In this document: positions 1-64,000 of the stretch, one piece after another
How positions within the stretch are numbered: position 1 is the stretch's first letter
Layout: each line of letters starts with the position of its first letter
Assembly: GCA_017462485.1 (NCBI GenBank)
Contig: JAFTRA010000006.1
Location: 1,275-65,274 of the forward strand
DNA from: Clostridia bacterium
GTDB lineage: Bacteria > Bacillota > Clostridia > Oscillospirales > CAG-272
Length of the DNA stretch: 64,000 bases
Direction of reading: 5' to 3'
Notes under the pieces: model-generated
Seen by the model: only the letters and a program-made list of their open reading frames with translations
What the model was told of the DNA's origin: nothing
Database searches by the model: none
Position numbers and translations under genes: made by a program

Positions 1-218
1 TTTGTAAATTCGGCAGAATAAAGAATGCCGTTTTTAAAAGGGCGCACGAGAATTCCTTCTGCCGCATTCTCTGCGGAAAGGGCGTCTCTGCCAACAGAAA
101 TGATGCGACGGGTATTTTTATCAATTATAGCAATAGAAGGCTCGCGGCCTACCTCAAGCGAGGCATCACTTACAGTGATATTGGCATATCCGAGGTCAAG
201 ACCAATTTTTGTTACCAT
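1..218 (-). CDS. MreB/Mbl-like actin-fold protein, N-terminal part only; the gene runs off the window start
   Basis: The minus-strand translation from the ATG at 218 reads MVTKIGLDLGYANITVSDASLEVGREPSIAIIDKNTRRIISVGRDALSAENAAEGILVRPFKNGILYSAEFT. This resembles the MreB N-terminus (IGIDLGTANT...EPS..A......AVG..A....P.....RPmkdGvI). An AAGGAAG RBS lies 7-8 nt upstream. The plus-strand ORF at 25..234 is treated as a shadow of this gene. Confidence 0.5.
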   Translation of the reverse strand, partial: MVTKIGLDLGYANITVSDASLEVGREPSIAIIDKNTRRIISVGRDALSAENAAEGILVRPFKNGILYSAEFT

Positions 219-360
219 ATCGCTTCCTTTCTGAAAATTGAAATTCTCTGCTTCTTATATTATAGAATATTTTTTATCAAATTTCAAGCATATTTATAAA
301 AAATTATACTTTTTTCGTGTAATACCCGCACGTCATCATAATTGAGCAGAAAAAAAGGAA

Positions 361-2589
361 TTACGCTCGTTCAAAATACTCTTTGATTCTCTCTTTGAGG
401 GTAGTATATCTCAAAATCTCGCTTTTGTTTTCAACCATTTTCATAACCATATCGGCTCGCCCTACCATAATAACCATTTTTTTCGCTCTGGTTACCGCTG
501 TATAGAGCAGATTTCTCGTCATAAGCATAGGCGGGCAGGAATACATAGGAATTATGACGACGGGATATTCACTTCCCTGACTCTTATGCACCGTTATTGC
601 ATAAGCCAGCTCAAGCTCGTCGAGTAGGTCAAATCCGTATTTTGCCAGCCTATCGTCAAATCTTATCTCCATAACAGAGTTTTCAAAGCTTATGGACTCT
701 ATCGTTCCGATATCACCGTTGAATATGCCCATTCCCTCGGAGTAGCCCTTGGTCCACTCTATTTCATAGTTGTTCACCGTCTGCATAACTCGGTCTCCAA
801 CTCTGAAAAGCGTTCCGTGAGCCGATTTTTCCGCCTTATTTCGCGCGGGAGGATTCATCTTTGACTGCAACTCGGTATTCAAGGCTTCAACGCCGCCAAA
901 GCCTTTTTTCGAGGGCGTAATAACCTGAATGGAATCCTTTATCGCTTTTCCGTAGCTTTTCGGTAATCTTTCGGTTATCAATGAAGCAACGGTAGAAGGA
1001 ATATCCCTCTCAAATCCTCTTGATACAAAGAAGAAGTCTCCGCCGACCGAAGCAAGATTCGGCTTTTCGCCGTTGTTTATCTTATGCGCATTCGTTATTA
1101 TAAGGCTTTCCTTTGACTGACGGAAAATTTCCGTAAGGCATACAGTTCTTATTGCCCCGCTGCCTATAAGGTCGGTAAGCACGTTTCCTGCGCCCACGCT
1201 CGGGAGCTGATTGGCGTCTCCTATGAGAATAAGTCTTGAGCCACGTTTTAAAGCCCTCACAAGCGCCTGCATAAGATTTATATCTATCATAGAAGCTTCA
1301 TCTACGATACACACGTTTTCATCAAGCGGATTGACCGCATTTCTGCCGAATCGCATTTCAAGGTCGTTTCCCTTTTCCATCTCAAGCATACGGTGAATGG
1401 TTTTCGCCTCTTCGCTCGTAGCCTCGCTCATACGCTTTGCCGCCCTACCCGTAGGAGCGGCCAGAACAACCTTTTGACCGAGTCCCGTAAATATTGAAAT
1501 AAGAGCCTTTACTATCGTGGTTTTTCCCGTTCCGGGTCCGCCCGTTATAATCATTACGCCGCCAACGAGGGCTTCGTAAATCGCCCTTTTCTGAAGCCTT
1601 TCGTACGTAATGCCTATTCTTGCTTCAAGATTCTCTATAATTGATTCTATATCGCCAACAGAAAACTTTGCCGCACGGCTATCCATATGGATAAGACGCT
1701 TTGCTAGATAATCCTCCATTGTTGCCGTATCAGAGGTCATAACGTATTTATCGTCGGCTATGGAATACTCGGAAAACTCATCAAGCTTTATAAACCTTTC
1801 GAGCTTTTGCCGAACCGCCTCGGAGCTTATACCGAGAGTCTCGGTTGCCGCAGCTATAAGCTTATCCTTTGGCAAGCAGGTGTGTCCATTAGCAAGAGCA
1901 TTGTAATTCAGCACGTACTCTATTCCGCTTCTGACTCTGTAACTGCAATCGGGCTCAAATCCGAGAGACATAGCAATATTGTCCGCCTGGGTGAAGGATA
2001 TTCCTCCCTCTCCCTCGCAAAGCACGTATGGGTTTCTCATTATGATTCCGACCGCACCCGAGCCGAGACGCTTATATATTTTCGTGGCTTCGGGGATAGT
2101 CATATAATCCTTACAAAACATAACGACGTCACGAAGACCGTTTTGCTCAAGGAACGATTCGGAAATGGCAGCCGCCTTTTTCATAGTGATTCCCGGGATA
2201 TCGGCAAGCCATTCGGGATGCGTTTCTATTACCTCAAAGGTATCCTCTCCAAAGCGCTCTACTATTTTTTTTGCTGTTGCGGGGCCTACGCCCTTGACGG
2301 TGCGTGAAGAAAGATACTGTAATATCCCCTCGGTTTCCTTTGGAAGCGTTTTTTCAAAGGATTCTATAACGAACTGCTTTCCGAATTCCTTATGGTATCC
2401 CCACTTTCCCGTAAGAACTACGCACTCCCCCTCAAACGGAATAGGCATAGTACCTACTGCGGTTATAAGCAAATTGTTTTCAAGCGAGACCTCAAGCACC
2501 GCGTAGTCGTTCGATTCATTGTAATAAACCACGTTCTCGATAGTGCCTTTTATAACTTCATTTTCACCTTTTGCACCTACGTCTGCCAT
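361..2589 (-). CDS. recD2: RecD2-type SF1 ATP-dependent DNA helicase
   Basis: Walker A is GGPGTGKTT, Walker B is CIVDEASMID, and late helicase motifs include AITVHKSQGSEY. There is an N-terminal OB/HhH-like region. The start was moved to the internal ATG at 2589, which has an AAGGAG RBS 7 nt upstream. Confidence 0.85.
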   Translation of the reverse strand: MADVGAKGENEVIKGTIENVVYYNESNDYAVLEVSLENNLLITAVGTMPIPFEGECVVLTGKWGYHKEFGKQFVIESFEKTLPKETEGILQYLSSRTVKGVGPATAKKIVERFGEDTFEVIETHPEWLADIPGITMKKAAAISESFLEQNGLRDVVMFCKDYMTIPEATKIYKRLGSGAVGIIMRNPYVLCEGEGGISFTQADNIAMSLGFEPDCSYRVRSGIEYVLNYNALANGHTCLPKDKLIAAATETLGISSEAVRQKLERFIKLDEFSEYSIADDKYVMTSDTATMEDYLAKRLIHMDSRAAKFSVGDIESIIENLEARIGITYERLQKRAIYEALVGGVMIITGGPGTGKTTIVKALISIFTGLGQKVVLAAPTGRAAKRMSEATSEEAKTIHRMLEMEKGNDLEMRFGRNAVNPLDENVCIVDEASMIDINLMQALVRALKRGSRLILIGDANQLPSVGAGNVLTDLIGSGAIRTVCLTEIFRQSKESLIITNAHKINNGEKPNLASVGGDFFFVSRGFERDIPSTVASLITERLPKSYGKAIKDSIQVITPSKKGFGGVEALNTELQSKMNPPARNKAEKSAHGTLFRVGDRVMQTVNNYEIEWTKGYSEGMGIFNGDIGTIESISFENSVMEIRFDDRLAKYGFDLLDELELAYAITVHKSQGSEYPVVIIPMYSCPPMLMTRNLLYTAVTRAKKMVIMVGRADMVMKMVENKSEILRYTTLKERIKEYFERA

Positions 2590-2665
2590 ATCGGTCTCCT
2601 TTCCCACTTGTGAAAGCATCACAAGTCATAGTTAATTTAAAATTTAAAGCCGTAATTTTTCAAAA

Positions 2666-2696
2666 GGAGGCTGAGTCTGATAATGACTCGGCCTCC
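2666..2696 (-). terminator. Intrinsic terminator downstream of metK
   Basis: The hairpin is GGAGGCCGAGTC-loop-GACTCAGCCTCC, followed on the minus strand by TTTTG. Confidence 0.6.
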
Positions 2697-2706
2697 ACGT
2701 GTTCTA

Positions 2707-3897
2707 TCAAAGGCAAAGCTCGCGAAGCTTATCAGCTATATCGCACTCTTCCCATTTAACTCCAAGATCCTCTCTGCCCATATGACCGTAAGCCGCAAGC
2801 TCCTTGTAAATAGGGCGGCGAAGGTCAAACTTGTTAATTATAGCAGCGGGACGGAGGTCAACAAGCTTTGATACCGCCTCGGAAATCTTCTCTTCGGAGC
2901 ATACTGCCGTGCCGAAGGTTTCTATCATAACGGAAACGGGCTTTGCTACGCCGATAGCATAGGCTATCTGAACCTCGCACTTGGTTGCAAGCCCTGCTTT
3001 AACTACATTCTTCGCAACGTATCTTGCCGCGTACGAAGCGCTTCTGTCAACCTTCGTGGGATCCTTACCGGAGAACGCTCCGCCGCCGTGACGGGAATAT
3101 CCGCCGTATGTATCAACTATGATTTTTCTGCCTGTCAGTCCGGTGTCACCCGCAGGACCGCCGATTACGAATCTGCCGGTGGGGTTAACGAAAATATTTA
3201 CCTTTCCATCAAGAAGCTCGGTAGGAACTACGGGGAGAATAACCTTATCGATTATATCCTTACGTATCTTGTCATTGTCAATCTCTTCGCTATGCTGCGA
3301 TGAGACTACTATGGTATCGACTCTCGTAGGCTTTCCGTCAACGTATTCAACGGTAACCTGCGTTTTTCCGTCGGGACGGAGATATGAGAGAGTTCCGTTC
3401 TTTCTTACTTCGGTAAGCTTCTTCGCAAGCTTATGAGCAAGAGAAATAGGAAGAGGCATAAGCTCGGGGGTTTCGTCGCAAGCGTAACCGAACATAAGGC
3501 CCTGGTCACCCGCGCCCGTATCGAGCTCGTCTGTCATCTCACCGTCCTTGGCTTCTCTGCACTTATCAACACCCATAGCGATATCGGGGCTCTGCGCGTG
3601 AATAGAGCTGAGGACAGCGCAGGTAGTTGCGTCAAAGCCGTATTTTGCTCTCGTGTATCCGATTTCGGTTACGGTATCACGAACTATTTTTTGAATATCA
3701 ACGGTTGCGTTAGTGGTTATTTCACCCATAACGTTTACAATACCCGTAGTTGCAAACGTCTCGCAAGCAACTCGGCTCATAGGGTCCTGACGAAGCATTT
3801 CGTCAAGGATAGCGTCCGATATCTTGTCGCATATCTTATCGGGGTGACCTTCGGTTACCGACTCGGACGTAAACAATACTTTTTTCTGTTCTGTCAT
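2707..3897 (-). CDS. metK: S-adenosylmethionine synthetase
   Basis: Motifs [20 protein letters not shown] and GGGAFSGKD are present. At 396 aa the length is typical. Confidence 0.97.
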
Positions 3898-3924
3898 TTT
3901 ATAATCCTTTCGCTTATCAAAAGA

Positions 3925-4048
3925 AAAACCTCGGAGAGCGCCAACCGTTCCCGAGATCCAAACCTACTCATCTTCAGGAATTGGCACCTTATATACACAG
4001 GTTGCCGGGCTTCACAGGGCCAGTCCCTCCACCGCTCTTGATAAGGCT
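3925..4048 (-). promoter_or_regulatory. SAM-I (S-box) riboswitch with terminator expression platform
   Basis: The minus strand reads CCTTATCAAGAGCGGTGGAGGGACTGGCCCTGTGAAGCCCGGCAACC...GGTGCCAATTCCTGAAGATGAG. This matches the conserved S-box core: P1 CUUAUC/GAUGAG, GGAGGGACUGGCCC, GCAACC and GUGCCAAUUCC. It is followed by hairpin ATCTCGG...CCGAGGT plus a T-run, directly upstream of metK. Confidence 0.85.
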
Positions 4049-4162
4049 ATTTAATTTAACGATAATATTTTAACACATAATACGACAAAAATCAATAGAT
4101 TTGGAACAAAAATATTTGCCGTTTTTTAGCATCACGGCATTACGGGCAAATTCCGATTTGCG

Positions 4163-4191
4163 TTGACATTTAATATTCCGTATGATATAAT
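4163..4191 (+). promoter_or_regulatory. Sigma-A type promoter for the 4228 ORF
   Basis: TTGACA, a 17-nt spacer, then TATAAT. Confidence 0.5.
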
Positions 4192-4227
4192 GAGAACGAA
4201 AAACGAATTATGGATTGGAGGTAGGAT

Positions 4228-5466
4228 ATGTTCAGCGACTACGAATCGAGAAATTCAAAGCTTTTTTACTGCGCTAAGGGTTTTCTCATATTTCTCGCGT
4301 TCTTTGCAATTTCAAGGCTGACGTCTCTTATCACCATGCTGCAAGCCTTGCCCGTAAGAGAAGACCCTTCTCCCATATACGGAGCTCTACCGACTTTTGT
4401 AGTGTATCTTGTTTCTTTTGCTGCAGCAATTTTTATCTTCAATTCGGTATCGCTTGCCTTTGCCGTTTTTGATAAAGACGAGCTTCATAATTTTCTTATG
4501 CGAGAGGAAAAAGAAATTCATTTTTTCCGAGAAGTATCTGATATTCTTAAGACTCCTCACTTGCTTTTTGAAATCATAACCTCACTCGTTTGCTGCGCCA
4601 TAGCAGCGCTTTTGGGCGGTTTTTATGAGGTGGGCGGAATATTTTTCGAGAGCGCACACCGTTCGGGTTGGTTTCCGACGGTTATAATGCTTCCCCTATG
4701 CTTTATTCCCGCCGTTCTTTCAAAATACGAGGCAAGGCGCTACTGGTACAAACTTGAGAGAGAAAACACGCTTGATAAGGTCACAAAGCCTATAAGATTC
4801 TTCTTGAGACTTTCCCTGATATTTGTTCTGTACCCCACACTGTTCCCGCTTTCTCCGCTGCTCGCAGGAGCGATATACAGCATTTTCGCAATAATATTCA
4901 CTCTGTTTGGCGCTTTAACGGTTGTGGGGATCGTGGTAATTCTTGCGCTTATACCTATACTGTTCTTCGTTATTCCCTATCTTCGCTTTATAAAGAGAAG
5001 AAAGCGCTTCTTCAAAAAAATGAACAAAATTGCTATGAGCGAGGGATACGACGTAAGAGACGTAAAAAATCAGTACAACTACTTTATGAATTCTGGAAAG
5101 TGCTGCACTTTCGACTTAGCTCTTGAAGAAACCACCTATAACTGCCTGGTAATAAGCACGTCAAAAAGAAGCGTACCTCTTATATTTACTTCTCCGACAA
5201 GTGCTTATTTTGAACACAAGCTCGGAACAGACGATCATCATATATCGGTAAATCGAAATATAGATTTCTTTCTTCACGGAGACGGTATTAAAATCATAGT
5301 AGTATTACCGAGCCCGAAGCACGTTTACGTTACTGACGGAATAAAACGAAAAAGAATCTCTCAGGCGGATAAAATATGGGATTATACCGTTCACGATGAC
5401 GTATCCTTCCTTGGAGCTATGGACCGAAAATCGCTTCACCGAAACACCTACGGAGAATATCATTAA
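4228..5466 (+). CDS. Polytopic membrane protein with a C-terminal soluble domain, function unknown
   Basis: The ORF is 412 aa and has a GGAGG RBS. The N-terminal ~250 aa form several long hydrophobic segments, followed by a KRRKRFFKK stop-transfer motif. The C-terminal ~150 aa are soluble. I do not recognise a family. Confidence 0.6.
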   Translation: MFSDYESRNSKLFYCAKGFLIFLAFFAISRLTSLITMLQALPVREDPSPIYGALPTFVVYLVSFAAAIFIFNSVSLAFAVFDKDELHNFLMREEKEIHFFREVSDILKTPHLLFEIITSLVCCAIAALLGGFYEVGGIFFESAHRSGWFPTVIMLPLCFIPAVLSKYEARRYWYKLERENTLDKVTKPIRFFLRLSLIFVLYPTLFPLSPLLAGAIYSIFAIIFTLFGALTVVGIVVILALIPILFFVIPYLRFIKRRKRFFKKMNKIAMSEGYDVRDVKNQYNYFMNSGKCCTFDLALEETTYNCLVISTSKRSVPLIFTSPTSAYFEHKLGTDDHHISVNRNIDFFLHGDGIKIIVVLPSPKHVYVTDGIKRKRISQADKIWDYTVHDDVSFLGAMDRKSLHRNTYGEYH

Positions 5467-5480
5467 ATCCAAAAAAATTA

Positions 5481-5915
5481 TAGCCACCGGATAGCGTGAT
5501 ACTCTTAGCGGAGTATCACGCAGCTATATAAATCCCGTGCGGGATTTGCGATATACGCTCACGCGTGCGATATATCTTCGATGCGATATGCCCTGCGGGG
5601 CGTGAGGGGATTTATATCATATCGCGCTGAGCGGCTGGGGTTCCCCGAAACGAGCAAGGCGAGTTTTGGGGTTCGCAGCATAGCGAGGTTATATCGCATT
5701 CGCAAAGCGAATATATATTTCACAAGTGAATATATCGCCTGACAGAAAAAAGAGAGGACATTTCGGCTACGAACCGATTCGTTCTCTCTTTCTGTCGTTA
5801 TTAAGGGTTTGGGATTAGCCCATAATGCGTTTGTCCAGACAAATGCGATGCTCGCACTTAGTAGTGTTTTTTCAAATTCTCCGCTAAAAACCTCACCCTA
5901 TACTCCGGTGGCTAT
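5481..5915. repeat. Hairpin-dense non-coding element bounded by imperfect inverted repeats
   Basis: ATAGCCACCGGA at 5481-5492 is the perfect reverse complement of TCCGGTGGCTAT at 5904-5915. TTAGCGGAG is also the reverse complement of CTCCGCTAA. Inside there are at least 8 short GC-rich hairpins. The motif GCGATAT occurs three times forward (5548, 5567, 5583) and ATATCGC three times in reverse (5619, 5691, 5732). Confidence 0.5.
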
Positions 5916-5998
5916 TTTCTGTGTCTGTTTTTAAAACCAATGTAAAACGTTGCGTCTTTTAAAACGTATTTGATTTATGTTGATGTTAGCTATCCGAT

Positions 5999-7816
5999 TT
6001 AATAAACCTCAAAATTGAAAATGTGCGCCGTTGAGCTTCCGTAATCCTCTGTTTTCGTTTCACTGTGATACGTGCTCAAAGGAATAAAGCGTACTGCTTT
6101 TGCAACGGTATTCAGCTTATGCTTGACAAAGCGCTGATGATTATCGCTTATTTCAAGAACTCTATTCCATACGCCAAGTTCATCCATTACCTCTATAACG
6201 TAATGCTTAATAAGGCATTTGGGGAATCCAAATGACGTATTATTGTGGCTTTTCGGGAAAAAGAGCACCGACGTTGTATGCAAGCCGTCGGGGTTTCCCT
6301 CGGTATATTCTCTGTCAAGGTCACTGTCAAATACCAATCTGACTCCTTTTACAAGTGTTGGCTTCTCAAAGGAGTAGGTTATGGCTTTATTTGTCTTTCC
6401 AAAGTAACCGTTATCGCAGCCCCATATACGACGGTCTATGCCGTTTAAAAGCGCCGTGCAATCTCCGTAGTCGCAGGTAAGGGTTGCCGCAAGCGATAGC
6501 TCGGAGGGGGTACGGCGGAAGCCGGGTAAGAAGCAATCATCCTCAAGAAGAGCGTCTCTTATCTCTCCTATTTTTTCCCTTGCCGCCTCTCTCGGAAGCA
6601 TACCGTGCTTTACGGCAATAGCCGCTGCCGTACCTGCTGCCTGACCTATCACACCGATAGTTCCCATAACACGAGTCGAGCTGAACGCAACGTGCGAGGC
6701 GCTGATATTTCTTCCCGCAAACATAAGGTTATCAATATTAACCGAATACAATGAGCGAAGCGGGATTGAATAGGGCTCACTGAGTCGGCGCTTCTGCAAA
6801 TGCTTGCCGCCCTTTGCGTCCATATAGAAGCCGCCCGGCAGATGATTATCTATTTGCCAGCCTCCGTAAGCAACGGTATCCTCAAAGCGAGGACATTCTT
6901 CAACGTCACGCTGGGTAAGCACGTAGTCACCGACATATCTGCGGCTCTCGCGCTTGCCGGGGAGAAAGCTCACCCACTCAAGCTCCCAATTTTCAGCTCC
7001 GTGATCACCGTGATTTTTGATATGGTCCCAGACACCGAAGGCGATTTTCAAGAGCTCGTCCTTTATCTCTTCCGTATCGTCAATGGAGTTTTGCATTCCG
7101 CCAAGCTCTATCCAATAGAAATTGGTGTTTATAGCGTAAAGGTCGTGAGGCTTGTTTTTCATAGCGTTGTCATCGGGGAAATCGTATGCCCAAGCGGGAG
7201 GAGTATATTTTACGGGACTGTCTGTTTCTCTGCACTGAATGAGAATACTCATACCCATAGTGTGCGAGTCGGCTTCTTCAAGCCCGAATTCCTCACCGTA
7301 TTCGCTTTTGGCTTCTCTGCCAACCTTGTACTCGGCTCCCGTAAGCGGAGCGAGTATGCTGTCTCCCGAGCTGTCAACAAATATTTTTGCGTTTACCTTA
7401 TGCCACGTATAAGTCGTAAGCTGGAAGCCCTTTACACTACTGATTCTGCCCTCTTCCATCTCGGCATCACAGCAGGCGCAGTTCAAAATAAGCTCAATAT
7501 TCTCCTCAAAACGAACCATTTCGTAAAGCAGCGAATCCCAAATGCTGAAATTTCTTTTCGGATTGCGGTACATATTTTCGAGCTGAAGCTCTTCCATAAT
7601 TCCCGTTTCCTGAAGGTCACGCACACGAGTTCCCGCGCCCGATATCCACATTCTTATCTCACTGCTGGCATTACCTCCCAAAACGGGGCGGTCGTGCATC
7701 AGCACAACCTTTGCTCCGTGCCTTGCCGCAGAAATCGCGGTAAACATACCGCCTATACCGCCGCCAACCACGCATATATCCGCATTATGTACCTTGACTT
7801 TTAAAAGCTCTGACAT
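5999..7816 (-). CDS. FAD-dependent oxidoreductase (large FAD_oxidored-type family)
   Basis: The N-terminal dinucleotide-binding motif is DICVVGGGIGGMFTAISAARHGAKVVLMHDRPVLGGNASSE. The protein is 605 aa. Confidence 0.75.
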   Translation of the reverse strand: MSELLKVKVHNADICVVGGGIGGMFTAISAARHGAKVVLMHDRPVLGGNASSEIRMWISGAGTRVRDLQETGIMEELQLENMYRNPKRNFSIWDSLLYEMVRFEENIELILNCACCDAEMEEGRISSVKGFQLTTYTWHKVNAKIFVDSSGDSILAPLTGAEYKVGREAKSEYGEEFGLEEADSHTMGMSILIQCRETDSPVKYTPPAWAYDFPDDNAMKNKPHDLYAINTNFYWIELGGMQNSIDDTEEIKDELLKIAFGVWDHIKNHGDHGAENWELEWVSFLPGKRESRRYVGDYVLTQRDVEECPRFEDTVAYGGWQIDNHLPGGFYMDAKGGKHLQKRRLSEPYSIPLRSLYSVNIDNLMFAGRNISASHVAFSSTRVMGTIGVIGQAAGTAAAIAVKHGMLPREAAREKIGEIRDALLEDDCFLPGFRRTPSELSLAATLTCDYGDCTALLNGIDRRIWGCDNGYFGKTNKAITYSFEKPTLVKGVRLVFDSDLDREYTEGNPDGLHTTSVLFFPKSHNNTSFGFPKCLIKHYVIEVMDELGVWNRVLEISDNHQRFVKHKLNTVAKAVRFIPLSTYHSETKTEDYGSSTAHIFNFEVY

Positions 7817-7826
7817 TTTACACCTC

Positions 7827-8555
7827 TTAAATTATTCTTTCGTGCATACAGTTAGTCGGAAGATAATCAAGACCCAACCTTTGCATATGCTCTACAACTT
7901 TTACACTGTCTGCCGCGCGTAAGCATATTTTGAGTCCCATACTGCGCGCCGCAATTATCTTGCTCTCGGGACAGGAGAAGGAATCGGGAATATTAAGCGA
8001 ATATCCCGCATTTCCAAGCTCGGCAAGCTCTTCAAGCTTACCCTCTTCCGCAAATATCCAATGAATAAACATTTTATCGGTATAACGGCGGCTTTCCTTG
8101 AGTCCCGAGAATTTTATGGCACTCATAACCACCTCGTCATCGGAAAATCCCGCACCTCTGACCGCGTGAATAACACGCTCGGCATCTGCGATTTTCAGCT
8201 CTATAAACGGTACGCTACCAAACCTCTTGCATATTGCAAGATACTCTGAAAACTTTGGTATTCTTGCCTCTTCGTCCGTAAAGAAATCCGCTCTGTTACC
8301 GTTTATAATGCGCATTTTCTTAATTTCGTCCCAAGTCATATCGGCTATTTTTCCGATACCGTCACAGTACGAATCAACGCTTTCGTTATGACAGCATACG
8401 AGCTCTCCGTCCTTCGTCATTCTGACATCGGTTTCGATTGCCCACTGCCCGAGCATTCCCGCATAAGTGAATGAAGGGAGCGAATTTTCGGGCGCCATAG
8501 GCTGAAATCCGCGATGACTTATGTAGCGTGTTTTAGGAATATCAAATATGCTCAT
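7827..8555 (-). CDS. Glycerophosphodiester phosphodiesterase (GDPD) family protein
   Basis: Contains SHRGF...APENSLPSF, IETDVRMTKDGELVCCHN and FIELK-type motifs. Confidence 0.75.
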   Translation of the reverse strand: MSIFDIPKTRYISHRGFQPMAPENSLPSFTYAGMLGQWAIETDVRMTKDGELVCCHNESVDSYCDGIGKIADMTWDEIKKMRIINGNRADFFTDEEARIPKFSEYLAICKRFGSVPFIELKIADAERVIHAVRGAGFSDDEVVMSAIKFSGLKESRRYTDKMFIHWIFAEEGKLEELAELGNAGYSLNIPDSFSCPESKIIAARSMGLKICLRAADSVKVVEHMQRLGLDYLPTNCMHERII

Positions 8556-8677
8556 AAAAATTCCCCTTGAAATTTTTTGTTTCGTTGTGTATAATAAGTA
8601 TAATCCTCACAAATTGCAAATTCTTACGGATTTGTGACATTTAACTTTTATTTTGTGACACATAGGAGAAAAAACAT

Positions 8678-9589
8678 ATGAAGCTTTTTTCAAACTATTT
8701 ACAAAAACCCGACAATACGTCATCGGAGATAACAAATTGGCAGGATAACTGCATAAACGATTCTCTTCTCTACTCATACCGTGATACGTCATATTCACGA
8801 AAGACTTACCCCTCGAATATGCACTATCACGATTATTATGAGATAATCATTATTGAAGAGGGTGATATAAGCTACGTATGTGAATCCTCGGTATATTTTC
8901 CTACCCCTACGGATATTGTGGTGATACCTCCGAGAAAGCTTCATATGTCAAAAATCAACTCGGATTTTACCCGCTATAAAAGGCACGTTTTTTATCTTTA
9001 TCCCGATGCGTTCGACAACGTTGCAAAGGACACACTCGTAAGCTTTATGACAACGGCGCAAAACGGAGCTCTTTTTAAATTCTCCACTCCCGATGACAAG
9101 GCTGAATGTATGAACCTGCTCGGTAAATTAAAAACAGTGCTTAACAAGAAGCACGGAAGTATAGAAAACGCACTCGGATATGCTTATATAATCGAGCTTT
9201 TCTGCCTGCTCAATCAAAGAAACGTGCGCACGCATAACGAGATTTTTGAGTTGCCGCAAAGTATTCTTGAGATAAAAAGCTACCTTGACGAAAATTTTGC
9301 GGAAATTTCATCAGTCACGGAGATTGCCGAGCATTTTTTCTACAGCCGCGAGTACGTATCCAGACTTTTTAAAAAGCATTTCGACACTACGGTAATAGAC
9401 TATATTCACAAGCGCAGAATATCCGAAAGTCAGAAGCTTATAGCAAACGGCTCATCGGTAATTGACGCCTGCTACAAGGTCGGCTTTGGCTCTCTTTCGA
9501 GCTTTATAAGAGTATTCAAGGAGATTACCGATATGAAACCGTCGGAATACCGTAGCTTGACGTGTGGCAATACCCAAACTCAAAAATAG
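8678..9589 (+). CDS. AraC family transcriptional regulator (cupin plus HTH)
   Basis: The C-terminus is an AraC-type double HTH (EIAEHFFYSREYVSRLFKKHF ... GFGSLSSFIRVFKEITDMKPSEYR). It is divergent from the GDPD/FAD-oxidoreductase pair. Confidence 0.85.
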   Translation: MKLFSNYLQKPDNTSSEITNWQDNCINDSLLYSYRDTSYSRKTYPSNMHYHDYYEIIIIEEGDISYVCESSVYFPTPTDIVVIPPRKLHMSKINSDFTRYKRHVFYLYPDAFDNVAKDTLVSFMTTAQNGALFKFSTPDDKAECMNLLGKLKTVLNKKHGSIENALGYAYIIELFCLLNQRNVRTHNEIFELPQSILEIKSYLDENFAEISSVTEIAEHFFYSREYVSRLFKKHFDTTVIDYIHKRRISESQKLIANGSSVIDACYKVGFGSLSSFIRVFKEITDMKPSEYRSLTCGNTQTQK

Positions 9590-9593
9590 AAGA

Positions 9594-9625
9594 AAGGGCT
9601 TCCCTCACTTTTGGGAAGCCCTTTG
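9594..9625. terminator. Bidirectional intrinsic terminator between convergent genes
   Basis: The hairpin is AAAGGGCTTCCC-loop-GGGAAGCCCTTT, flanked by A and T runs. Confidence 0.6.
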
Positions 9626-9646
9626 TATTTTGAATGAAACGTTGTT

Positions 9647-10891
9647 TTAAATAATTACGTGCTTTGGCAAGCCGTTTTCGTATTTAACGGCAGTTTCGCC
9701 TACTATAAGAGGTCTAAGATACTCAAGGCACTTTTCGGTAACACCGTTACCGGCCTCGTTTATGTAGTCCATAGGAACGGTTTTGATTTCGTTCGCTATA
9801 GTTCTGATATCCGCCATACCGTAGCTTACCGAATATTCTTTTTCGGCGCTACGCTCTATCGTTGCCATAACTCCCGTGTTACCGAGAAGAGCAAGGCGTA
9901 CTCCCGCCATACCCACTCCTACCGATTCATTTATATCGGTGAGCGAGCCTATGTGAGCTGCGCATCTTTGCGGAAGGCTGAGCTCAATTGAACGAACCTT
10001 GCAGCCGAGCTTCTCCTTGACGATATTTTCAAGCACCTTGCCCGTGCCCGAGAGGTATTTATGACCGAAAGCGTCAACCGCACCCGACTGACCGCCCGAG
10101 CCAACGTACTCACCGTCAGCAAATCTTATTCCCTCAGAAGCGCATACGAGAACTGCGGGATGCTTTTCCATGGCGCTCTTTACAGAAGCTATAAATTCCT
10201 CCGTGTCAAAGACACGTTCGGGAAGATATATAAGGTCGGGACCGTCTCCGCTTATCTCGGGGAGCGCTGCCGATGCCGTAAGCCAGCCTGCGTCTCTTCC
10301 CATTACTTCAACTATAGTTACCGCCTTGACGGTATAAACGCTTACGTCACGGAGTATTTCCTTGACGGTCGTTGCGACAAACTTCGCAGCCGAGCCGAAG
10401 CCGGGGGTATGATCGGTTGCCATAAGGTCATTGTCTATCGTTTTCGGAATTCCGACTACCCTAAGCTCGTATTTATGCTCCTTCGCATACTCCGAAAGCT
10501 TCAAAACGGTATCCATAGAATCGTTACCGCCAATATAGAAGAAATAACGAATGTCGTATTTCTTAAAGATTTCAAACATTCTCTCGTATGTAGCGGCATC
10601 AACGTCGTGGCTCTTCAGCTTTCTTCTGCAAGAGCCGAGAGCGGCCGCAGGCGTGGTTTCAAGAGTTGCGAGCCATTCTTCGTCAGGAAAGTGACTTCCG
10701 AGGTCAACAAGTCTTTCTTCAAGAAATCCCTCAATTCCGTTTCTCATACCGTAGAGAGTTTTAATAACGCCCTCCTCATTCGCCTTGGCGCATCCTCTTA
10801 TAACTCCCGAAAGAGTTGCGTTAATCGCAGAGGTCGGTCCGCCCGACTGACCTACGACAGCATTTCCTTTAAGCATAATCAAATTCTCCAT
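9647..10891 (-). CDS. pfp: 6-phosphofructokinase, pyrophosphate-dependent type
   Basis: This is a PFK-family protein. It has GGNDS where E. coli PfkA has GGDGS, which is the G104D-equivalent change. It has PKTIDND where PfkA has GTIDND, which is the K124-equivalent change. Both are the established signatures of PPi specificity. Confidence 0.75.
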   Translation of the reverse strand: MENLIMLKGNAVVGQSGGPTSAINATLSGVIRGCAKANEEGVIKTLYGMRNGIEGFLEERLVDLGSHFPDEEWLATLETTPAAALGSCRRKLKSHDVDAATYERMFEIFKKYDIRYFFYIGGNDSMDTVLKLSEYAKEHKYELRVVGIPKTIDNDLMATDHTPGFGSAAKFVATTVKEILRDVSVYTVKAVTIVEVMGRDAGWLTASAALPEISGDGPDLIYLPERVFDTEEFIASVKSAMEKHPAVLVCASEGIRFADGEYVGSGGQSGAVDAFGHKYLSGTGKVLENIVKEKLGCKVRSIELSLPQRCAAHIGSLTDINESVGVGMAGVRLALLGNTGVMATIERSAEKEYSVSYGMADIRTIANEIKTVPMDYINEAGNGVTEKCLEYLRPLIVGETAVKYENGLPKHVII

Positions 10892-10926
10892 TTTTTCTAA
10901 AATTGATATTTATTTCGTAGCAGAAA

Positions 10927-11805
10927 TCAAAGCAAATCTTTTTCAGTAAACTTATATTCAGAATTACAGAAGTGACAAACTGCCGTGAGAGTGCGCGGCT
11001 TGCCCTCTTTTTCCTCTTCGTCAAACATAGCTTTAATCTCCGATTCTCCGAGACCGCGAATCTTTTTTCTCATTCTCTCACGGGAGCAGTCGCACTTATA
11101 TTCAACCTCGATAGTATCAAAGAGGTCAAACTCTATATCACGCATAGCGATGTCTATTATTTCCTCGTTCGAAAGGCCTGAGTCAAAGAGCTTTGATACG
11201 TTCGAGATATCGGCAGCGTTTCTTTCTATGAGGTCAACCGTTTTCTCATCGGGGAAAGGCAAGAGCTGAATGAGTATTCCGCCTGCGGCACGCGCGGTGA
11301 AATCGGTGTCAACAAGAACCCCGAGCGAAAGAACGGTCGGTATCTGCTCGCTTTTTGCAAAATAAGTAGCTATATCCTCCGCAACCTCTCCCGAAACTAT
11401 TTCAATAGTGCCGCTTTGAGGCTCTTTTCCGCCTACGTCACGTATCATATAAAAGGTGCCGTAGCCTACTGCTCCGCCGACGTCAAGCTTTCCGTTAGGC
11501 TTGCGCTTCGGGTCTGCGTTAGGATTGTCAATATAGCTCTTAACGTTACCGAAATAATCCGCAACGGCAATCATTTTTGATATTTCTCCGTTTGAGGAAA
11601 ATCCCACAGTCAAGCTATCGGTGCTTTCGGGAAGCATCGTTCCTATCATTGACGCCGCCGTTACGAGTCTTCCGAGTGCCGCAGTTGCGGTAGGCGCGGT
11701 TTTATGCACCTTTATCATCTCATTGACCATTTCCTTTGAGTTTATAACGAGAACTCTGGCAGAGCCGTCTCTTGTCATACCCCTCGTAATTAATGATTTT
11801 CCCAT
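10927..11805 (-). CDS. hslO: Hsp33 family redox-regulated chaperone
   Basis: The C-terminal zinc centre is CDCSRERM...CHFCNSEY. The start was set at 11805, which has an AGGAG RBS 8 nt upstream. Confidence 0.9.
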   Translation of the reverse strand: MGKSLITRGMTRDGSARVLVINSKEMVNEMIKVHKTAPTATAALGRLVTAASMIGTMLPESTDSLTVGFSSNGEISKMIAVADYFGNVKSYIDNPNADPKRKPNGKLDVGGAVGYGTFYMIRDVGGKEPQSGTIEIVSGEVAEDIATYFAKSEQIPTVLSLGVLVDTDFTARAAGGILIQLLPFPDEKTVDLIERNAADISNVSKLFDSGLSNEEIIDIAMRDIEFDLFDTIEVEYKCDCSRERMRKKIRGLGESEIKAMFDEEEKEGKPRTLTAVCHFCNSEYKFTEKDLL

Positions 11806-11807
11806 AA

Positions 11808-12572
11808 TCAATTCTCCTTTTTGCATCTTGCGACTATATAGAGCCTTTCGCTATCGTCGCTTCCCGCGTCAAATTCAAAATTCGAATAAGCGCCTATAAA
11901 TTCAAGCGAATTTCTCGAAAGCGCGGATTTTATCATACGGAGAGTGTACATTCTCTCACGCTGAATTTCGTCGTATCTTTCGTATCTTCCGTCGCGCGAC
12001 TCCTTGAACAGAGTTATATAGAAGTCACAGCATTTCGTATTTTTATTGTAATAATTTTGCCAAACGCACATAGCGTCTGAGCTTTCCATAACGTACGACT
12101 CGTCACCGTAAATATTCTCAAACTTGTATTTACCGTTAATGTCAAATATAAAAAGTCCGTCGGGTATAAGATAATTATGCACGAGCGAGAGCGTTTTGTC
12201 AAGGTCTTTATTGCTTGTAAGATGATTTATTCCGTCAAGGCAACATACCGCTGCGTCAACCGTTCCGTAAAGCTCAAATTCCCTCATATCCTGACAGAGC
12301 CAGAGCATTTTATCCGAAAGTCCCAAGTCGTTTGTTCTTTCTCTCGCTATATCAAGCATTTCGGGAGAATAATCAATTCCCGTCATATCGTAGCCGCGGC
12401 GAGCAAGCTCAATAGTCATACTTCCCGTTCCGCAGCCAAGGTCGAGAACCAAATCCGGCTTTCCTACTCCATAATGGCGCTCTATTATCTTTTCAATAAA
12501 GTCTGCCCATTCCGAGTAATTTATATCTCCGTTGAATTTATCGTAAAACGGAGCAAGCAAATCGTAAATCAT
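11808..12572 (-). CDS. Class I SAM-dependent methyltransferase (small-molecule type)
   Basis: Motif I is VLDLGCGTGSMTIELA, and motif post-I is GIDYSPEML. Its start is only 17 nt downstream of the helicase gene stop, on the same strand. Confidence 0.8.
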   Translation of the reverse strand: MIYDLLAPFYDKFNGDINYSEWADFIEKIIERHYGVGKPDLVLDLGCGTGSMTIELARRGYDMTGIDYSPEMLDIARERTNDLGLSDKMLWLCQDMREFELYGTVDAAVCCLDGINHLTSNKDLDKTLSLVHNYLIPDGLFIFDINGKYKFENIYGDESYVMESSDAMCVWQNYYNKNTKCCDFYITLFKESRDGRYERYDEIQRERMYTLRMIKSALSRNSLEFIGAYSNFEFDAGSDDSERLYIVARCKKEN

Positions 12573-12589
12573 AAAAACTCCTAAAAATC

Positions 12590-14824
12590 TTATTCGAAGC
12601 GCTCTATAACCTCGTCGGCAAAAAGCCTGTCCCGAGCGTAAGCCTCGCGCAACAGCTCCGGGGGAATATACTCGTCGTATTTATCAAATACCGGGCATTC
12701 TCCGTCGCGGACAAGAGCTAACGTATCAATACCGTCGCGCGCTATGATATCTCTTATGCCAAATAGAATATTGCGTCCTGCATCCTCACGCGCTTTGAAT
12801 TTTATATAATGGCAGCTCTCGCTTTGTATATCGGAAATACCAAGCTCCGAGGCGTATTTTTGCAAAAATCTGCGCAGTGTTCTGAAAGAACGCGTTCCGA
12901 GCCACGGGAAAATGCAATAGCTCTGACCACCGAGATACACAAGCATATTATCGCGCATTTTTGCGTTTTCCGCAACCCGTCTTGCGTTTTCAAGTCTCTC
13001 TTTCGCATTGTCACCAAGGAATGCGTATTCCTTACCGTTGAAGAGAACGTCACGCATAGCGAGAAGAATTTTCGTATGAATCTCTCCGCTGTCACCGGGC
13101 CAGGAAACCTCCATTTTGCCCTCTACTCGCTTGACGAATATGAGCTTTCTCTGAATATCGGTTTCCTTTACCTCCCATACTCGTCCCGCAAGGGCAAATC
13201 TATCGCCTACAGGTGGGGGTGTCGTTATAGTTCCGATTTCTTCACTGTCGCACCTGACGGTGAAATCCTCACTGTCCTTAAACACAGCGTAAAACTTAAA
13301 GCTTCCGATAAGTCTTTCGCCTTTAAGTCCGATAATAAGCTTTTTTTCCTCGGTAAATTCGAGATAATCGTCGTTTATCATTGAAACAAGCAGCGCACGG
13401 TAATCCTCTTTCTCGATAGCTGAAAGGGGTGGAAGGGAGAGCACCTTTGACGCAAGCTCCTTTGCCGAAAGCTCACCGCCGGACGCAAGAATACTGAGCG
13501 TTTGATGGAACGCAAGGCTTAACGGCATTTTTTTGAATCTCGGGGGCTCTATAAAGCGCTCGGTCGAATAAAGCTCGACTATTGCTATGCCGCGAAGCAT
13601 TTCCCAAGGAATTATTTCTGGAAGCGGCGCATTCGGAAGGGGACATTCCTCTCTGTATAGCATTATCATTTCCGGGGGCGTTCCTCTTCTGCCTGAGCGT
13701 CCGAGTCTTTGTAAAAATCCCGAAACGGTCGTTGGAGAGCCTACCTGGCAGACTCGCTCAAGTCTTCCGATATCAATTCCGAGCTCCATCGTTACGGTAG
13801 CGCAGGTAACCGCTCTGACAACGCTTTCGTCCTTCATCTTTGCCTCGGCATCTTCTCTCAACGATGCTGAAAGATTGCCGTGATGAATAAGAAAAACGTC
13901 ATCGTCTCCCCTCGCCTTTGCTATTTGACGAAGAGTTGCGGTAACGTATTCGGTTTCTTCTCTTGAATTGGAGAAAATAAGCGCTTTCTTTCCGTCAACC
14001 GAATCGTAAAGAAATTCATATCCGGGGTCAAGCATTGCTCTGCCGCCTCGCTCCTCCGACGGAGCGGTATCGTAAGACGGAGACTTCGTTTGAAGCTCAT
14101 TTGGGTCTTGTATATAAAAATGCTCAAGTCCAAGCCGCCAACGCAGCTTTTGCTTTTCGGGAACTGGGGCATAGGTTCTCCTACCGCTTCCCGCTCCAAG
14201 CCATTTTGCCGCCGCCTCGACGTCTCCTATGGTAGCGCTGAGTCCGACTCTTCTCGGAGAGTATCCGATAAGCTCGCCTATTCTCGAAAGCTGGCAGATA
14301 ACCTGATTTCCTCTGTCCTCTCCCAGCATTGCGTGAATCTCGTCAATAACAACGTATTTAAGCGAGCCGAAAAGCCTTGGAATATCGTTAGCTCTGTTTA
14401 TAAGCATCGATTCAAGAGACTCGGGAGTTATCTGCAAAATTCCCTCGGGATTTTTCAAGAGGCGTGATTTATGCGACTGGCTTACGTCTCCGTGCCAATG
14501 CGTAACGGTAATTCCCGACATATCGAGAAGCTCCTCGAGTCTATAAAACTGGTCGTTTATCAAGGACTTCAGGGGCGCAATATAAAGCACGGATATGGAA
14601 TTTGGCGCATCTTGGGAATTTACAATATCGGCAATTATAGGGAAAAATGCCGCCTCGGTTTTACCCGAAGCCGTCGATGAAGAAAGCAGCAAATTGTCAT
14701 CGGTTTCAAAAATGGCGTGCGCCGCCGCAAGCTGAATTTCTCGAAGCTCCGTCCAACCGTGACTGTAAATATATTCCTTTATAAAATCAGGAAAAAGCGA
14801 AAAAATCCTATTCGCTTCGCTCAC
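12590..14824 (-). CDS. sngC: Lhr/BrxHI-like DEAD/DEAH-box SF2 helicase, Shango SngC-like
   Basis: Motif I is SSTASGKTEAAF, motif II is VIDEIHAM, motif III is GLSATIG and motif VI is QRLGRSGRRG. A C-terminal extension of about 330 aa follows. The start is GTG with a GAGGTG RBS. It is the third gene of the TerB/ATPase/helicase operon. Confidence 0.8.
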   Translation of the reverse strand: MSEANRIFSLFPDFIKEYIYSHGWTELREIQLAAAHAIFETDDNLLLSSSTASGKTEAAFFPIIADIVNSQDAPNSISVLYIAPLKSLINDQFYRLEELLDMSGITVTHWHGDVSQSHKSRLLKNPEGILQITPESLESMLINRANDIPRLFGSLKYVVIDEIHAMLGEDRGNQVICQLSRIGELIGYSPRRVGLSATIGDVEAAAKWLGAGSGRRTYAPVPEKQKLRWRLGLEHFYIQDPNELQTKSPSYDTAPSEERGGRAMLDPGYEFLYDSVDGKKALIFSNSREETEYVTATLRQIAKARGDDDVFLIHHGNLSASLREDAEAKMKDESVVRAVTCATVTMELGIDIGRLERVCQVGSPTTVSGFLQRLGRSGRRGTPPEMIMLYREECPLPNAPLPEIIPWEMLRGIAIVELYSTERFIEPPRFKKMPLSLAFHQTLSILASGGELSAKELASKVLSLPPLSAIEKEDYRALLVSMINDDYLEFTEEKKLIIGLKGERLIGSFKFYAVFKDSEDFTVRCDSEEIGTITTPPPVGDRFALAGRVWEVKETDIQRKLIFVKRVEGKMEVSWPGDSGEIHTKILLAMRDVLFNGKEYAFLGDNAKERLENARRVAENAKMRDNMLVYLGGQSYCIFPWLGTRSFRTLRRFLQKYASELGISDIQSESCHYIKFKAREDAGRNILFGIRDIIARDGIDTLALVRDGECPVFDKYDEYIPPELLREAYARDRLFADEVIERFE

Positions 14825-14858
14825 TTATCTTCACCTCTTTTCGTGTTTCTGCCTAAAA

Positions 14859-16229
14859 TTAAATGTCTATATCAAACAAACTTACCTTTTTGTTAGGAAT
14901 AATAGGCGTTTCGGATAACTCTTCCTTTGCGGTCTGGTCGGCGCTGTCCGTAAAGCTCGTAGTTTTAATAAGCTCTGAAAACTTTGCGTTCTTATTATCA
15001 CGAAGAACGTTCAGGAATGAAAGAAAATCTCTTATAATTTCTCTTGGCGTAAGCATCTCATCCGCTCCGGCGCGACGTCTGGCTAAAGCCACGAATTCCT
15101 CAATTTCCGCATCAGTAACGAGCGGCTCGCTTCCGTCACGCATAGCGTAGAGATTCGTGAGTCTTTTCACAAGAGCGAGAAGCTCGCTTCCAGAAAGGGT
15201 GCGAAGTCTTATCACGGGAGATGACAAATTCTGATACCCCAAAGAAGCGGCATATTTCGAATCGGCTAGTCGGCTCTTCAAGGCATCGTAGCTGAAAAGT
15301 CCTCGTCTCGTATCCTCGAGAAACTGCGGTGTTCCGCCGAAAATCACACCGAGATTTTTCGCCTTGCCCTGCAAGGTATCGTTAAATATAGCAAGAAGCT
15401 TTTCGTAGTTTGCTTCTCTCGAAATTCTGTTCGGAATTTTGTATAGGTTTACGCACTCGTCGATAAACACTATAAATCCGAGATAACCGAGCTTTACTGA
15501 GAGTGCGGCAAAAAGCTTTATATATCCGTACCAGTTATCGTCGTCGATAACTGTGCTTACTCTGAAGCCGAGAGCCGCATTTGCCTCGGTTTTATTCGAG
15601 AATTCGCCTCGTAGCCACCTAAGACATGCGCTCTTTTTCTCAATATCGTCATTTATAGTAGCGCTGTAATACTCACCAAGTATTCTCGCAAAATCAAAGC
15701 CGCCCACGTCTCCCTCAAGCTCGGAGAGCATAAGCATTACCTTTTTCTTAAGCTCGCTCTCATAATTTTCGGAATCGGGCAAGATTCCTTCATCGGCAAG
15801 CTCGTACTGGAGCTTTGCGTAATGCCTTGAGAGTATTGTCGGAAGCGCGCCGCCGTCGGGCGCTGCTTTACTTGCCATATTTATCATCAGCTCTTTGTAC
15901 GTGGCAAGTCCCGCTCCGTTGCCTCCCGATAGTCTGCGCTCCGGTGAAAGGTCAGCGTCGGCACAGATAAATCCGCGCTCAAGCGCACGTCCTCGTATAA
16001 GCTGTATCAAGAAGCTTTTACCGCTTCCGTATCTGCCTATAAGAAAACGGCACGCAGCTCCACCCTCGGCAACGTCGTCTAGGTTATCAAGAAGCGAGCC
16101 GAGCTCCTCTTCTCTGCCTATCGCTATATAAGGCGCTCCTATCCTAGGAACAACTCCTGCGGAAAGCGAGGTTATGAGCGTATTTAAAATCCTTTTCGGA
16201 ATCTTTACTTCGTTATTTTGCGAAGCCAT
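14859..16229 (-). CDS. sngB: P-loop ATPase (BrxD/DUF2791-like), Shango SngB-like
   Basis: Walker A is IGRYGSGKSF and Walker B is FIVFIDECVNL. The protein is 456 aa. Its start overlaps the upstream gene by 25 nt and has a GAGGAG RBS. Confidence 0.75.
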   Translation of the reverse strand: MASQNNEVKIPKRILNTLITSLSAGVVPRIGAPYIAIGREEELGSLLDNLDDVAEGGAACRFLIGRYGSGKSFLIQLIRGRALERGFICADADLSPERRLSGGNGAGLATYKELMINMASKAAPDGGALPTILSRHYAKLQYELADEGILPDSENYESELKKKVMLMLSELEGDVGGFDFARILGEYYSATINDDIEKKSACLRWLRGEFSNKTEANAALGFRVSTVIDDDNWYGYIKLFAALSVKLGYLGFIVFIDECVNLYKIPNRISREANYEKLLAIFNDTLQGKAKNLGVIFGGTPQFLEDTRRGLFSYDALKSRLADSKYAASLGYQNLSSPVIRLRTLSGSELLALVKRLTNLYAMRDGSEPLVTDAEIEEFVALARRRAGADEMLTPREIIRDFLSFLNVLRDNKNAKFSELIKTTSFTDSADQTAKEELSETPIIPNKKVSLFDIDI

Positions 16230-17842
16230 TCGGTAATCTCCTCATAATAATCATCTATAATCTTATATTTTTCAATATCCGTTTCTTCGAGAATTACGTC
16301 TCCGAAGTTATCGGAAAATGCTTCATTTATTTTTTCTGCTACGGCATCGGGCAAAAGATTTTTCTCCTTTGCCAAGGAATATGCCGAATTTGTATCGTCA
16401 GCCAAGATAAATTCAAGGAATTTGAGCTCGGTTTCTCCGAGTCCGTAGCTATCCGTACAGTCTTCGTCGGAAAAAGCGACCGATTCGAGCTTAGGCTCTG
16501 ACGTGACTTTCGTTTCGTCGGCTTTATTATCCGCGTTGTCCTCTTCCAATTCTTCGATTCCCTCGATAAGCCTTGCCGTCATCTTCCAGGACGCTCTCTC
16601 TATTTCGACGGCGTCCTCAAAGGTTGCTTTTGAATCGGGAGCATCGTAAAGTCGCTCGTATTCGGGAGCGTTGGCACGCTCTTTCTCTCTCCTGAGTCTT
16701 TCAAACTCGGATTCAAAGTATTTATCAATGACGTATCTTACAGAATCGGATAGCTCGCGCACTGCAAGACGGCTTTTTACGCCAAGGCAGGCACGGAGCT
16801 TGTTTTCCGTGTATTTCACAGCTGCTGTAACCTCTCGGCGCAACTCGGGAGAATCCGCAATCGACGAATATTCTATCTCGAGATTGCACTTTACGGTATG
16901 CGTACAAAGAGAGCCCGCAAAGGCACTCCTCGTAAGCTTCGTCGTGCCACTTTTTGATATTATGTCACCCGAAAGCAATATTGAAAATACACGCTGCATA
17001 GCGCCCTCTACGTGCATTCTATACATAACCGCGCTTTCGCCGCCCGCATATTTCCCCCGTCTCCAATCATAGTCGGAAAGATAGGCTATCATAGCGGAGG
17101 CACCGTTCCCCCCCTTATCCAAATCCGAAAGATAAAATTCCTTAAACGAGGATGCGTTTATGACGTCAAAGAGGAAGTCCTTTATTTTATCAAACGGGCA
17201 ATCAAGCTCGTAAACCAGGCAGTAATCCTGCACCCAGAGAGCGAAGCTCACGTCAAGTCTCGGAAGCTCGTCTCGGTATGCTCGCCAAACGTCGCATAAG
17301 AGCGAAAGTCCCTCTTCCTTGCCTATTTTTTCAGGCAAATTCAGAATTTCATAGGCATAGAGGTAGATATACGAGTAATCCGTCTTTAAATAACTGCCAA
17401 GACGAAGTCGGTCACGCCAATAGAAATAGTATTTTTTCTGCTCCGCAGTCATCTGCGAATACTGTGGCTTATAGGAATAAAAGGATACAAAATCACTCTT
17501 TGGGCATTTATAATCGAAATATATGAGAGCCGCTTTTCTGAACGTATCGTAAAAATCAAATCTGTCAATAGACGGCTTTATCGTAATCTTTTTTAAGAGC
17601 TTATTGTTTTTGGGGTAGTACGAATAGGGCTCTTTAGAACTCGTTTCCTCACCTCTTTCAGCTTCGAAGGCGCTGAAATCTATTTTGCGCTCGGACTTTT
17701 TGTTCTTTGCACTTTCCTTGTCTTCGATAACAACTTCGCTGACTCTTATTCCCGTGGAAAACGGAGACATCACAGGCTTTGATTTGGGCACGAGCTTCGA
17801 TACGTCCCAAAAGTCGTCGTACTCATTTTTAAAATCAGCCAT
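16205..17842 (-). CDS. sngA: TerB-N / TerB-C domain protein, Shango SngA-like
   Basis: The central segment YSYKPQYSQMTAEQKKYYFYWRDRLRLGSYLKTDYSYIYLYAYEILN looks like the TerB_N hallmark. The C-terminal segment LLPDAVAEKINEAFSDNFGDVILEE looks like TerB_C. It is the first gene of the operon. Confidence 0.75.
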   Translation of the reverse strand: MADFKNEYDDFWDVSKLVPKSKPVMSPFSTGIRVSEVVIEDKESAKNKKSERKIDFSAFEAERGEETSSKEPYSYYPKNNKLLKKITIKPSIDRFDFYDTFRKAALIYFDYKCPKSDFVSFYSYKPQYSQMTAEQKKYYFYWRDRLRLGSYLKTDYSYIYLYAYEILNLPEKIGKEEGLSLLCDVWRAYRDELPRLDVSFALWVQDYCLVYELDCPFDKIKDFLFDVINASSFKEFYLSDLDKGGNGASAMIAYLSDYDWRRGKYAGGESAVMYRMHVEGAMQRVFSILLSGDIISKSGTTKLTRSAFAGSLCTHTVKCNLEIEYSSIADSPELRREVTAAVKYTENKLRACLGVKSRLAVRELSDSVRYVIDKYFESEFERLRREKERANAPEYERLYDAPDSKATFEDAVEIERASWKMTARLIEGIEELEEDNADNKADETKVTSEPKLESVAFSDEDCTDSYGLGETELKFLEFILADDTNSAYSLAKEKNLLPDAVAEKINEAFSDNFGDVILEETDIEKYKIIDDYYEEITEWLRKITK

Positions 17843-17890
17843 TTCACTCTCCCCTTTCCCTAATTTAAACGTTTAACACATAATCAATAA

Positions 17891-17919
17891 ATTGTAACAT
17901 ATTTTTCGTTAATTGTCAA
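17891..17919 (-). promoter_or_regulatory. Sigma-A promoter of the sngABC-like operon
   Basis: The minus strand reads TTGACA, a 17-nt spacer, then TACAAT, about 50 nt upstream of the sngA-like start. Confidence 0.55.
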
Positions 17920-18017
17920 TCGATTTTCCGGGCTTATGGGCATAAAATCTTTAATTATCATAACTACAGCGCAAAATCGTAGGATTCTAGAATACGGCAA
18001 TAATATAGTGAAAGACA

Positions 18018-18046
18018 TTGAATTTCGTATCGCTGTATAATATAAT
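18018..18046 (+). promoter_or_regulatory. Sigma-A promoter of the giant LamG-repeat gene
   Basis: TTGAAT, a 17-nt spacer, then TATAAT. An AAGGAGG RBS lies at 18063-18069. Confidence 0.5.
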
Positions 18047-18078
18047 CAGCAAAAAACAATTTTAAGGAGGAAATCTCT

Positions 18079-21000
18079 ATGAAGCGAAAACTGATTATAC
18101 TAATTTTCTCTACGTTGCTTGTAGGAATAATTTTCACGCTCTCTGCACTTGCCGCATCCGAAGAAGATAGCGGTATTACGTTTACGAGCAATGATTATTA
18201 TCAAAGCATTAACAATTTGGATTCGGTCCCATTGACCTTTGAGGCTTGGGTTAAGGTTTCAAAAGATGCCCCCGACGGAACTAAGATAGGTGCCATCGTG
18301 GGAACGTACGATGGTGCGGCAAACGGCGACGACTCTATCAACCTTGAGATAGTTGAAAACGGAGCTCCGAAAATTTATATAAGACCGTATGACTCTCAAA
18401 CGGGTAAGGATGGTGATATTCAAGTTATCTTCCCGAACGTTGATATGAGAACCGGTAGTATTACGCATCTTGCAATTACGCTTGACCCTGCTAACAACAG
18501 GGCGTATTGCTACGTTGACGGTGAGCTAAAAGAAACCTACGTGGGATTAAAATATTGGTGGGACTCCGCCAACAATACATACGCAGGTGGCAAATCCCAC
18601 AACACTATGGATATAACGGAGCTTGCCGATTTCAGCGTTATGAATAACGTTGCTCTCGGAAGAGATCACAGAACAGGAAGCGCTAATGCCGTGCTTAACA
18701 GCAATTACGCGGAGGTTTATTCGGTGGCTCTCTATTCCAAAATGCTTGACCAGAATACCATCGCGAAAAATATGCAGAGTGAAGATTACACCGCTGACTC
18801 TCTTTTGATGGCGTATAATCTCACTGCCGAAGGTAAGGAAAGACTTAAGGATAATTCCTCGAATGAAAACCACCTTTATTACACAAATCTTACCGACTCA
18901 AAGCTTAATGATTACTATAAGGATTCGGGAATAAGATTTACAAATAACGATTATTATCAGAGCGTTAATACGCTTACCTCTCTTACTTTAACATTTGAAG
19001 CTTGGGTTAAGGTTTCAAAGGCTCCTGACGGAACAAAAATAGGGCCTATACTCGGAATGTACGATGCCAATGCAAACGGTGATGACGCTATTAACTTTGA
19101 AATAGCCGAAAACGGTGCTCCGAAAATCTACATAAAGCCATTCGATGAGAATACCGGAAAAGATGCCGACGCTATTCAGGTTATTTTCCCCACCATTGAT
19201 ATGAGAGATTACGAAAATATCGCTCATCTCGCAATTACGCTTGACCCTGCTAACAACAAGGCGTATTGCTACGTTAACGGTGAACTAAAAGAAACCTACG
19301 TGGGATTAAAATATTGGTGGGACTCCGCCAGCAATACATACGCAGGTGGCAAATCCTACAACACTATGGATATAACGGATCTTGCCGATTTCAGCGTTAT
19401 GAATAACGTTGCTCTCGGAAGAGATCACAGAACAGGAAACTCTATATATACTCTCAACAGCGATTACGCGGAGGTTTATTCGGTAGCTCTTTATTCCGAA
19501 ATGCTTGACCAGAATACCATCGCGAAAAATATGCATAGCAAAGATTACACCTCCGACTCTCTTTTGATGGCGTATGATCTTACTGCCGAAGGCAAGGAAA
19601 GACTTAAGGATAATTCCTCGAATAAAAACCACCTTTATTACACAAATCTTACCGACTCAAAGCTTAATGATTACTACAAGGATTCGGGAATAAAATTTAC
19701 AAATAACGATTATTATCAGAGCGTTAATACGCTTGACTCGATTCCTTTGACCTTTGAAGCTTGGGTTAAGGTGAATTCAAGCACGCCCGACGGACAAGAA
19801 ATCGGTCCCGTTATTGGAATGTACGACGGTTCGTCAAACGGAGATGACGCTATCAACCTTATTATCGCAGAAAACGGTGCTCCGAAAATCTACATAAAAC
19901 CCTACGATGAGTCCAGCGGCAAGGATATAACTGATATTCAGGTTATTTTCCCCACTGTTGATATGAGAGATTATGAAAATATCGCTCATCTTGCAATTAC
20001 GCTTGACCCTACTAACAACAAGGCGTATTGCTACGTTAACGGAGAGCGTAAAGCAACCTACTCGGGAGAAAAATATTGGTGGAACGGCAACGCATTCCAA
20101 GAAAGCGGTAGCACTATAACCATAGCTTCTCTTTTCGACTTCGGAGTTATGAATAACGTTGCTATCGGAAGAGATCACAGAACAGGAAACTCCCTTTACA
20201 AGCTTAACAGCGATTATGCAGAGCTTTATTCGGTAGCTATATATTCCGAAATGCTTGACCAGAATACCATCGCGAAGAATATGCAGAGTGAAGATTACAC
20301 CTCCGACTCTCTTATTATAGCGTATGATCTCACTGCCGAAGGCAAGGAAAGACTTAAGGACCTTTCCTTGTGCGGAAACAATCTTTGCTATTCAAATACC
20401 GAAACTACAGCCCTTACGGAGTGGTACGGCGATGAAAACAGCGGCTTCGATTTCTCTGCTGAAAAGCTCTACAGAAACGACGATATAGTAACCGATACTC
20501 CTCTGACGTTTGAAGCTACCGTCTTCTTCCCCAGGGCAAACAAAATAAACGTTGCGGGCGGAGTTATAGTAGGAAACCGCGGATACGATAAGCGCGCTAT
20601 CAGCTTTGAAATAAGCTCAAATGGCGCTCCTACGCTCGTTTGGGTAGATGATGACGGCAGTACTATCAACACCTTTACGTTTGATAAGGTTTCCGTTTAT
20701 ACGGGTGAAGAAACCACCGTAACGGTTACTATAGACAAGGATTCAAACAAAGTTTTATGCTACGTAAACGGTGAACTTGAGCAATCTATTGCTTACCAAA
20801 GCATTACGTTCACTTCCTGCTTCTCCGCGTTTACTATCGGCGGTGATTACAGGAAAAACAACAAATTCACCTTTAACGGAAAGCTCTTATCCTGCGCGGT
20901 TTATTCTTCTACTCTTACCGCCGAGCAAATAAGCGCCAATCTTAACGAAACCGAAACAGATAATCTGCTTTTTGCTTATGATTACGCTGATTCTGTAGAA

Positions 21001-22779
21001 AACGGCGCATATCCCGAAAGACTTAAGGATATAAGCGAAAACGGAAACGACGCTATCGTTCCCGTGTACTTCATAGGAGATACTTTGGATAGTAATTTTG
21101 AGGCAGCTTACTCCTTTGCGGTAGTAGGAGATACTCAATCAGTGACCTATTATTACCCGGATAAGCTCTCCTCTATCTACGATTGGATACTCGCAAATAT
21201 TGACGAAAAAAATATCAAATTCGTTATGGGACTCGGTGACGTCACCGAAAAGAACTCAGACACCGAATGGGCTGCCGCAACCCTGCAATTCCAAAAGCTC
21301 CACGGTACTATTCCCTATTCGGTTGCCGTAGGAAATCACGATTCCGCAGCGAAGCTTACGAATTATCTTTCAACTATCGGATACGGAGATATCCTTTCGG
21401 GAAAATTCGGAAACGACCTTGCCAATACTTATCAATTCCTTACCGTAGGGAATGTTAAATATCTTATCTTCACTCTCGACTGCGGAGCATCCGACGAGGT
21501 TCTTGAATGGGCAAGCGGAGTTATTTCCGCAAATTCAGATTGCAACGTTATAATTACGACTCACGCTTATCTTTTCAGAGACGGAACCACTCTTGACTCC
21601 TCCGACCCTTATAACGTTACCGCATACGGATACAGCAACGACGGAAGCGATATATGGGATAAGCTCGTTTCAAAGCACGACAATATAGTGCTCGTTCTTT
21701 CGGGACATATAACCAGTGACGAAATCGTAACCGCGAAGCACGTAGGAAAGAACGGAAACGTCGTTACCGAGCTTATGATAAATCCTCAGGATTACGACGC
21801 CAGATATTCTCCCCTCGGTCTTGTGACTATGCTTTACTTCTCTGAAGACGGAACTAAAGTGCGCGTTGAATCCTACTCAACTATTGAAAAGCAGTACTTT
21901 ATGTACGAAAACCAGTTCGAAACTACTATTGATTCGGTTGAAACGGAAGCTCCTGCATCAAGCTTCAAGCCCCTAGCTAACATAACTCTCAGCGCAAACA
22001 TAGGTTACAATATATACGTTCCCGCTGTGAAGTCGCTTTTGAAATTTACCGTTGACAATGACGAATACACCGATTTCTCCGAGCTTGAAACCAAAATTAT
22101 AGACGGAATCGAATATTACGTGATCAGAACTTCTCTTGCTTCCGGCGAAGCTGCGAGAAATATTAAGCTCAAGGTATGGATTAAAAACGGGAACGACACT
22201 GTTACGGGAACCTTCACATTCAACCTTGCTAAATACGCGGTTAAGGTGCTTAACGGCGAAGATGAAGAGGAAAAAGCTCTTATTATGGACGTGCTTGCAT
22301 ACGTAAAGGCAGCATACGATTACTTTAACGGTGAAAGCCTTTCCGAAATTGACGAGCTCTTAAGTCAATACAGCGCTTCCCCTACTATAGAAGGCTCAGC
22401 CGAAATCCCAAATTGTCCTGCTCTTTCCGAAATAACGATGCAGCTGGCTGAAGATCCCGCAATGATATTCTATCTTGCCGATGGATATACGAAAGACGAC
22501 TTTACGTTTAAGGTATCCGGTAGAAATGTTGAAGCAAAGGAGATTATCTCTGACAGAGGACGTTACCTTGCAGTTACGCTTTACGCTTACGGTATGTGCG
22601 AAACTATTGAATTCACCGTTGGCGGAGTGACATATACGTATCATATAAACGCCTATTATAACTTTGCTTTGGGAGAAAACGACGCAAAGCTCACAAACCT
22701 CGTTCTATCCTTCTGGAAATACTGCCAGAGCGCAAGAGATTATAAAACTTACGTAACAAGTAAATCAGGAGGCAATTAA
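18079..22779 (+). CDS. Giant secreted multidomain protein: signal peptide, four LamG/ConA-like lectin domains (three near-identical), a calcineurin-like metallophosphoesterase domain and a C-terminal domain of unknown function
   Basis: The signal peptide is MKRKLIILIFSTLLVGIIFTLSALAAS. LamG_3-like signatures recur (TFEAWVKV ... NGAPKIYI ... CYVDGELK ... VALYS..L....I). Metallophosphoesterase motifs are VVGDTQ, GLGDVTE, GNHD, TTHAY and SGHI. Confidence 0.8.
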   Translation: MKRKLIILIFSTLLVGIIFTLSALAASEEDSGITFTSNDYYQSINNLDSVPLTFEAWVKVSKDAPDGTKIGAIVGTYDGAANGDDSINLEIVENGAPKIYIRPYDSQTGKDGDIQVIFPNVDMRTGSITHLAITLDPANNRAYCYVDGELKETYVGLKYWWDSANNTYAGGKSHNTMDITELADFSVMNNVALGRDHRTGSANAVLNSNYAEVYSVALYSKMLDQNTIAKNMQSEDYTADSLLMAYNLTAEGKERLKDNSSNENHLYYTNLTDSKLNDYYKDSGIRFTNNDYYQSVNTLTSLTLTFEAWVKVSKAPDGTKIGPILGMYDANANGDDAINFEIAENGAPKIYIKPFDENTGKDADAIQVIFPTIDMRDYENIAHLAITLDPANNKAYCYVNGELKETYVGLKYWWDSASNTYAGGKSYNTMDITDLADFSVMNNVALGRDHRTGNSIYTLNSDYAEVYSVALYSEMLDQNTIAKNMHSKDYTSDSLLMAYDLTAEGKERLKDNSSNKNHLYYTNLTDSKLNDYYKDSGIKFTNNDYYQSVNTLDSIPLTFEAWVKVNSSTPDGQEIGPVIGMYDGSSNGDDAINLIIAENGAPKIYIKPYDESSGKDITDIQVIFPTVDMRDYENIAHLAITLDPTNNKAYCYVNGERKATYSGEKYWWNGNAFQESGSTITIASLFDFGVMNNVAIGRDHRTGNSLYKLNSDYAELYSVAIYSEMLDQNTIAKNMQSEDYTSDSLIIAYDLTAEGKERLKDLSLCGNNLCYSNTETTALTEWYGDENSGFDFSAEKLYRNDDIVTDTPLTFEATVFFPRANKINVAGGVIVGNRGYDKRAISFEISSNGAPTLVWVDDDGSTINTFTFDKVSVYTGEETTVTVTIDKDSNKVLCYVNGELEQSIAYQSITFTSCFSAFTIGGDYRKNNKFTFNGKLLSCAVYSSTLTAEQISANLNETETDNLLFAYDYADSVENGAYPERLKDISENGNDAIVPVYFIGDTLDSNFEAAYSFAVVGDTQSVTYYYPDKLSSIYDWILANIDEKNIKFVMGLGDVTEKNSDTEWAAATLQFQKLHGTIPYSVAVGNHDSAAKLTNYLSTIGYGDILSGKFGNDLANTYQFLTVGNVKYLIFTLDCGASDEVLEWASGVISANSDCNVIITTHAYLFRDGTTLDSSDPYNVTAYGYSNDGSDIWDKLVSKHDNIVLVLSGHITSDEIVTAKHVGKNGNVVTELMINPQDYDARYSPLGLVTMLYFSEDGTKVRVESYSTIEKQYFMYENQFETTIDSVETEAPASSFKPLANITLSANIGYNIYVPAVKSLLKFTVDNDEYTDFSELETKIIDGIEYYVIRTSLASGEAARNIKLKVWIKNGNDTVTGTFTFNLAKYAVKVLNGEDEEEKALIMDVLAYVKAAYDYFNGESLSEIDELLSQYSASPTIEGSAEIPNCPALSEITMQLAEDPAMIFYLADGYTKDDFTFKVSGRNVEAKEIISDRGRYLAVTLYAYGMCETIEFTVGGVTYTYHINAYYNFALGENDAKLTNLVLSFWKYCQSARDYKTYVTSKSGGN
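18169..20430 (+). repeat. Three in-frame tandem repeats of 756-759 bp inside the giant gene
   Basis: Repeat units start at 18169, 18925 and 19684, at SGITF, SGIRF and SGIKF. Long stretches are identical at the DNA level, for example 18870-18990 against 19629-19750. The antisense shadow ORFs also recur with a 759-nt offset. Confidence 0.9.
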
Positions 22780-22780
22780 A

Positions 22781-22921
22781 ATGAAAAAATATCGAAATCC
22801 CGAAATTGAAATAATCGAAGTTGCTTCCGAAGACGTTATTACGACTTCTCCGGGTACGGAAACCTCAACGCAAGACGACTGGGACGGAAGTTGGGAAATA
22901 TCAAGCGCGGTAGAACTTTAA
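22781..22921 (+). CDS. Unannotated 46-aa acidic micro-protein, translationally coupled to the giant gene
   Basis: The ATG lies 1 nt after the TAA of the 1566-aa ORF, with an AGGAGG RBS 8 nt upstream. The product is MKKYRNPEIEIIEVASEDVITTSPGTETSTQDDWDGSWEISSAVEL. A terminator follows at 22951-22980. It is below the 60-aa cut-off of the ORF track. Confidence 0.55.
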   Translation: MKKYRNPEIEIIEVASEDVITTSPGTETSTQDDWDGSWEISSAVEL

Positions 22922-22950
22922 AGCGCAATTAATTTTTTACTTTAAAAAAA

Positions 22951-22980
22951 CGCCTCGGAGGGCATTATTCCTTCGAGGCG
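22951..22980. terminator. Bidirectional terminator between the giant-gene operon and the GH38 gene
   Basis: The hairpin is CGCCTCGGAGG-loop-CCTTCGAGGCG, with an A-run before it and a T-rich tract after it. Confidence 0.6.
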
Positions 22981-23012
22981 GTTCTTTATGTTTTTGTTGT
23001 TGATTTTTAATA

Positions 23013-25403
23013 TCATGCGTCGAACTCGGTCAATAGAACCTCGCGCCATTCACTCTCACCGTCGGCAAGATAATAAGTGCTTATGCTATACGGAGATATT
23101 TCGGCTGAGAGAGCATGCGGCAAAAGAGCTCCACTTATCTTGAGCTTCGTCTGCTTTCCTTCCGTTTCATAAACACGAATTACCGTTCCCTTACCGTCTT
23201 CCGAGCGCTTTATCGCTGATATCTCTACGTTTTTAGAGTTAGATACGATTCCTCTATACTTGCCAGCGAGGTTACCGTTATGGTTATTTTCGAGTACTAC
23301 GTCAACGCGTGTATTAAGCTTTCCTGCCTCTCGTATAACCTCACTAAAGCCTTCTCCGTTGATTTTCATAAACGAGTACTCAAATTTATGCTCACCCTGA
23401 TCGGTGAATACGCATCTATCGTCAGGCGTGCGTCCGTGGTCAGCATAATACGGACTTCTTACAGCGGTCAAATACATTGTGTTTCCATTAGCCGAGAAGC
23501 TGTATTTATTGGAATTTAAAATAGAGTAGCCGTTGATATTATCCTTAAGAGCAATCCATCTCTGACCGCTCTCCTCTTCTCCGTCGGACGGGCGCTTTAT
23601 AACGCCAAACGGAATCTCGTAATACGCTTCGGGATTTTCAAGCGCGGTATCAAAGGCTATCTTAAGCATTTTATGCTCCTCGTGGAAATCAACCCAGGCG
23701 CTCACCTCAAGAATTTTACTACCCGAAGCAAGCGAGAAGCTTTGCTTCAAAACCGACTTGTTATATCTTGACTCCACCATAACGGTTGCCCTTATCGGAC
23801 CTTCCTCAAGAACGGTTATTTTTGCATCTCTAAATCTTCCTATTTCATTCGTAAAGAAATTCTTTCCGTGCGACCACGTATCATGCCCGCTCTCATCGAT
23901 AACGATTGGAACAGCGCCTAATCCCGAGAGCATTTCAGTTGCATTCTCTTTATCGAAAATACTCTTTATATATCCGCTTTTGCTATCAAACTCGACCTTG
24001 ATATACTCATTTTCCAACGAGGTATCGGTAACGCGGAGATTATTTTCAAAGCTTGACGTGGGAGTATCCTTAATATAATAAACCGCATATCCCATAGCGG
24101 GAACGTGGGCTTTAAATAAGGTATCGCTCTTACCATAAGTCAGATATGCCGCCGAATGAACGTACTGAATCGGTATCTCTTGTCCTTCCGGAGATAAAAC
24201 AGAGCTGAGCTGCTTATTTATTTTAACAAGACATTCATTATCAAACGGCAGTGTATTGAAGATAACTATAGGATATCCGCGCTCTGCATCGGAGGTATCG
24301 ATAGCCCAAGAAATTGTCTGATAAGCGCTGTTTTTTACTTTTTCTGCCCTCGAAATACTTTCACCGAGCATATATGAAGCATCGGTATAAGCCTCTTCTA
24401 TTGAGCAACCGCCTATGATGTCATGGAAATGGCAAAACAGCACGTTCTGCCAAGCATTTCCTATCTCGTCCGTTGCGTATTTCTTTCCGGTGAGATTTGC
24501 AGCAATCATATTTGCCGTTTCAGCCGAAATCAAAGCGTTTTCGCTCCTTCTCACCAGGTTTTTAATGAGTGATACAGCAGAATAGCATCCCGATGCGTGA
24601 TGCTGAAGATCATCCTCATAAACGTAAAGCTCACTGCTTTTTCCCTTTACGCTTTCAAAATAATCGAGTATATCCGAGAAAATATACTCTCTGTCGGGAT
24701 GATTTCCGGCACTTTCCTTGATTATATTTATATTCTGCTTCGTAGGTCCGCCTCCGTGATTTCCTACACCGTAAAACACGGGGAAGCTTTCGCTTTCATC
24801 AGGCATATAAGAATCAAGTTTTTCTATCTTCTCTTCAAGCTCCTCGATAGATTGCATATTGTAGCAATAAGGCTCGTTTATTCTATGAGCTATGACATCA
24901 GAGCCGTCGGGCGAGCGCCAACGGAAAAGATTAGCGGGCAGAGCGTTTTCGTGAGGTCCGGGACGCATGAAGATATAATAGTCCATACCGCTCTTTTTAA
25001 GAATCGCGGGCAACATAAGATTATGTCCGAATGAATCTACGTTGTAGCCTATCTTTGCCGTTTTGCCAAATCGGTCATAGAAATATCGCTGAGAATAAAG
25101 GCTCTGACGGGCAAACCCCTCTCCCGACGGAAGATTGCAGTCAGGCTGAACAAACTGACCTCCGACTATGATAAACCGTCCTTCCTCTATTTTCTCTTTC
25201 ATCTCCTCAAACATTTGAGGAGCAAAATCCTCTATGTATTTATAAACCGACGCCGAGGAGCAAACGAATTTAAAATCGGGATACTCCTTCATTCTGTCAA
25301 GCGCACTTCTCACGGTAGCCTTAGCCTCAGCTGAGCCCTCTTGCCATCTCCACATCCACACGGGATCAAGATGCGCATTTCCTATAAAATAATATTTTTT
25401 CAA
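23013..25403 (-). CDS. Alpha-mannosidase, glycoside hydrolase family 38
   Basis: The N-terminus is YFIGNAHLDPVWMWRWQEG, followed by GYNVDSFGH. At 796 aa the length and layout are typical of bacterial GH38 enzymes. Confidence 0.85.
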   Translation of the reverse strand: MKKYYFIGNAHLDPVWMWRWQEGSAEAKATVRSALDRMKEYPDFKFVCSSASVYKYIEDFAPQMFEEMKEKIEEGRFIIVGGQFVQPDCNLPSGEGFARQSLYSQRYFYDRFGKTAKIGYNVDSFGHNLMLPAILKKSGMDYYIFMRPGPHENALPANLFRWRSPDGSDVIAHRINEPYCYNMQSIEELEEKIEKLDSYMPDESESFPVFYGVGNHGGGPTKQNINIIKESAGNHPDREYIFSDILDYFESVKGKSSELYVYEDDLQHHASGCYSAVSLIKNLVRRSENALISAETANMIAANLTGKKYATDEIGNAWQNVLFCHFHDIIGGCSIEEAYTDASYMLGESISRAEKVKNSAYQTISWAIDTSDAERGYPIVIFNTLPFDNECLVKINKQLSSVLSPEGQEIPIQYVHSAAYLTYGKSDTLFKAHVPAMGYAVYYIKDTPTSSFENNLRVTDTSLENEYIKVEFDSKSGYIKSIFDKENATEMLSGLGAVPIVIDESGHDTWSHGKNFFTNEIGRFRDAKITVLEEGPIRATVMVESRYNKSVLKQSFSLASGSKILEVSAWVDFHEEHKMLKIAFDTALENPEAYYEIPFGVIKRPSDGEEESGQRWIALKDNINGYSILNSNKYSFSANGNTMYLTAVRSPYYADHGRTPDDRCVFTDQGEHKFEYSFMKINGEGFSEVIREAGKLNTRVDVVLENNHNGNLAGKYRGIVSNSKNVEISAIKRSEDGKGTVIRVYETEGKQTKLKISGALLPHALSAEISPYSISTYYLADGESEWREVLLTEFDA

Positions 25404-25591
25404 GCTTGCTTACTCCTTGCTTTATTTTAAGTTTATTATACTTCTTGCCCTATGTAAATTCTTCCATAATATTAACAATTCATTATTGTATTCTACGATT
25501 TAGCGTAATGATTTCTATTTTTCTAAGAAATTACTTTACTTTCTCGTAAGTCTATAGTAAAATATACTCAAACACCGAGGTGATAGAAGAA

Positions 25592-26413
25592 ATGAAATAT
25601 GAATTTTTTACTAATGAAAATTACGTAAGTAAAGTACACCACATTTCCGCCTCAGAAAAAATACTGCGCGGAAAAACAGATCCTCATTTCCACGAATTCT
25701 TTGAAATGGAACTGATTACGGAAGGTAACGGAAAGCACGAAATAAACGGAAACGAAAAAGAACTGAAAAAAGGAAGCATTTATTTTTTGCCTCCCGGTAA
25801 TTTCCATAGAATATTCTGCACTCCCGAGCTTAAAGTTATAAACATAATGTTTGACGAAAGCATTATATCGAGCGAGCTTCAAGCAAAGCTTTTGGACAGC
25901 AACGCAAGCTTATGCGCAGTCTTTAACGAAGAGGAGCTTTCCGACGTTATTGCCATAGCAAAACAGCTTATAGAGGAAATTAACGCTCCCGATAATTATA
26001 CCGCGCATTATTCCGCAAACCTGCTTAACTGCATACTCATAAAGATAATGAGAAAAGCGGAGGTTCTTCCATTTTCGGATATAAAAGGCAAATATGAGGC
26101 AATAAATACCGCTATAAACTATCTTTATAAAAACTTCAAAGATGCTCCTACGCTGGACGAGCTTGCAAAAATGTGCGGATACAGCCCGAATTATTTTAGA
26201 AAGCTCTTTATAGATCTGACAGGAAAATGCTATACGGATTTCGTAAACGCCTTGAAGGTTTCTTACGCAAAGGTGCTTCTTGCGTCAAACAATATGACAG
26301 TTTCCGAAATAGCCTTTGATTGCGGATTTACCTCACTTTCAAACTTTTACCGCGTATTTCATAGCGAAACCGGGCTCTCTCCTCTTGAATATCGAAATAA
26401 AATAGTGCCTTAA
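25592..26413 (+). CDS. AraC family transcriptional regulator
   Basis: The protein has a cupin N-terminus and a C-terminal AraC HTH (LDELAKMCGYSPNYFRKLF ... CGFTSLSNFYRVFHSETGLSPLEYR). It is divergent from the GH38 gene. The ATG at 25592 has a GAGGTGA RBS. Confidence 0.85.
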   Translation: MKYEFFTNENYVSKVHHISASEKILRGKTDPHFHEFFEMELITEGNGKHEINGNEKELKKGSIYFLPPGNFHRIFCTPELKVINIMFDESIISSELQAKLLDSNASLCAVFNEEELSDVIAIAKQLIEEINAPDNYTAHYSANLLNCILIKIMRKAEVLPFSDIKGKYEAINTAINYLYKNFKDAPTLDELAKMCGYSPNYFRKLFIDLTGKCYTDFVNALKVSYAKVLLASNNMTVSEIAFDCGFTSLSNFYRVFHSETGLSPLEYRNKIVP

Positions 26414-26522
26414 AATACAAAAAAGCAGAAATAGCAAGAATTATATGACTTCATTTCCTTTTCTTCTTGTTATTTCTGCTTTTTATCTTTTAATCGGTAA
26501 GATTAAGATATCACAAGTGCTG

Positions 26523-27404
26523 CTAAACGCTATGCGCAACCCAAGCTTTATAGCCCTTGCTTATAAGCTCGGTTTTCGCCGATAACGCCTCTTCCATAGT
26601 ATCAAAAAGTGCGAATACCGACGGGCCGCTTCCGCTCATCATAGCCAAGCTTGCGCCAAGCGATAAAAGCTCGTCCTTAAGCGCTTTTGCTTTCGGGCAT
26701 TTTTCAAATATCACCGACTCAAATACGTTATATACGCCTTCTTTTGTTATATTATTCGACGTCAAATCCTCTACTAGTTTTTTATAGCGTTTCTCCCCCT
26801 CGGGTGATGCGTCGTCTTTAAAGTCGTTATACGCAGCGTCAAGCGACTTATACGCTTCGGGAGTTGATACTCTCTCGTCAGCGCCCGCTATAACCGCATT
26901 CAATGATACGTCAGTCTTGATAGGGGTTATTTTTTCTCCTCTGCCCTCGCAAAGCGCAGTTTTCCCTTTTATGCAGTACGGAACGTCACTCCCAAGCTCC
27001 GCTCCCATCTGCAAAAGAGCTTTATTCGTAAACGGTCGGTGATAAAGCTTATTCAATGCTCGAAGCACAGCAGCCGCATCCGATGAGCCGCCCGCAAGTC
27101 CTGCGGAGACGGGTATTCTTTTCTTCAGCCTTACCGTAACGTCAGCGGCTACGCCAAGCCTATCAAAAAACAAAGCTGCAGCCTTATAAGCGATATTTTT
27201 ATCATCCGTCGGTAAAAACCTATTACCGTCTATTAAAATCCGTATGAAGAGCTTTCGTGCGCTCGCAACGGAAACCACGACGTCATCGGACAAGGAAAGC
27301 GAGTGCATTACGGTTTTTATGTCGTGAAAACCGTCTTCTCTTTTGCTTACGACGTCAAGATAAAGGTTTATCTTTGCGTACGCTTTTTCTTTTATGGCAT
27401 TCAT
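26523..27404 (-). CDS. ispE: 4-diphosphocytidyl-2-C-methyl-D-erythritol kinase
   Basis: Contains AYAKINLYLDV and the GHMP kinase motif PVSAGLAGGSSDAAAV. The start was set at the internal Met (MNAIKEK). Confidence 0.9.
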   Translation of the reverse strand: MNAIKEKAYAKINLYLDVVSKREDGFHDIKTVMHSLSLSDDVVVSVASARKLFIRILIDGNRFLPTDDKNIAYKAAALFFDRLGVAADVTVRLKKRIPVSAGLAGGSSDAAAVLRALNKLYHRPFTNKALLQMGAELGSDVPYCIKGKTALCEGRGEKITPIKTDVSLNAVIAGADERVSTPEAYKSLDAAYNDFKDDASPEGEKRYKKLVEDLTSNNITKEGVYNVFESVIFEKCPKAKALKDELLSLGASLAMMSGSGPSVFALFDTMEEALSAKTELISKGYKAWVAHSV

Positions 27405-27549
27405 AAAACTCCCCCTTTCCTTTTTACAATTATAACTTACGGTGTGGATTTTGTCAAGCAAACACGCATTCAAACATATGGTAAATTAATTATAAATACA
27501 AACTGCACTAAATATATTAGTAAAATTTAGATATTTTCTTCAAAAACGC

Positions 27550-27578
27550 TTGACATTTAAGAAAAGTTATGATACAAT
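27550..27578 (+). promoter_or_regulatory. Sigma-A promoter of the rpsF-ssb-rpsR operon
   Basis: TTGACA, a 17-nt spacer, then TGaTACAAT (extended -10). Confidence 0.6.
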
Positions 27579-27661
27579 ACTTTACTGGTGCGAATCGTTT
27601 TGATTCGACTCCTTGCAATTCGGACAGAATTGCCTAATGACCATAAGGAGGTAAAATTCAA

Positions 27662-28030
27662 ATGGAAAACAAGATTTGTTCTTACGAGACCCTCTTCGTT
27701 GTGAGCGGTAACCTTGCTGAAGACGCATACGTTGCTCTCAAGGACAAGTTCGTTACTCTCATCGGTGAAAACTCTTCCGATGTTACTGTTAACGAGTGGG
27801 GCAAGCGCAGACTCGCATATCCTATCAACTACATCACTGAAGGATATTACGTTCTCGTTAATTTCAAGAGCGAACCTAACTTCCCCCGTGAGCTTTCACG
27901 TGTATTCGGTATTACCGAAGGTATCATCCGTTACATGACGACTGCTAAGGAAGTTAAGGCTGCTTCGGCTGTTGCCGAGGAAGTTTCCGTTGAAGAGGTT
28001 GCAGAAGCAACTGAAGCAACTGAAGCATAA
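27662..28030 (+). CDS. rpsF: 30S ribosomal protein S6
   Basis: Contains YETLFVV...WGKRRLAYPI and an acidic C-terminal tail. It sits in the conserved rpsF-ssb-rpsR order. Confidence 0.95.
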   Translation: MENKICSYETLFVVSGNLAEDAYVALKDKFVTLIGENSSDVTVNEWGKRRLAYPINYITEGYYVLVNFKSEPNFPRELSRVFGITEGIIRYMTTAKEVKAASAVAEEVSVEEVAEATEATEA

Positions 28031-28054
28031 TTAAACTAAATTTGGAGGCATAAA

Positions 28055-28510
28055 ATGGCAAGTTTCAATAAGGTTATCCTTATCGGTAACATGACTGCAG
28101 ATCCCGAACTCAAGCAGACTGCCGCAGGCGTTTCTGTTTGCAGCTTCTCTATTGCGGTAAACCGCCGTTTTGCAAGAGCTGATCAAGGCCAGCAGAATGT
28201 TGACTTCATTAACATAGTTACATGGCGTCAGAGCGCTGAATTTGTCAGCCGTTATTTCAAGAAGGGCAATCCCATCCTTATCTGCGGTCAGCTTCAGACA
28301 AGAACCTGGACTGACAATGCGGGACAGAAGAGATATGCTACCGAGGTTGTTGCAGACGAAGTTTCCTTCGTTACTTCCGCAGCGCAGAGCGGTAACGCTC
28401 CCCAGCCTGCAGGACAGGCTTACACGCCCGACGCATACGGCGCGCCCTCTTTCAGCACAGGCAGTGCTAATTTCGAAGAACTTCCCAGCGACGGAGACCT
28501 TCCTTTCTAA
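28055..28510 (+). CDS. ssb: Single-stranded DNA-binding protein
   Basis: The OB-fold N-terminus is NKVILIGNMTADPEL, followed by a Gly/Pro/Gln-rich linker. The C-terminal acidic tip is DGDLPF. Confidence 0.95.
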   Translation: MASFNKVILIGNMTADPELKQTAAGVSVCSFSIAVNRRFARADQGQQNVDFINIVTWRQSAEFVSRYFKKGNPILICGQLQTRTWTDNAGQKRYATEVVADEVSFVTSAAQSGNAPQPAGQAYTPDAYGAPSFSTGSANFEELPSDGDLPF

Positions 28511-28605
28511 TTATATAGGAGTCTTATCCGTCCTCTCTGCCGCAAGACTCACTGCGGTTTGAGTAATACAGAAATCGTGAGTCGGAAAGGTTATGGACCA
28601 TTCTA

Positions 28606-28857
28606 ATGGAAAGAAACGATACACAGCGTCCTTCGTTCCGTCCTATGCACAGAAGAAAGAAGGTTTGCATCTTCTGCCAGGATAAAGTGAACGAGATTGA
28701 TTACAAGGATATCGCAAAGCTCAGAAAGTTCATCTCTGAGCGCGCAAAGATTCTCCCCAGACGTGTTTCCGGCACTTGCGCTCTTCATCAGAGACAGCTT
28801 ACTACTGCTATCAAGAGAGCTCGCCAGATGGCACTTCTTCCCTACGTATCCAACTAA
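28606..28857 (+). CDS. rpsR: 30S ribosomal protein S18
   Basis: Contains [18 protein letters not shown]...[25 protein letters not shown]. Confidence 0.95.
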
Positions 28858-28878
28858 TGCAAACAATTTAAAAGAATT

Positions 28879-28915
28879 AAAGCACTCTGCTAATTTCAGC
28901 AAAGTGCTTTTTTCT
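28879..28915 (+). terminator. Intrinsic terminator after rpsR
   Basis: The hairpin is AAAGCACTCTGC-loop-AGCAAAGTGCTTT, followed by TTTTT. Confidence 0.65.
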
Positions 28916-29122
28916 TTTCCCTATGCCAAAACCGTTAATATATAGTCTTTATATATAACCTAACTGCCCCACTTCCCTTGCCTCTCCCGAAACCCTCAAT
29001 CGACACCCATAGCTCTATACCTATTTCACGAAAAACTTCTTTTTCGTTTTAAAAAACGGTTGACAGCGCCATTAAAAAAAGAGTATAATAGCGGTGATAT
29101 TTAAAAAGGAAGGTGTTATACA

Positions 29123-29761
29123 ATGAAAAGCTTTGGAAACGTACTTATCATTGGTGATAGTTATTCTACTTTCAAGGGATTTAATCCTGACGGGTATGCT
29201 TATTGGTACCCTCAGTGTGAATCGAAACCCCCAAAAACAGACGTCGAGAAGGTTAGCGAAACATGGTGGCATCAGCTTATCAGCGAAACAGAGTCAAATC
29301 TGATTCTTAACGAAAGCTACTCGGGCTCAACCGTATGCTCGACAGAACGTGAATCAATTCCCGGGACTCACTTTAATTTGAGAGCTGACAGAATGATAAG
29401 TAATGGTTTTTTTAAGAAAAACAGAATAGATACAATTTTTATTTTTGGTGGAACGAACGACTCTTGGATTGATTCGCCTATCGGTGATATTAAATACGAT
29501 CAAATCACTGAGGATGATATAAAAATGATTCTCCCTGCTTTTTCGGCTCTTATATCAAAGCTCAAAGCTGCTTCCCCAAATTCGAGAATAATACCGCTTA
29601 TCAATTGCGATATCAAGAACGCAGTTGCAGACGGATTCGAAGAAATCTGCCGTCATTACGAATTAACTTATATAAAATTCGAAACCATTGACAAGCTTTT
29701 CGGGCATCCTAATCGCAAGGGTATGAAGCAGATTAAGGATGCAGTTAAAAACATACTGTAA
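29123..29761 (+). CDS. SGNH/GDSL-family hydrolase
   Basis: Block I is IIGDSYS, block III is FGGTNDS and block V is a D..H-like motif (DKLFGHP). Confidence 0.7.
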   Translation: MKSFGNVLIIGDSYSTFKGFNPDGYAYWYPQCESKPPKTDVEKVSETWWHQLISETESNLILNESYSGSTVCSTERESIPGTHFNLRADRMISNGFFKKNRIDTIFIFGGTNDSWIDSPIGDIKYDQITEDDIKMILPAFSALISKLKAASPNSRIIPLINCDIKNAVADGFEEICRHYELTYIKFETIDKLFGHPNRKGMKQIKDAVKNIL

Positions 29762-30002
29762 GCGCTATGCGAAATCTTTTCCGCGAGGTCGAAAACTTTT
29801 GTACTTTTCAAGACGACGAAGCTTGTTCAACGACAAAATCTGATCCGTAAATCAGCGGGTGGGATTTTTTCGAGCGATAAGGGAGATGCGCCATTCAAAG
29901 CATAGCACGGAGGATTCGATAGGAATATGAAGCTCACTTTCGGAATACAGACAAAGGTTAAAATTGACAAATAAAAACCGAATTTTAAAAATCGGAGACA
30001 AA

Positions 30003-30374
30003 ATGAAAACTATAAGAGAAATACGAGTTAAGGACTTAATTACATATTTTATGATTCCCCTGCTGTTTTTCGTATTCGTTATTACGGGGTATATACTTAT
30101 TTTTGGAAAGCTTACGCTTTTTCTCAAAATAGCAATAGGAGTTTTACTCCTAATTTTGAGCTATTATCCCTTGAAGCGTTTCGTTATAGGCTTAATTCTT
30201 ATGTATAAGGCGTTTGCGCCGAGGAGCATGCGTGACAGATGCCGTTTCGAGCCAACCTGCTCTACCTATATGATAATGGCTATAAACAAATACGGACTTA
30301 TTAAGGGGCTAATCAAGGGTATCGGGAGACTTCTTCGCTGCAAGCCCCCGAACGGCGGTATAGATTATCCGTAA
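30003..30374 (+). CDS. yidD: Membrane protein insertion efficiency factor YidD with an N-terminal transmembrane extension
   Basis: The C-terminal YidD signature is CRFEPTCSTYMIMAINKYGLIKGLIKGIGRLLRCKPPNGGIDYP. The N-terminal ~60 aa are hydrophobic. An alternative upstream start exists at 29964. Confidence 0.8.
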   Translation: MKTIREIRVKDLITYFMIPLLFFVFVITGYILIFGKLTLFLKIAIGVLLLILSYYPLKRFVIGLILMYKAFAPRSMRDRCRFEPTCSTYMIMAINKYGLIKGLIKGIGRLLRCKPPNGGIDYP

Positions 30375-30396
30375 ATTTTATAAAATCATAACAAAA

Positions 30397-30427
30397 GACC
30401 TGTCAAGTGGGTTAAGCCTGACAGGTC
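30397..30427. terminator. Bidirectional terminator between yidD and rpsT
   Basis: The hairpin is GACCTGTCA-loop-TGACAGGTC, flanked by AAAA and by a T-run on the minus strand. Confidence 0.6.
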
Positions 30428-30445
30428 TTCATATTTGCGGCAAAA

Positions 30446-30709
30446 TTATGCCATCTTATTAAGCTTAAGTGTGAGCTCTGACTTCTTGTGAGCAGCGTTG
30501 TTCTTATGAAGAATACCGCGAACTACTGCCTGGTCTATCTTCTTGATAACTACAGGATAAAGCTCGGTAGCAGCGCCCTTATCTTCAGCAGCAACTGCAG
30601 CGTTGAACTTCTTAATGAAGGTCTTGAGCTGGCTCTTTGCCATCTGATTACGAAGAGCTTTTGCACGGTTAACGAGAATACGCTTCTTAGCGGACTTGAT
30701 ATTAGCCAT
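30446..30709 (-). CDS. rpsT: 30S ribosomal protein S20
   Basis: The N-terminus is MANIKSAKKRILVNRAKALRNQ... Confidence 0.95.
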   Translation of the reverse strand: MANIKSAKKRILVNRAKALRNQMAKSQLKTFIKKFNAAVAAEDKGAATELYPVVIKKIDQAVVRGILHKNNAAHKKSELTLKLNKMA

Positions 30710-30926
30710 TTTAGTCTCCTTTAATTTTTCATGCCGACTGCTGCAACTCCTCTTCTACGGCTGAGAGGGTCCGTTTCTGATTGCATTACAACCTAGCCAC
30801 ATTTTTTCACCCAATAATTGTAACACAAAGAATACTAAAAATCAATAGGTTTTTGAAAAAATATTAAGTTTTTTTCGAAGTTTTTTAACCATAAGTAAAA
30901 AATCTTATATTTTTATATAAATGCTA

Positions 30927-30955
30927 TTGACAAATTGGTTTCTCTGTGTTATACT
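30927..30955 (+). promoter_or_regulatory. Sigma-A promoter of the ylxM-ffh-rpsP operon
   Basis: TTGACA, a 17-nt spacer, then TATACT. Confidence 0.55.
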
Positions 30956-31014
30956 TGTAAAGCAAATCGCTTTACAGCTTGTGCTTTTGCTCTTTTTTAA
31001 TCGGAGGTTCGCTT

Positions 31015-31362
31015 ATGTTTGAGAAGAATATGCGTATAGCTTATTTGCTTGACGTTTACGGCGAAGCTCTCGACGAGCACGCAAGGACTATTATGAAGGC
31101 GTATTACGAGGACGACCTGTCGCTCTCGGAAATTGCCACAGACGAGAATATATCCCGTCAGGGCGTGCGCCACATAATAAAAAAAGCCGAAGAGCAGCTT
31201 GATTTTCTTGATAGCAAGCTTATGCTTATAGAACATTTCGCGAAGCTTGACGTATTGCTTGACGAGCTCAAGGAAATCAGCTCTTCCCTTTCGAATATTG
31301 GCGGCGAGGCTGAAGCTTATTCCGAAAAAATAAAGCTTTCGCTGAACAAATTCGGAAAGTAA
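31015..31362 (+). CDS. ylxM: YlxM/p13-like putative DNA-binding protein (UPF0122, sigma-70 region 4-like HTH)
   Basis: Contains YLLDVYGEALDEHARTIMKAYYEDDLSLSEIATDENISRQGVRHIIKKAE and lies immediately upstream of ffh, as in other Firmicutes. The ATG at 31015 has a GGAGG RBS. Confidence 0.85.
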   Translation: MFEKNMRIAYLLDVYGEALDEHARTIMKAYYEDDLSLSEIATDENISRQGVRHIIKKAEEQLDFLDSKLMLIEHFAKLDVLLDELKEISSSLSNIGGEAEAYSEKIKLSLNKFGK

Positions 31363-31379
31363 AACACACGGAGGTCAAT

Positions 31380-32711
31380 ATGTTCCAAGGTCTTACGGAA
31401 AAATTGGCTAACGCCTTTAAAAAATTCAGAGGCAAAGGAAAGCTCACCGCAGCCGACGTCAAGGAAGGTATGCGTGAGGTTAAGCTTGCGCTTCTTGAGG
31501 CAGACGTTAATTTCAAAGTAGTAAAAGAGTTTATTAAAACTGTTACCGACCGCGCGGTAGGTACAGAGGTTCTTGAAAGCCTTTTGCCTGCGCAGCAGAT
31601 AGTCAAGATAGTAAACGAGGAGCTCATAGCTCTTATGGGCGGTGAGACTCCGAAAATCAATATAAGCCCCAAGCCCCCGACGGTTATTATGATGGTCGGT
31701 CTTCAGGGCGCAGGTAAAACCACGCACGCAGGTAAAATTGCGAATATGTACAAGGGCAAGGGTAAGAATCCCCTTCTCGTTGCCTGCGACGTATATAGAC
31801 CCGCTGCAATCGATCAGCTCAAAATCGTTGGTGAGACGATAGGTATTCCCGTTTTCTCGATGGGAGCAAAGATTTCACCCGTTGAAATTGCCAAGGCGGG
31901 CGTTGAGCACGCCAAGAAGAACGGTCACGATATGGTGCTTATAGATACCGCCGGCCGTCTTCACATTGACGAAGAGCTTATGCAGGAGCTGGTTAAGATA
32001 AAATCCACGACGGAGCCTGCGGAAATCTTGCTCGTCGTTGATGCTATGACCGGTCAGGATGCGGTAAACGTAGCAAAGTCGTTCAACGATCTTCTTGATA
32101 TCACGGGCGTTGTTCTCACAAAGATTGACGGTGATACAAGAGGCGGCGCGGCTCTCTCGGTTAAATACATTACAGGAAAGCCTATCAAGTTCATCGGTAC
32201 GGGTGAAAAGATGGATGCTATCGAGCTTTTCCATCCGGACAGAATGGCATCGCGTATTCTCGGTATGGGTGACGTTCTTTCGCTCATTGAAAAGGCGGAA
32301 GCCGCTTTCGACGAGAAAAACGCAAAAGAGCTTGAGAAAAAGATGCGCGAGCAGACGTTCACTCTTGACGATTTCCTTATGCAGATGAGAAATCTCAAAA
32401 AGATGGGCAACCTCGAGCAAATCCTCGGTATGATGCCCGGCGTTAAGCCCAGCGCTATCAAGGACGCAAAAATTGACGAAAATCAAATGACTCATATTGA
32501 AGCAATAATTCTCTCGATGACCAAGCAAGAGCGTAACAAGCCTGACATAATAAACGGCTCACGCAGAAAGCGTATCGCTGACGGCTCGGGTACAAGCGTC
32601 GAAGAGGTTAACAAGCTGCTTAAGCAATTTGATCAGATGAAGAAGATGATGAAGCAGTTTTCGGGTATGGGTAAGCGCAAGATGCCCTTCGGCATGAAGC
32701 TTCCCTTCTAA
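31380..32711 (+). CDS. ffh: Signal recognition particle protein Ffh
   Basis: Motifs GLQGAGKTT, DTAGR and TKIDGD are present, and the C-terminal M domain is Met-rich. Confidence 0.97.
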   Translation: MFQGLTEKLANAFKKFRGKGKLTAADVKEGMREVKLALLEADVNFKVVKEFIKTVTDRAVGTEVLESLLPAQQIVKIVNEELIALMGGETPKINISPKPPTVIMMVGLQGAGKTTHAGKIANMYKGKGKNPLLVACDVYRPAAIDQLKIVGETIGIPVFSMGAKISPVEIAKAGVEHAKKNGHDMVLIDTAGRLHIDEELMQELVKIKSTTEPAEILLVVDAMTGQDAVNVAKSFNDLLDITGVVLTKIDGDTRGGAALSVKYITGKPIKFIGTGEKMDAIELFHPDRMASRILGMGDVLSLIEKAEAAFDEKNAKELEKKMREQTFTLDDFLMQMRNLKKMGNLEQILGMMPGVKPSAIKDAKIDENQMTHIEAIILSMTKQERNKPDIINGSRRKRIADGSGTSVEEVNKLLKQFDQMKKMMKQFSGMGKRKMPFGMKLPF

Positions 32712-32774
32712 TTAACTTGGTATTTTAATTTTAAAATAAAATAAAAAACATTTACTTTTTTGGAGGAAAAAACA

Positions 32775-33020
32775 ATGGCAGTAAAAATCAGACTTAAGAG
32801 ACTTGGAGCAAAGAAGACTCCCTTCTACCGTGTAGTAGTTGCAGACGAGAGATCTCCCCGTGACGGTAAGTTCATCGAAGAGATCGGTTACTACAACCCT
32901 CTCACCGATCCCGCAGACATCAAGATTGATGCAGAGAAGGCTACCAAGTGGCTTGCTAACGGAGCTCAGCCCACTGATACCGTTAGAGCTCTTCTTAAGA
33001 AGTCCGAAATCATCAAATAA
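32775..33020 (+). CDS. rpsP: 30S ribosomal protein S16
   Basis: The N-terminus is [42 protein letters not shown]. Confidence 0.95.
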
Positions 33021-33070
33021 TTTAACTAAAATCGGAAGGAACGTTTCTTTTAAAGAAACCAGAGTGCAGA

Positions 33071-33304
33071 ATGGATCTTAAGCAAGTACTTACAGATATC
33101 GCACGCGCTATCGTAGATACTCCCGATGCAGTTAACGTTATCGAAAAGGTTGACGGTGACAATGTTGAGCTCACTCTCATAGTTGCCGAAGATGACACAG
33201 GTATGGTTATCGGTCGTCACGGAAAGATTGCAAAGGCAATCAGACAGGTTATGAAAGCCGCTGCGAATACGTGCGGAAAGCATGTTACTGTAGAAATCAA
33301 ATAA
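33071..33304 (+). CDS. KH-domain RNA-binding protein (YlqC-like)
   Basis: The KH motif is [17 protein letters not shown]. It sits in the conserved position downstream of rpsP. Confidence 0.85.
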
Positions 33305-33307
33305 AAT

Positions 33308-33342
33308 AAGGTCGGGTGTTTTATGCCCGACTTTATTTTTTT
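33308..33342 (+). terminator. Intrinsic terminator after the KH-domain gene
   Basis: The hairpin is GTCGGG-loop-CCCGAC, followed by TTTATTTTTTT. Confidence 0.65.
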
Positions 33343-33434
33343 ATAGATTTATAACAAAAGGTTATAATTTTCTTTTAGCAATTATCACAAGTTTTTTCGC
33401 TTCAGAAAAAGAATTTTTAAACGGAGTTTTATTT

Positions 33435-34925
33435 ATGAAAAAATATATTATGGCTCTTGACCAAGGTACGACCAGCTCAAGATGTATTCTCTTCAAAAAA
33501 GACGGAACTATCGTGAGCATGGTTCAACGTGAATTTATGCAGATATTTCCGAAAGAGGGCTGGGTTGAGCATAATCCCATGACTATATGGTCAACGCAAA
33601 TAAGCGTTGCAACCGAGGCGCTCCTCAAAATAGGAGCTACCTGGAATGAGGTTTACGGTATAGGTATCACAAACCAGAGAGAAACGACTATCGTATGGGA
33701 CAAAATCACAGGTGAGCCTATATACAACGCTATCGTATGGCAATGCAGAAGGACAGCCGATTACTGCGAGGAGCTTTCACGCGAGGGCTACGAGGACGTT
33801 ATAAAAGAAAAAACAGGGCTTCTTATCGACCCATACTTCTCCGCTACCAAAATCAAATGGATACTTGATAACGTAGAGGGCGCAAGAGAGAGCGCGGAGC
33901 GAGGCGAGCTTGCTTTCGGAACTGTCGATACCTGGCTTATATGGAAGCTTACGGGCGGCAAGGTACACGCAACAGATTACAGCAACGCTTCAAGAACTAT
34001 GATATATAATATAAAGGAGCTTAAGTGGGACCAGGATTTACTTAAAATTATGGGTATTCCCTCCTCTATGCTTCCCGAGGTTTTACCCTCGGCTTCAATT
34101 TTCGGTTATACAGACGTTGACGTTATAGGCGCAAGGGTTGCAATCGGCGGTGTTGCAGGAGACCAGCAGGCTGCCCTTTTCGGTCAATGCTGCTTTGCTG
34201 AGGGTGAATTAAAAAACACCTACGGAACGGGCGGCTTTTTGCTTATGAATACGGGCGAGATTCCGTATATGACCACAAACGGTTTGATTACAACTATTGC
34301 TTGGGGGCTCGGTGGCAAGGTTTATTACGCTCTAGAGGGCTCGGTATTCACCTGCGGAGCTGCTATTCAATGGCTCAGAGACGGTATGAAGCTCATAGAA
34401 TCTGCGCAGGACAGCGAATATTACGCTTCGAAGGTCTCCGACTCGGGCGGAGTTATGGTAGTTCCAGCCTTTCAGGGACTCGGCGCGCCTTGGTGGGACC
34501 CGTATGCCAGAGGCATTATTATAGGAATCACAAGAGCTACGAACAAGTATCATATAATCAGAGCGACTCTCGAATCTATGGCATATCAGACGGCTGACGT
34601 TATTGACCTTATGGAAAGAACGGTAGGAAAGAAAATATCCGAGCTTAAGGTTGACGGTGGTGCTTCGGCAAACAATCTGCTGATGTCATTCCAATCGGAT
34701 ATTCTCGGCGTTTCGATTGAGCGTCCCTCCTGCGTTGAAACGACAGCGCTCGGAGCCGCGTATTTATGCGGACTCACTCTAGGCGTTTATAAATCGGTCG
34801 ATGACATAAAGAAAAACAGAAAAATCGAGAAAAAGTTCACTCCCTCAAAGAACGAGGACTGGCGCGAGGAAAAGATAAAAGAATGGCGCCGCGCGGTAGA
34901 ACGCTCACTAGGTTGGAAAGCGTAG
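33435..34925 (+). CDS. glpK: Glycerol kinase
   Basis: The N-terminus is [17 protein letters not shown]. Also present are [12 protein letters not shown] and [13 protein letters not shown]. The protein is 496 aa. Confidence 0.95.
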
Positions 34926-34956
34926 TTGTTTTTTTAAACAGTAAAACAAAAACGAA

Positions 34957-34999
34957 AGGTTTTAGTGTGTTATCCTTGACGGTGAACACGCTAAAACCT
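34957..34999. terminator. Bidirectional terminator after glpK
   Basis: The 15-bp stem is AGGTTTTAGTGTGTT / AACACGCTAAAACCT, followed by CTCATTTTT. Confidence 0.65.
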
Positions 35000-35026
35000 C
35001 TCATTTTTATCTCTTATGTATAGCTA

Positions 35027-35353
35027 TTATTCAGCTGCAGGTAAAAGCTCTTTTACTTTTAACAAAGCATCTACGATAGTATCAATAGAAAGAGTTCCGC
35101 TGTAAAGCAAGTATGCTACTGCTGCAAGAGCCGCAACAACTACAAGCAATACCCAGCAACCAAACTTTGCATAGCTGCGGCGATTGATATTCTTATCGCT
35201 GCAAGCGTGGCAAATAAGCACGATCCAACCCAATACGGGAATCATGTAGATGAGGTTGCGCCAAAAATAGCTCCATCCTCCCTTGGGACGATACTTCTTA
35301 GGCAATCTGCGAATTTCGGCTTTTTCAAATGACGTCATAGTAAATTCCTCCAT
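35027..35353 (-). CDS. Small membrane protein, two predicted transmembrane segments, function unknown
   Basis: The 108-aa ORF has two hydrophobic stretches (IYMIPVLGWIVLICHA and CWVLLVVVAALAAVAYLLY). Confidence 0.5.
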   Translation of the reverse strand: MEEFTMTSFEKAEIRRLPKKYRPKGGWSYFWRNLIYMIPVLGWIVLICHACSDKNINRRSYAKFGCWVLLVVVAALAAVAYLLYSGTLSIDTIVDALLKVKELLPAAE

Positions 35354-35387
35354 TTATTCTTTTTGTTTTATATTATTAAATTTGCGT

Positions 35388-36248
35388 TCAGTTTTTATGC
35401 TCCGAGAGATAGTCGGAAAGCTTAACAAAATCCTCCGTGCTGAGTCTCTCACCACGTACATTTTCACTCTCGCCTATATCAAGTATAGCGGCGCTTATCA
35501 GCTCCTTGCTATATCCAAGCTTTGCGGACAGAGCGTTTTGCAACGTTTTTCTTCTCATTTCAAATGCGGCTTTTATAGTGTTTCTGAAAAGCTTTTCGTC
35601 TTTAGGTGTATATAGAGGCTCTTTATATAAATCTATTCTTACAACGGCGCTGTCAACCTTAGGTGCGGGAACAAAACAACCCGCAGAAACCTTAAAAAGC
35701 TTTTTTACAGTTCCGTAATAGCCCAAAATAGCCGTTATCGCTCCGTAATCGGAGCTTCCGGGCTTTGCAGCAAGCCTTGCCGCAACCTCGTTCTGCACCA
35801 TTACGGTTATAGATGAAAATTTTACGCCCGATTCAAGAAGATACATAAGTATCGGCGTAGTTATATAGTACGGCAGATTCGCGCATACGCTGACGGGCAT
35901 TCCATCGCTATACTCTTCTACCAATCTGCAAAGATCTATTTTCATTACGTCTTCGTTTATAACCGTAACGTTATCAAACTCGGCAAGCGTTTTGTCAAGA
36001 ATTGGAATCAAACCCCTATCAATTTCAATCGCCACTACCTTTCTGTATCTAGACGCAAGCTCGGCAGTAAGACAGCCGATTCCGGGACCTATTTCTATTA
36101 TAAGACTTTCAGGATTCTCAGTGCAATTATCCGCAATATCCTCGGGAATAATGCGATTCGTAAGAAAATTCTGACCGTATTCTTTTCTGAACGTAATTCC
36201 CGCATCTGACATCAATGTTTTGATGACGGAAAGATTGCATAAATCCAT
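35388..36248 (-). CDS. rsmA: 16S rRNA (adenine1518/1519-N6)-dimethyltransferase
   Basis: Contains YGQNFL, EIGPGIGCLT and NLPYYITTPI. The start was set at the internal ATG at 36248. Confidence 0.92.
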   Translation of the reverse strand: MDLCNLSVIKTLMSDAGITFRKEYGQNFLTNRIIPEDIADNCTENPESLIIEIGPGIGCLTAELASRYRKVVAIEIDRGLIPILDKTLAEFDNVTVINEDVMKIDLCRLVEEYSDGMPVSVCANLPYYITTPILMYLLESGVKFSSITVMVQNEVAARLAAKPGSSDYGAITAILGYYGTVKKLFKVSAGCFVPAPKVDSAVVRIDLYKEPLYTPKDEKLFRNTIKAAFEMRRKTLQNALSAKLGYSKELISAAILDIGESENVRGERLSTEDFVKLSDYLSEHKN

Positions 36249-36277
36249 AAATACTCCCAAAAATATTAAAATTGCTA

Positions 36278-36306
36278 TTGACAAATAAAAAAGAAAATGT
36301 TATAAT
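36278..36306 (+). promoter_or_regulatory. Sigma-A promoter of tRNA-Thr
   Basis: TTGACA, a 17-nt spacer, then TATAAT, ending 10 nt before the tRNA 5' end. Confidence 0.65.
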
Positions 36307-36316
36307 ATACGGGCGT

Positions 36317-36392
36317 GCTGGTGTGGCTCAGTTGGTAGAGCAGTTGATTCGTAATCAACAGGTCACCGGTTCAAGTCCGGTCACCAGCTCCA
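36317..36392 (+). tRNA. tRNA-Thr (anticodon CGU), CCA encoded
   Basis: The cloverleaf is perfect. The acceptor stem is GCTGGTG/CACCAGC, the D arm is GCTC-AGTTGGTA-GAGC, the anticodon arm is GTTGA-TTCGTAA-TCAAC and the T arm is ACCGG-TTCAAGT-CCGGT. The discriminator is T, followed by CCA. Confidence 0.95.
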
Positions 36393-36440
36393 GTTAAGAA
36401 GAGAGTTAACAGCTCTCTTTTTTTCTTTGTTTTCAGTGAC

Positions 36441-36613
36441 CTGAGATTACTAATCAATGTGCTGCTTCACAGCACGATTCGTAATTTGCTCGTCAAGCGA
36501 GCAATGTTCCAACAGGTCATTTTATAGTTAAGGTGAGTCGGTTAAAATCCACGGTCACCAGCTCCAGTTAAGAAGAGAGTTAACAGCTCTCTTTTTTTTC
36601 TTTGTTTTCAGTG
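36441..36613 (+). pseudogene. Degenerate tRNA-Thr-derived copy B (tRNA 3' half interrupted by two insertions) plus terminator
   Basis: It retains GATTCGTAAT (the anticodon loop with CGT), CAACAGGTCA and CGGTTAAAATCCACGGTCACCAGCTCCA in tRNA order. These are separated by a 24-nt hairpin insert (TTGCTCG-TCAAG-CGAGCAA) and an insert of about 19 nt. The 5' half is replaced by unrelated hairpin GTGCTG-CTTCA-CAGCAC. Confidence 0.6.
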
Positions 36614-36890
36614 CAGCCGTAAGAGAACCGAACTCATAAGGTTTTATCGGATGAATTTCTCCATATCCTTCACCGAAATTCCCTTAAATATCATATATTC
36701 CTCAAAAATTTCAGTTCGCCTATGAAAAAATTCATTCCGTTAAAACTGCTTCGCATCTTATGGCGAATAAATTTTTGATGGATTTTGTTGTAATGAGCCG
36801 CAGTAAAGTGCCACTTTACAAGGATTAGTACGACGAAAGACGCTAAAATTTATCGTCTTAAGACTTGTTAGTTCGATTCTCTTACGGCTG
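36614..36890. mobile_element. 277-bp element bounded by 21-bp inverted repeats (MITE-like, or a long-stem RNA)
   Basis: CAGCCGTAAGAGAACCGAACT at 36614-36634 pairs with AGTTCGATTCTCTTACGGCTG at 36870-36890, 20 of 21 positions complementary. The interior is AT-rich and has only micro-ORFs of 18-24 codons. A truncated relative sits at 37060-37098 (CAGCCGTTAGA...GTGGCTG). Confidence 0.45.
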
Positions 36891-37059
36891 GGATTACTAA
36901 TCAATGTGCTGCTTCACAGCACGATTCGTAATTTGCTCGTCAAGCGAGCAATGTTCCGGGCAGGTCATTTTATAGTTAAGGTGAGTCGGTTAAAATCCAC
37001 GGTCACCAGCTCCAGTTAAGAAGAGAGTTAACAGCTCTCTTTTTTCTTTGTTTTCGGTG
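36888..37059 (+). pseudogene. Degenerate tRNA-Thr-derived copy C plus terminator
   Basis: It is nearly identical to copy B. The difference I noted in the body is CCAACAGG changed to CCGGGCAGG. Confidence 0.6.
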
Positions 37060-37374
37060 CAGCCGTTAGAATTATCAGTTCAATTTTATTGTGGCTGGGA
37101 GCTCGAATCAACCCAACATTAAGAGCAAAATACACACAACACCAACTATACATAACAATTATACAACATAATACAGAAAAAATCAAGTAACCGAATAATA
37201 AAATAATCAAAAATTTCGATAATATTATAATTTTGAAAAATAATAACGTACAAGACTTAAAACCGTATGCTTGCAAGTATATGAAAACAATTATATCCAA
37301 GCAATTAATTTCCCTGGCACTTCCGCTTGGTATTTCCAAAAAGCATAGATTGTATTAAAAAATAATATTTTAGA

Positions 37375-37400
37375 GCTGCCGCAAAAATAAATGCGGCAGC
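37375..37400. terminator. Hairpin terminator between the tRNA-Thr repeat region and the ATPase gene end
   Basis: The hairpin is GCTGCCGCA-AAAATAAA-TGCGGCAGC, followed by a T-run on the plus strand. It lies 17 nt from the ATPase stop. Confidence 0.55.
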
Positions 37401-37416
37401 CCGTTTTTTGATATTT

Positions 37417-39993
37417 TTAGCTTATTTTTTTGAATACTCTTCTGGCAATATCGAACGGAATTACACTTAAAGCAAGGAGAATAACGTTCAAAAGCTCACG
37501 AAAAGTCAGAGGCGCGCTTCTGAAAACCTCGCCGCCGAAATATATCATCAATATCTGTATAGTAGCTATTGCAGCCATTATCAGTAAGAACGGCTTGTTT
37601 TTAGACAGATTCGAGAAAAGCGAGAGCCTTTCGGAACGGGTATTGAAGCAATTAAACAATCCGGCAAACACGAACAAAGCATAAAAGCCCGTAAGGAAAT
37701 AGAGATTATTCTCTTCCGTTCTAAAAAGGGCTCGGAAGAAGTCAAGCTTTAGGAACATCACACATAAAAGAAGAGTATATGAGCCGGTAATCAATATTTG
37801 AGTAAGCATTTCACGCGAGAGAATCTTCTCTTCCCTTGACTTCGGCATTTCCATCATATAGTACTCAAGCGGAGCTTCTCCCGCAAACGCCAAACCGCCA
37901 AGCGTATCCATAATTATATTTATCCATAGCATCTGGATAATGGTTATAGGATTCTCTATCCCTATAAACTGACCTATAAGCGAAACTCCGCAGGCAGTTA
38001 TATTCATCATAAGCTGAAACGATATAAATTTTCTTATAGATTTGAATATCGTTCTTCCGTACAGAACGGTTTTTGATATTGCGGTAAGACTATTATCCAA
38101 AATAACTATATCTGCGGCGCTTTTGGCAATATCCGTGCCGCTTCCCATAGCAAAGCCGACGTCGGCAAGCTTCAGCGAGGGAGCGTCGTTTATTCCGTCA
38201 CCCGTCATTCCTACGACGAGTCCCAACTCCTGAGAAAGCCTTACGAGCCTACTTTTATCCCTTGGGAGCGCTCTTGCGACAACGTATAGCGACGGTATTA
38301 GTGCTTTAAGCTCATCATCACTCATTTTTTCGATTTCATCGTGCGTAAGGACACCTCGGTCTATGCCTCTCGGCATAATTCCGCACTCCTTCGCTATAGC
38401 GACGGCTGTTTCCCTTCCGTCACCCGTTATCATAACGATGCGAACGCCTGCCGAGAGCGTTTTTTCAACAGCTTCTCTGACACCCGAGCGAAGCTTATCC
38501 TTAAGAACAGCAAGAGCGAGAAATACACGCTCAGCATCCTTTTCAATACATATCGCAATAACACGCTCGCCCAAAGAGGCGCACTCTTTATATTTTTTGA
38601 AGATATCCGTCATAGAAACTAGAATTTTTCTTCCCGCGGAATCAACCGCGTATTTGCAAGGCGGCAGAACTATTTCGGGAGCTCCTTTTATAACTCTTTC
38701 CCCCGTTGCAAGCGTTACAGATGAGTATTTTTTATCGCTGCTGAACTTTGTGACGTCAACGATTTTCCCACTTTCAAGAGCTTCCGACTCGAAAAATTCG
38801 AAAAGAGCCTTATCCGTGCTGTTTCCGCTTTTTTCCATCTCTAAATCTGATGCGCCTTTTTTAGAGCTTATATTGATAAATTTATATACGTACTGGTTTT
38901 TTTTTAGACTTTTTGCGCTCTTATATACCGAGTCGTAGGTAATTATTCTGTCCACCGAGGTTTTTCCGGTGGTCAAGGTTCCCGTTTTATCGGTAAAAAG
39001 TATGTTCATTGAGCCCGCGGTTTCTATTCCGACTAGCTTTTTGACCATAACGTTATCGCTTAGCATCCTTTTCATATTTGCGGAAAGGACAACGGTTATC
39101 ATCATTGGCAGCCCCTCGGGAACGGCAACTACGACAACGGTTATCATAAGCGTTAAGGCGTGCGTCAGCGTGCTTACAACAAACGGAATATTCTTAAAGG
39201 ATTCGAATATTTTTTCTCCTGAATATCCGTTATCCGAAACAAAGCTGAAAAAGAGGTAAACAAAGCCTACGAGCGCCGCCATAAAATAACCTATCTTGCT
39301 TATCTGCGACGCAAGCTCACCAAGCCTTAATTTCAGAGGGCTTTCACGGGTTTCCGCTTGAACGTCCTTTGCAACCATTCCGTAGTAGGTATCCTTACCG
39401 ACCTTATTCACCTTGACAAGTCCTTCACCGTTGCACACCAGCGAGCCACGAAAAACGTCTTTTTCCGAAGAAAAATCGCCTTTTTTTGATTTTCCGCCCG
39501 AAAATTTCGACGTTTCAACGCCCTCACCGTTGAGCGCGGATTGGTCAACCGATATTTTGCCATCTATGATTTCACCGTCGGCAAAAACGCAATCTCCTGC
39601 CTCTACACGCAATACGTCTCCGACGACTATATCGTTAACGGGTATTTCGCAAATGATTCCGTCACGTATAACACTTGCGCGAGCAGCATTGTTTTCCTCT
39701 TCCATTCGAAGAAATGCTTTCTCGCTTCCATATTCGGATACGGTCGAAACAGTTGTGGCTATCAGAACGGCCGCAATAATTCCTCCTACTTCCAGCCAAT
39801 TACACCGCCCCAGAGTAACTACCACCTCCAAAAGCACGGCAAAAATCAGCACCTTAATTATAGGGTCGGATAGATTTTCAAGGAATTTGCGAAAAAAGCT
39901 CTTTGTTTTCTCTCTCGCTAGCGAGTTGTCTCCGTGCTTTTCTCTTGCTAGTATGACCTCACTCGACGACAAACCTTTTATGTTCTTTATCAT
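37417..39993 (-). CDS. Cation-translocating P-type ATPase (P2, Ca2+-type)
   Basis: The phosphorylation site is FTDKTGTLT. Also present are MITGDGRETA and the hinge MTGDGINDAPSLK. There are about 10 transmembrane segments in 858 aa. Confidence 0.88.
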   Translation of the reverse strand: MIKNIKGLSSSEVILAREKHGDNSLAREKTKSFFRKFLENLSDPIIKVLIFAVLLEVVVTLGRCNWLEVGGIIAAVLIATTVSTVSEYGSEKAFLRMEEENNAARASVIRDGIICEIPVNDIVVGDVLRVEAGDCVFADGEIIDGKISVDQSALNGEGVETSKFSGGKSKKGDFSSEKDVFRGSLVCNGEGLVKVNKVGKDTYYGMVAKDVQAETRESPLKLRLGELASQISKIGYFMAALVGFVYLFFSFVSDNGYSGEKIFESFKNIPFVVSTLTHALTLMITVVVVAVPEGLPMMITVVLSANMKRMLSDNVMVKKLVGIETAGSMNILFTDKTGTLTTGKTSVDRIITYDSVYKSAKSLKKNQYVYKFINISSKKGASDLEMEKSGNSTDKALFEFFESEALESGKIVDVTKFSSDKKYSSVTLATGERVIKGAPEIVLPPCKYAVDSAGRKILVSMTDIFKKYKECASLGERVIAICIEKDAERVFLALAVLKDKLRSGVREAVEKTLSAGVRIVMITGDGRETAVAIAKECGIMPRGIDRGVLTHDEIEKMSDDELKALIPSLYVVARALPRDKSRLVRLSQELGLVVGMTGDGINDAPSLKLADVGFAMGSGTDIAKSAADIVILDNSLTAISKTVLYGRTIFKSIRKFISFQLMMNITACGVSLIGQFIGIENPITIIQMLWINIIMDTLGGLAFAGEAPLEYYMMEMPKSREEKILSREMLTQILITGSYTLLLCVMFLKLDFFRALFRTEENNLYFLTGFYALFVFAGLFNCFNTRSERLSLFSNLSKNKPFLLIMAAIATIQILMIYFGGEVFRSAPLTFRELLNVILLALSVIPFDIARRVFKKIS

Positions 39994-40052
39994 TTTTTCC
40001 TCCGCACATTTTCGTATTTATTTAAATATATGAATAGTGGGATTGTAAAATG

Positions 40053-40085
40053 AAAAGAGCCTGCGAAAATTCGCAAGCTCTTTTT
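40053..40085 (-). terminator. Intrinsic terminator about 60 nt upstream of the ATPase start, which is also the 3' end of the candidate RNA
   Basis: The minus strand reads AAAAAGAGCTTGCG-AATTTT-CGCAGGCTCTTTTC, followed by ATTTT. Confidence 0.6.
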
Positions 40086-40093
40086 AAAATAAA

Positions 40094-40292
40094 CCCGCAT
40101 AGGCCGTGTACAGCAAAAGTTTAACCCTGTTTGTACAGGTGGGTGCTCTCTCGGTTGCTTTGCGCTTCCAACGTCTCTCATAAGGGGTATAAAAACAGCC
40201 TTATTTGAGGAGGCCTGCATCCCGACAACCGAAGCCCAAGCTCCCCGGCAATGTGTGTAGGTCCAAATATGCCATATCACGCACCTCGCAGG
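40094..40292 (-). ncRNA. Candidate structured RNA of about 199 nt, either 6S-like or a cis-regulatory leader of the ATPase gene
   Basis: The 5' CCUGCGAGGUGCGUG pairs with the 3' CACGGCCUAUGCGGG at 12 of 15 positions, GU pairs included. The imperfect helix continues through UUUGGACCU/GGGUUAAA. There is an internal 9-bp helix CUUCGGUUG/CAACCGAGAG. A small hairpin, CCUGU-ACAA-ACAGG, sits on the 3' side of an internal loop. A U-tract and a terminator follow. No credible ORF is present. Confidence 0.4.
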
Positions 40293-40306
40293 AAATCCTG
40301 ATTCAA

Positions 40307-40618
40307 TTACTGCTCGTCGTAATCAACTTCGCTGAAAAGAAGATCGTTGAAATAGTCCTCTACCTTTTCAAATACGTCATCATCCTCGATAGTTTCAAGC
40401 ACGATATCGTCACCGTCCTCACGGTATTCGAGAATAATATACTCGTCTGTCTCCACGTTTGCTTCAACGAGAGCGAAATAGTTCTTATCATCAACAGTCC
40501 CCTGCGCTATTACCTCGAAATCCTGATCCTCGCCGGTCTCTTCGTCGGTAAGAGTGATTATCCAGGGCTCTTCTGTTTCAAAATTCAAGTTCTTGTTTTC
40601 TTCCATGATGTTCTCCAT
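40307..40618 (-). CDS. DUF1292-family small acidic protein
   Basis: The highly acidic 103-aa product contains ITLTDEETGEDQDFEVIAQGTVDDKNYFALVE...EYIILEY, which is typical of the Firmicute DUF1292 family. Confidence 0.7.
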   Translation of the reverse strand: MENIMEENKNLNFETEEPWIITLTDEETGEDQDFEVIAQGTVDDKNYFALVEANVETDEYIILEYREDGDDIVLETIEDDDVFEKVEDYFNDLLFSEVDYDEQ

Positions 40619-40682
40619 TCCTATGTATATTTTATTACCATTTAAATTATATCCCAGAGCATACCGTTTGTCAAGAGGAAAA

Positions 40683-41804
40683 TTAAAGAAGCTCCGAGAG
40701 GATAGAATTGCTCACATAAAAGCCTTTATAAGTAAGAAAAATTCTATCTTCCCTAATTTCAATCAAGCCTTTTTTTGAAAACAGGTCAAGCTCTTTTTCT
40801 TTTCCCTCGGCAAAGCGTTTGCCGAAAATGCGCTCGTATTCGGACAGAGAAAATCCCTCTTTCAGACGAAGCGCAAGCATTGCGTATTCAAACGGGTCCT
40901 TTAACTGCTCTTTTTCTTTACAGTTATAGTTTGCCGAGTCCGACGCAAAATATTCGTCAAAGCTCGAGCTGTTCCCGTATCTTTTTCCTCTGTAGTAGGA
41001 ATAAGCCGCAAGACCTACTCCGATATACTCCTCGTCTCTCCAATACTTGAGGTTATGGCGGCATTCAAATCCGTCCTTCGCATAGTTAGAAATCTCATAG
41101 TGAGAATAACCCGCAAGGGCAAGCTTTTCGTGCGCCGTAGCGTACATTTCATACTCTTCGTCCTCATCGGGAAGCGGTAAGCTTTTTCGCTCTTCAAAGA
41201 ACGGCGTTCCCTCTTCAACGATAAGTCCGTAGCAAGAGACGTGCTCGGGTGAGAGCATAATTATTTTGTCAAGAGTCTTCTCAAAGGAGTCCTTTGTCTG
41301 ATATGGAATTCCGTACATCAGGTCAACGCTGATATTCTTAAATCCGGCATCTCGGAGAGCCTTATAGGTGTTTTCAAAATCTGCAACATTGTGAATTCTG
41401 CCTAACTTTTTCAGCTCAATTTCGTGAATCGACTGAACTCCGATACTAATTCTGTTTACACCGGCTTCTTTATACGCCAATATTTTTTCGTCACTCAGGG
41501 TGGCGGGATTCACCTCGACGGTAAACTCTGCATCGGGTAAAATTTCAAAGCTTTCTTTGATTGTCGAGACGATTTTCAAAAAACGTTCTCCCGATAACAG
41601 AGACGGTGTTCCTCCACCGAAAAAGACGGTGTTAATTTTGATTTTTTCATTCGAGCGATAGCTCTCGATTTCGGATATCAAACGAGCGACGTATTTATCA
41701 ATTTTCGACTCTCCAGCCGCCTCCGACGCAAAATCGCAATAATTACATTTGCGAACGCAGAACGGAATATGAACGTAGAGCCCAAGCCCTTTAGTTTCCA
41801 TCAT
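40683..41804 (-). CDS. hemW: Radical SAM heme chaperone HemW (coproporphyrinogen III oxidase-like)
   Basis: The radical SAM motif is [14 protein letters not shown]. It has the conserved position downstream of lepA, with a 14-nt overlap. Confidence 0.88.
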
Positions 41805-43605
41805 CGAGCTTAAGAACCGCCATAAACGCTTCGGGCGTTACTTCTACGCTACCAAGCTTACGCATTTTCTTTTTACCCTCTTTCTGCTTTTCGAGCAGCT
41901 TCTTTTTACGGGTGATATCACCGCCGTAGCATTTTGCAAGCACGTCCTTACGCATAGCCTTAACCGTTTCTCGTGCAATAATTTTAGAGCCTATCGCTGC
42001 CTGAATCGGTATTTCGAAGAGCTGGCGCGGTATATTTTCCTTAAGCTTTTCGGCAATCTTTCTAGCTCTTCCGTAAGCTCTTTCCTCAAAGACTATGAAC
42101 GAAAGCGCATCGACAACCTCACCGTTAAGCATAAAGTCAAGCTTACAAAGCTTCGATGACTGATAATCCTTAAGCTCGTAATCGAGAGACGCATATCCTT
42201 TTGAGCGACTCTTCAAGGCATCAAAGAAATCGTATATAATTTCGTTGAGTGGCAATTCATAGTGAATTTCAACCCTCTCAGTGTCGATATACTTCATATC
42301 AATGAAGTTGCCTCGTCTATCCTGGCAAAGCTCCATTATGCCTCCGATATATTCGGTTGGCGAAATAACGGAAGCTTTCATAATAGGCTCGTAAGCCGTG
42401 TCAATTTCATCGGGAGATGGGAACTTCGAGGGGTTGTCTATAAGTATCTCTTCCCCGTTTTTCAAAAGCACCTTATATATAACTGACGGAGCGGTGGTTA
42501 TAAGGTCCAAATTGAACTCACGCTCAAGGCGCTCCTCGATAATCTCCATATGCAAAAGTCCGAGGAATCCGCAACGGAAGCCAAATCCAAGCGCAACCGA
42601 GGTTTCAGGCTCAAATACGAGCGCTGCATCGTTGAGCTGAAGCTTTTCAAGAGCATCACGCAAATCACCGTATCTTGCGCCGTCCGCGGGATATATACCC
42701 GAGTAAACCATAGGGTGAACCTCTCTGAAGCCGTCAAGCGGAGCATCCGCTTCTCTTTCGACACCTGTGACGGTATCGCCCACTTTAGTATCGCTTATGG
42801 TCTTTATTGCCGCTGTGAAGTATCCAACGTCGCCTGCGGAAAGCTTATCGCACTTTTTGAGTCCGAACGGCTGCATCGTACCAACCTCGCACACGTCGAA
42901 TACACCGCCCTGGGACATAAGCTTCACTCTGTCTCCTGCCTTAATTTTGCCATCAAAGAGTCTTATATAAACCACGACTCCGAGATACGGGTCGTAGTGG
43001 GAATCAAAGATAAGCGCTTTGAGAGGAGCTTCGGTGTCTCCCTCGGGCGCAGGGATATCGGTTATTATTTTTTCAAGAACGTCTTCTATATTGATACCGT
43101 TCTTTGCCGAAACGGCGGGACAATCCTCCGCCGGAATACCGATAATATCCTCTATTTCACGTCTTGAGCCCTCGATATCCGCACTTGCAAGGTCGATTTT
43201 ATTGATTACGGGCAATATTTCAAGATTGTTATCTATCGCAAGATATGCGTTAGCTAAGGTCTGCGCCTCGACGCCCTGCGTAGCGTCAACTACGAGTAAT
43301 GCGCCCTCGCAAGCCTTAAGAGACCTTGAAACCTCGTATCCAAAGTCAACGTGACCGGGAGTGTCAATAAGGTTAAACTCGTATTCCTCGCCGGCTTTCG
43401 ATACATAATTAAGCTTTACGGCGCGGGCTTTTATTGTTATTCCTCTTTCCCTCTCAAGATCCATATTGTCAAGAATCTGCTCTTCCATATCACGAACGGC
43501 AACTGTACGTGTCTTTTCAAGAATTCTGTCAGCCAAGGTGGATTTACCGTGGTCAATATGGGCTATTATGGAAAAGTTTCTTATGTGATTTTGTTTTTCT
43601 GTCAC
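41791..43605 (-). CDS. lepA: Translation elongation factor 4
   Basis: Contains [28 protein letters not shown] and NKIDL. The LepA C-terminal domain is present, in 604 aa. Confidence 0.97.
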
Positions 43606-43661
43606 TTTCTTTATTCCTGTTCTGTCCTAAGAGAATTTTTAAATTCCCCTAGGATAAAATT

Positions 43662-45401
43662 TTAAAATTCAGCTATTCCTTTAGCGTCAGCTGCGTATGC
43701 TTCGATTTTTTCGTCAAGCGACGCCTTGTCGCTTGCGTGAGCAAGGATATATATTTTGATTTTAGGCTCTGTTCCTGAGGGACGAACTACTATCTTATCT
43801 CCGTTATCCAGAACGTAATAGAGAACGTCGGCGGGCTGAAGTCCCGTGGATTCAGTAGTGTTTTCCTTAATATATCTTATCTCACCGCTCTTATAGTCAC
43901 GCGCTTCGCTCACCGATGCAGGTCCAAAGCTTTCGGGAATATTATCGCGGAGCGACTGCATAACGCGCTTACGCTTTTCTATGCCGTCAAGTCCTTCCAT
44001 ATATATGTCAATTGTGCGCTCACCGTAGAAGCCGTAGGTTTCGTAAAGCTTTTCGAGTGCGTCGATAAGAGTCATATTCTGCTTTTTGTAGTAAGCCGTC
44101 ATTTCAAGAATCATCATAGAAGCTCCTACGGCATCCTTATCTCTGGCGTATGAGCCGAGCAAATATCCGTAGCTCTCCTCAAAGCCGAGAATAAAGGCAT
44201 CAGCCTCGCCCTCTGCCTCATAAGACTTGATTACCTCGCCTATGAACTTGAAGCCGGTATATACGTCGTAAAGCTTAACTCCCTGCACCTCTGCAATTTT
44301 ATAAGCCATATCGGTGGATACTATGCTTTTTACCGCAAATGCGTTGGGCTTAAGCTTGCCCGTAGCCTTTTTCTGACCTATTGCGTAGTCAAGAAGAAGA
44401 GCGCCCATCTGGTTACCGTTGATGGTTTTGAAGCTTCCGTCCTTACCTCTTGCCATAACTCCAACTCTGTCTGCATCAGGGTCGGTAGCGATTATAAGGT
44501 CTGAGCCTACCTCGTTTGCTATATTTATGCCGTCTTCAAAGACGTTCGCATACTCGGGGTTGGGCTTTTCTACCGTCGGGAAATCACCGTCGGGAGTCAT
44601 CTGCGAATCAACCGTATAAAGATGCTTAAGACCGATTCTCTTAAGAATTGCGGGAACAAGCTTGCAGCCTGCTCCGTGAAGAGGAGTGTATACTACCTTA
44701 AGCTCGCTTGCTACGTCTGATACGAGACCGCCGTTGATAGAGGTCGCAAGAACTGCGTGGAGATAGTGCTTATCAAAGCTTTCGTCGAGAACGGTTATAA
44801 GTCCCTCCGCTACGCCCTCGTCAAAGTAATTCATACCCGTAACGTCGAGAACGTTGAACTTTTCCCTCTCGGACGAAACTATCTTCGCCTGCTCGGGATT
44901 AATCTGCGCTCCGTCCTCCCAATAAGCCTTGTAGCCGTTGTATTCCTTGGGGTTATGCGAAGCGGTGATATTTATACCCGCAAGAGCGCCGAAGTATCTT
45001 ACCGCAAACGAAAGCTCGGGCGTAGGTCTCAAGCTGTTGAATATATACACCTTGATTCCCTCTGACGCAAGAATAGAGGCGCTTATACGAGCGAATTCCT
45101 CCGAGTGATTTCTTGAGTCGTACGCTATCGCAACGCCTCTCTTCTCACCCTCTGCCGCCTTGACAAGCGCGGCGATTCCTCTCGTCGTCTGCGCAACGGT
45201 GAATCGGTTCATACAGCCGATACCCATATACATAGTCGAGCGCAAGCCCGCAGTTCCGAAATCCATAGGAGCGGAAAAACGCATAGCCTTAAGCTCTTCA
45301 TTCTTCAATATACCGTAAAGCTCGTCCTTTTCTTCATCCGTAAGCGCCTCGGAGAGAAGCCACTTCTGATACTCGTAATTGTAAGCGTTATTGTAATTCA
45401 T
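43662..45401 (-). CDS. pgcA: Phospho-sugar mutase (alpha-phosphoglucomutase type)
   Basis: The active-site loop is TASHNPKEYNGYK and the metal-binding loop is ATDPDADR. The protein is 579 aa. Confidence 0.88.
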   Translation of the reverse strand: MNYNNAYNYEYQKWLLSEALTDEEKDELYGILKNEELKAMRFSAPMDFGTAGLRSTMYMGIGCMNRFTVAQTTRGIAALVKAAEGEKRGVAIAYDSRNHSEEFARISASILASEGIKVYIFNSLRPTPELSFAVRYFGALAGINITASHNPKEYNGYKAYWEDGAQINPEQAKIVSSEREKFNVLDVTGMNYFDEGVAEGLITVLDESFDKHYLHAVLATSINGGLVSDVASELKVVYTPLHGAGCKLVPAILKRIGLKHLYTVDSQMTPDGDFPTVEKPNPEYANVFEDGINIANEVGSDLIIATDPDADRVGVMARGKDGSFKTINGNQMGALLLDYAIGQKKATGKLKPNAFAVKSIVSTDMAYKIAEVQGVKLYDVYTGFKFIGEVIKSYEAEGEADAFILGFEESYGYLLGSYARDKDAVGASMMILEMTAYYKKQNMTLIDALEKLYETYGFYGERTIDIYMEGLDGIEKRKRVMQSLRDNIPESFGPASVSEARDYKSGEIRYIKENTTESTGLQPADVLYYVLDNGDKIVVRPSGTEPKIKIYILAHASDKASLDEKIEAYAADAKGIAEF

Positions 45402-45495
45402 AAAAACCTCCGTTCTGCCGCCTTCGGCGACCGTACAAAATTAGTTTACCGTAATATCACGGCGTGAAATTAAGCCTTTAAATATTTCCTTCAAA

Positions 45496-45753
45496 TCAAA
45501 CAGATTTCATCGCTTCCTCAATAGCTTTAGCCAACTGGTCGGGGCAAGAGGTCGTTTTAAATCCACATCTTATACCCTTTAGCCTTTCGACAACCTCGTC
45601 GGCCTTCATACCCTTTACCAAGCCGGCAATTCCCGCGGTATTACCTGCGCAGCCTCCCACGAAGGAGCAATCGGTTACGATACCGTCCTCGATATCGAGT
45701 ATAACCATTCTCGAGCAAGTCCCTTTCGTCTTATACTCTATGTGCTGTTTCAT
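45496..45753 (-). CDS. TSCPD-domain small protein (TIGR03905-like)
   Basis: The 85-aa product contains GTCSRMV, GGCAGNTAGIAGL and the C-terminal KTTSCPDQLAKAI. Confidence 0.7.
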   Translation of the reverse strand: MKQHIEYKTKGTCSRMVILDIEDGIVTDCSFVGGCAGNTAGIAGLVKGMKADEVVERLKGIRCGFKTTSCPDQLAKAIEEAMKSV

Positions 45754-45766
45754 CGTTAAATACCTC

Positions 45767-46720
45767 TCATTCTATATTTTTATAAATACCCATCGCAGAG
45801 TACGTATCGGCAAAAATCGAAAGATAAGTGAGAAGCTCGGTAAAGGAGCTGCCGCCATCCTTCAGTATTACCGAAAAATATGAATTTTCATTCTCACGTT
45901 CATCCTCAAAGGTGTTTATTCTGAAAACGGATAATCCAAAATATTCCGAAACCGTCAAAAGCTCGCCAAGCGAAACAGACGAATCGCAGCTTACGTTAAT
46001 TTCAAGATATCTGTCCGTATTTTCGCTTATTTCGGGAATTTTGAAGCCCCTACTGACAAGCGCATACTTCATATCCGCCGTTCCCTCAAATCCGAAAACG
46101 GGAGTTACCGCTACGATTTTCAAATCCAGCCTTGATATAAGATTATAAATGCCCGGTATTCTCATACCTGCGCGCTCTTCAAACGGCAAAATACAGTACC
46201 CGGCCTTTCCGTCGGCAACGGCGAAGCAGGCTTCCTTAAAGCTATCGGAATACAAAACCCTCGGTGAGTCAAATTCTTGCGAGAAAACGTCGTAAGCCTC
46301 GTCGGAAAGAGAGTTTCTTACGTAAATGAAGCTTTCCTTTGCTCCGCTCTCTTCAAGAAAGTCCTTTTCCGAAGCATTTATGCCATTATCCCTAAGCTTT
46401 TCTAACAGCAGCGTGGAAAAATTGGCTTTATCAACACCCTTTAAGAAGGACAAAAACCTCGCCACAGCTTTCCCGCTCTCGTTTGGAGAGCTATCTTCGG
46501 TCAACGAATTTTCAGCGCCAAGCTCATCTGACAGAAGCGCAGCAATTTCCGAAACGCTCATTCCGTCCTCAACCAGCGAGACGGCAGAGGCGGCTATTTT
46601 TTCCGCAGCAAAGCTCATTTCACAGATGCGCATTTCAAGATTCTCACCCTGACGGCAGGAAAGATACGAAAGGTTTTCATCTGTTACACTGCTTATCTCG
46701 AAAATCCGCTCTTCTCTCAT
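45767..46720 (-). CDS. Hypothetical protein with a divergent prephenate-dehydratase/ACT-like C-terminal half
   Basis: Weak resemblance only. FAVADGKAGYCILPFEERAGMRIPGIYNLI compares with the PDT segment aV..g.adygvvPiENs.eG.v. The tail (YFSVILKDGGS) is ACT-like. Confidence 0.35.
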   Translation of the reverse strand: MREERIFEISSVTDENLSYLSCRQGENLEMRICEMSFAAEKIAASAVSLVEDGMSVSEIAALLSDELGAENSLTEDSSPNESGKAVARFLSFLKGVDKANFSTLLLEKLRDNGINASEKDFLEESGAKESFIYVRNSLSDEAYDVFSQEFDSPRVLYSDSFKEACFAVADGKAGYCILPFEERAGMRIPGIYNLISRLDLKIVAVTPVFGFEGTADMKYALVSRGFKIPEISENTDRYLEINVSCDSSVSLGELLTVSEYFGLSVFRINTFEDERENENSYFSVILKDGGSSFTELLTYLSIFADTYSAMGIYKNIE

Positions 46721-46847
46721 AGCTCTGCCTCTCTTTCACTAAAAGTCGCTATTCTCGCATAAAATATTTTACCAGATAAATTATACAACATCATACGCTA
46801 AATTACAATAGACATTTTTATTTTTCCAAAAAATTTCTTAAAAGATA

Positions 46848-46876
46848 TTGATTTTTTCCTCTTTCTATGATATAAT
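46848..46876 (+). promoter_or_regulatory. Sigma-A promoter of tRNA-Leu
   Basis: TTGATT, a 17-nt spacer, then TATAAT. Confidence 0.6.
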
Positions 46877-46897
46877 CTTCGTTGTGTTAAGAAATAT

Positions 46898-46984
46898 GCC
46901 GGTGTGGTGGAATTGGCAGACGCCCGGGACTCAAAATCCCGTGTTCGCAAGGACGTGCGGGTTCGACCCCCGCCACCGGCACCA
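46898..46984 (+). tRNA. tRNA-Leu (anticodon CAA), class II with long variable arm, CCA encoded
   Basis: The acceptor stem is GCCGGTG/CACCGGC, the anticodon arm is CGGGA-CTCAAAA-TCCCG, the variable arm is TGTTCGCAAGGACGT and the T arm is GCGGG-TTCGACC-CCCGC. The discriminator is A, followed by CCA. Confidence 0.95.
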
Positions 46985-46989
46985 AAAAA

Positions 46990-47017
46990 GTCGTATCATC
47001 CTGGTACGACTTTTTTT
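46990..47017 (+). terminator. Intrinsic terminator after tRNA-Leu
   Basis: The hairpin is GTCGTA-loop-TACGAC, followed by TTTTTTT. Confidence 0.65.
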
Positions 47018-47020
47018 ATC

Positions 47021-47420
47021 CAAACCGCAGGTTTGGCATACCATCCGATTTTGACGAGCATATCTCGACAAAATCGAGTATATCATCAGCCCTTAAGGGC
47101 TGGATATCATCACGGCATAGCCGTGTATAACTTTTCCTGCGGTTTGATGATATACCGCAACAAGTTGCGGATGATATACAAGACTCCGTCTTGATGATAT
47201 GCAACGGCAAGCCGTTGATTTAGATGCATACCGCTTGTGATATCTTGCGCCATACGTCGTGTCCGACCGACGAATAGCAAATATACAAGGCTTGCGCCTT
47301 GATAATCAAGCAAAGCCAAGTCGTCAAGCTTGCTTGTCAGCGAGGATGCGAAGATTGCTCTGTGAGCGTTGCATTCATGCAACATAGCACATAGTGCCAA
47401 CGCGTTTTGCGTTGAAGCTC
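47021..47420. repeat. Array of about 15 short variable GC-rich hairpins separated by AT-rich spacers carrying a recurring GATGATAT motif
   Basis: Example hairpins are CAAACC-GCA-GGTTTG, AGCCC-TTAA-GGGCT, ACGGC-ATA-GCCGT, CCGCAAC-AA-GTTGCGG, AACGGC-AA-GCCGTT, AAGGC-TTGC-GCCTT, GTTGCAT-TC-ATGCAAC and CAACGC-GTTT-GCGTTG. GATGATAT occurs at 47146, 47170 and 47193. Its reverse complement occurs at about 47079 and 47103. Spacing is mostly 23-24 bp. Confidence 0.6.
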
Positions 47421-47453
47421 ACAAATAGTATTTAATACCAAAGAGGTGATATT

Positions 47454-47795
47454 GTGCCCAAAAACTATTTATTGATATATTCAGAGCAACTTGCAACTGA
47501 AATAGAGCTGCTTTGTCAAAGCATAAAAGCACCGTCAAATACTATGTTCCAAATCCGAAAAAGTTCAAGCAGTATTTACGCTAATATTCGCGAAGCAAAT
47601 TACGGACAGAGTAAGTCTGATATGGTTTCAAAGTTTGAAATTGCTCTAAAAGAATGCAGTGAAACAGAAGGTTGGCTCAAATTGTTATTTAACACTAACG
47701 TCATAGATGAAAAAACATTCAAAAAGTTACGTAATCTTTGCGGTCGCATAAGACGAATGCTGATTTCAAGTTGTAAGACTTTAAAAGAAGCATAA
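47454..47795 (+). CDS. Four-helix-bundle protein (23S rRNA intervening-sequence protein / Avd-like family)
   Basis: The 113-aa helical product contains SSSIYANIREANYGQSKSDMVSKFEIALKECSETEGWLKLL, which matches the family signature (s..aNIaEG......kd...fl.iA.gS..E....l.l). The start is GTG with an AGAGGTGA RBS. Confidence 0.75.
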   Translation: MPKNYLLIYSEQLATEIELLCQSIKAPSNTMFQIRKSSSSIYANIREANYGQSKSDMVSKFEIALKECSETEGWLKLLFNTNVIDEKTFKKLRNLCGRIRRMLISSCKTLKEA

Positions 47796-47811
47796 ACAGG
47801 AAGGTTATACA

Positions 47812-49500
47812 ATGAATTTACTGGGAAAAGCAACCGATCCTGCCTTTTGGTCGGACACGGTTAGAAATAACGATTGCTATAGGGGATATCTTGAAGAAAG
47901 GCACGAGGACTGGAACAAATACTGCGAAAATCAGCCGATAACCGAGGCAAAATACAAGGATTTCAAGCAGTTCTTCGTCACGGGTGACAGAAGCGCATTT
48001 GAGAGCGTGTACTTCTTCCGCAGAGCGCAGCTTGCGACATCGGCTGTTATGGCGCTTATTTATCCCGAAGAGGAAAAGTACATAGATTTCCTTAACGATA
48101 TAATCTTTGCTATATGCAACGAATATACCTGGAGCGTTTCGGCTCATCACCCGAAGCTTGAGGCTTACGATAAGACGTTTATTGACCTTTTTGCCGCTGA
48201 AACTGGATTTGCCCTCGCTGAAATATACACTATTTTCGGCGATAGGCTGGATACTCTGATAAGAGAACGTATAAGGGTCGAAATAAACGAACGAATTATA
48301 GACTCGTTTATGAGCGAGAGATACTTCTGGTGGGAGAAGAGATGCACTAACAACTGGACCGCTGTTTGCGGGGGCTCTGTCGGCGCGACGTTTATGCTTA
48401 TGCGCCCCGAGCTGTTCCCTACGGTTAAGCCGAGGCTCGACAAGCTTATGGAAGCCTTTCTTTCGGGCTTCTGCTCTGACGGATACTGCCTTGAGGGTAC
48501 GAGCTACTGGCACTACGGCTTCGGATACTTTATTACCTATGCGGATATGTTAAAAATCTTTACGGGCGGAAACGAGGACTATTTCAGGCTTGAAAAGGTA
48601 AAGAATATAGCGACGTTCCTTCAAAAAATGTTCCTTACGGAAAAGTGCGCCGTATCCTTTGCCGACGGCGAATCTACTCTTAGATATCATATAGGAATAC
48701 TGCACTACCTCAAAAAGCTTTACCCAAGTGACGTCAAGGTATATTCCCCGAAACTTTCCTATTACAGAGACGCTTGCTTCCGCTTTGCGCTTCTTCTTCG
48801 CTCGGCTACGTGGCTTGACGAGGATATTTATAACAATCCCGAGCCCGACGGAAATGACGCCGAGTACTATGCCGAGGAATCAAAGTGGTACGTTAAGAGA
48901 AACGAAAGCTACGGTTTTGCCGCCAAGGCGGGATTCAACAACGAGCATCATAATCACAATGACGTCGGCACGTTCATATTCGCAAAATGCGGAAAGCAGC
49001 TCATAACCGATATGGGCAAGGGCGTTTATTCGAAGCAATATTTCAGAAAAGAGACGAGATATTCCTCGTTCATTGAATGCTCCTCTATGGGACATAGCGT
49101 ACCATATTTTGACGGTATCGAACAGAAGTTCGGAGATGAATACTCGGCAAGCGACGTTAAATATTCTAAAGACTGCTTATCTATGGATATCGCAGGAGCT
49201 TACGGTGATGAGAGAATAAGGAGCGTGAAGCGAGTATTTCTTGCAAAAAATGACAGCGTTACTGTAAGGGATTCTTTCGACGTAAGCGACGGAATAGGTA
49301 TAACCGAAAGACTCGTTTCCCTTTATCAGCCAAAGATTCTTGACGGCTCCGTTAAAATCGAGTCGTGCGAGATATTCTTTGATAAAAGCGTCTGCGACGT
49401 GGCTTGCACAAAGACCGAAAAGAGTGACGGTAAGTCGGTTTATCTTATCGACTTTAAGATTCGGGCTGGCGAGCGAGCATTTGAAATTACAATTAAATAA
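47812..49500 (+). CDS. Heparinase II/III-like family protein (putative polysaccharide lyase)
   Basis: The 562-aa product has an alpha/alpha-toroid-like N-terminal half. The central motif is NNEHHNHNDVGTFIF, matching the H.H.D.G.F motif typical of the family. Confidence 0.7.
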   Translation: MNLLGKATDPAFWSDTVRNNDCYRGYLEERHEDWNKYCENQPITEAKYKDFKQFFVTGDRSAFESVYFFRRAQLATSAVMALIYPEEEKYIDFLNDIIFAICNEYTWSVSAHHPKLEAYDKTFIDLFAAETGFALAEIYTIFGDRLDTLIRERIRVEINERIIDSFMSERYFWWEKRCTNNWTAVCGGSVGATFMLMRPELFPTVKPRLDKLMEAFLSGFCSDGYCLEGTSYWHYGFGYFITYADMLKIFTGGNEDYFRLEKVKNIATFLQKMFLTEKCAVSFADGESTLRYHIGILHYLKKLYPSDVKVYSPKLSYYRDACFRFALLLRSATWLDEDIYNNPEPDGNDAEYYAEESKWYVKRNESYGFAAKAGFNNEHHNHNDVGTFIFAKCGKQLITDMGKGVYSKQYFRKETRYSSFIECSSMGHSVPYFDGIEQKFGDEYSASDVKYSKDCLSMDIAGAYGDERIRSVKRVFLAKNDSVTVRDSFDVSDGIGITERLVSLYQPKILDGSVKIESCEIFFDKSVCDVACTKTEKSDGKSVYLIDFKIRAGERAFEITIK

Positions 49501-49529
49501 CCGTATAATCGGATTTTAATAAAAAACAT

Positions 49530-49557
49530 GGTCGAGCATTACGTTCGACCTTGTTTT
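49530..49557 (+). terminator. Terminator after the heparinase-like gene
   Basis: The hairpin is GGTCGA-loop-TCGACC, followed by TTGTTTT. Confidence 0.55.
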
Positions 49558-49598
49558 CTGTTATGTTTTTGTTTTTTGCTATGGAAAATTGACCTTTA

Positions 49599-50747
49599 TC
49601 AATAATCCATACAAGAATAAACTATGTTACGGAGTCTTGGGATAACCGTACCGTGAAGGCTTCCCATATGCTCTGCGTGGAAAATCGAGATTCCCGACTC
49701 GGGGCAGGATGATATGTACGCAAGTCTTGCGCCGTCCCAGCCGAATTCACCTACGGGCATAAGGTTTCCTCCCTCCTCGGGGTGCATATTCGTTCTTACG
49801 CCGTAGCCGTAGCCATAGCCTTTAACCTGCGCTATTTTGTTAAACGACTTGTACTGAACGTCATCGAGAATATTGGTGCGCATAAGGTTGGTTGCGTACG
49901 AGGAAAGTATTCTGTTTCCGTTCTTACCTACGCCGAGGTGAGTGAGAGCGTCAGCCAGAAGAATCTGGTCGTCAACGCATGAGATAAGTCCCGCTCCACC
50001 GCTGTCGTATTCTGTTCCGAAGACAAACGGGTTGTAGTCCTTTGACACTTCCTTTGCGGATTTGGTTTCCGAATCGTAGAGATACTGCGTAGCAAGTCTT
50101 TCAAGCTTACTGTCGGTAAGACCGAACGAGGTGTTCTTCATACCGAGGGGCTCGAATATATTTTCCTTCATATACTCGGAGAGTCTTTTTCCTGATACAA
50201 GTTCAATAATACCGCCTATGATATCAAGGCAAAGGCTGTACTGATAATTCGTTCCGGGCTCAAAGTTAAATGGGTCTTCTGCAAGGGCGCGAACGATATC
50301 AAGAGTCGGAGCTTTTCCGCCCGTTTCCGCCTTTACTCTTCTGATTCCAGGACGGTTAAGGTTATAGTCAAGTCCGCCGGTCATTGAAAGCAGGTGCTTT
50401 ATAAGAAGCTGATTTTTCGCAGGTCTTATTTCCTCTGTTCCGTCGGGATTTTTGACCCTTACGTTGATATTTTTGTACTCAGGGAAATAGGCGCTGACGG
50501 GGTCGGTTATCATAATTTCACCGCGCTCTATAAGCTGGGTTGCCGCAACGCAGGTCGATACCTTCGTTACTGAATACATATGGTAAAGCGCATCGGGGCG
50601 TACGGGAGTTTTCTCTGCTATGCTGTCATATCCGCTCTGATAGCGGAAAACCTCCTCGCGTCCTTTGTAAATCACCGTATCAGAGCCCGGTATGCCAAGC
50701 ATGGGAAGGCAGGTGTCAAGAAATTCCTTAAGCGGTCCAAAATTCAT
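49599..50747 (-). CDS. Serine hydrolase of the beta-lactamase (class C / esterase) family
   Basis: The SxxK motif is YSVTKV. The protein is 382 aa with a family-typical layout. Confidence 0.75.
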   Translation of the reverse strand: MNFGPLKEFLDTCLPMLGIPGSDTVIYKGREEVFRYQSGYDSIAEKTPVRPDALYHMYSVTKVSTCVAATQLIERGEIMITDPVSAYFPEYKNINVRVKNPDGTEEIRPAKNQLLIKHLLSMTGGLDYNLNRPGIRRVKAETGGKAPTLDIVRALAEDPFNFEPGTNYQYSLCLDIIGGIIELVSGKRLSEYMKENIFEPLGMKNTSFGLTDSKLERLATQYLYDSETKSAKEVSKDYNPFVFGTEYDSGGAGLISCVDDQILLADALTHLGVGKNGNRILSSYATNLMRTNILDDVQYKSFNKIAQVKGYGYGYGVRTNMHPEEGGNLMPVGEFGWDGARLAYISSCPESGISIFHAEHMGSLHGTVIPRLRNIVYSCMDY

Positions 50748-50786
50748 TTTATTTTCTCCTTTTACATAAAGCTAATAACTTCAAAA

Positions 50787-53189
50787 TCAATGCTTCAGTT
50801 CAATAACGGTTACGCCTGCGTCACCGTCGCCGTATTCGGCGTGACGGTAGGTTTTAATCCTTTTATCCGTCTTGAAATATTTCCAAAGCGCAGCTCTTAA
50901 TGCGCCCGTTCCCTTGCCGTGTATAATTCTTACCGACGGAACGTTTGCCAAAATGGCATCGTCGAGGTATTTATCTACCACAAACCAAGCATCGTCTCCT
51001 ATCATTCCTCGAACGTCAACCTCAATTCTAAATTCGGATACGATAGAGCGTTTGACCTTTCCCTCGCTCACGGGAGAGGGGCGTTTCTTTTCTTTAAATT
51101 TGGTATTGCCCTCAATAAGACGGAGCTTATCCTCTGTAACCTTGGTTTTTAAAATTCCCGCGCTGACGGCTATAAGACCTTTTTTATCAGCAAGAGCGGT
51201 AACCACGCCCTCGGTGCCTACAGTAACGACGTAAACCTTGTCTCCAACGCGAAGAGGGCGCGGAAGCTTATATTCCTCGTCAAGAGAAAATTCCTTGACC
51301 GAAATGCCCGAATACATATCGTCGGAAGCACGAAGACTTTCTCTTACGGCATCCCTTGCTTCAAGCATCAGCTTATCTCGCAAAGCTTTATCCTCGGCAC
51401 GCTTAACCTCTTCAAGCTGTCTGAATATAAACTCGCTTGAAGCTCTGGCACTATCCAAAATCTGCCTAGCTTTAAGTAGGGTTTTTTGGGTTTCATCCTC
51501 GCTCTTTGAGATTTTCTTTTTCAATTCTTCTTCAGATGTGCGTTTGAAATTCTCGTACTCTGCGCGAAGTCTTTCGGCTTCCTCTCTTGCCGCTTCCATC
51601 TTCATTCTATCGTTATCAAGACGCTCTATAACGTCCTCAAAGCGTTTATTATCTCTTGCTATAAGCTCTCCTGCGCGCTCTATAACGTCCTCCGGAATTC
51701 CAAGCTTTTCGGATATTGCGAAGGCATTCGATTTACCCGGTGTTCCCACTATCAGCTTATAGGTGGGGCGAAGAGTATCGATATTAAACTCGCACGACGC
51801 ATTTTGCACACGGGGGGTATCCAAGGCGTAAGCCTTAAGCTCAGCATAGTGCGTAGTAGCAAGACAAAGAGCACCGAGCTTTTGCGTTTTTTCAAGAATT
51901 GCTATTGCAAGCGCAGCGCCCTCGATAGGGTCTGTTCCCGAGCCCAGCTCATCAAAGAGCACCATTGTATGAGGTCCAAGCTTTCCGAGTATATCGACAA
52001 CGTTAACCATATGCGACGAGAAGGTTGAGAGCGATGCCTCAATGCTCTGCTCGTCTCCTATATCAACGAGAACTCCGTCAAAAACTCCTACCTCGGAATT
52101 TTCGAGCGCAGGTATTTGAAGTCCGGACTGCGCCATAAGAGTGAGAAGCCCGACGGTTTTTAAGGATACGGTTTTACCGCCCGTATTAGGTCCTGTTATA
52201 ACCAGGGTATCGTATCCATCTCCTACTGCTACGTCAATCGGCACTACCTTATCCTTATCAAGCAGAGGGTGCCTTGCTTTCTTCAAATCAACACGTCTTG
52301 CGGTGGTTATTTTGGGCATTTCGGCTTTCATCGAAATAGCGAGCGATGCGCAAGCAAAGACAAATGCTATTTCGGTTATATTATGATAATTCAAGGTTAT
52401 AACAGACGACGCTTCGGATACCTCTTGCGAAAGAGATGCTAAAATTCTCTCTATTTCGTATTTTTCCTTTGCCGCGAGGCTTTTAAGCTCGTTATTCGCA
52501 TCAACTACCGCCATTGGCTCTATAAAAAGCGTTGCGCCTGATGAAGAGGTATCGTGAACAAGTCCCTTCATTTCATTTCTGTATTCAGCCTTTACCGGCA
52601 CAACGTAACGCCCGTTACGCATAGTAACGAGATTTTCCTGCAAATATTTAAGCTTATTTCCCCCGATATAGCTCTGGAGAGTATCTTTAATTTTATTGTT
52701 TGCCTGACGTATTTTACGTCTTATATCGGCAAGCTCCACGCTCGCCTCGTCTGCTATCATATCCTCGGAGAGAATAGATTTCTTTATTTTGTTCTCAAGG
52801 TTTCTTGATACGAGTATCCTGCCAAAAAGCTCATCAAGCGATGTATCAAAGGTTTTATCCGTTGATATATAATCACACAGTGACCTTGCGCTATACAAAA
52901 GCGACGCCACGTCTAGAAGCTCGCGCGGTGAAAGCACTGCGCCCTTATAAGCTCTTTCTGCCGACGGAACTACGCTTTCAGGAGCGGAAAACGAGGGATA
53001 ACCCTTTGCGTTTATAAGTCGCTTTGCGTCATCGGTACGTCTTTGACGCATAACCACCGTATCGTAATCGTCGGTAGGCACGAGCGAAAGAGCCTTTGCC
53101 GCAGCTCCCTCGGTAGCTGCCATTTCGGCAAGGCTTTCCACTATTTTATCGTATTCAAGAGTCGATAGCGTTTTCTCGGTAAAATGCAT
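50787..53189 (-). CDS. mutS2: Endonuclease MutS2
   Basis: Walker A is GPNTGGKTV. Also present are FDELGSGTDP, a long coiled-coil region and a C-terminal Smr domain (VRIIHGKGTGALR). Confidence 0.95.
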   Translation of the reverse strand: MHFTEKTLSTLEYDKIVESLAEMAATEGAAAKALSLVPTDDYDTVVMRQRRTDDAKRLINAKGYPSFSAPESVVPSAERAYKGAVLSPRELLDVASLLYSARSLCDYISTDKTFDTSLDELFGRILVSRNLENKIKKSILSEDMIADEASVELADIRRKIRQANNKIKDTLQSYIGGNKLKYLQENLVTMRNGRYVVPVKAEYRNEMKGLVHDTSSSGATLFIEPMAVVDANNELKSLAAKEKYEIERILASLSQEVSEASSVITLNYHNITEIAFVFACASLAISMKAEMPKITTARRVDLKKARHPLLDKDKVVPIDVAVGDGYDTLVITGPNTGGKTVSLKTVGLLTLMAQSGLQIPALENSEVGVFDGVLVDIGDEQSIEASLSTFSSHMVNVVDILGKLGPHTMVLFDELGSGTDPIEGAALAIAILEKTQKLGALCLATTHYAELKAYALDTPRVQNASCEFNIDTLRPTYKLIVGTPGKSNAFAISEKLGIPEDVIERAGELIARDNKRFEDVIERLDNDRMKMEAAREEAERLRAEYENFKRTSEEELKKKISKSEDETQKTLLKARQILDSARASSEFIFRQLEEVKRAEDKALRDKLMLEARDAVRESLRASDDMYSGISVKEFSLDEEYKLPRPLRVGDKVYVVTVGTEGVVTALADKKGLIAVSAGILKTKVTEDKLRLIEGNTKFKEKKRPSPVSEGKVKRSIVSEFRIEVDVRGMIGDDAWFVVDKYLDDAILANVPSVRIIHGKGTGALRAALWKYFKTDKRIKTYRHAEYGDGDAGVTVIELKH

Positions 53190-53965
53190 CAGCGTTTAAC
53201 CTCTTTATAAAATTCAAGTGATTTGAACGAGCGCTCAAGCTGGTTTACTATATATTCCTCGGTTGCGCGCTCAAGAATTGACATATCCTCGTCGGATATA
53301 CCAAAAGCAAAAATTCTTTCTATCGGGCTGTGAACAAGATAACCGAGGGCAATTTTTGCCCCCTCTGAGAGAATTGTCACAATGCTTCTGTGACCGTCAT
53401 CGGCTATATCCATATGCGTAAGCTGCGCCTTTTTGCGACAGGCGGCGCACTGTATATTTCCCCCCATTATATCGAAGAAGAAATCACCGTGAGTTGCATC
53501 ACAGTCACGGCAGGTAAGCACCTCGGGCATAAATCCTATTATTGAAGTTGCTCGAATCTCAAACGCCGCCTTTATCTTCCCAAGCGGATATTTTTTTTCT
53601 GAAATCGCATACAAGGAATTAAGCGCAAGACGAAGCAATTCACCCTCTGCCTCCTCAGTCGTAACGTCGGAAAGCACCTCTACGATATATCCCGCAAGGC
53701 TTAAGCCCTCTATGGTGTCACGAAGCCCGAAAAAGCTCTCTATAAGATTGCTCTCACGCACCCAATACTTGTCCCCTTTTTTAAAAAGGACAAGAGTTGA
53801 ATAGCAAAACTGCTGGGTTGCGGACATATTTCTGTTTTTAAGTGAGCGCGCTCCCTTTACAAGAGCGCTGACAGTACCCATTTCCTTGGTGAATACGGTT
53901 ATGAGCCTATCAGCTTCCCCAAGATTCACGCTTCGCAAAACAAGTCCTGTCACTTCGGTCAGCAT
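53189..53965 (-). CDS. recO: DNA repair protein RecO
   Basis: It has an N-terminal OB fold (GLVLRSVNLGEADRLITVFT) and a Cys4 zinc motif (C..C...C..C). It sits in the conserved position downstream of era. Confidence 0.88.
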   Translation of the reverse strand: MLTEVTGLVLRSVNLGEADRLITVFTKEMGTVSALVKGARSLKNRNMSATQQFCYSTLVLFKKGDKYWVRESNLIESFFGLRDTIEGLSLAGYIVEVLSDVTTEEAEGELLRLALNSLYAISEKKYPLGKIKAAFEIRATSIIGFMPEVLTCRDCDATHGDFFFDIMGGNIQCAACRKKAQLTHMDIADDGHRSIVTILSEGAKIALGYLVHSPIERIFAFGISDEDMSILERATEEYIVNQLERSFKSLEFYKEVKR

Positions 53966-53966
53966 A

Positions 53967-54851
53967 TTAGTCCTCTCTGTATCCGAGATTAGCTATATTG
54001 AAATCGCTCTCGCGCCAATTTTCTTTAACTCTTACATAGAGGTCAAGAAATACCTTGGTGTCAAGAAGATTTTCTATATCCTCTCTCGCATAGCTTCCGA
54101 TTCTCTTTATTGAAGAACCGTTTTTACCTATAATAATTCCCTTGTGGGTAGCCTTTTCGCAATAAATCTCGGCTCTTATCGAAACAGTTCCCTTTTTCTC
54201 TTTCCAATCCTCAATAACAACCGCCGTTCCGTGAGGAATTTCCTCGTCAAGCGTGCGAAGAAGCTTTTCTCTGATTATCTCCGCTACCATCTGACGCTCG
54301 GGCTGGTCGGTAACTATTTCGTCGGAGAAGAACCAATTACTCTCGTTAAGATATCTTCTGCACTCCTCTACGACTATATCAACGCCCTTACCGTTCTTTG
54401 CGCTGATTGGAACTACGCTATCAAACTCAAAGACGTCGGAATACGCCTTGATGGTTTTTGCTATATTTTCGGGACGAACGGTATCTATTTTGTTAATTAC
54501 GAGAACCGCGCCTACCCCTCTTGACTTTATGCCCTTTATGATTTCGGCTTCAATATCACCTACCTCTTCACGAGCTTCGATAACGAGTATTACTCCGTCA
54601 ACTCCACCTATTGTATCGTTAGTCGTTTTTACCATAAAATCGCCAAGCTTGGTTCTCGGCTTATGGAGTCCCGGGGTATCGAGGAATACGAACTGCTCCT
54701 CACCTACCGTATGTATTCCCGTAATTCTGTTTCTCGTGGTCTGGGGCTTTTTCGAAACTATTGCAACCTTCTCGCCGATTATTGAGTTGAGAAGGGTCGA
54801 TTTTCCTACGTTAGGACGTCCTACTATTGCTACAAATCCTGTCTTTGTCAT
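53967..54851 (-). CDS. era: GTPase Era
   Basis: G1 is GRPNVGKSTL, G3 is DTPG and G4 is NKID. A C-terminal KH domain is present. Confidence 0.96.
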   Translation of the reverse strand: MTKTGFVAIVGRPNVGKSTLLNSIIGEKVAIVSKKPQTTRNRITGIHTVGEEQFVFLDTPGLHKPRTKLGDFMVKTTNDTIGGVDGVILVIEAREEVGDIEAEIIKGIKSRGVGAVLVINKIDTVRPENIAKTIKAYSDVFEFDSVVPISAKNGKGVDIVVEECRRYLNESNWFFSDEIVTDQPERQMVAEIIREKLLRTLDEEIPHGTAVVIEDWKEKKGTVSIRAEIYCEKATHKGIIIGKNGSSIKRIGSYAREDIENLLDTKVFLDLYVRVKENWRESDFNIANLGYRED

Positions 54852-54938
54852 TGTTTTCTCCTTGTTTCTTTACAAAAGCGATAAGTGCCTAAAGCACTGA
54901 AAATGCGGGCTTCAGGGCGAACTATATTATCCCGCTCT

Positions 54939-55415
54939 CTACTTGATACCGAGCGTATCTATTACAGCTCTCTGTATTCTGCACTGAAGCTCGTCCTCTT
55001 CCTCGCTACGCTCGTGGTCATATCCCAAAAGATGAAGCGTTGAATGAACGGTAAGAAAGGCAACCTCTCTTATAAAGCTATTTCCAAGCTCTGCCGCTTG
55101 CTCCGCTGCGCGCGGCACGGAAATGACTATATCGCCGAGCGCTGCTCCAAGCGCACACTCCTCGGGGTCAAACTCACCGTTATCGTAAAGCGGGAATGAG
55201 AGAACGTCCGTCGCTCTGTCAACACCCCTATACTGCTTATTCAAGGCGTGAATATACTCTGCGGAGCACAGAGTTACGGATACCTCAGCCGAATATTCAA
55301 AATTTTCATACGCAAGAGTAGCAAGAATGGCAGCTCTTATTGCGCTTTTAAGCTCGTAGCTTATTTCTTCAAATTTTTCGGTTGCGGCAAAATTTATATA
55401 AAGCTCTCTTTCCAT
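54939..55415 (-). CDS. ybeY: rRNA maturation RNase YbeY
   Basis: The zinc motif is HSTLHLLGYDH. Confidence 0.93.
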   Translation of the reverse strand: MERELYINFAATEKFEEISYELKSAIRAAILATLAYENFEYSAEVSVTLCSAEYIHALNKQYRGVDRATDVLSFPLYDNGEFDPEECALGAALGDIVISVPRAAEQAAELGNSFIREVAFLTVHSTLHLLGYDHERSEEEDELQCRIQRAVIDTLGIK

Positions 55416-55418
55416 TTT

Positions 55419-56435
55419 TTATTCTCCGTCATTTTTTATTTTGGCGCGGTACTTTTTGGAAGCTTGGTTCTTTTCGTACTTTTCATACGCGCCGATAATT
55501 TTTCTCACAAGATGGTGACGAACTACGTCTCTGTCGGTAAACTTGAATATTGATATTCCCTCTATTCCGTCGAGGACTGCCGTAGCTATCGCAAGACCGC
55601 TCTTTTTTCCAAACGGAAGGTCGGTTTGCGAAAGGTCGCCCGTTACTACCGCCTTTGAGTTATATCCAAGGCGGGTTAAGAACATTTTCATCTGCTCGGG
55701 AGTGGTGTTCTGCGCTTCGTCGAGAATAATAAACGAATCGTCAAGCGTTCTTCCTCTCATATAGGCAAGCGGCGCAATTTCTATTACTCCGCGCTCGATG
55801 TATTTCTGATAATTCTCAGCTCCGAGCATTTCGAAAAGCGAATCGTAAAGCGGGCGGAGATAAGGGTCTATCTTACTCTGCAAATCACCCGGCAAAAATC
55901 CAAGCCGCTCACCTGCTTCAACCGCAGGTCTCGTAAGAATTATTCTGGAAACGGTTTTGTTGCGAAGAGCCTCTACCGCCATAGCGACGGCAAGGAAGGT
56001 CTTACCCGTTCCCGCAGGACCTATACCGAGAATAACAGTGTTATTCTTTATGGAATCTATATACTTTTTCTGACCTATGGTTTTTGCTTTTATGGGCTTG
56101 CCGCGGTTAGTAACGCAAATAACGCTTCCGGTATGGCACATTCCCTCGGTATCAAGTCCGTCACGGGCAAGACCTATTACGTACTCAACGCTCTCCTGAC
56201 CGATAACCTCACCGTCGCCTATCATACGCTTAAGATATTCAAGAGTCTTCACCGCAAGCGAGGCGTTATCGCTATCACCCGATACCACGATAGCGTCGCC
56301 CGAATCGGTATCAGAGTTCCTGTTTGACAGCTTTACGTCAAAGGCAGCTTCTATAAGCTTTGCGTTTGCGTCAAACGCTCCGAAAAGCGCCATTGTCGCC
56401 TCATTCGATTTTGTCATTACTATCTTTTCCGCCAT
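55419..56435 (-). CDS. phoH: PhoH-family ATPase
   Basis: Walker A is GPAGTGKTFLA and Walker B is IILDEAQN. The start was set at the ATG at 56435, which has a GGAGA RBS. Confidence 0.9.
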   Translation of the reverse strand: MAEKIVMTKSNEATMALFGAFDANAKLIEAAFDVKLSNRNSDTDSGDAIVVSGDSDNASLAVKTLEYLKRMIGDGEVIGQESVEYVIGLARDGLDTEGMCHTGSVICVTNRGKPIKAKTIGQKKYIDSIKNNTVILGIGPAGTGKTFLAVAMAVEALRNKTVSRIILTRPAVEAGERLGFLPGDLQSKIDPYLRPLYDSLFEMLGAENYQKYIERGVIEIAPLAYMRGRTLDDSFIILDEAQNTTPEQMKMFLTRLGYNSKAVVTGDLSQTDLPFGKKSGLAIATAVLDGIEGISIFKFTDRDVVRHHLVRKIIGAYEKYEKNQASKKYRAKIKNDGE

Positions 56436-56596
56436 ATTATCTCCATTCTGTCGCCATAGGCGACCGAGTAAAAGGTTAATGAATTTTCGGTATCGCTTTC
56501 GCGACGATTTTGAGTAAGGGTCCAAATCACGAAAATTCGCTGCGTGAATAACCGTAAGTCCTAAAATCATATATGACTGATTTTCACGCTATCTCC

Positions 56597-57748
56597 TCAA
56601 TTTGAAATGAAGCGTTCCTCTCCCACGTCTTTAAGCTGGGATACTGTTGACGCCATTCTGTAACCGCCGTCGGTGAACTCTCCGTACGTTCTTATTTTGA
56701 TAAGCTCCGAATCCGAAAGCTTCATAATTCTCAGCTTCGCAAGGCGCGACGATGCTACCGTGAGAAGCTCCTTATCGCTATAAGTTCTCTCGTTTACGGC
56801 AACGTCGGCACTGTAAGTTTTATATATTCCGAACGGCAGACGGTACTTTCCAAGCACCGTACATTCTTTTACATCTTCTATTATAACATAATCATTATTG
56901 CTTTTTCTATAATTTTTAAAAATATTTATCGAAAATTTGAAAATTTTCACTCTTACGGACAAAAGCTTCTCCTCTCCGTATGACTTGAAGCTTTCTCGCC
57001 TTGGCACTTCGACCGAAATTTCTTCCGAAAAGCTGCCGAGAATTTCACCCTCCGCACGAACGAATCCGCCGCCAAGCTCTGCGGGTATAACACCCGAAAT
57101 CAGAAGCTGCCCTGCTTTTACGGTATCTCCCGCTTTCACGTGAGCTATACCCTGCTTTACCGTTATTTCCTCGATAACACAATCGCGCGATGCTACTAAA
57201 TTTGAATATAAGCCGGAGTCGTCGGATTGCTCGTAAACGGTTTTCTCTTTCACGGTTACGTATGCCACGTTTCCACGTCTGTTTATATTGAGCCAGCCTA
57301 TTTTTTCGGATTTTTCAAGGGTACTCCTTTCCACTTCACTAAACGAAAGTGAACGCCACGAAGCTCCCACCGAAAGACCCGCGGCAGCAAGCTCTTCTTC
57401 TACGGCAGCGGTGGGAACCTCTTCATTTCCGGATACTCTTACGTCCCACACGAAAAGTGAAGAAAAAATCATATATACCGAAACTATCAAAAGAGCGGCG
57501 AGAATTCCGCGCCTCTTTGAAAGATTTATGGCAAAAGCAGGCAAGCACTTTATTTCTTCTTCGGTATATTCTATGCCCGAAAGAGCGCTTCTGTATTTCT
57601 TCAAGCGGAAAAGAGGAACTGTAAATTCTCCGTCCTCCGAAAATTTTGCCGTAAGTCCAAGACTTATGAATCTGCCCGCAACACGAGAGACGTCTCCTTT
57701 ATCAACCCGAAAGCGTTTTCCACCGAATAAAAACGTATCAATTCTCAC
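56597..57748 (-). CDS. yqfD: Sporulation protein YqfD
   Basis: The 383-aa protein has a single central transmembrane segment. It has the conserved yqfC-yqfD-phoH-ybeY order, and its start overlaps yqfC by 4 nt. Confidence 0.8.
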   Translation of the reverse strand: MRIDTFLFGGKRFRVDKGDVSRVAGRFISLGLTAKFSEDGEFTVPLFRLKKYRSALSGIEYTEEEIKCLPAFAINLSKRRGILAALLIVSVYMIFSSLFVWDVRVSGNEEVPTAAVEEELAAAGLSVGASWRSLSFSEVERSTLEKSEKIGWLNINRRGNVAYVTVKEKTVYEQSDDSGLYSNLVASRDCVIEEITVKQGIAHVKAGDTVKAGQLLISGVIPAELGGGFVRAEGEILGSFSEEISVEVPRRESFKSYGEEKLLSVRVKIFKFSINIFKNYRKSNNDYVIIEDVKECTVLGKYRLPFGIYKTYSADVAVNERTYSDKELLTVASSRLAKLRIMKLSDSELIKIRTYGEFTDGGYRMASTVSQLKDVGEERFISN

Positions 57749-58041
57749 TTTGATTTCCCCCTGCGATAAGATTTTGAAACGAATGATATGGTTTCGATAT
57801 CTCCCGATATTTCCACGGTTTTTGCCTCAAAAACCGATATTCTAAGTCCCTTTCCCGTGAGTTTTATACTTTCTCTTCGAGTTATTACGCCAACTTCCTC
57901 GGAAGAAAATTCCTTGACTCCTATTATTCCAGAAATCAAGACCGACAGGTAGCTGCCACGTCCGTCAGCCTCAATGTGAAAGGCAGGAAATATTTTTTCT
58001 CCGTGCGAAAGCTTTCGTTCCCGTTTGTTTTTTTCAGTCAT
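57745..58041 (-). CDS. yqfC: YabP/YqfC-family sporulation protein
   Basis: Contains a YabP-like segment (GVKEFSSEEVGVITRRESIKLTGKGLRISVFEAKTVEISGDIETISF). The start was set at the internal ATG at 58041. Confidence 0.8.
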   Translation of the reverse strand: MTEKNKRERKLSHGEKIFPAFHIEADGRGSYLSVLISGIIGVKEFSSEEVGVITRRESIKLTGKGLRISVFEAKTVEISGDIETISFVSKSYRRGKSK

Positions 58042-58097
58042 TATTTTTCCTTTCCTTTCATAGTTTCTAGTAAAGTGTATGAGTGAGGAGATAAAAA

Positions 58098-59066
58098 ATG
58101 ACGAAGAAAACGGCAATACAAAAAAATATATATTACCGAAAAGAAAAAAAGGGGCTATCCCCCATTCTTACTCTTTTTGCTTGCTTTTTCGTTTTTATGA
58201 CCTCTCTTTTTCTTTCGGACAAAATAGCTCATTCGGTACGCTCCGGGCTATCTTTATGCGCTAAAGTTATAATCCCGTCAGTATTCCCTTTTATAGTGCT
58301 TTCGGATTTTTTATACGCTCACGCTGACTTTAGTTCGCTAAATCGTACGGGCGCGTTTTTTGAAAAAATATTCAAAATAAACAGAGTCGGCATTTACCCC
58401 TTTATGCTCGGTATTCTTTGCGGTTTTCCTCTGGGAGTTAAGTGCGCTAAGGAGCTTTATGGGGACGCAAAGCTTACAAAAGACGAAGCGGAGCGCATAA
58501 TCGGCTTTTGCAACAACACGGGTCCTGCCTTTCTTGTTTCGGGTATAGGTCTTGGACTCCGAGGTAATATTTTAGAGGGTTTTTTACTCTATTTCGTTAT
58601 GGTTGGCTCTGCGGTGATAACGGGAATTATATTCTCCAAAAGCAGCGATAACGTAGATTGCAACGTGTCATTTTCCGGCAGTGGCAGATTCTCATTCACC
58701 GAGTCAATAAAAAGCGCAGGAATTTCAACGCTCGTCATATGCTCCTATCTTACGTTCTTTGCGTGCGTTGTAGGACTTTTGAGAAATACGATAGGCGAAA
58801 ACCTTATATATATCCTTTTGGTGCCTTTGCTCGAAGTTGGAAGCGCTGCAAGTATTCTTTCAAAAACAAAGGTTATCTCCGATATACTTACGCTTTCATT
58901 AACCTCTTTTGCGGTAGGCTTTTCGGGTTTTTCGGTTCATTTTCAGGCTTTATCCTATCTTGATTCCTGCGATTTGTCAACAAAGCGTTACTTTTTAATG
59001 AAAATTACGCAAGGTATTCTTTCCTTCCTTTTAACGTTTATTATATCTTTTATTGCGCGCTTATAA
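58098..59066 (+). CDS. ylbJ: Sporulation integral membrane protein YlbJ-like (nucleoside-recognition/Gate-type domains)
   Basis: This is a polytopic membrane protein of 322 aa with IIPSVFPFIVLSDFL and CGFPLGVK motifs. It is divergent from the yqfC operon. Confidence 0.65.
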   Translation: MTKKTAIQKNIYYRKEKKGLSPILTLFACFFVFMTSLFLSDKIAHSVRSGLSLCAKVIIPSVFPFIVLSDFLYAHADFSSLNRTGAFFEKIFKINRVGIYPFMLGILCGFPLGVKCAKELYGDAKLTKDEAERIIGFCNNTGPAFLVSGIGLGLRGNILEGFLLYFVMVGSAVITGIIFSKSSDNVDCNVSFSGSGRFSFTESIKSAGISTLVICSYLTFFACVVGLLRNTIGENLIYILLVPLLEVGSAASILSKTKVISDILTLSLTSFAVGFSGFSVHFQALSYLDSCDLSTKRYFLMKITQGILSFLLTFIISFIARL

Positions 59067-59106
59067 CTAAATCTATATAATATCGGTTAGGAAAAGCAAT
59101 CAAAAC

Positions 59107-59198
59107 ATTTCAACCTTGATAAATTTAAATCTTCATAATTTTAAAGCGAAGCTTCCAGTTTTTTTTATGGAAACTTCGCTCTTTTTCGGTTCTACCTT
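59107..59198 (+). repeat. Dispersed ~90-bp repeat containing an intrinsic terminator, copy 1
   Basis: ATTTCAACCTTGATAAATTTAAATCTTCATAATTTTAAAGCGAAGCTTCCAGTTTTTTTTATGGAAACTTCGCTCTTTTTCGGTTCTACC is closely similar to 63413-63501. The embedded hairpin is AGCGAAG.TTCCA / TGGAAACTTCGCT, followed by CTTTTT. Confidence 0.85.
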
Positions 59199-59227
59199 AA
59201 TAAAAAGTCCTTTCTCATCGGTATGTA

Positions 59228-59443
59228 TTAAAATTTACAATTCTCCTTTATACAGTTGCCCATAGCAATATTTTCTTTTTCGCCTTCTGGATCAAATTCG
59301 GGAAAACAAAGCAAATAATAGTCGCACTCGTCGCAACAACACTCAAAACCTTGTTCACCGTTGCCAAGACAAAAGGGTGGCTCTCCGGGCGTGATTTCCA
59401 CACCGGTAATATCGATTATCCTTTTTTGAACATTCTTGCTCAT
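59228..59443 (-). CDS. Cys-rich 71-aa protein, function unknown
   Basis: The product is MSKNVQKRIIDITGVEITPGEPPFCLGNGEQGFECCCDECDYYLLCFPEFDPEGEKENIAMGNCIKENCKF, with 8 Cys. A GGGGGA RBS lies 4-5 nt upstream of the ATG at 59443. Confidence 0.55.
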   Translation of the reverse strand: MSKNVQKRIIDITGVEITPGEPPFCLGNGEQGFECCCDECDYYLLCFPEFDPEGEKENIAMGNCIKENCKF

Positions 59444-59678
59444 ATGTCCCCCTATCATAATATAAAAAGGTGCGCAACCGAAGTCACGCACCGAAAAACG
59501 CAAACTCCGATTGCTGCTACACAAAACCAGATAAACGGGATAATGGTATCCGACATACTACCTGATGGAATTTGCGCTTTTACCAAATTCAAAAGTAGTA
59601 TGCCTAAAAAAGGGTATAACATCCCCTATAAAAAATAGAAAGACCATTAGCCCTAAAAGTTTATTCGGTTTTGTGTAG
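59444..59678 (-). promoter_or_regulatory. Candidate riboswitch-like or attenuator leader: a 162-nt three-way-junction RNA plus an intrinsic terminator
   Basis: On the minus strand, the P1 helix pairs CUACACAAAACCGAAUAAAC with GUUUAUCUGGUUUUGUGUAG (19 of 20 positions). It is extended by GGGCUAAUGGU/ACCAUUAUCCC. The arms are hairpins AGGGGAU-GUU-AUACCCU and GGCAUACUAC...GUAGUAUGUC, the latter containing GAAUUUG-loop-CAAAUUC. The terminator GGUGCGUGACUUCGGUUGCGCACC-UUUUU follows, about 20 nt before the start codon. Confidence 0.45.
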
Positions 59679-59685
59679 CGTATTT

Positions 59686-59714
59686 ATTATATCACAATTT
59701 TTGTGTTTTGTAAA
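59686..59714 (-). promoter_or_regulatory. Sigma-A promoter firing into the structured leader
   Basis: The minus strand reads TTTACA, a 17-nt spacer, then TGaTATAAT. The -10 ends 7 nt before the base of the P1 helix. Confidence 0.55.
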
Positions 59715-59790
59715 CATTTTTTGCAAAAATTTATTGCATAACCTTCCGAGATGTAGAAAAAAAGCCTCCCTTGTGTAATTAGACAAAAAA

Positions 59791-59826
59791 GAATACGGCA
59801 TACCTCTTTCGAGACATACCGTATTC
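59791..59826 (-). terminator. Intrinsic terminator of the small lipoprotein gene
   Basis: The hairpin is GAATACGGTATG-loop-ATGCCGTATTC, followed by TTTTTT on the minus strand. Confidence 0.65.
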
Positions 59827-59888
59827 TTGCAAAACTTTCCTTTAGGAGACGAGCCTAAAAGTCTGTTTCTCTTCTATTTGTTTTTAAA

Positions 59889-60083
59889 TCAGTCTATTTC
59901 CCAATCAACCAGCGGGCCTTCAAGCTCGGGCTCGTCACCCGTAGTCGTTCCACTGTCTTTATTATTAGTACTGTCATTGTTGTTCGACTTATCATCGTCC
60001 TTGTCATCATTACCAAAAAGGGTACACGAGAACATAGAGAACGTGAGAATCAAAACAAGCAGCAGAATCAAAAGCTTTTTCAT
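59889..60083 (-). CDS. Small secreted lipoprotein with a low-complexity acidic/Asn-rich mature part
   Basis: The signal peptide is MKKLLILLLVLILTFSMFSC with a lipobox-like FSC. A D/K/N-rich region follows. The protein is 64 aa. Confidence 0.55.
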   Translation of the reverse strand: MKKLLILLLVLILTFSMFSCTLFGNDDKDDDKSNNNDSTNNKDSGTTTGDEPELEGPLVDWEID

Positions 60084-60190
60084 AACGGTTTCCTTTCGTT
60101 TTAGACAAACGTCTTTATTTTTAAAGAAACTTTGTTACCGTGAATCTAACTTGGTAAATTCACGGTAAATTGATTCTTTAGGCAAGCCGA

Positions 60191-61984
60191 TTACTTGGAA
60201 AGCCTCTCTTCAAGGGACTTAAGCTCATCGTAAAGCTCTGCGGGAACTCTGTCACCTACCTGAGCGTAGAACTGACGAATGCCTGCGCAGTCTTCGAGCC
60301 AAAGCTCCTTATCAACGGAAAGAAGGTCAGCAAGAGTTTCCTTGGTGATATCAAGTCCTTCAATGTTGATATCCTCTACGTGAGGAACGTAGCCGATAGG
60401 AGTCTCAGTAGCGTCAACCTTGCCCTCGCAACGAGCGAGAATCCAAAGAAGAACACGCATATTGTCACCAAAGCCGGGCCAGATGAAGTGACCTTCATCA
60501 TCGGTTCTGAACCAGTTAACGTGGAAAATCTTGGGGGGATTTGCAAGCTTCTTGCCCATAGCGAGCCAGTGAGCCCAATAGTCACCCATATCGTAACCAA
60601 CGAAGGGACGCATAGCCATGGGGTCACGACGAACTACGCCGACAGCTCCTGCTGCAGCCGCAGTGGTCTCAGACGCCATAATAGAACCAACGAAGGTACC
60701 GTTCTGCCAATCTCTTGACTGATATACAAGGGGAGCAGTCTTTGCGCGGCGGCCGCCGAATACGATTGCGGATACGGGAACGCCTGCGGGATCGTTGAAC
60801 TTATCGGAAATACAGGGGCAATTCTCTGCCATAGCGGTAAATCTGGAGTTGGGATGAGCGCCGGAGGTATTAACCTTATCAGCCTTATCATACTTCTTGT
60901 AATCCCACTTCTCGCCCTTCCAGTTAAGAGCGTTAACGGGAGGATTATTGTCAAGACCTTCCCACCAAACAGTATTATTGTCAAGGTTATGGCAAACGTT
61001 GGTGAAGATAGTGTCACGCATAGCGGTGTGAAGCGCGTTGGGGTTGGACTTCTCGTTAGTTCCGGGAGCAACACCGAAGAAGCCGTTCTCGGGGTTAACT
61101 GCCCAAAGTCTGCCGTCCTTACCTACACGGAGCCAAGCGATATCGTCGCCTACGCACCATACCTTATATCCCTTCTTCTTATAAATTTCCGGAGGAATAA
61201 GCATAGCAAGGTTGGTCTTTCCGCAAGCGGAGGGGAATGCAGCAGTAATGTACTTAACCTCACCCTCGGGAGTTTCCACACCGAGAATAAGCATATGCTC
61301 TGCCATCCAGCCCTCTTTTCTTCCAAGGTAGGAAGCTATACGGAGAGCGAAGCACTTCTTACCGAGAAGAACGTTTCCGCCGTAACCGGAGTTAACAGAC
61401 CAAATGGTATTGTCCTCAGGGAAATGACAGATGTATCTGTTCTCCTGGCTGAGCTCTGCTCTTGCGTGAAGTCCCTTGATGAAATCTGCGCTATCTCCAA
61501 GAGCGTCAAGAACGTTAAGTCCTACTCTTGTCATAATAATCATATTGAGAACAACGTATATAGAGTCGGTAAGCTCGATACCGTATTTTGCGAAATCAGA
61601 GCCAACTACGGACATCGAATAAGGAATAACGTACATGGGCTTTCCCTTATAAGAATTCTTGTAAAGCTTGGAAAGCTTCTCATAGCATTCCTTGGGGTCC
61701 ATCCAGTTATTGATGTTACCTGCGTCCTCTTTCTTGGATGTGCAGATAAACGTTCTGTCCTCTACTCTCGCAACGTCGTTGATTGCGGTTCTGTGAAGGT
61801 AGCAGTTAGGAAGAAGCTCCTCGTTAAGCTTGATAAGGTCGCCGCACTTGCAAGCTTCAGCGCGAAGCGCTTCGGTCTGCTCGGGAGTACCGTCGACAAG
61901 AATAATGTCAGAGGGATTAACAAGCTCTGCCATCTCTGCAATCCAAGCGTTAACATAACTGTTCTTTGTTACATTTGTGTTCAT
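60191..61984 (-). CDS. pckG: Phosphoenolpyruvate carboxykinase (GTP-dependent type)
   Basis: The 597-aa protein has the kinase-1a motif FPSACGKTNLAM and the GTP-PEPCK-type N-terminus WIAEMAELVNP. Confidence 0.93.
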   Translation of the reverse strand: MNTNVTKNSYVNAWIAEMAELVNPSDIILVDGTPEQTEALRAEACKCGDLIKLNEELLPNCYLHRTAINDVARVEDRTFICTSKKEDAGNINNWMDPKECYEKLSKLYKNSYKGKPMYVIPYSMSVVGSDFAKYGIELTDSIYVVLNMIIMTRVGLNVLDALGDSADFIKGLHARAELSQENRYICHFPEDNTIWSVNSGYGGNVLLGKKCFALRIASYLGRKEGWMAEHMLILGVETPEGEVKYITAAFPSACGKTNLAMLIPPEIYKKKGYKVWCVGDDIAWLRVGKDGRLWAVNPENGFFGVAPGTNEKSNPNALHTAMRDTIFTNVCHNLDNNTVWWEGLDNNPPVNALNWKGEKWDYKKYDKADKVNTSGAHPNSRFTAMAENCPCISDKFNDPAGVPVSAIVFGGRRAKTAPLVYQSRDWQNGTFVGSIMASETTAAAAGAVGVVRRDPMAMRPFVGYDMGDYWAHWLAMGKKLANPPKIFHVNWFRTDDEGHFIWPGFGDNMRVLLWILARCEGKVDATETPIGYVPHVEDINIEGLDITKETLADLLSVDKELWLEDCAGIRQFYAQVGDRVPAELYDELKSLEERLSK

Positions 61985-62252
61985 TGGTCTATCTCCTTAA
62001 TTATTTTATAATCAATTTCAGGCAAAACGCAAACAAAGTCCACGTTCCACAGCTACATTATATCACACTATTTCGTTTTTTGCAAGCGATATATAAAAAT
62101 ATTTTGTAGCATATGATAATTAACATTAATTTAATAATTCATTCATTTTCTGTCCCCTTTACATAAATTTATTGTTTTCGCTTCGGTACGAAATAAAAAT
62201 TCAAAAATGCCATTCTTACGCCATTTTTCTTTAGATTGGTTTTGATTTTTTG

Positions 62253-62269
62253 TGTCGAATTTTGTCGGA
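62253..62269 (+). promoter_or_regulatory. Two putative Spo0A boxes upstream of spo0A
   Basis: TGTCGAA at 62253-62259 is an exact 0A-box consensus (TGNCGAA). TGTCGGA at 62263-62269 has one mismatch. The pair is followed by palindrome TTGGTAAA-T-TTTACCAA. Confidence 0.35.
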
Positions 62270-62414
62270 ATTGGTAAATTTTACCAATTTTCGCTCGAAA
62301 TCTTTGCAAAAGAAGTGCTAAAATTAGTATTGCCTTAGTTGGAAAAATGTGGTAAAATGTATTTGTTCCCAAAATTTACCAATTAAAAATCAAAACAAGG
62401 AGAATTATTGACAA

Positions 62415-63179
62415 ATGGAAAAATCACTTAAAATTCTGATTTGCGACGAAAACACAGAGGAAAGGAAGAAAATTGCCGACATTTTGATGAAAAACATCAA
62501 GTGCAGAGCCGATGAAAGTACCGACGGTGAAAACGCTCTTCATATGGCTGGCTCCACGAGGTACGACATTATTATATGCGACTTGTGGATTCCCGGGCTC
62601 GACGGAATAGGAATAATCAAAGCTGTGAAAAAGCTCTCTCCGGAGACCTCATTTATACTTATGTCACCTATAAATAAAGAAGCCGTACTTATGGAAGCAA
62701 CCGAAGCGGGCGCTGATATATGCATATTAAAGCCTATATCAGAGACTTCACTCGTTTCTCACGTAGAGGCTATAACGAGAACGAGAGAAAAAGCAAAAGA
62801 CGAATTTGCTTCCGCACGCCCAGATATAGAATCTCACGTAACGAAAATTATTCATCAGATAGGCGTTCCCGCTCATATTAAGGGCTATCAGTATCTTCGC
62901 ACGGCGATTATTATGACCATAAACGACAATGAAATAATCAATTCGGTAACTAAAGTTCTCTATCCCTCGGTGGCTAAAAAATACAAAACTACTACCTCGA
63001 GAGTTGAAAGAGCTATCCGCCACGCAATTGAGGTTGCCTGGGACAGAGGCGACGTTGACACTCTGAACTCATACTTTGGCTATACAATTCAGAACAGCCG
63101 CGGAAAGCCCACGAACTCCGAATTCATCGCTATGATTGCGGACAATCTTCGTCTTAAGTATAAGTACAGTATGGTATAA
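62415..63179 (+). CDS. spo0A: Sporulation master regulator Spo0A
   Basis: The receiver domain is ILICDEN...[13 protein letters not shown]. The Spo0A-specific C-terminal domain is [20 protein letters not shown]...[20 protein letters not shown]. Confidence 0.95.
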
Positions 63180-63265
63180 AGCGTGTTTTCAAAAAATCTT
63201 TATGAGCTTTTCGCAAAATCTCTGCTTAAAGCGTATTCAAAGCGATAATGAATTTACAAACAAAA

Positions 63266-63294
63266 AAGAGCTGTTGCCACTAGCAACAGCTCTT
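63266..63294. terminator. Hairpin terminator downstream of spo0A
   Basis: The hairpin is AAGAGCTGTTGC-CACTA-GCAACAGCTCTT, flanked by an A-run and a T-containing tract. Confidence 0.55.
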
Positions 63295-63412
63295 TGGGGA
63301 CTGCTTAATTCTGAGGAGAAATCGCCCGTTGAGAAGCGATAACCGTATACAAATACGGTGAGCGACAAAACGACGATAGAAAAAGAGCATAAAAAAGGAA
63401 GAAATTCAAAGA

Positions 63413-63501
63413 ATTTCAACCTTGAGAAATTTAAACCTGCATAATTTTAGAGCGAAGCTCCGCGTTTTTTATGGAAACTTCGCTCTTTTTAGGTTCTACC
63501 T
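63413..63501 (+). repeat. Dispersed ~90-bp repeat containing an intrinsic terminator, copy 2
   Basis: ATTTCAACCTTGAGAAATTTAAACCTGCATAATTTTAGAGCGAAGCTCCGCGTTTTTTATGGAAACTTCGCTCTTTTTAGGTTCTACC aligns with copy 1 at 59107-59198 with scattered substitutions. Confidence 0.85.
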
Positions 63502-63534
63502 GAATGAAGCATTCCCTTTCGGGTAATCTCATAT

Positions 63535-64000
63535 TCAGTTTCCGTAATATTTTCTGCCTTCCATAGCGCGATAAAGCGTTATTTCGTCGGCATATTCGAT
63601 ATCTCCTCCAACGGGGATTCCGTAAGCTAAGCGGGAGACCTCGGTGCCGTAAGGCTCGAGAATACGCGCTATATATGCCGCGGTAGTATCGCCCGAGGGG
63701 GTCGGGTTAGTCGCAACTATGACTTCCTTAACCGCTCCCTCTTCTATCCGCGCGACAAGCTCTTTGATATTAAGGTCGTCGGAAGAGATATTATCAATAG
63801 GAGATAATACGCCGCCAAGAACGTGATACATTCCGCGGTAGCTTCTTACCTTTTCCATTACCATAATATCCTTTGCGCTTTCGACGACGCATATTACCGA
63901 AGAGTCACGGTTTTCGTCAGAGCATATTTCGCATTTGCCCTCCGAAGCCGTGAGCCCACAGCATACAGGGCATACTCTTATATCTCTTTTTGCTCCGATT
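63535..64000 (-). CDS. recR: Recombination protein RecR; the 5' end lies beyond the window end
   Basis: The frame stays open upstream of the listed Met. My translation gives ...RVCPVCCGLTASEGKCEICSDENRDSSVICVVESAKDIMVMEKVRSYRGMYHVLGG. That shows a C4 zinc finger followed by a Toprim domain, as in RecR. Confidence 0.9.
   Translation of the reverse strand, partial: IGAKRDIRVCPVCCGLTASEGKCEICSDENRDSSVICVVESAKDIMVMEKVRSYRGMYHVLGGVLSPIDNISSDDLNIKELVARIEEGAVKEVIVATNPTPSGDTTAAYIARILEPYGTEVSRLAYGIPVGGDIEYADEITLYRAMEGRKYYGN

Follow-up and report, generated by a model that had tools for sequence, protein, structure and literature searches.

A probable Shango anti-phage operon at a fixed housekeeping site in gut Clostridia

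A compact cassette of three genes, at positions 12590 to 17842 of a 64-kb stretch of Clostridia DNA (the window, i.e. the whole stretch that was analysed), sits among housekeeping genes and raises the question of whether it encodes an intact anti-phage system or a machine serving the host chromosome itself. The first-pass annotation had named it Shango, a known phage-defence system reported by Millman et al. 2022 (bioRxiv 2022.05.11.491447) and Johnson et al. 2023 (PMC10250203). Phage resistance has been demonstrated only for Shango of E. coli and P. aeruginosa PA14, with a 10- to 100-fold lower efficiency of plating (EOP) (PMC10250203; bioRxiv 2022.05.11.491447). The window carries Spo0A and YqfD and its relatives are Oscillospiraceae/Clostridia MAGs, which fits an uncultured, spore-forming, Oscillospiraceae-like gut Clostridia host, in line with the spore former of the class Clostridia that had been proposed.

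Organization of the sngABC locus

The three genes are adjacent and co-directional on the (-) strand, in the order sngA (gene 1; 16205..17842, 545 aa, ATG start), sngB (gene 2; 14859..16229, 456 aa, ATG start) and sngC (gene 3; 12590..14824, 744 aa, GTG start), and this A-B-C order is found in 40 orthologous loci. The start of sngB overlaps the stop of sngA by 25 nt (16205-16229), which suggests translational coupling of the two genes, and 34 nt (14825-14858) separate sngB from sngC. Each of the three start codons is preceded by an RBS (GGGGAGAG, GAGGAG and AGAGGTGA). The GTG at 14824 has a better RBS than the start chosen for the NCBI MAG protein P0121, which is identical to SngC except that its annotation, at 738 aa, begins six residues later.

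A sigmaA-type promoter, TTGACA-17-TACAAT with a TG-extended -10 (17891..17919, (-) strand), lies 48 nt 5' of the sngA start codon. It agrees with the consensus at 11/12 positions and is the top-scoring site within 12300-18300; the tRNA and rpsF promoters of the window fall in the same class. All 38 orthologous loci examined carry an equivalent TTGACA-17-TA[T/A/C]AAT promoter 5' of sngA. Its -35 hexamer never varies, the TG is found in 37 of these loci, and the spacer contains an 'AACG' motif conserved at 90% or more. The layout shows sngABC to be a single, tightly coupled putative operon behind a near-consensus promoter.

Downstream, and outside Shango, a housekeeping block on the same strand (9647..12572) comprises a small class I SAM methyltransferase gene (11808-12572), hslO encoding Hsp33 (10927-11826) and pfk (9647-10891). 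The methyltransferase gene starts 17 nt past the sngC stop with its own RBS, leaving no space for a terminator. No terminator-like site was found between the genes from sngABC through pfk, and an internal promoter-like site is located at 12202..12174. The methyltransferase gene, hslO and pfk are thus predicted to share a transcription unit with sngABC, whose predicted 3' end is a bidirectional intrinsic terminator located 3' of pfk (9593..9624; 12-bp stem with 7 G-C pairs, T-runs on both strands). Since methyltransferase-hslO also adjoins ispE in relatives devoid of sngABC, this pair is independent of Shango. The upstream neighbour (18079-22779) encodes a protein of 1566 aa in which four LamG domains and a metallophosphatase domain were recognized. 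This picture agrees with the first-pass annotation, which had described three tightly packed co-directional genes (strand unstated) with the same overlap and gap, the promoter, and flanks made of hslO, a methyltransferase and a giant protein.

The three proteins and their assignment to Shango

Among the PADLOC profiles, the SngA model was the sole match of SngA (6.7e-48, model positions 81-527 of 528). Pfam searches detected TerB_N (9.7e-15, 55.3 bits for a cutoff of 25) and TerB_C (5.3e-12, 46.6 bits for a cutoff of 26.3), the latter corresponding to the TerB_C-like tail that had been noticed. The motif YSQMTAEQKKYYFYWRDRL occupies residues 128-146, and an N-terminal motif (residues 9-20) is conserved when conservation is computed per region. 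The protein also has two variable linkers that are disordered (about 23-70 and 429-466) and a C-terminal module (467-545) in which three helices are followed by a beta-hairpin and a last helix. The AF2 model of SngA (pLDDT 77) matched no PDB fold (best E 0.5), and its C-terminus resembles a wHTH only weakly (Foldseek E about 0.8, probability 0.93, the aligned SngA region not being reported).

TerB_N and TerB_C were defined by Pfam from TerB-containing proteins, and TerB-type membrane surveillance has been speculated in the literature. SngA resembles TerB-type proteins (those of Ter tellurite resistance, Bunzi BnzA, Dionysus DinB) in carrying these two accessory domains. Unlike in the Ter system, the TerB domain proper was not detected in it (no match to PF05099 at E <=0.01). 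In addition, no transmembrane-like helices were seen in its AF2 model and no terA, terC, terD or terZ gene was detected by Pfam among window ORFs of >=150 aa, so that the 'TerB' label is weak evidence for a membrane role of SngA. As neither a canonical TerB domain nor a solved structural relative was detected, a sensor role for SngA is a guess.

SngB matches PF10923 BrxC_BrxD (formerly DUF2791) over nearly its entire length (1.4e-145, 1-412 of 414). The PADLOC SngB model (5.3e-161, 534.6 bits) is far ahead of the BrxD model (2.4e-40, 137 bits), and the NCBIfam BrxD model NF033438 gives 3.5e-40 and 138.3 bits, under its cutoff of 350. The Walker A GRYGSGKSF (65-73, with GSGKS at 68-72) and Walker B FIVFIDEC (252-259, with DE at 257-258) that had been read from the sequence are both present, and SngB is, as judged from these profiles, a BrxD-like P-loop ATPase with intact Walker motifs.

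SngC combines DEAD (1.3e-29) and Helicase_C (4.1e-15) Pfam domains. Its PADLOC match to the SngC model (5.7e-232, 770.4 bits, covering 5-713 of 720) is far above that to BrxHI (1e-122, 408.8 bits). The SF2 motifs listed by the first-pass annotation are intact: motif I SGKTEAAF (53-60), II DEIH (161-164), III SAT (196-198) and VI QRLGRSGRRG (372-381). The AF2 model (pLDDT 93.3, pTM 0.93) shows a full four-part Lhr-core fold, i.e. two RecA domains, a winged helix, a beta-barrel and an alpha+beta CTD. The large C-terminal extension noted earlier is therefore real, but in the AF2 model and Foldseek comparison it is only the standard winged helix, beta-barrel and CTD of that core. The top Foldseek match is Lhr of Mycobacterium smegmatis (PDB 5V9X; E 6.9e-30, TM 0.71/0.69 across the full length), which likewise has a DExH SF2 motor. 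Unlike Lhr, with which it shares only about 20% identity, SngC is encoded with SngA and SngB, and neither alone nor with MPE/ligase. It also stays under the bit-score cutoffs of the Lhr-type and ligase-associated housekeeping helicase equivalogs TIGR04121 (212.8 for 850), PRK13767 (195.3 for 849) and PRK09751 (106.9 for 1496). Because the Lhr-core fold is matched and these cutoffs are missed, SngC, though not an ortholog of Lhr, is likely to act in a similar way. By analogy, SngC would probably be a 3'-to-5' ssDNA translocase. In other settings, full-length helicases resembling SngC occur as fusions with PD-(D/E)XK, RNase_T or DUF2779 nucleases, which suggests that helicases of this type act on DNA.

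All three Shango genes are mandatory in the DefenseFinder and PADLOC detection rules. The top PADLOC match of each protein is the corresponding Sng model and the Pfam domains agree, which argues for a bona fide Shango locus; the HMM E-values of the three ORFs (1e-48 to 1e-232) argue that the triad is not due to chance. The locus shares with Shango of E. coli and P. aeruginosa PA14 the same three families in A-B-C order, a near-full-length PADLOC match and intact catalytic motifs, and, like them, it does so without a nuclease or toxin gene; no nuclease, toxin or dedicated methylase was found within the cassette. Taken together, these results indicate that sngABC is very probably a complete, intact Shango (SngA-SngB-SngC) anti-phage system, as the first reading had proposed.

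Proposed mode of action

The second and third genes resemble BrxD and BrxHI, the dyad found in type 2 (Pgl) and type 6 BREX, a likeness already pointed out from the sequence. In both cases an ATPase of the ORC/Cdc6-type AAA+ family (PF10923) is tightly linked to a homologous helicase composed of an SF2 motor, a wHTH, a beta-barrel and an Lhr-like CTD. BrxD has been placed among the ORC/Cdc6 AAA+ proteins and is the proposed helicase loader, and BrxHI carries a wHTH, a beta-barrel and an Lhr-CTD (PMC12839542), arranged as in SngC. Unlike in the BREX dyad, the partner here is a TerB_N/TerB_C protein.

No paper on the mechanism of any Shango was found in the literature, so that each of the following steps is drawn from domain homology; the details are put forward tentatively, as one possible scheme. 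SngA, with its TerB_N core, flexible linkers and C-terminal wHTH-like module, may act as a sensor or adaptor for an infection cue. SngB, as an ORC/Cdc6-type AAA+ ATPase like BrxD, would assemble on the helicase in an ATP-driven manner and load or activate SngC. SngC would then, as a 3'-to-5' Lhr-type translocase, strip or unwind phage replication or recombination intermediates (D-loops, R-loops, forks), and phage DNA replication would either be blocked directly or the DNA passed to host nucleases. Neither abortive killing nor modification-based discrimination between self and non-self would be involved. The BREX core genes pglZ, pglX/brxX and brxC/pglY, as well as pglW, were not detected by Pfam among ORFs of >=150 aa in the 64-kb window, which implies that the locus has no methylation-based self/non-self module.

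Genomic site, inheritance and alternative readings

Of 80 related species-level MAGs, 40 have the cassette at the same site, between ispE and methyltransferase-hslO-pfk. This site holds either sngABC or nothing, with a single exception (L079) where transporters are present. Among these relatives, which are all MAGs, and with marker genes physically linked to the cassette (within about 10 kb), distances correlate between SngC and PFK (r = 0.84) and between SngC and IspE (r = 0.86). Synonymous divergence is alike in the cassette (dS 0.52-0.59) and in the flanks (0.48-0.63). Omega values range from 0.014 to 0.05 for SngC and from 0.016 to 0.06 for SngB, and the mean p-distance is 0.25-0.28 for SngB/SngC versus 0.29-0.34 for methyltransferase, Hsp33 and PFK. 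Purifying selection on SngB and SngC is at least as strong as that on their housekeeping neighbours; the evolutionary rate of SngA exceeds that of its two partners two- to fourfold. Parsimony required 6 changes in 100/100 bootstraps, with a root state '+' in 95/100, and about six independent clean losses of exactly sngABC took place among close relatives, which implies that the module is dispensable. The same position, the co-divergence with the flanks, the equal dS, the purifying selection, the kept promoter and the clean losses together argue that the cassette is, on these comparative data, ancient and vertically inherited and not a recent island.

Long vertical retention, purifying selection that exceeds that on the flanking housekeeping genes (omega down to 0.014), housekeeping embedding and the lack of other defence genes in the 64-kb neighbourhood are atypical of defence islands and would also fit a role in genome maintenance. 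The triad would in that case be a domesticated, constitutive host machine for DNA repair or replication restart, which no longer is, or never was, directed mainly against phages. Such a role would further agree with the greater conservation of SngB/SngC relative to the neighbouring enzymes, with a promoter of the tRNA and rpsF class, with the predicted co-transcription with hslO and pfk, with the lack of mobile-element hallmarks and with the fold shared by SngC and the repair helicase Lhr. The conserved position in 40 species also comes close to the universally conserved core synteny that the first-pass annotation had set against its own call, but the triad is not universal, as attested by the repeated clean three-gene deletions. 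These deletions also speak against a maintenance function, as do the best matches of all three proteins to models from systems with demonstrated anti-phage activity, the failure of SngC to reach any housekeeping helicase cutoff and the faster evolution of SngA, which is expected of an interface facing a changing target. We consider this explanation unlikely.

The first-pass annotation had spoken of a defence island inserted between housekeeping genes. A discrete presence/absence unit does exist between ispE and the methyltransferase gene, and a recent horizontal arrival would recall Shango elsewhere, whose genes occupy tRNA-linked islands in E. coli and a variable hotspot in P. aeruginosa; the same triad also occurs on Bacillales megaplasmids. 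Mobility was overstated, however: the cassette GC (0.43-0.48) is like that of the flanks, Pfam scans of window ORFs of >=150 aa revealed no integrase, transposase or other recombinase near the cassette, no tRNA adjoins it (the nearest is >18 kb off) and no relatives of the cassette were found in viral contigs. Combined with the orthologous, co-diverging cassettes at this position in 40 species and with a root state of '+', these data largely refute a recent island, which we regard as very improbable. Since the markers are all linked, within about 10 kb, ancient transfers by long-tract homologous recombination are compatible with the observed co-divergence. Least credible of all is a remnant or accessory BrxD-BrxHI pair of BREX type 2 or type 6 next to an unrelated upstream gene: despite the matches to BrxD and BrxHI and the linkage of these two genes in type 2 BREX, the Sng models score far higher, the NCBIfam BrxD cutoff is missed by a wide margin, the BREX core genes are absent from the ORFs searched, and the TerB_N/TerB_C gene shows apparent translational coupling with gene 2, the two being conserved together in 40 species.

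Read as Shango, the locus differs from that of E. coli and P. aeruginosa PA14 in its host, an uncultured anaerobic spore-forming gut Clostridia lineage, in its fixed site (ispE / sngABC / methyltransferase-hslO-pfk) instead of a variable hotspot or tRNA island, and in its vertical inheritance across about 40 species with an invariant, near-consensus promoter. Shango being a known system, sngABC is here an ordinary member of it, unusual only in occupying a fixed housekeeping site across dozens of related gut Clostridia species; what is new is this fixed site, together with the co-divergence, purifying selection, conserved promoter and clean losses of the cassette. Shango has also already been called by standard tools in rumen MAGs.

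Composition of the operon and domain architecture of its products

The three genes lie on the minus strand and correspond to ORFs of 545 aa (sngA, 16205..17842), 456 aa (sngB, 14859..16229) and 744 aa (sngC, 12590..14824, GTG start), each preceded by a Shine-Dalgarno sequence. These coordinates reproduce exactly the tight packing described in the first-pass annotation, with a 25-nt overlap between the first two genes and a 34-nt gap between the last two, and all the peptide motifs quoted there were present in the translations. A good ribosome-binding site (AGAGGTGA) precedes the GTG at 14824 with a spacing of 7 nt, so that the public annotation of an identical NCBI MAG protein (P0121, 738 aa), which starts six codons downstream of this GTG, may be slightly short.

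Pfam searches detected TerB_N (9.7e-15) and TerB_C (5.3e-12) in SngA and a full-length BrxC_BrxD domain (PF10923, formerly DUF2791; 1.4e-145) in SngB, both of which uphold the initial assignment to the Shango family, as well as DEAD and Helicase_C in SngC. The best PADLOC-DB match of each protein was its own Shango model (SngA 6.7e-48, SngB 5.3e-161, SngC 5.7e-232), aligned over nearly the full model, the BREX models being far weaker (BrxD 2.4e-40, BrxHI 1e-122). SngB did not reach the NCBIfam BrxD equivalog (138 bits vs a 350-bit cutoff) and SngC scored below the cutoff of every housekeeping helicase equivalog of NCBIfam. The remainder of the 64-kb window is made up of core chromosome (RecD2, MetK, PFK, Hsp33, IspE, SSB, Ffh, GlpK, KsgA, LepA, MutS2, RecO, Era, PhoH, PEPCK, Spo0A, YqfD), and scanning it revealed no PglZ, PglX, BrxC, Ter gene, recombinase or other defence gene. 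Since the Sng models score best and such genes are missing from the window, the locus is classified, from its sequence, as a complete stand-alone Shango system, and a reading as a BREX remnant was rejected on the same grounds. Every testable feature that defines Shango is there, and the defining features of a BREX system, an Lhr orthologue, a Ter operon or a mobile island are missing. The locus belongs to a known type of system, which PADLOC or DefenseFinder would call automatically. The triad was reportedly predicted by comparative genomics in the 2012 Ter paper of Anantharaman and Aravind. This earlier prediction is cited in PMC10250203 and bioRxiv 2022.05.11.491447. Shango is already among the systems identified by DefenseFinder in rumen MAGs.

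The SngC model, built on a 78-sequence alignment (31-59% identity), was very confident (pLDDT 93.3, pTM 0.93) and its closest structure was the M. smegmatis Lhr core 5V9X, matched over the whole length (E 6.9e-30, TM 0.71/0.69), with MrfA in second place. Because of this whole-length match, the "large C-terminal extension" attributed to the helicase at first reading proves to be the ordinary Lhr-type layout, in which the C-terminal part is modelled as the usual winged helix, beta-barrel and alpha+beta CTD, and no nuclease was found in this part. The same layout has recently been described for BrxHI (PMC12839542). A family search among 50%-identity cluster representatives recovered 1504 proteins at an E of 1e-30 or better, and the C-terminal part was kept family-wide, with full-length matches (residues 8-734) down to 33% identity. 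In other organisms, full-length SngC-like cores are fused to PD-(D/E)XK, RNase_T (with or without WYL) or DUF2779, and these nuclease fusions may represent distinct helicase-nuclease defence or repair proteins. Such C-terminal fusions occur in the database proteins P0348, P0359, P0326, P0385, P0357 and P0366 (33-37% identity over residues 8-734), with sizes of 1760-1816 aa for PD-(D/E)XK, 1049-1074 aa for the RNase_T exonuclease with or without WYL and about 1250 aa for DUF2779. SngB is assigned by its Pfam domain to the BrxD family, classed as ORC/Cdc6-type AAA+ proteins and proposed to load or activate the linked helicase (PMC12839542); a sequence search returned no solved-structure relative of SngB.

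SngA was modelled with a pLDDT of 77. Across the clade, 67% identity is retained in its N-terminal motif (DDFWDxxKLVPK, residues 9-20), in which F11, W12 and P19 never vary; with the disordered, length-variable linker that comes next, this motif resembles a docking peptide. Two such linkers, at about 23-70 and 429-466, flank a confidently predicted helical core (about 96-428) containing TerB_N, and the C-terminal module (467-545, TerB_C) consists of three helices, a beta-hairpin and a final helix. No PDB relative of SngA was found by sequence search and Foldseek returned nothing significant (best E-value 0.5), the weak local wHTH-like matches (LysR, MarR) being a hint only; Pfam gave no match to the TerB domain itself. 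SngA has diverged at about twice the rate of SngB and SngC (mean p-distance 0.53, omega 0.07-0.115), which could be taken for the signature of an arms race. This reading is only partly supported, because much of the divergence comes from the two disordered linkers (16-26% identical) and omega does not exceed 0.115; most folded regions, from TerB_N through residue 428, are 53-69% identical, with lower values for the beta 71-95 segment (41%) and TerB_C (46%).

Promoter and predicted transcription unit

The TTGACA-17-TACAAT promoter noticed at first reading is present at 17919..17891 on the minus strand, where it agrees with the consensus at 11 of 12 positions, carries a TG-extended -10 and outscores all other sites of the region. 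Each of the 38 orthologous loci examined has an equivalent TTGACA-17-TA[T/A/C]AAT promoter 25-100 nt ahead of sngA, with an invariant -35 hexamer and the TG conserved in 37. Within the 17-nt spacer, an AACG motif at fixed position is at least 90% conserved across these 38 species (the window and related loci, L003-L070) and may correspond to an operator or discriminator-like element. Similar near-consensus promoters occur in the window ahead of tRNA-Thr and at 27550 (+) between ispE and ssb, the latter where rpsF would be expected, and the AACG motif was absent from the other near-consensus promoters of the window (4163, 27550, 36278, 59686).

The methyltransferase gene (11808-12572, minus strand) starts 17 nt past the sngC stop codon, and many relatives show a 4-nt overlap of these genes. 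No intergenic terminator-like site was found from the cassette down to a strong bidirectional intrinsic terminator at 9593-9624 (12-bp stem, T-runs on both strands), located where pfk and an AraC-family gene converge. This spacing and the lack of an intergenic terminator before 9593-9624 suggest a transcription unit sngA-sngB-sngC-methyltransferase-hslO-pfk of about 8.3 kb, in which the near-consensus sngA promoter is predicted to drive the three downstream genes as well. A promoter-like sequence inside the methyltransferase gene (12202..12174, minus strand) could provide an extra feed for hslO and pfk. The downstream flank, a SAM methyltransferase followed by Hsp33/hslO, and the giant LamG protein upstream were both as first described. 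The possibility that the methyltransferase is a fourth Shango gene, given its position after sngC and a partial PADLOC match to mad2 (the MADS methyltransferase; 81 bits, methyltransferase domain only), was rejected, as the protein has a generic class I SAM methyltransferase domain and methyltransferase-hslO directly follows ispE in 18 cassette-less species and in outgroups. The mad2 match is probably generic, since the gene is kept beside hslO with or without Shango.

Descent of the cassette at a housekeeping site

To place the cassette among its relatives, one-genome-per-species contigs were queried with the flanking methyltransferase; the 80 loci obtained come from MAGs of ruminant and animal-gut Clostridia/Oscillospiraceae. 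In half of them (40/80), sngA-sngB-sngC stands immediately upstream of methyltransferase-hslO(-pfk), within a conserved order rpsF-ssb ... ispE | sngABC | methyltransferase-hslO-(SOD-like)-pfk-metK-recD2. The cassette is a clean three-gene presence/absence unit, since in 18 species devoid of it the ispE stop abuts the methyltransferase start (gap of -41 to +83 nt). A defence hotspot at this site was rejected, as nothing lies between ispE and the methyltransferase in the cassette-less genomes with one exception, a locus (L079, JAZQRW010000178.1) occupied by an EamA transporter gene with two MATE efflux genes in tandem, the sole alternative cargo seen.

Pairwise distances of SngC correlated with those of PFK (r = 0.84), the methyltransferase (0.83), IspE (0.86) and RecD2 (0.73), as compared with 0.62-0.77 for pairs of housekeeping proteins, so that SngB and SngC track the flanks as well as the flanks track each other. 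In the closest pair, dS was equal for the cassette (0.52-0.59) and the flanks (0.48-0.63); beyond the closest pairs dS was saturated and left unused. SngB and SngC (mean p-distance 0.28 and 0.25; omega 0.014-0.06) are more conserved than the methyltransferase, Hsp33 and PFK (0.29-0.34). Parsimony on a neighbour-joining tree of methyltransferase, Hsp33 and PFK gave six state changes in 100/100 bootstraps and a root in the "present" state in 95/100, which indicates one ancient gain followed by about six clean losses. Of the island first proposed, the discrete three-gene unit stands and mobility does not: the GC content of the cassette matches that of its flanks, no tRNA or recombinase adjoins it, and it has co-diverged with its neighbours in the 40 loci. 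All relatives are MAGs, and the genes used for comparison are all linked to the cassette at a distance of about 10 kb or less; given such linked markers, very old transfers through long-tract homologous recombination may formally have occurred. Carriage by phages or plasmids was rejected, since no relatives were found on the viral contigs searched and the plasmid matches were four distant ones, all on Bacillales megaplasmids, of which the one examined (Paenibacillus) bears the same TerB_N-ATPase-helicase triad.

Shango of this clade is thus an ancient, vertically inherited and strongly constrained cassette set among housekeeping genes behind a consensus promoter. This differs from Pseudomonas and E. 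coli, where Shango occupies hotspot and island contexts (PMC10250203), and it is this evolutionary aspect that constitutes the non-trivial addition of the locus. An unlikely extension of these results is that Shango has become here a lineage-fixed core module, constitutively and strongly expressed, wired into a housekeeping unit and either co-opted or retained by entanglement. The two routes, co-option for host genome maintenance or a retention owed in part to transcriptional entanglement instead of steady pressure from phages, are minority possibilities. If true, either route would be uncommon in the evolution of defence systems and would make about 40 co-diverged orthologous operons available for dissecting the Shango mechanism.

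Putative mode of action and genomic setting

[quoted passage not shown] The cassette associates an AAA+/P-loop protein predicted to be competent for ATP hydrolysis, tightly coupled to a complete Lhr-type translocase, with a translationally coupled upstream TerB_N/TerB_C protein bearing long flexible linkers and a conserved N-terminal peptide. It contains no nuclease, toxin, transmembrane or modification component, and the lack of a nuclease narrows the field to two classes of hypothesis, interference driven by the helicase and recruitment of nucleases from the host. Two structural points, the Lhr-core nature of the SngC extension and this lack of a nuclease in the cassette itself, are settled. 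We propose that SngA would sense a trigger or bridge to it, that SngB would load or activate SngC in an ATP-dependent manner, and that SngC would move 3'-to-5' on phage DNA intermediates, dismantling them or exposing them to host nucleases, so that phage replication would be hampered non-abortively. In its details this three-step model is tentative, with somewhat less than an even chance of being correct; the nuclease fusions of related helicases support a DNA-directed activity. "Membrane surveillance" has been proposed for TerB-type proteins (bioRxiv 2022.05.11.491447). This idea rests on the TerB name and is unsupported for SngA, which has neither a TerB domain proper nor a predicted membrane segment.

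The locus adds a clean and intact Shango from a Gram-positive anaerobe, and with it a Gram-positive test case. About 40 orthologous operons, which share one locus and have diverged to graded extents, would allow covariation-based prediction of the SngA/SngB/SngC interfaces, help to separate the conserved folded parts of SngA from the variable ones (mainly the two disordered linkers) and let one ask why strong purifying selection can preserve a defence system over such a long time.

Most relatives have ispE directly ahead of sngA (26 of the 38 tabulated loci with the cassette). In the window, sngA and ispE (26523-27473) are kept apart by a block at 18079-26413, which therefore looks like a glycan-utilisation or surface module inserted specifically in this lineage. 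It encodes a 1566-aa protein with four LamG domains and a metallophosphatase domain (18079-22779), a GH38 alpha-mannosidase (23013-25403) and an AraC regulator (25580-26413). The LamG protein is secreted-looking and its translation has three long, highly similar internal repeats. Elsewhere in the window, ORFs at 4228-5466 (412 aa), 45767-46720 (317 aa), 47812-49500 (562 aa) and 58098-59066 (322 aa) had no significant Pfam or PADLOC match, the first being preceded by a near-consensus extended -10 promoter (4163-4191). The yqfD-phoH-ybeY-era-recO-mutS2 block follows the classical Firmicute order, and the presence of the stage IV sporulation protein YqfD (56597-57748) and of Spo0A (62415-63179) supports an endospore-forming lineage.

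Follow-up and report, generated by a model that had tools for sequence, protein, structure and literature searches.

A structured noncoding module repeated downstream of tRNA-Thr(CGU) in gut and rumen Clostridia

Introduction

RtT (RF00391, rttR), the 178-bp repeats behind E. coli tyrT-tyrV, resembles the locus described here in being a set of tandem noncoding repeats that lie downstream of a tRNA and share its orientation. Each repeat of the RtT locus is said, in accounts by Egan and Landy from 1978 and Bosl and Kersten from 1991, to close with the tRNA 3′ end including CCA. Our units likewise each contain the 3′-terminal sequence of their tRNA, a likeness in layout only. They differ from RtT in that they follow another tRNA in another phylum, match RF00391 in neither sequence nor structure at E ≤ 10 and lack a tpr-like small ORF; every unit, moreover, has an intrinsic terminator to itself, two hairpins that covary and an inversely copied anticodon region of the tRNA. 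The function of RtT is still unknown (10.1101/2024.07.17.603846).

The partial-tRNA repeats of tyrosine integrases (attL/attR arrays, CIMEs and tycheposon islands) are also partial copies downstream of an intact tRNA, and there as here the copies run from the anticodon loop, a classical crossover sublocation, to the 3′ end. In tycheposons, serial stacking has been described (10.1101/2020.12.28.424599). In contrast to these repeats, our module lacks an integrase and cargo and has no counterpart among the mobile replicons searched; a conserved hairpin interrupts its partial tRNA copy, and its non-tRNA parts appear to be under structural selection. The likeness to integron attC sites is formal only: in both, a variable imperfect hairpin lies between an inverse core and a core, and same-orientation arrays adjoin a primary site. 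The units lack cassette ORFs, however, and their core is a tRNA anticodon loop. Finally, the E. coli thrS operator is a mimic of the tRNA-Thr anticodon arm in an mRNA leader, and thus another RNA element that copies this sequence outside the tRNA; in our module, by contrast, the anticodon sequence is paired with its inverse copy rather than looped, and it lies in a tRNA trailer rather than an mRNA leader. We found no prior description of the module in the literature on RtT, partial tRNA arrays, CIMEs or repeats downstream of tRNA genes.

Here, we analyse a 64,000-nt stretch of a Clostridia bacterium genome (hereafter, the window) that carries two such units. With moderate confidence, we read them as an old, selectively maintained, noncoding structured trailer that is probably transcribed by read-through and whose copy number changes through recombination between the repeats.

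Two tRNA-derived units follow tRNA-Thr(CGU)

Downstream of tRNA-Thr(CGU) and its terminator are two units, B (36436-36566) and C, which are 96-99% identical (Table 1). Each closes with the last 14 nt of the tRNA, followed by the same terminator. The first-pass annotation of this DNA had proposed a directly repeated tRNA 3′ end with terminator, in three copies, and a repeat finder returned exactly these, starting at 36379, 36553 and 37001; that the copies include the host terminator was borne out by the identical 12-bp hairpins of X1, X2 and X3 (starts 36396, 36570 and 37018). The repeat finder also paired 36441-36510 with 36888-36957 (99% identity) and 36513-36606 with 36961-37054 (96%). The annotation had noted this near-identity of B and C, which is the product of a recent local duplication within this genome.

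Table 1. Features of the tRNA-Thr(CGU) locus, in window positions.
Feature	Position	Strand	Content or evidence
tRNA-Thr promoter, sigma-70-type	36278..36306	+	TTGACA, 17 nt, TATAAT, TG-extended; 12/12 consensus
tRNA-Thr(CGU) with encoded CCA	36317..36392	+	ARAGORN; Rfam RF00005, 73.4 bits
X1, intrinsic terminator	36396..36432	+	12-bp A/U-rich hairpin and T run
Unit B left arm, inverse copy of tRNA positions about 27-52	36436..36455	+	5′ strands of P0 (GTGACCTGA) and P1 (GATTACTAATC)
Unit B hairpin 1	36459..36475	+	GTGCTG-CTTCA-CAGCAC
Unit B core decamer	36476..36485	+	GATTCGTAAT, tRNA positions 30-39 (anticodon loop); pairs with left arm
Unit B hairpin 2 and conserved TGTTC	36486..36509	+	TTGCTCG-TCAAG-CGAGCAA (36486-36504)
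Unit B tRNA-derived 3′ part	36510..36566	+	CAACAGGTCA, decayed AT-rich T-arm region, GGTCACCAGCTCCA (36553-36566)
X2, terminator	36570..36606	+	Hairpin identical to X1; repeat finder, terminator scan
MITE, 277 bp, unrelated to tRNA units	36614..36890	.	TIRs (C)AGCCGTAAGAGAACCGAAC ... GTTCGATTCTCTTACGGCT(G)
Unit C	36891..37014	+	R1 model match, 46.8 bits
Unit C, P1 5′ strand	from 36891		
Unit C, hairpin 1	36906..36922		
Unit C, core	36923..36932		
Unit C, hairpin 2	36933..36951		
Unit C, 3′ end copy	37001..37014		
X3, terminator	37018..37053	+	Hairpin identical to X1; repeat finder, terminator scan
Decayed, internally deleted MITE copy	37060..37097	.	CAGCCGTTAGAA ... GTGGCTG; sequence reading against MITE ends
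Terminal partial left arm, truncated start of further unit	37098..37113	+	GGAGCTCGAATCAACC; sequence reading

Comparison with relatives gave a common architecture. The first half of a unit consists of an inverse copy of a tRNA segment, the variable hairpin 1, GATTCGTAAT and hairpin 2; the second half consists of an invariant TGTTGCA, tRNA positions 43-76 including CCA, and a copy of the tRNA's terminator. The core decamer (36476 in unit B, 36923 in unit C) does not vary in any unit. In unit B, the reverse complement of the left arm matches the tRNA anticodon arm and CAGGTCACC, and the unit is predicted to fold into a three-way junction (−43.9 kcal/mol, z = −4.5). In unit C, the 5′ strand of P0 has been displaced by the MITE, and GGGCAGGTCA takes the place of the CAACAGGTCA found at 36510 in unit B. 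Earlier observations that both units keep tRNA-derived blocks in order (GATTCGTAAT, then CAACAGGTCA or GGGCAGGTCA, then a degenerate T-arm region), and that hairpins interrupt these blocks (36459-36475 and 36486-36504 in unit B), are correct.

Neither unit was recognised as a tRNA: ARAGORN called only 36317-36392, and an Rfam scan of 35800-37800 at E ≤ 10 returned the tRNA alone, with no match to units B or C and none to RtT (RF00391), T-box (RF00230) or tmRNA. The units contain no ORFs. Their best promoter candidates (9/12 matches) fall in the AT-rich decayed T-arm region and are no better than those in shuffled sequence. The promoter of the tRNA itself recurs in the same layout in relatives, and X1 is homologous to the tRNA-Thr terminator of genus members without units. 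Terminator-like sites are numerous in the locus region (5 observed vs. 0.9 expected). Some genus members have another gene order, in which rsmA starts 16-25 nt past the same terminator and probably depends on terminator read-through.

Both hairpins are maintained by compensatory changes

In hairpin 1, compensatory double changes occur at 4 of the 7 pairs, and 95.5% of cells remain paired (16 genus units). These counts come from the genus-only alignment (A4) together with per-sequence folds; the all-type MAFFT alignment of this region (A2) was out of register and was left out of the counts. For hairpin 2, the covariation score of 0.102 compares with 0.040 ± 0.006 for shuffled alignments, none of 500 of which reached it, and slid controls scored near 0. 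Double changes affect four of its pairs (61 distinct sequences), and the variants TTGGC/GCCAA and TTGACC/GGTCAA, which lie outside the selection imposed by the search pattern, swap a pair that had been invariant. Compensatory changes preserve the pairing of both hairpins, whereas the T arm copied from the tRNA decays.

The left arm and hairpin 1 together fold with a mean z of −2.8 (57 units), and the sense fold is more stable than the antisense fold in 40 of the 57. G·U pairs number 94 in sense folds vs. 14 in antisense folds, an asymmetry that is weak evidence because a small set of conserved pairs, counted again in each related sequence, supplies most of it; the outer pairs of P1 are G·U. 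The TGTTGCA junction is identical across hosts whose RsmA is 43-60% identical to that of G000.

The module is confined to one tRNA but is shared by many species

In this genome, the unit occurs only at the tRNA-Thr(CGU) locus. Whether it formed a multi-copy element had been raised by the first-pass annotation; it sits at a single locus here, but it is present in relatives. The exact motif was found in 8 of 213 genus genomes, and the R1 model found the module in at least 13 genus species, among genomes sharing the rsmA/tRNA-Thr layout. A search of species-representative genomes (185,579 species) yielded 44 module loci, 36 of them real, in about 33 species. All 36 lie downstream of tRNA-Thr(CGT) in constant orientation. 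Seven more metagenome contigs carry the module, all of the tRNA-Thr(CGU) type, and a metagenome scan that used hairpin 2 as its sole anchor revealed none behind other tRNAs, its 19 remaining matches being chance occurrences in ORFs. Sampling 150 other genomes across the order gave 0/150. The carriers are gut and rumen Clostridia, in the dozens. Their RsmA is 58-61% and 43% identical to that of G000 outside the genus, vs. 73-87% inside it. The patchy distribution across the order could also mean horizontal spread.

Copy number among relatives ranges from zero to at least four, and the last unit of their arrays is partial. G229 retains the rsmA-tRNA-Thr synteny, and at locus L039 the module is placed between the promoter and the tRNA. 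Sister species have hairpin variants in common at a single orthologous locus. The close relative G118 (RsmA 86%) has no unit, although it has the tRNA with its terminator, a left arm and hairpin 1, and its distal flank is the same. Because the boundaries of this zero-unit state fall within repeats, recombination between repeats explains it as well as loss or gain of an element at the core does. The T arm is intact in G098 and G188 and decayed in the units here, in G053 and in G170; in G195, the CCA end has decayed.

Three arrays (L063, L036 and L075) contain units with differing terminators, and the unit 3′ ends GCTTTCCCCTGCTCCA at L033, L042, L049 and L088 mismatch the resident tRNA. Separate arrivals would be the simpler explanation of these differing terminators and foreign-looking 3′ ends, a hint read from the sequences.

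Searches for a mobile source

As the first-pass annotation had stated, there is no integrase nearby: the window holds no tyrosine recombinase, and the four matches in the genome lie either on different contigs or some 64 kb past the window end. The genome has no HUH/Y1 transposase that could be a partner. At three other tRNAs of this genome, repeats of the respective tRNA 3′ end delimit inserts.

The exact module motif had no match on 2.9 M viral contigs. Scanning viral contigs for the inverse-core/core arrangement gave seven matches, all by chance and inside ORFs, and blastn against plasmid and phage collections did not find the module. On this sequence evidence, we do not favour the module being the residue of virus integration.

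One integrase element in the group shares the core. In G230, a 10.7-kb tyrosine-integrase element splits the host tRNA-Thr at the anticodon loop TTCGTAAT, with GATTCGTAAT, the same decamer as the unit core, as its crossover core. It inserted in the tRNA and not in the two core copies just downstream. As a candidate source of the module it was rejected, its reconstructed attP arms being unrelated.

A transcribed trailer is the favoured reading

The units had been described as possible remnants of integration and excision, or miniature integrative elements, or alternatively as expressed tRNA-like RNAs with their own terminators. The RNA reading fits better: the hairpins covary, there are more G·U pairs when the tRNA-sense strand is folded, and terminators have been retained. 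Counting against remnants or miniature elements are the absence of any copy on the mobile replicons searched, the lack of an integrase nearby and the orthologous locus in sister species; the zero-unit state of G118 is of a kind that recombination between repeats would leave. The one real integrase element seen at this tRNA, that of G230, shares the core but differs in its arms and splits the tRNA itself.

We infer that the module is old and mostly inherited vertically, and that selection on folding of the tRNA-sense strand would maintain it; the low RsmA identity of carriers outside the genus and the synteny kept in G229 point to its age. A leaky tRNA terminator would let transcription read through, so that the module is carried as a trailer, as for RtT behind E. 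coli tyrT. The rsmA genes that begin just past this terminator in some genus members, and the position of the module at L039, speak for read-through. Homologous recombination between blocks of tRNA 3′ end and terminator could then make arrays expand, contract or disappear with no integrase involved. Possible roles for such an RNA include masking or mimicry of the anticodon arm, or insulation of processing or termination. One feature sits awkwardly with a trailer: the order of inverse core, hairpin and core looks like a folded recombination site.

If the module is an RNA, it would be a second, independently evolved RtT-like case, and RtT function has gone unexplained for decades; covariation of the hairpins over dozens of species also supplies enough natural variation for experiment design. 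In addition, tRNA 3′-end repeats without an integrase are not automatically integration scars, a point relevant to genomic-island callers based on partial tRNAs.

Alternative readings

The units could instead be gene-less integrative cassettes, whose folded site (ACGAATC ... GATTCGT) mimics the att site in the tRNA-Thr(CGU) anticodon loop and is inserted serially by a tyrosine recombinase from elsewhere, as for integron attC, CIMEs or the folded attP of CTX phage. We consider this unlikely, although several observations agree with it. The G230 element makes TTCGTAAT a live att site in this group, and units start with the very decamer at which that element splits its tRNA. The inverse-core, variable hairpin and core arrangement is conserved by structure and not by sequence, terminators are mixed within arrays, some 3′ ends look foreign, the distribution across the order is patchy, and there are the inserts bounded by 3′-end repeats at three other tRNAs. 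As in att-repeat arrays and CIMEs, direct repeats of a tRNA segment bound inserted DNA, with the anticodon loop as the start of the partial copy; neither an integrase in cis nor a related integrase element with the same arms was found, however. The module was also missing from the viral contigs, phages and plasmids searched, and the G230 element, besides having unrelated attP arms, used the tRNA despite two core copies downstream. Insertion at the tRNA core would place hairpin 2 within the tRNA, which was never observed, and the hairpin variants common to sister species occur at one orthologous locus. Recombination between repeats itself predicts the zero-unit state. Should the units prove to be folded recombination sites, the anticodon loop of a tRNA would be the anchor of a cassette system of a new kind, one without genes.

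A more specific proposal is that the units are noncoding cassettes of a tRNA-anchored, integron-like platform, in which a tyrosine recombinase acting in trans would capture or shuffle them, each carrying a folded, attC-like site made from the anticodon-loop att sequence of tRNA-Thr(CGU). ACGAATC ... GATTCGT do flank a covarying apical hairpin, as in attC, but the units lack ORFs and have no recombinase close by. We regard this proposal as improbable.

Equally improbable, in our judgement, is that the units are functionless scars, an old partial duplication or att remnant of tRNA-Thr whose copies are alike only through gene conversion with the adjoining tRNA and recent local duplication. Concerted evolution of this sort would account for unit 3′ ends and terminators that match the species' own tRNA, and it sits well with the 96-99% identity of B and C, the decay of the T arm in several lineages and of the CCA end in G195, and the frequent losses. 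Gene conversion with the tRNA could not, however, maintain parts that the tRNA does not have. Many compensatory double changes preserve the pairing of hairpins 1 and 2, and the TGTTGCA junction is unchanged across hosts with 43-60% RsmA identity to G000.

Very doubtful is a role for the module as double-stranded DNA, either as the site of a regulator or recombinase that binds as a dimer (half-sites TTGCC/GGCAA) or as a decoy att site that spares the tRNA gene. In its favour, hairpin 2 has invariant outer half-sites and the integrase core is copied perfectly. Nevertheless, self-complementarity and covariation extend to the centre of hairpin 2, where a spacer between half-sites would need neither; the G·U pairs imply a single strand, and the integrase element of G230 took the tRNA over the decoys.

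A tandem duplication peculiar to this one genome, which the first-pass annotation would have preferred had the unit been found nowhere else, agrees with the adjacency and near-identity of B and C but has practically no probability left: many other species and metagenomes carry the module, and local duplication is rejected as a full account.

A MITE separates units B and C

The spacers between the copies had been described as tiny cargo of about 115 and 390 bp. A spacer is present, but the supposed 390 bp of cargo is mostly the 277-bp MITE, which has other copies in the genome. The idea that the units belong to a multi-copy element was rejected; only this 277-bp spacer is multi-copy. It has the attributes of a MITE: TIRs, no coding capacity beyond a 48-aa ORF, dispersed copies and a short target duplication. 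The TIRs are roughly 20 nt long, extended by the repeat finder to 45-nt arms that are 78% complementary, and the fold has z = −7.6. Full copies lie at C47:15350-15626 (87%) and C10:22470-22751 (86%); in total, the genome has at least three full copies and some 15 partial ones, several of which lie at contig ends. Copies are mostly flanked by TA, and the flanks of 36614-36890 are CA/TG. The decayed copy at 37060-37097 occupies the same position relative to the repeat as the full MITE does.

Organization of the tRNA-Thr locus

The locus combines a real, conserved, structured non-coding module with an ordinary MITE, a description that we regard as solid. Its only called tRNA, tRNA-Thr(CGT), follows a perfect TTGACA-17-TATAAT promoter. 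A repeat finder bore out the first-pass annotation by showing the last 14 nt of this tRNA and its terminator as three direct repeats, with three identical terminator hairpins; the region holds 5 terminator-like sites (0.9 expected). The two long units behind the tRNA, B and C, are indeed nearly identical (96-99%) and are a recent duplicate pair in this genome (G000), and reading them upheld the description of tRNA-derived blocks ordered as in the tRNA, with hairpins between them. Neither unit was detected as a tRNA (ARAGORN; Rfam, E<=10). The window contains no integrase, as had been stated for the vicinity. The proposed search for further units had a divided outcome: no further copy of the tRNA-like unit lies elsewhere in G000, and some relatives do carry it.

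B and C are separated by a MITE, an element distinct from the units. This spacer is 277 bp long, with terminal inverted repeats of about 20 nt (CAGCCGTAAGAG ... CTCTTACGGCTG) and a very strong fold (z = −7.6). In G000 the family numbers at least three full copies, plus about 15 that are partial or reduced to solo ends; several copies lie at contig ends and most have TA flanks. No transposase-bearing autonomous copy was found. The MITE site is occupied twice in the array, by one full and one decayed copy.

Features of the tRNA-Thr locus and of related loci (Cn, contigs of G000)
Feature	Location	Strand	Remarks
tRNA-Thr(CGT)	36317-36392	+	ARAGORN, Rfam
Terminator hairpins	36396, 36570, 37018		identical
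Unit B	36441-36606		repeat finder
Spacer MITE	36614-36890		between B and C
Unit C	36888-37054		repeat finder
MITE copy	37060-37097		decayed, internally deleted; position equivalent to spacer, after unit C
Truncated start of further unit	37098-37113		after decayed MITE copy
Full MITE copy	C47:15350-15626		86-87% identity (both full copies listed)
Full MITE copy	C10:22470-22751		
tRNA-Val(GAC) with insert	C2:61671-62200		outside window
tRNA-Gly(GCC) with insert	C37:22702-23070		outside window; two tandem three-hairpin units
tRNA-Pro(CGG) with insert	C38:97963-98222		outside window
G230 element	L110 = G230:C12:11800-23200		junctions at L108:1500-1535 and L044:6710-6730

Distribution of the module

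Units B and C belong to a conserved family. The motif GATTCGTAATTTGC-N5-15-GCAATGTT occurs in 8 of 213 genus genomes, and a similar motif ending in GCAATG gave 44 loci across 185,579 species (one genome each), of which 36 are real; the remaining 8 fall by chance within ORFs from unrelated phyla. Among metagenome contigs, a motif anchored on hairpin 2 returned 7 real matches and 19 chance matches in ORFs. Searching with R1, a covariance model of the core and hairpin 2, found units in 13 genomes, at genus loci with the rsmA/tRNA-Thr layout, and also picked up divergent units missed by the exact motif. The hosts of real loci are all gut or rumen Clostridia MAGs labelled Eubacteriales, Christensenellaceae or Oscillospiraceae. 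Units lie nearly always directly downstream of tRNA-Thr(CGT), co-oriented with it, and no match in the genome and metagenome searches had another anticodon context; G005 carries a similar unit behind its own tRNA-Thr, and G229 has the module at this rsmA/tRNA-Thr locus too. Members of the genus have RsmA proteins 73-87% identical to that of G000; among module-bearing genomes outside the genus the figure is 58-61%, falling to 43% for the Christensenellaceae MAG. Given these many real loci and 0 of 150 other genomes sampled from 30 families of the order, the spread is wide but patchy.

Anatomy of the module

The consensus runs from a terminator through a left arm (an inverse tRNA copy) and a variable hairpin 1 to the core decamer GATTCGTAAT, which copies tRNA positions 30-39. 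After it come hairpin 2 (TTGCC-loop-GGCAA), the heptamer TGTTGCA and a single variable base, then tRNA positions 43-76 including CCA, and finally a terminator. Most lineages have ACGAATC as the left arm; in the genus of G000 it is the reverse complement of tRNA positions ~27-52. Because this arm pairs with the decamer, the copy of the anticodon loop would lie inside a long hairpin (57 units, mean z = −2.8). In the genus of G000, GTGACCTG and CAGGTCA are predicted to form an extra helix that completes a three-way junction, and unit B has a predicted folding energy of −43.9 kcal/mol (z = −4.5). GTAAT of the decamer is also predicted to pair with GTTGC past hairpin 2, which would explain the invariant TGTTGC; its few changes turn U·G into U-A.

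A separate arrangement was seen in MAG UBA1779 (L039, 1-360, minus strand of the locus), where the two-hairpin module precedes tRNA-Thr and separates it from the promoter; behind the tRNA come two mini-repeats of 25 nt that copy its 3' end (T run plus ATCCCACCACCAGCTCCA).

An integrative element at the same tRNA

The first-pass annotation had called for a search for an integrase-bearing element with the same att core. In the Christensenellaceae MAG G230, a 10.7-kb element does split the host tRNA-Thr(CGU) at the core site in the anticodon loop, without rebuilding the tRNA (junctions GATTCGTAAT|TATATAC and AATATAT|TTCGTAATCAGC). It encodes a 472-aa tyrosine integrase, an HTH repressor, a Viral_Rep/S3-helicase protein, an M23 peptidase and its own complete tRNA-Thr(CGT), a combination that resembles the published ‘tRNA-dependent lysogeny’ (PMC10865867), here in a Christensenellaceae MAG from the gut. 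Its arms are unrelated to the module, and it entered the tRNA while bypassing two core copies just downstream; nor was the module found in the viral contig, phage and plasmid collections searched. Together these findings argue, short of proof, that the units are not integrase products, which goes against their being remnants of miniature integrative elements. We rate the reading of the units as gene-less cassettes as fairly unlikely.

Evidence for selection on the hairpins

Hairpin 2 shows compensatory double changes in four pairs (61 distinct sequences) and a covariation score of 0.102, compared with 0.040 ± 0.006 after shuffling; none of 500 shuffles reached 0.102, and registers slid by 1-3 columns scored 0.006-0.047. 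Swaps also occur at pairs that the search motif holds constant, in units found only by R1 (TTGGC/GCCAA in G073 and G069; TTGACC/GGTCAA in G187). In 16 genus units, hairpin 1 has double changes in 4 of 7 pairs, with 95.5% of cells paired. In contrast, the copied T arm has an AT-rich replacement in G000, G053 and G170, and the CCA end is decayed in every unit of G195. Thus, the constrained part is the two-hairpin module rather than the tRNA-like 3' part, and pure neutrality of the units is unlikely. The descriptive conclusions on the module are solid; that it would act as an RNA trailer has, in our judgment, about an even chance.

Predicted folds contain 94 G·U pairs on the sense strand and 14 on the antisense strand, the outer pairs of the left-arm helix P1 are G·U, and the sense fold is the more stable in 40 of 57 units. 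These counts point to the tRNA-sense strand, but weakly, because the same conserved pairs are counted repeatedly in related sequences.

Array dynamics and age

Copy number among relatives ranges from 0 to at least 4, and arrays terminate in a partial unit. G118 (RsmA 86% identical to G000; terminator as in G053 and G170) has the tRNA, its terminator, the left arm and hairpin 1, as well as the shared distal flank, but zero units. A crossover of the 3'-end/terminator block of the tRNA with the matching block in the last unit would have this outcome. The 3' end and terminator of each unit match the tRNA of its own species, which fits gene conversion or recent duplication, and sister species have hairpin variants in common (G098 and G188; G053 and G170). 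Since module-bearing G073 (RsmA 73% identical to G000) is more distant than module-less G013 and G007 (77-79%), the module is probably old in the genus and frequently lost.

In G053 and G170, an insert of ~140 nt starting GTAAGA lies exactly between hairpin 1 and GATTCGTAAT of the second unit (L024:1650-1810 and its L029 equivalent); the distal flank after the terminal hairpin 1 also starts GTAAGA, which implies that a stretch of flank was copied into the array. In several MAGs (L050:3000-4200, L036:3140-3346, L056:900-950 and L100), elements with hairpin-like ends (CTTCTCGTAAGGAAG ... AACTTCCTTATGGGAAGTT) split a unit terminator hairpin; the L050 insert (~1.2 kb) codes for an XRE-type HTH protein that has a membrane tail. 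Unit arrays act as landing pads for other elements.

Read-through and analogous inserts

In genus members with tRNA-Thr followed by rsmA (ksgA) (G013, G012, G007 and G001; L007-L010), the rsmA start codon lies 16-25 nt past the T run of a same-type terminator. This leaves no space for a separate rsmA promoter and suggests a tRNA-Thr-rsmA operon in which rsmA probably depends on read-through of a leaky terminator.

Three other tRNAs of G000 (Val, Gly and Pro) have folded, non-coding inserts of 160-430 nt, each with its own terminator and finishing in a direct copy of the last 14-17 nt of the respective tRNA. At their left ends, the Val and Pro inserts carry the tRNA T-arm region as an inverse copy, to which the Gly insert corresponds only loosely; the insert sequences are unrelated to the Thr module. 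Among published systems, that module comes closest to the RtT repeats downstream of tyrT in E. coli, repeats whose function is still unexplained (10.1101/2024.07.17.603846); the tRNA-Thr locus gave no match to RF00391 (Rfam, E<=10), so the module is not an RtT member.

In L117 (G122:C91:8835-10490), the rsmA 5' end appears to flank the tRNA-Thr segment on both sides, in opposite orientations, beside a contig end. This could reflect the inversion separating the two gene orders of the genus (tRNA then rsmA, or the two divergent) or an assembly effect.

What the first reader, a model, noticed from the sequence alone, without database searches (positions are those of the whole stretch)
47021..47420. 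Array downstream of tRNA-Leu with variable hairpins and a conserved spacer motif (CRISPR-inverse or iteron-like)
About 400 bp of non-coding DNA consists of about 15 short, mutually unrelated GC-rich hairpins. Stems are 5-7 bp and loops 2-5 nt. The hairpins are separated by AT-rich spacers of about 10 nt. An 8-mer, GATGATAT, recurs five times: three direct copies at 47146, 47170 and 47193, and two inverted copies at 47079 and 47103. Spacing is mostly 23-24 bp, about two helical turns.

The logic is the opposite of CRISPR, because the conserved short motif separates variable palindromes. It looks more like iterons, or a centromere- or operator-like protein-binding array, or a concatenation of terminator-like hairpins. 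It sits exactly where integrative elements usually land, at a tRNA 3' flank, and immediately upstream of an Avd-like four-helix-bundle gene. A second region at 5481-5915 has the same grammar with a related GCGATAT motif, which argues for a real class of element rather than chance.
Basis: seen in the sequence. Interest (0 to 1): 0.6.

Follow-up and report, generated by a model that had tools for sequence, protein, structure and literature searches.

The report
tRNA-flanking word-and-hairpin DNA array
The odd stretch behind tRNA-Leu is a real copy of a widespread, unexplained repeat of gut and rumen Clostridia, a relative of the orphan "Gut-1" motif: small perfect hairpins joined by a fixed 8-letter word, starting right after a tRNA gene and often followed by a small four-helix-bundle gene.

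Summary
GATGATAT occurs five times in 121 bp (two inverted, three direct, 23-24 bp apart), between about 14 small perfect hairpins.

Only window 46985-47220 is the element proper:
- a two-way terminator starting directly after the CCA of tRNA-Leu(CAA);
- a first hairpin;
- three [hairpin + ATATCATC] units;
- an 11-nt segment complementary to the first hairpin;
- three [GATGATAT + hairpin] units.

Window 47221-47420 is a patchwork of other tRNA-flank repeats. It separates the array from a PF05635 (Avd-like) gene.

The same architecture occurs in at least 120 public contigs, mostly Clostridia, and in 39 of 201 sampled genomes of the family. It lies behind 25 kinds of tRNA and tmRNA, always in the same orientation. 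The hairpins are stock modules shared between genomes, so this is not an inverse CRISPR. Nothing supports iterons.

Rfam's Gut-1 model does not match it; it is a sister with a different word.

Stems are 99% Watson-Crick with almost no G:T pairs. GNA/GNRA loops lie on opposite strands in the two arms. This favours a folded-DNA site over an RNA.

The genome has no reverse transcriptase or RAYT. PF05635 is enriched but optional. Function is unknown.

This scan has noted the same class before in over 70 other genomes.

The parts
46898..46984 (+). tRNA-Leu(CAA) gene with encoded CCA. The element starts at the next base.
   Evidence: ARAGORN; Rfam tRNA, 49.3 bits. A promoter-like TTGATT-17-TATAAT (TG directly upstream of the second hexamer) lies at 46848-46876.
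46985..47019 (.). Two-way intrinsic terminator: A5, stem 46990-46995/47005-47010, T7, then the start of the conserved ATCCA junction.
   Evidence: Read from the sequence. About 60 of 72 related loci show the same layout...CC|A5-7, hairpin, T5-8, ATCCA. The same terminator hairpin occurs behind different tRNAs.
47020..47036 (.). First hairpin hp1 (CCAAACC-GCA-GGTTTGG). Its 5' half plus loop (47021-47031) is complementary to 47136-47146.
   Evidence: There are 8 covarying variants of this pairing in 33 related arrays: 1.1 mismatches of 12 within an array against 4.1 between arrays.
47038..47125 (+). tRNA-proximal arm: degenerate word ATACCATC (47038), long hairpin 47046-47076, ATATCATC (47080), hairpin 47087-47102, ATATCATC (47104), hairpin 47111-47125.
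   Evidence: In relatives the loops of this arm are mostly G..A on the + strand.
47136..47146 (.). Segment s3 (CCTGCGGTTTG), which closes the proximal arm by pairing with hp1.
   Evidence: The minimum-energy folds of the + strand as DNA and RNA and of the - strand as DNA contain this 11-bp helix; the - strand RNA fold does not. Covariation; a compensatory change in G014.
47146..47220 (-). Distal arm: GATGATAT at 47146, 47170 and 47193, each followed by a hairpin (47155-47170, 47179-47193, 47202-47217), ending in TTGATT.
   Evidence: In relatives the loops are T..C on the + strand, that is GAA/GCA/GCAA on the - strand. In 11 of 72 related copies TTGAYW is the -35 of a consensus outward promoter.
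47221..47420 (.). Patchwork spacer. 47245-47281 is a piece of a 158-nt tandem repeat found behind tRNA-Val. 47301-47360 is a piece of a 285-nt tandem repeat found behind tRNA-Ser. Further small hairpins follow. In canonical copies this stretch is absent.
   Evidence: BLAST to the own genome; TRF and inspection; comparison with canonical cassettes; fold z only -3.5.
47454..47795 (+). PF05635 (23S rRNA intervening-sequence protein, Avd-like four-helix bundle) gene, 113 aa, GTG start.
   Evidence: Pfam E = 4.6e-20. PDB 2RLD E = 7e-16, five chains in the entry. It is 79-88% identical to genes that follow GATGATAT arrays in 13 other genomes.
5481..5915 (.). Second region: a GCGATAT/ATATCGC array (3 direct, 3 inverted) plus other repeat modules, bracketed by the 12-nt inverted repeat ATAGCCACCGGA/TCCGGTGGCTAT followed by a T-run.

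Best explanation
Window 46985-47220 is one copy of a modular, non-coding DNA element of gut and rumen Clostridia. It is a sister of the Gut-1 motif with the word GATGATAT in place of GTGAAAT.

The element begins at the base after the CCA of a tRNA or tmRNA gene. It consists of:
- its own two-way terminator;
- a first hairpin;
- two oppositely oriented arms of about three [mini-hairpin with GNA/GNRA loop + ATATCATC] units;
- in intact copies, an outward promoter that drives a variable first gene.

Here that gene is a PF05635 four-helix-bundle gene. About 190 bp of other tRNA-flank repeat debris now separates it from the array.

Most likely the array works as DNA rather than RNA. It would be a set of extrudable hairpins plus a constant word, forming a recognition platform for a trans-acting protein. 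This would mark the head of small cassettes that carry no recombinase of their own and accumulate behind tRNA genes. The nearest analogues are attC sites, arm-type sites and REP/BIME clusters.

Shown here: the architecture, its spread, the flush tRNA junction, the strict Watson-Crick pairing and the mirrored loop bias. Inferred: action at the DNA level, mobility, and protein binding.
For: **Architecture**
- It recurs in at least 120 public contigs and in 39 of 201 sampled genomes of the family, against 0 of 201 for the reversed-pattern control.
- The dominant layout is ATATCAT x3 then ATGATAT x3.

**tRNA junction**
- A tRNA or tmRNA of 26 kinds ends 53-64 nt before the first word at most of the 42 of 90 mirror arrays that have one nearby.
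- The side carrying the closing repeat equals the tRNA side in 35 of 35 cases.
- The junction is flush with CC|A-run, and the same terminator hairpin lies behind different tRNAs.
- The same tRNA-Leu(CAA) flank in other genera is empty or holds arrays with other words.

**DNA rather than RNA**
- 1791 of 1812 stem pairs are Watson-Crick, with only 7 G:T.
- Loops are GAA/GCA/GNRA-type on the + strand in the proximal arm and on the - strand in the distal arm.
- The array lies between a terminator and, in 11 of 72 copies, a consensus promoter at a fixed offset, against 0.06 expected.
- Single-stranded DNA fold z is -9.7 and -10.0.

**Cassette behaviour**
- In 5 of 34 related loci a copy of the tRNA tail (18-58 nt) bounds the array-plus-cargo unit. 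Cassettes also stack.
- The first downstream gene is diverse: PF05635 in 5 of 52.

**Possible protein partner**
- PF05635 clade and upstream word co-vary across 30 loci.
Against: - An RNA role is therefore not excluded.
- Hairpin covariation fits RNA as well as DNA.
- The two-way terminator suggests that something is transcribed towards the tRNA on the - strand.
- No recombinase, reverse transcriptase or HUH transposase is linked to the arrays.
- This window has no tRNA-tail repeat, and no empty orthologous site could be found. Mobility of this copy is therefore not shown.
- 25 array-bearing genomes lack the cognate PF05635 clade, so that protein cannot be an obligatory partner.
- The clade-word correlation could reflect linkage by descent alone.
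Confidence: 0.45

Rival explanations
1. It is a structured non-coding RNA, a Gut-1-like sRNA or a leader of the PF05635 mRNA. The hairpins and the long-range helix fold in the transcript, possibly bound by the PF05635 protein as Avd binds DGR RNA.
For: - Gut-1 was classed as a likely RNA (PMC2864571).
- Hairpins and the hp1:s3 helix covary.
- RNA fold z is -7.3 and -8.3.
- GNRA-type loops are common in RNA.
- PF05635 genes usually have an array just upstream.
- The two-way terminator would end a - strand transcript exactly at the tRNA border.
Against: - G:U-type pairs are almost absent: 7 of 1812.
- The favourable loops lie on opposite strands in the two arms, so no single transcript carries both arms in the good orientation.
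- On the + strand the array lies after a strong terminator and before the promoter.
- Most arrays have no PF05635 gene.
- No Rfam family matches.
Confidence: 0.25
2. It is a REP/BIME-like extragenic palindrome cluster kept by the host. It would serve as a boundary behind heavily transcribed tRNA genes, for example as a supercoil or gyrase site, a transcript-end protector, or an insulator between terminator and next promoter. It would spread by recombination rather than by any dedicated mobility.
For: - Position at 3' ends of tRNA, tmRNA and other genes, between terminator and promoter.
- Arms in alternating orientation and mosaic make-up with other repeat families.
- Many copies per genome.
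- Perfect DNA palindromes.
- No transposase is needed.
Against: - No RAYT in the own genome, and no association with Y1_Tnp across 201 genomes.
- Unlike REPs, the constant part is the linker, and each hairpin in an array is different.
- tRNA-tail direct repeats around some cassettes point to site-specific insertion.
- Nothing here tests gyrase binding or topology.
Confidence: 0.2
3. It is an iteron, centromere or operator array of a plasmid-like or integrated replicon.
For: Short constant words recur at about 23-24 bp in direct and inverted sets.
Against: - No rep, par or integrase genes nearby.
- The element lies on chromosomal contigs behind 25 kinds of tRNA and tmRNA.
- It is absent from 72,556 plasmid and 50,697 phage records.
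- IMG/VR pattern hits are coding tandem repeats; 4 of 200 have hairpins.
- The palindromic spacers and strand-biased loops would be unexplained.
Confidence: 0.03

Closest known systems
Gut-1 RNA motif (Rfam RF01706; Weinberg et al. 2010, PMC2864571)
   Same: - The grammar is the same: three small hairpins with 3-4-nt loops, separated by a constant 7-8-nt purine-rich word (alignment).
- The host group is the same: uncultured gut Clostridia.
- True Gut-1 copies (GTGAAGT words) occur in this genome, and one lies in mirrored form directly upstream of another PF05635 gene.
   Different: - The word is GATGATAT, not GUGAAAU.
- The Rfam model gives no hit at E <= 10 on this locus and only 18-24 bits on its two sister loci, against a cut-off of 50.
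- Rfam describes one arm as an sRNA. Here the unit is a two-armed element with its own terminator, a closing helix and a tRNA-flush junction. The evidence favours DNA.
- The arm order is opposite to the mirrored Gut-1 copies: word-after-hairpin units come first.
REP/BIME clusters of Enterobacteria and Pseudomonas (with RAYT transposases)
   Same: - Extragenic clusters of short DNA palindromes in alternating orientation.
- Position at 3' ends of transcription units.
- Mosaic make-up with other motifs and many copies per genome.
   Different: - No RAYT/Y1_Tnp gene in this genome, and no association across the family.
- The conserved part is the linker word, and each hairpin in an array is different.
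- The junction is fixed at the tRNA CCA end.
Integron attC sites, and arm-type sites of tRNA-integrating islands
   Same: - Structure is conserved more than sequence, and it is strand-specific.
- It heads small cassettes with variable cargo that stack at one site.
- Some related cassettes are bounded by direct repeats of the tRNA 3' end.
   Different: - No integrase was seen next to the arrays.
- There is no R''/L''/L'/R' organisation.
- Most loci, this one included, lack a detectable tRNA-tail repeat.
- 25 different tRNAs and tmRNA serve as sites, which no single known integrase does.
23S rRNA intervening sequences carrying a PF05635 ORF, and DGR Avd
   Same: The adjacent gene belongs to the same protein family. 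That family is repeatedly found with inverted-repeat nucleic-acid structures.
   Different: - This locus is not in an rRNA gene.
- There is no reverse transcriptase in the genome.
- The ORF lies outside the inverted arms, not between them.

Membership tests
Gut-1 RNA (RF01706) | Covariance-model score at or above the gathering cut-off (50 bits) | tested here: not met
   No Gut-1 hit at E <= 10 on window 46700-47900. The genome-wide scan lists neither window array. The sister loci C17 and C18 score 24.5 and 18.2 bits.
Gut-1 RNA (RF01706) | Three short hairpins separated by the constant linker GUGAAAU | tested here: inconclusive
   The hairpin-linker grammar and unit size match. The linker, however, is GATGATAT.
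Gut-1 RNA (RF01706) | Functions as a transcribed small RNA | not testable with these tools
The scarcity of G:U pairs and the mirrored loop bias argue against it.
REP/BIME with RAYT | A RAYT (Y1_Tnp, PF01797) gene in the genome, typically flanked by the repeats | tested here: not met
   No PF01797 match in the own genome, which is 98% complete. The array-richest relatives (G097, G070, G159, G205, G111) have none.
REP/BIME with RAYT | Extragenic clusters of short palindromes in alternating orientation at 3' ends of transcription units | tested here: met
CRISPR array | Identical repeats of 24-48 nt separated by unique spacers of similar length, usually with cas genes | tested here: not met
   The constant part is 8-12 nt. 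The 'spacers' are 13-17-nt palindromes shared between genomes. No CRISPR repeat family matches the array: the only hit, CRISPR-DR6 at 17.7 bits (cut-off 39), lies at 47770-47797 inside the PF05635 gene.
Plasmid iterons / partition centromere | Array adjacent to a rep or par gene on a replicon | tested here: not met
   The neighbours are phosphoglucomutase, a TSCPD protein, PF05635, a 562-aa protein with only a sub-threshold heparinase II/III match, and a beta-lactamase-fold protein. No plasmid or phage match.
tRNA-integrated genomic island | Direct repeat of the tRNA 3' end at the distal boundary | tested here: not met
   No copy of the tRNA-Leu tail anywhere else in the window. Such a repeat is present in 5 of 34 related loci.
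tRNA-integrated genomic island | Integrase gene inside the element | tested here: not met
   None among the five flanking genes.
Diversity-generating retroelement (Avd context) | Reverse transcriptase plus TR/VR repeats near the Avd-like gene | tested here: not met
   No RVT_1 match in the whole genome.

The most novel reading that the evidence does not exclude
Word-and-hairpin arrays are folded-DNA recognition sites of a new cassette system that carries no recombinase of its own and docks at the last base of tRNA and tmRNA genes. PF05635 four-helix-bundle proteins are their word-specific readers, with each protein clade matched to its own word. This would give a function both to the orphan Gut-1 motif and to the long-unexplained 23S-IVS/Avd-like protein family.
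Probability: 0.2. Interest if true: 0.85.

Novelty: new variant of a known kind. Interest (0 to 1): 0.55.

Why it matters
Gut-1 has been an orphan motif since 2010, and PF05635 (23S rRNA intervening-sequence protein, Avd-like) has had no function outside DGRs since 1993.

This locus belongs to a large family that ties the two together and ties both to the exact 3' end of tRNA genes. It also carries signs (strict Watson-Crick stems, GNA loops on opposite strands) that the catalogued "RNA" may really be a DNA structure.

If the arrays are docking or recognition sites, they would define a new way in which small gene cassettes, promoters and terminators are distributed in abundant gut and rumen Clostridia. 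The idea can be tested directly with gel shifts, cruciform probing and strain comparisons.

Tried and rejected
- **Rfam.** Searches at the gathering threshold and at E <= 10 found only the tRNA, 6S RNA and a SAM riboswitch elsewhere. No ROOL, GOLLD, OLE or Gut-1 hit on the array.
- **Word-to-word pairing.** Pairing of ATATCATC with GATGATAT as nested helices was rejected. The covarying hp1:s3 helix encloses only the proximal arm, so such pairing would be a pseudoknot. Single-arm arrays also exist.
- **tRNA-tail duplication at this locus.** None found.
- **Retro-mobility.** No RVT_1 in the genome.
- **RAYT/HUH mobilisation** (a lead from an earlier scan note). No Y1_Tnp in the genome and no association across the family.
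- **PF05635 as an obligatory trans partner.** Rejected: 25 array-bearing genomes lack the cognate clade.
- **Plasmid or phage carriage.** No matches. IMG/VR pattern hits are coding tandem repeats.
- **Empty-site comparison.** Attempted through the downstream 562-aa gene. It failed because the gene has no syntenic orthologue in the 40 genus genomes searched.

Full report
**1. The observation**

GATGATAT lies on the + strand at 47146, 47170 and 47193, and as its reverse complement at 47080 and 47104. The window holds eight copies against 2.4 expected, and none of 100 dinucleotide shuffles reaches eight. The whole 2.23-Mb genome holds 158 copies, or 0.071 per kb. Five copies in 121 bp cannot be chance.

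Between 47020 and 47414 there are 14 perfect hairpins with stems of 4-7 bp. As single-stranded DNA, 47016-47218 folds with z = -9.7 on the + strand and -10.0 on the - strand. As RNA the values are -7.3 and -8.3. The stretch 47219-47420 reaches only -3.5.

The second region is also real. GCGATAT is direct at 5548, 5567 and 5583, and inverted at 5619, 5691 and 5732.

**2. Anatomy**

tRNA-Leu(CAA) ends with CCA at 46984. The order after it is:
- five A, a terminator stem (46990-46995 with 47005-47010), seven T, then AT;
- hairpin hp1, CCAAACC-GCA-GGTTTGG (47020-47036);
- a degenerate word, ATACCATC;
- a long hairpin, ATATCATC, a hairpin, ATATCATC, a hairpin;
- an AT-rich spacer;
- CCTGCGGTTTG (47136-47146);
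- three GATGATAT words, each followed by a hairpin;
- TTGATTTAGA.

The segment 47136-47146 is the complement of the 5' half plus loop of hp1 (47021-47031). This 11-bp helix closes the tRNA-proximal arm in the minimum-energy folds of the + strand (DNA and RNA) and of the - strand as DNA.

**3. A family within this genome**

A search for chains of at least three perfect hairpins spaced 5-12 nt apart found 60 chains, against 7 in a shuffled genome. Those with repeated linkers fall into at least five word families:
- ATATCAT(C);
- ATATCGC;
- ATTCCAT;
- GTGAAGT, which is Rfam Gut-1 proper, with three copies over the 50-bit cut-off;
- GTTATGA.

The three ATATCATC arrays are C17, C18 and this one. 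Each starts 37 nt after a tRNA (Leu-GAG, Gln-UUG, Leu-CAA) and each has the same orientation.

The eight ATATCGC arrays are not near tRNAs. The window's second region and C2:13491-13647 are bracketed by a 10-12-nt inverted repeat followed by a T-run. They therefore appear to sit inside a split terminator stem.

**4. A family outside this genome**

The three-word pattern occurs in at least 120 contigs of the GTDB species set. Nearly all are Clostridia MAGs (Acutalibacteraceae, Oscillospiraceae, Christensenellaceae) from ruminant and other guts.

In 201 sampled genomes of the family, 39 carry TGATGATAT-hairpin-TGATGATAT. None carries the reversed control pattern. In the genome contigs, 121 of 168 pattern matches have hairpins in both spacers. 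In IMG/VR only 4 of 200 do; the viral hits are coding tandem repeats. Plasmid and phage collections give no match.

The dominant layout is ATATCAT x3 then ATGATAT x3. Of 90 mirror arrays, 42 have a tRNA or tmRNA gene nearby, and in most of these it ends 53-64 nt before the first word. These genes are of 26 kinds. The side carrying the hp1/s3 closing repeat is the tRNA side in 35 of 35 decidable cases.

In about 60 of 72 loci the junction reads ...CC|A5-7, hairpin, T5-8, ATCCA, hp1. Identical terminator hairpins occur behind different tRNAs in different genomes. The terminator therefore belongs to the element, not to the tRNA.

The hp1:s3 complementarity covaries in eight sequence variants. It shows 1.1 mismatches of 12 within an array against 4.1 between arrays.

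Behind tRNA-Leu(CAA) in other genera the flank is empty in four cases. In one case it holds a mirrored Gut-1 (GTGAAAT) array, and in one an ATGATAT array with the opposite arm order.

**5. Not an inverse CRISPR**

The hairpins differ from each other within an array but come from a shared stock. CAAAAC.TTC.GTTTTG occurs 16 times and CAATTCC.TGC.GGAATTG 12 times. The window's CCGCAA.CAAG.TTGCGG occurs 5 times in the 76 arrays analysed and repeatedly in the family scan. Each hairpin starts with CA and ends with TG, so the constant unit is really about TG-ATGATAT-R-CA.

**6. DNA or RNA?**

Of 1812 stem pairs in 277 hairpins, 1791 are Watson-Crick. Only 7 are G:T and 2 are A:C. Such a low wobble fraction would be unusual for a selected RNA helix (my own knowledge).

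Loops are strongly strand-biased, and in opposite senses in the two arms:
- In the proximal arm the + strand reads GAA, GCA, GTA, GTCA, GTTA.
- In the distal arm the + strand reads TTC (54), TGC (18), TTGC (13), TTAC, TAC, TCC. On the - strand these are GAA, GCA, GCAA, GTAA, GTA, GGA.

The unit is therefore [hairpin with GNA/GNRA loop + ATATCATC], present on the + strand in one arm and on the - strand in the other. No single transcript carries both arms in that form.

C-GAA-G and C-GCA-G triloops are the classic extra-stable DNA mini-hairpins. This rests on my own knowledge of Hirao and colleagues' work from the 1990s, not on a check made here.

On the + strand the array lies after a strong terminator. 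In 11 of 72 copies a consensus promoter, TTGAYW-N16-18-TAHAAT, starts 13-15 nt after the last word, against 0.06 expected. That position argues against + strand transcription of the array.

Two points leave an RNA role open. The A-run before the terminator hairpin makes the terminator two-way, so - strand transcription into the array cannot be excluded.

**7. The neighbouring gene**

Window 47454-47795 encodes a PF05635 protein (E = 4.6e-20). Its nearest solved structure is 2RLD, an entry with five chains. It carries the family motif described in PMC3936711 in the form QxxKxxxSxxxNxxE.

The genome has seven PF05635 hits, five of them full length. Four of those five have an array 44-267 nt upstream, each with a different word: GTGAAGTT, GTTATGA, GATGATAT and ATGGAAT.

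Across 30 family loci, protein clade and upstream word co-vary:
- 79-99% identity to the window protein goes with ATATCAT/GATGATA, in 12 of 13 loci with enough upstream sequence;
- 65% goes with TATGGAA;
- 58% goes with CATCATT;
- 52-55% goes with GTGATAT, in 5 of 5;
- 50% goes with GTTATAT, in 2 of 2;
- 49-50% goes with ATGAAAT or GTGAAAT, in 3 of 3.

The dependence runs one way only. Just 5 of 52 public GATGATAT arrays are followed by PF05635; the other first genes are diverse. All 14 genomes with the window-type protein have the array, but 25 array-bearing genomes lack that protein. The protein is therefore enriched, optional cargo. It may be a word-specific binder, but linkage by descent alone could produce the correlation.

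**8. What is unusual about this copy**

In canonical cassettes the last hairpin ends in TTGATT. This serves as the -35 of a promoter about 60 nt before the PF05635 start.

Here about 190 bp (47221-47420) are interposed:
- 47245-47281 matches a 158-nt tandem repeat behind tRNA-Val. It occurs in the own genome at C2:61.7 kb and in G007, where each unit ends in a copy of the tRNA-Val tail.
- 47301-47360 matches a 285-nt tandem repeat behind tRNA-Ser on C39.

No consensus promoter remains in front of the gene, and its start codon is GTG.

**9. Mobility**

*For mobility:*
- The same element subtype, terminator included, lies behind many different tRNAs.
- The same tRNA carries different subtypes, or none, in different genomes.
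- Cassettes stack (L082, L086, L093).
- In 5 of 34 loci the array-plus-cargo unit is bounded by a direct repeat of the tRNA tail. In L057 the repeat is 18 of 18 nt. In L121 it is a 58-nt partial tRNA-Ala, followed by another terminator and a Gut-1-type array.

*Against, or still missing:*
- This window has no tail repeat.
- No integrase is adjacent.
- The genome has no RVT_1 and no Y1_Tnp.
- Y1_Tnp is not associated with arrays across the family.
- No orthologous empty site could be found, because the downstream 562-aa gene has no syntenic orthologue in the genus genomes searched.

**10. Verdict**

The finding is real. It is a new word-variant of the Gut-1 kind of element, seen here in its full two-armed, tRNA-flush form. 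The best-supported reading is a folded-DNA recognition module that heads small tRNA-docked cassettes (confidence about 0.45). A structured RNA (0.25) and a REP/BIME-like host boundary element (0.2) are the live rivals. Iterons and an inverse CRISPR are not supported.

Earlier notes of this scan describe the same class in more than 70 other genomes. I re-derived the main points independently. One earlier lead, a RAYT-type transposase, is not supported for this family.

Noticed in passing
window 5481-5915: The second array region lies between convergent genes (4228-5466 on +, 5999-7816 on -). It is bracketed by ATAGCCACCGGA / TCCGGTGGCTAT followed by a T-run, as if about 410 bp had been inserted into the loop of a two-way terminator. 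C2:13491-13647 shows the same with AGCCTTCTCA/TGAGAAGGCT. Seven other ATATCGC loci showed no such bracket at the borders I assumed.
   Followed up: partly
window 5743-5898: A roughly 150-bp module next to the GCGATAT array recurs at 81-94% identity at about 15 other places in the genome. Several copies lie at contig ends, so it breaks the assembly. Its nature was not determined.
   Followed up: no
window 47245-47281; L317 (G000:C2:61600-62200); L316 (G007:C28:77900-79000): A 158-nt tandem repeat lies behind tRNA-Val(GAC). Each unit carries its own terminator and, in G007 (L316), ends in a copy of the tRNA-Val tail; in the own genome (L317) the tail copy was seen only at the end of the repeat block. 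A 37-nt piece of it is embedded between the array and the PF05635 gene in the window.
   Followed up: partly
L318 (G000:C39:8900-9760); window 47301-47360: A 285-nt tandem repeat (1.8 copies) lies behind tRNA-Ser(GCU). A 60-nt piece of it (90% identity) sits in the window's patchwork spacer.
   Followed up: partly
G097 contigs C1, C2, C4, C25: One family genome has 37 pattern matches. It has runs of more than 10 tandem GATGATAT-hairpin units, often with the same hairpin repeated and lying at contig ends. Arrays can therefore expand by unit duplication.
   Followed up: no
L121 (tRNA-Ala locus) and L057 (tRNA-Arg locus): The order is full tRNA, GATGATAT-array cassette with cargo, then a direct repeat of the tRNA 3' end (58 nt in L121, 18 nt in L057). 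In L121 a second terminator and a Gut-1-type (ATGAAAT) array follow. This looks like stacked site-specific insertions.
   Followed up: partly
L144-L172: PF05635 protein clades and the word of the array just upstream co-vary across at least six word types. Similar words (GATGATAT, GTGATAT, GTTATAT) go with the more similar proteins.
   Followed up: partly
L004 (G019) and L118: Arrays built from ATGATAT words also exist with the opposite arm order (words first, then their complements). They are enclosed by their own closing inverted repeat and lie directly behind tRNA-Leu(CAA).
   Followed up: no
G000:C17:31640-31690 and C18:167780-167830; L030, L032, L025: Several arrays are followed, just after the distal arm, by a degenerate T-arm-like stretch (for example CGTGGGTTCGAGTCCATACG). 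It does not match the tail of the neighbouring tRNA.
   Followed up: no
window 40088-40297 (-) and 3965-4047 (-): An ordinary 6S RNA (69 bits) and a SAM-I riboswitch (68.5 bits) were found by Rfam.
   Followed up: no
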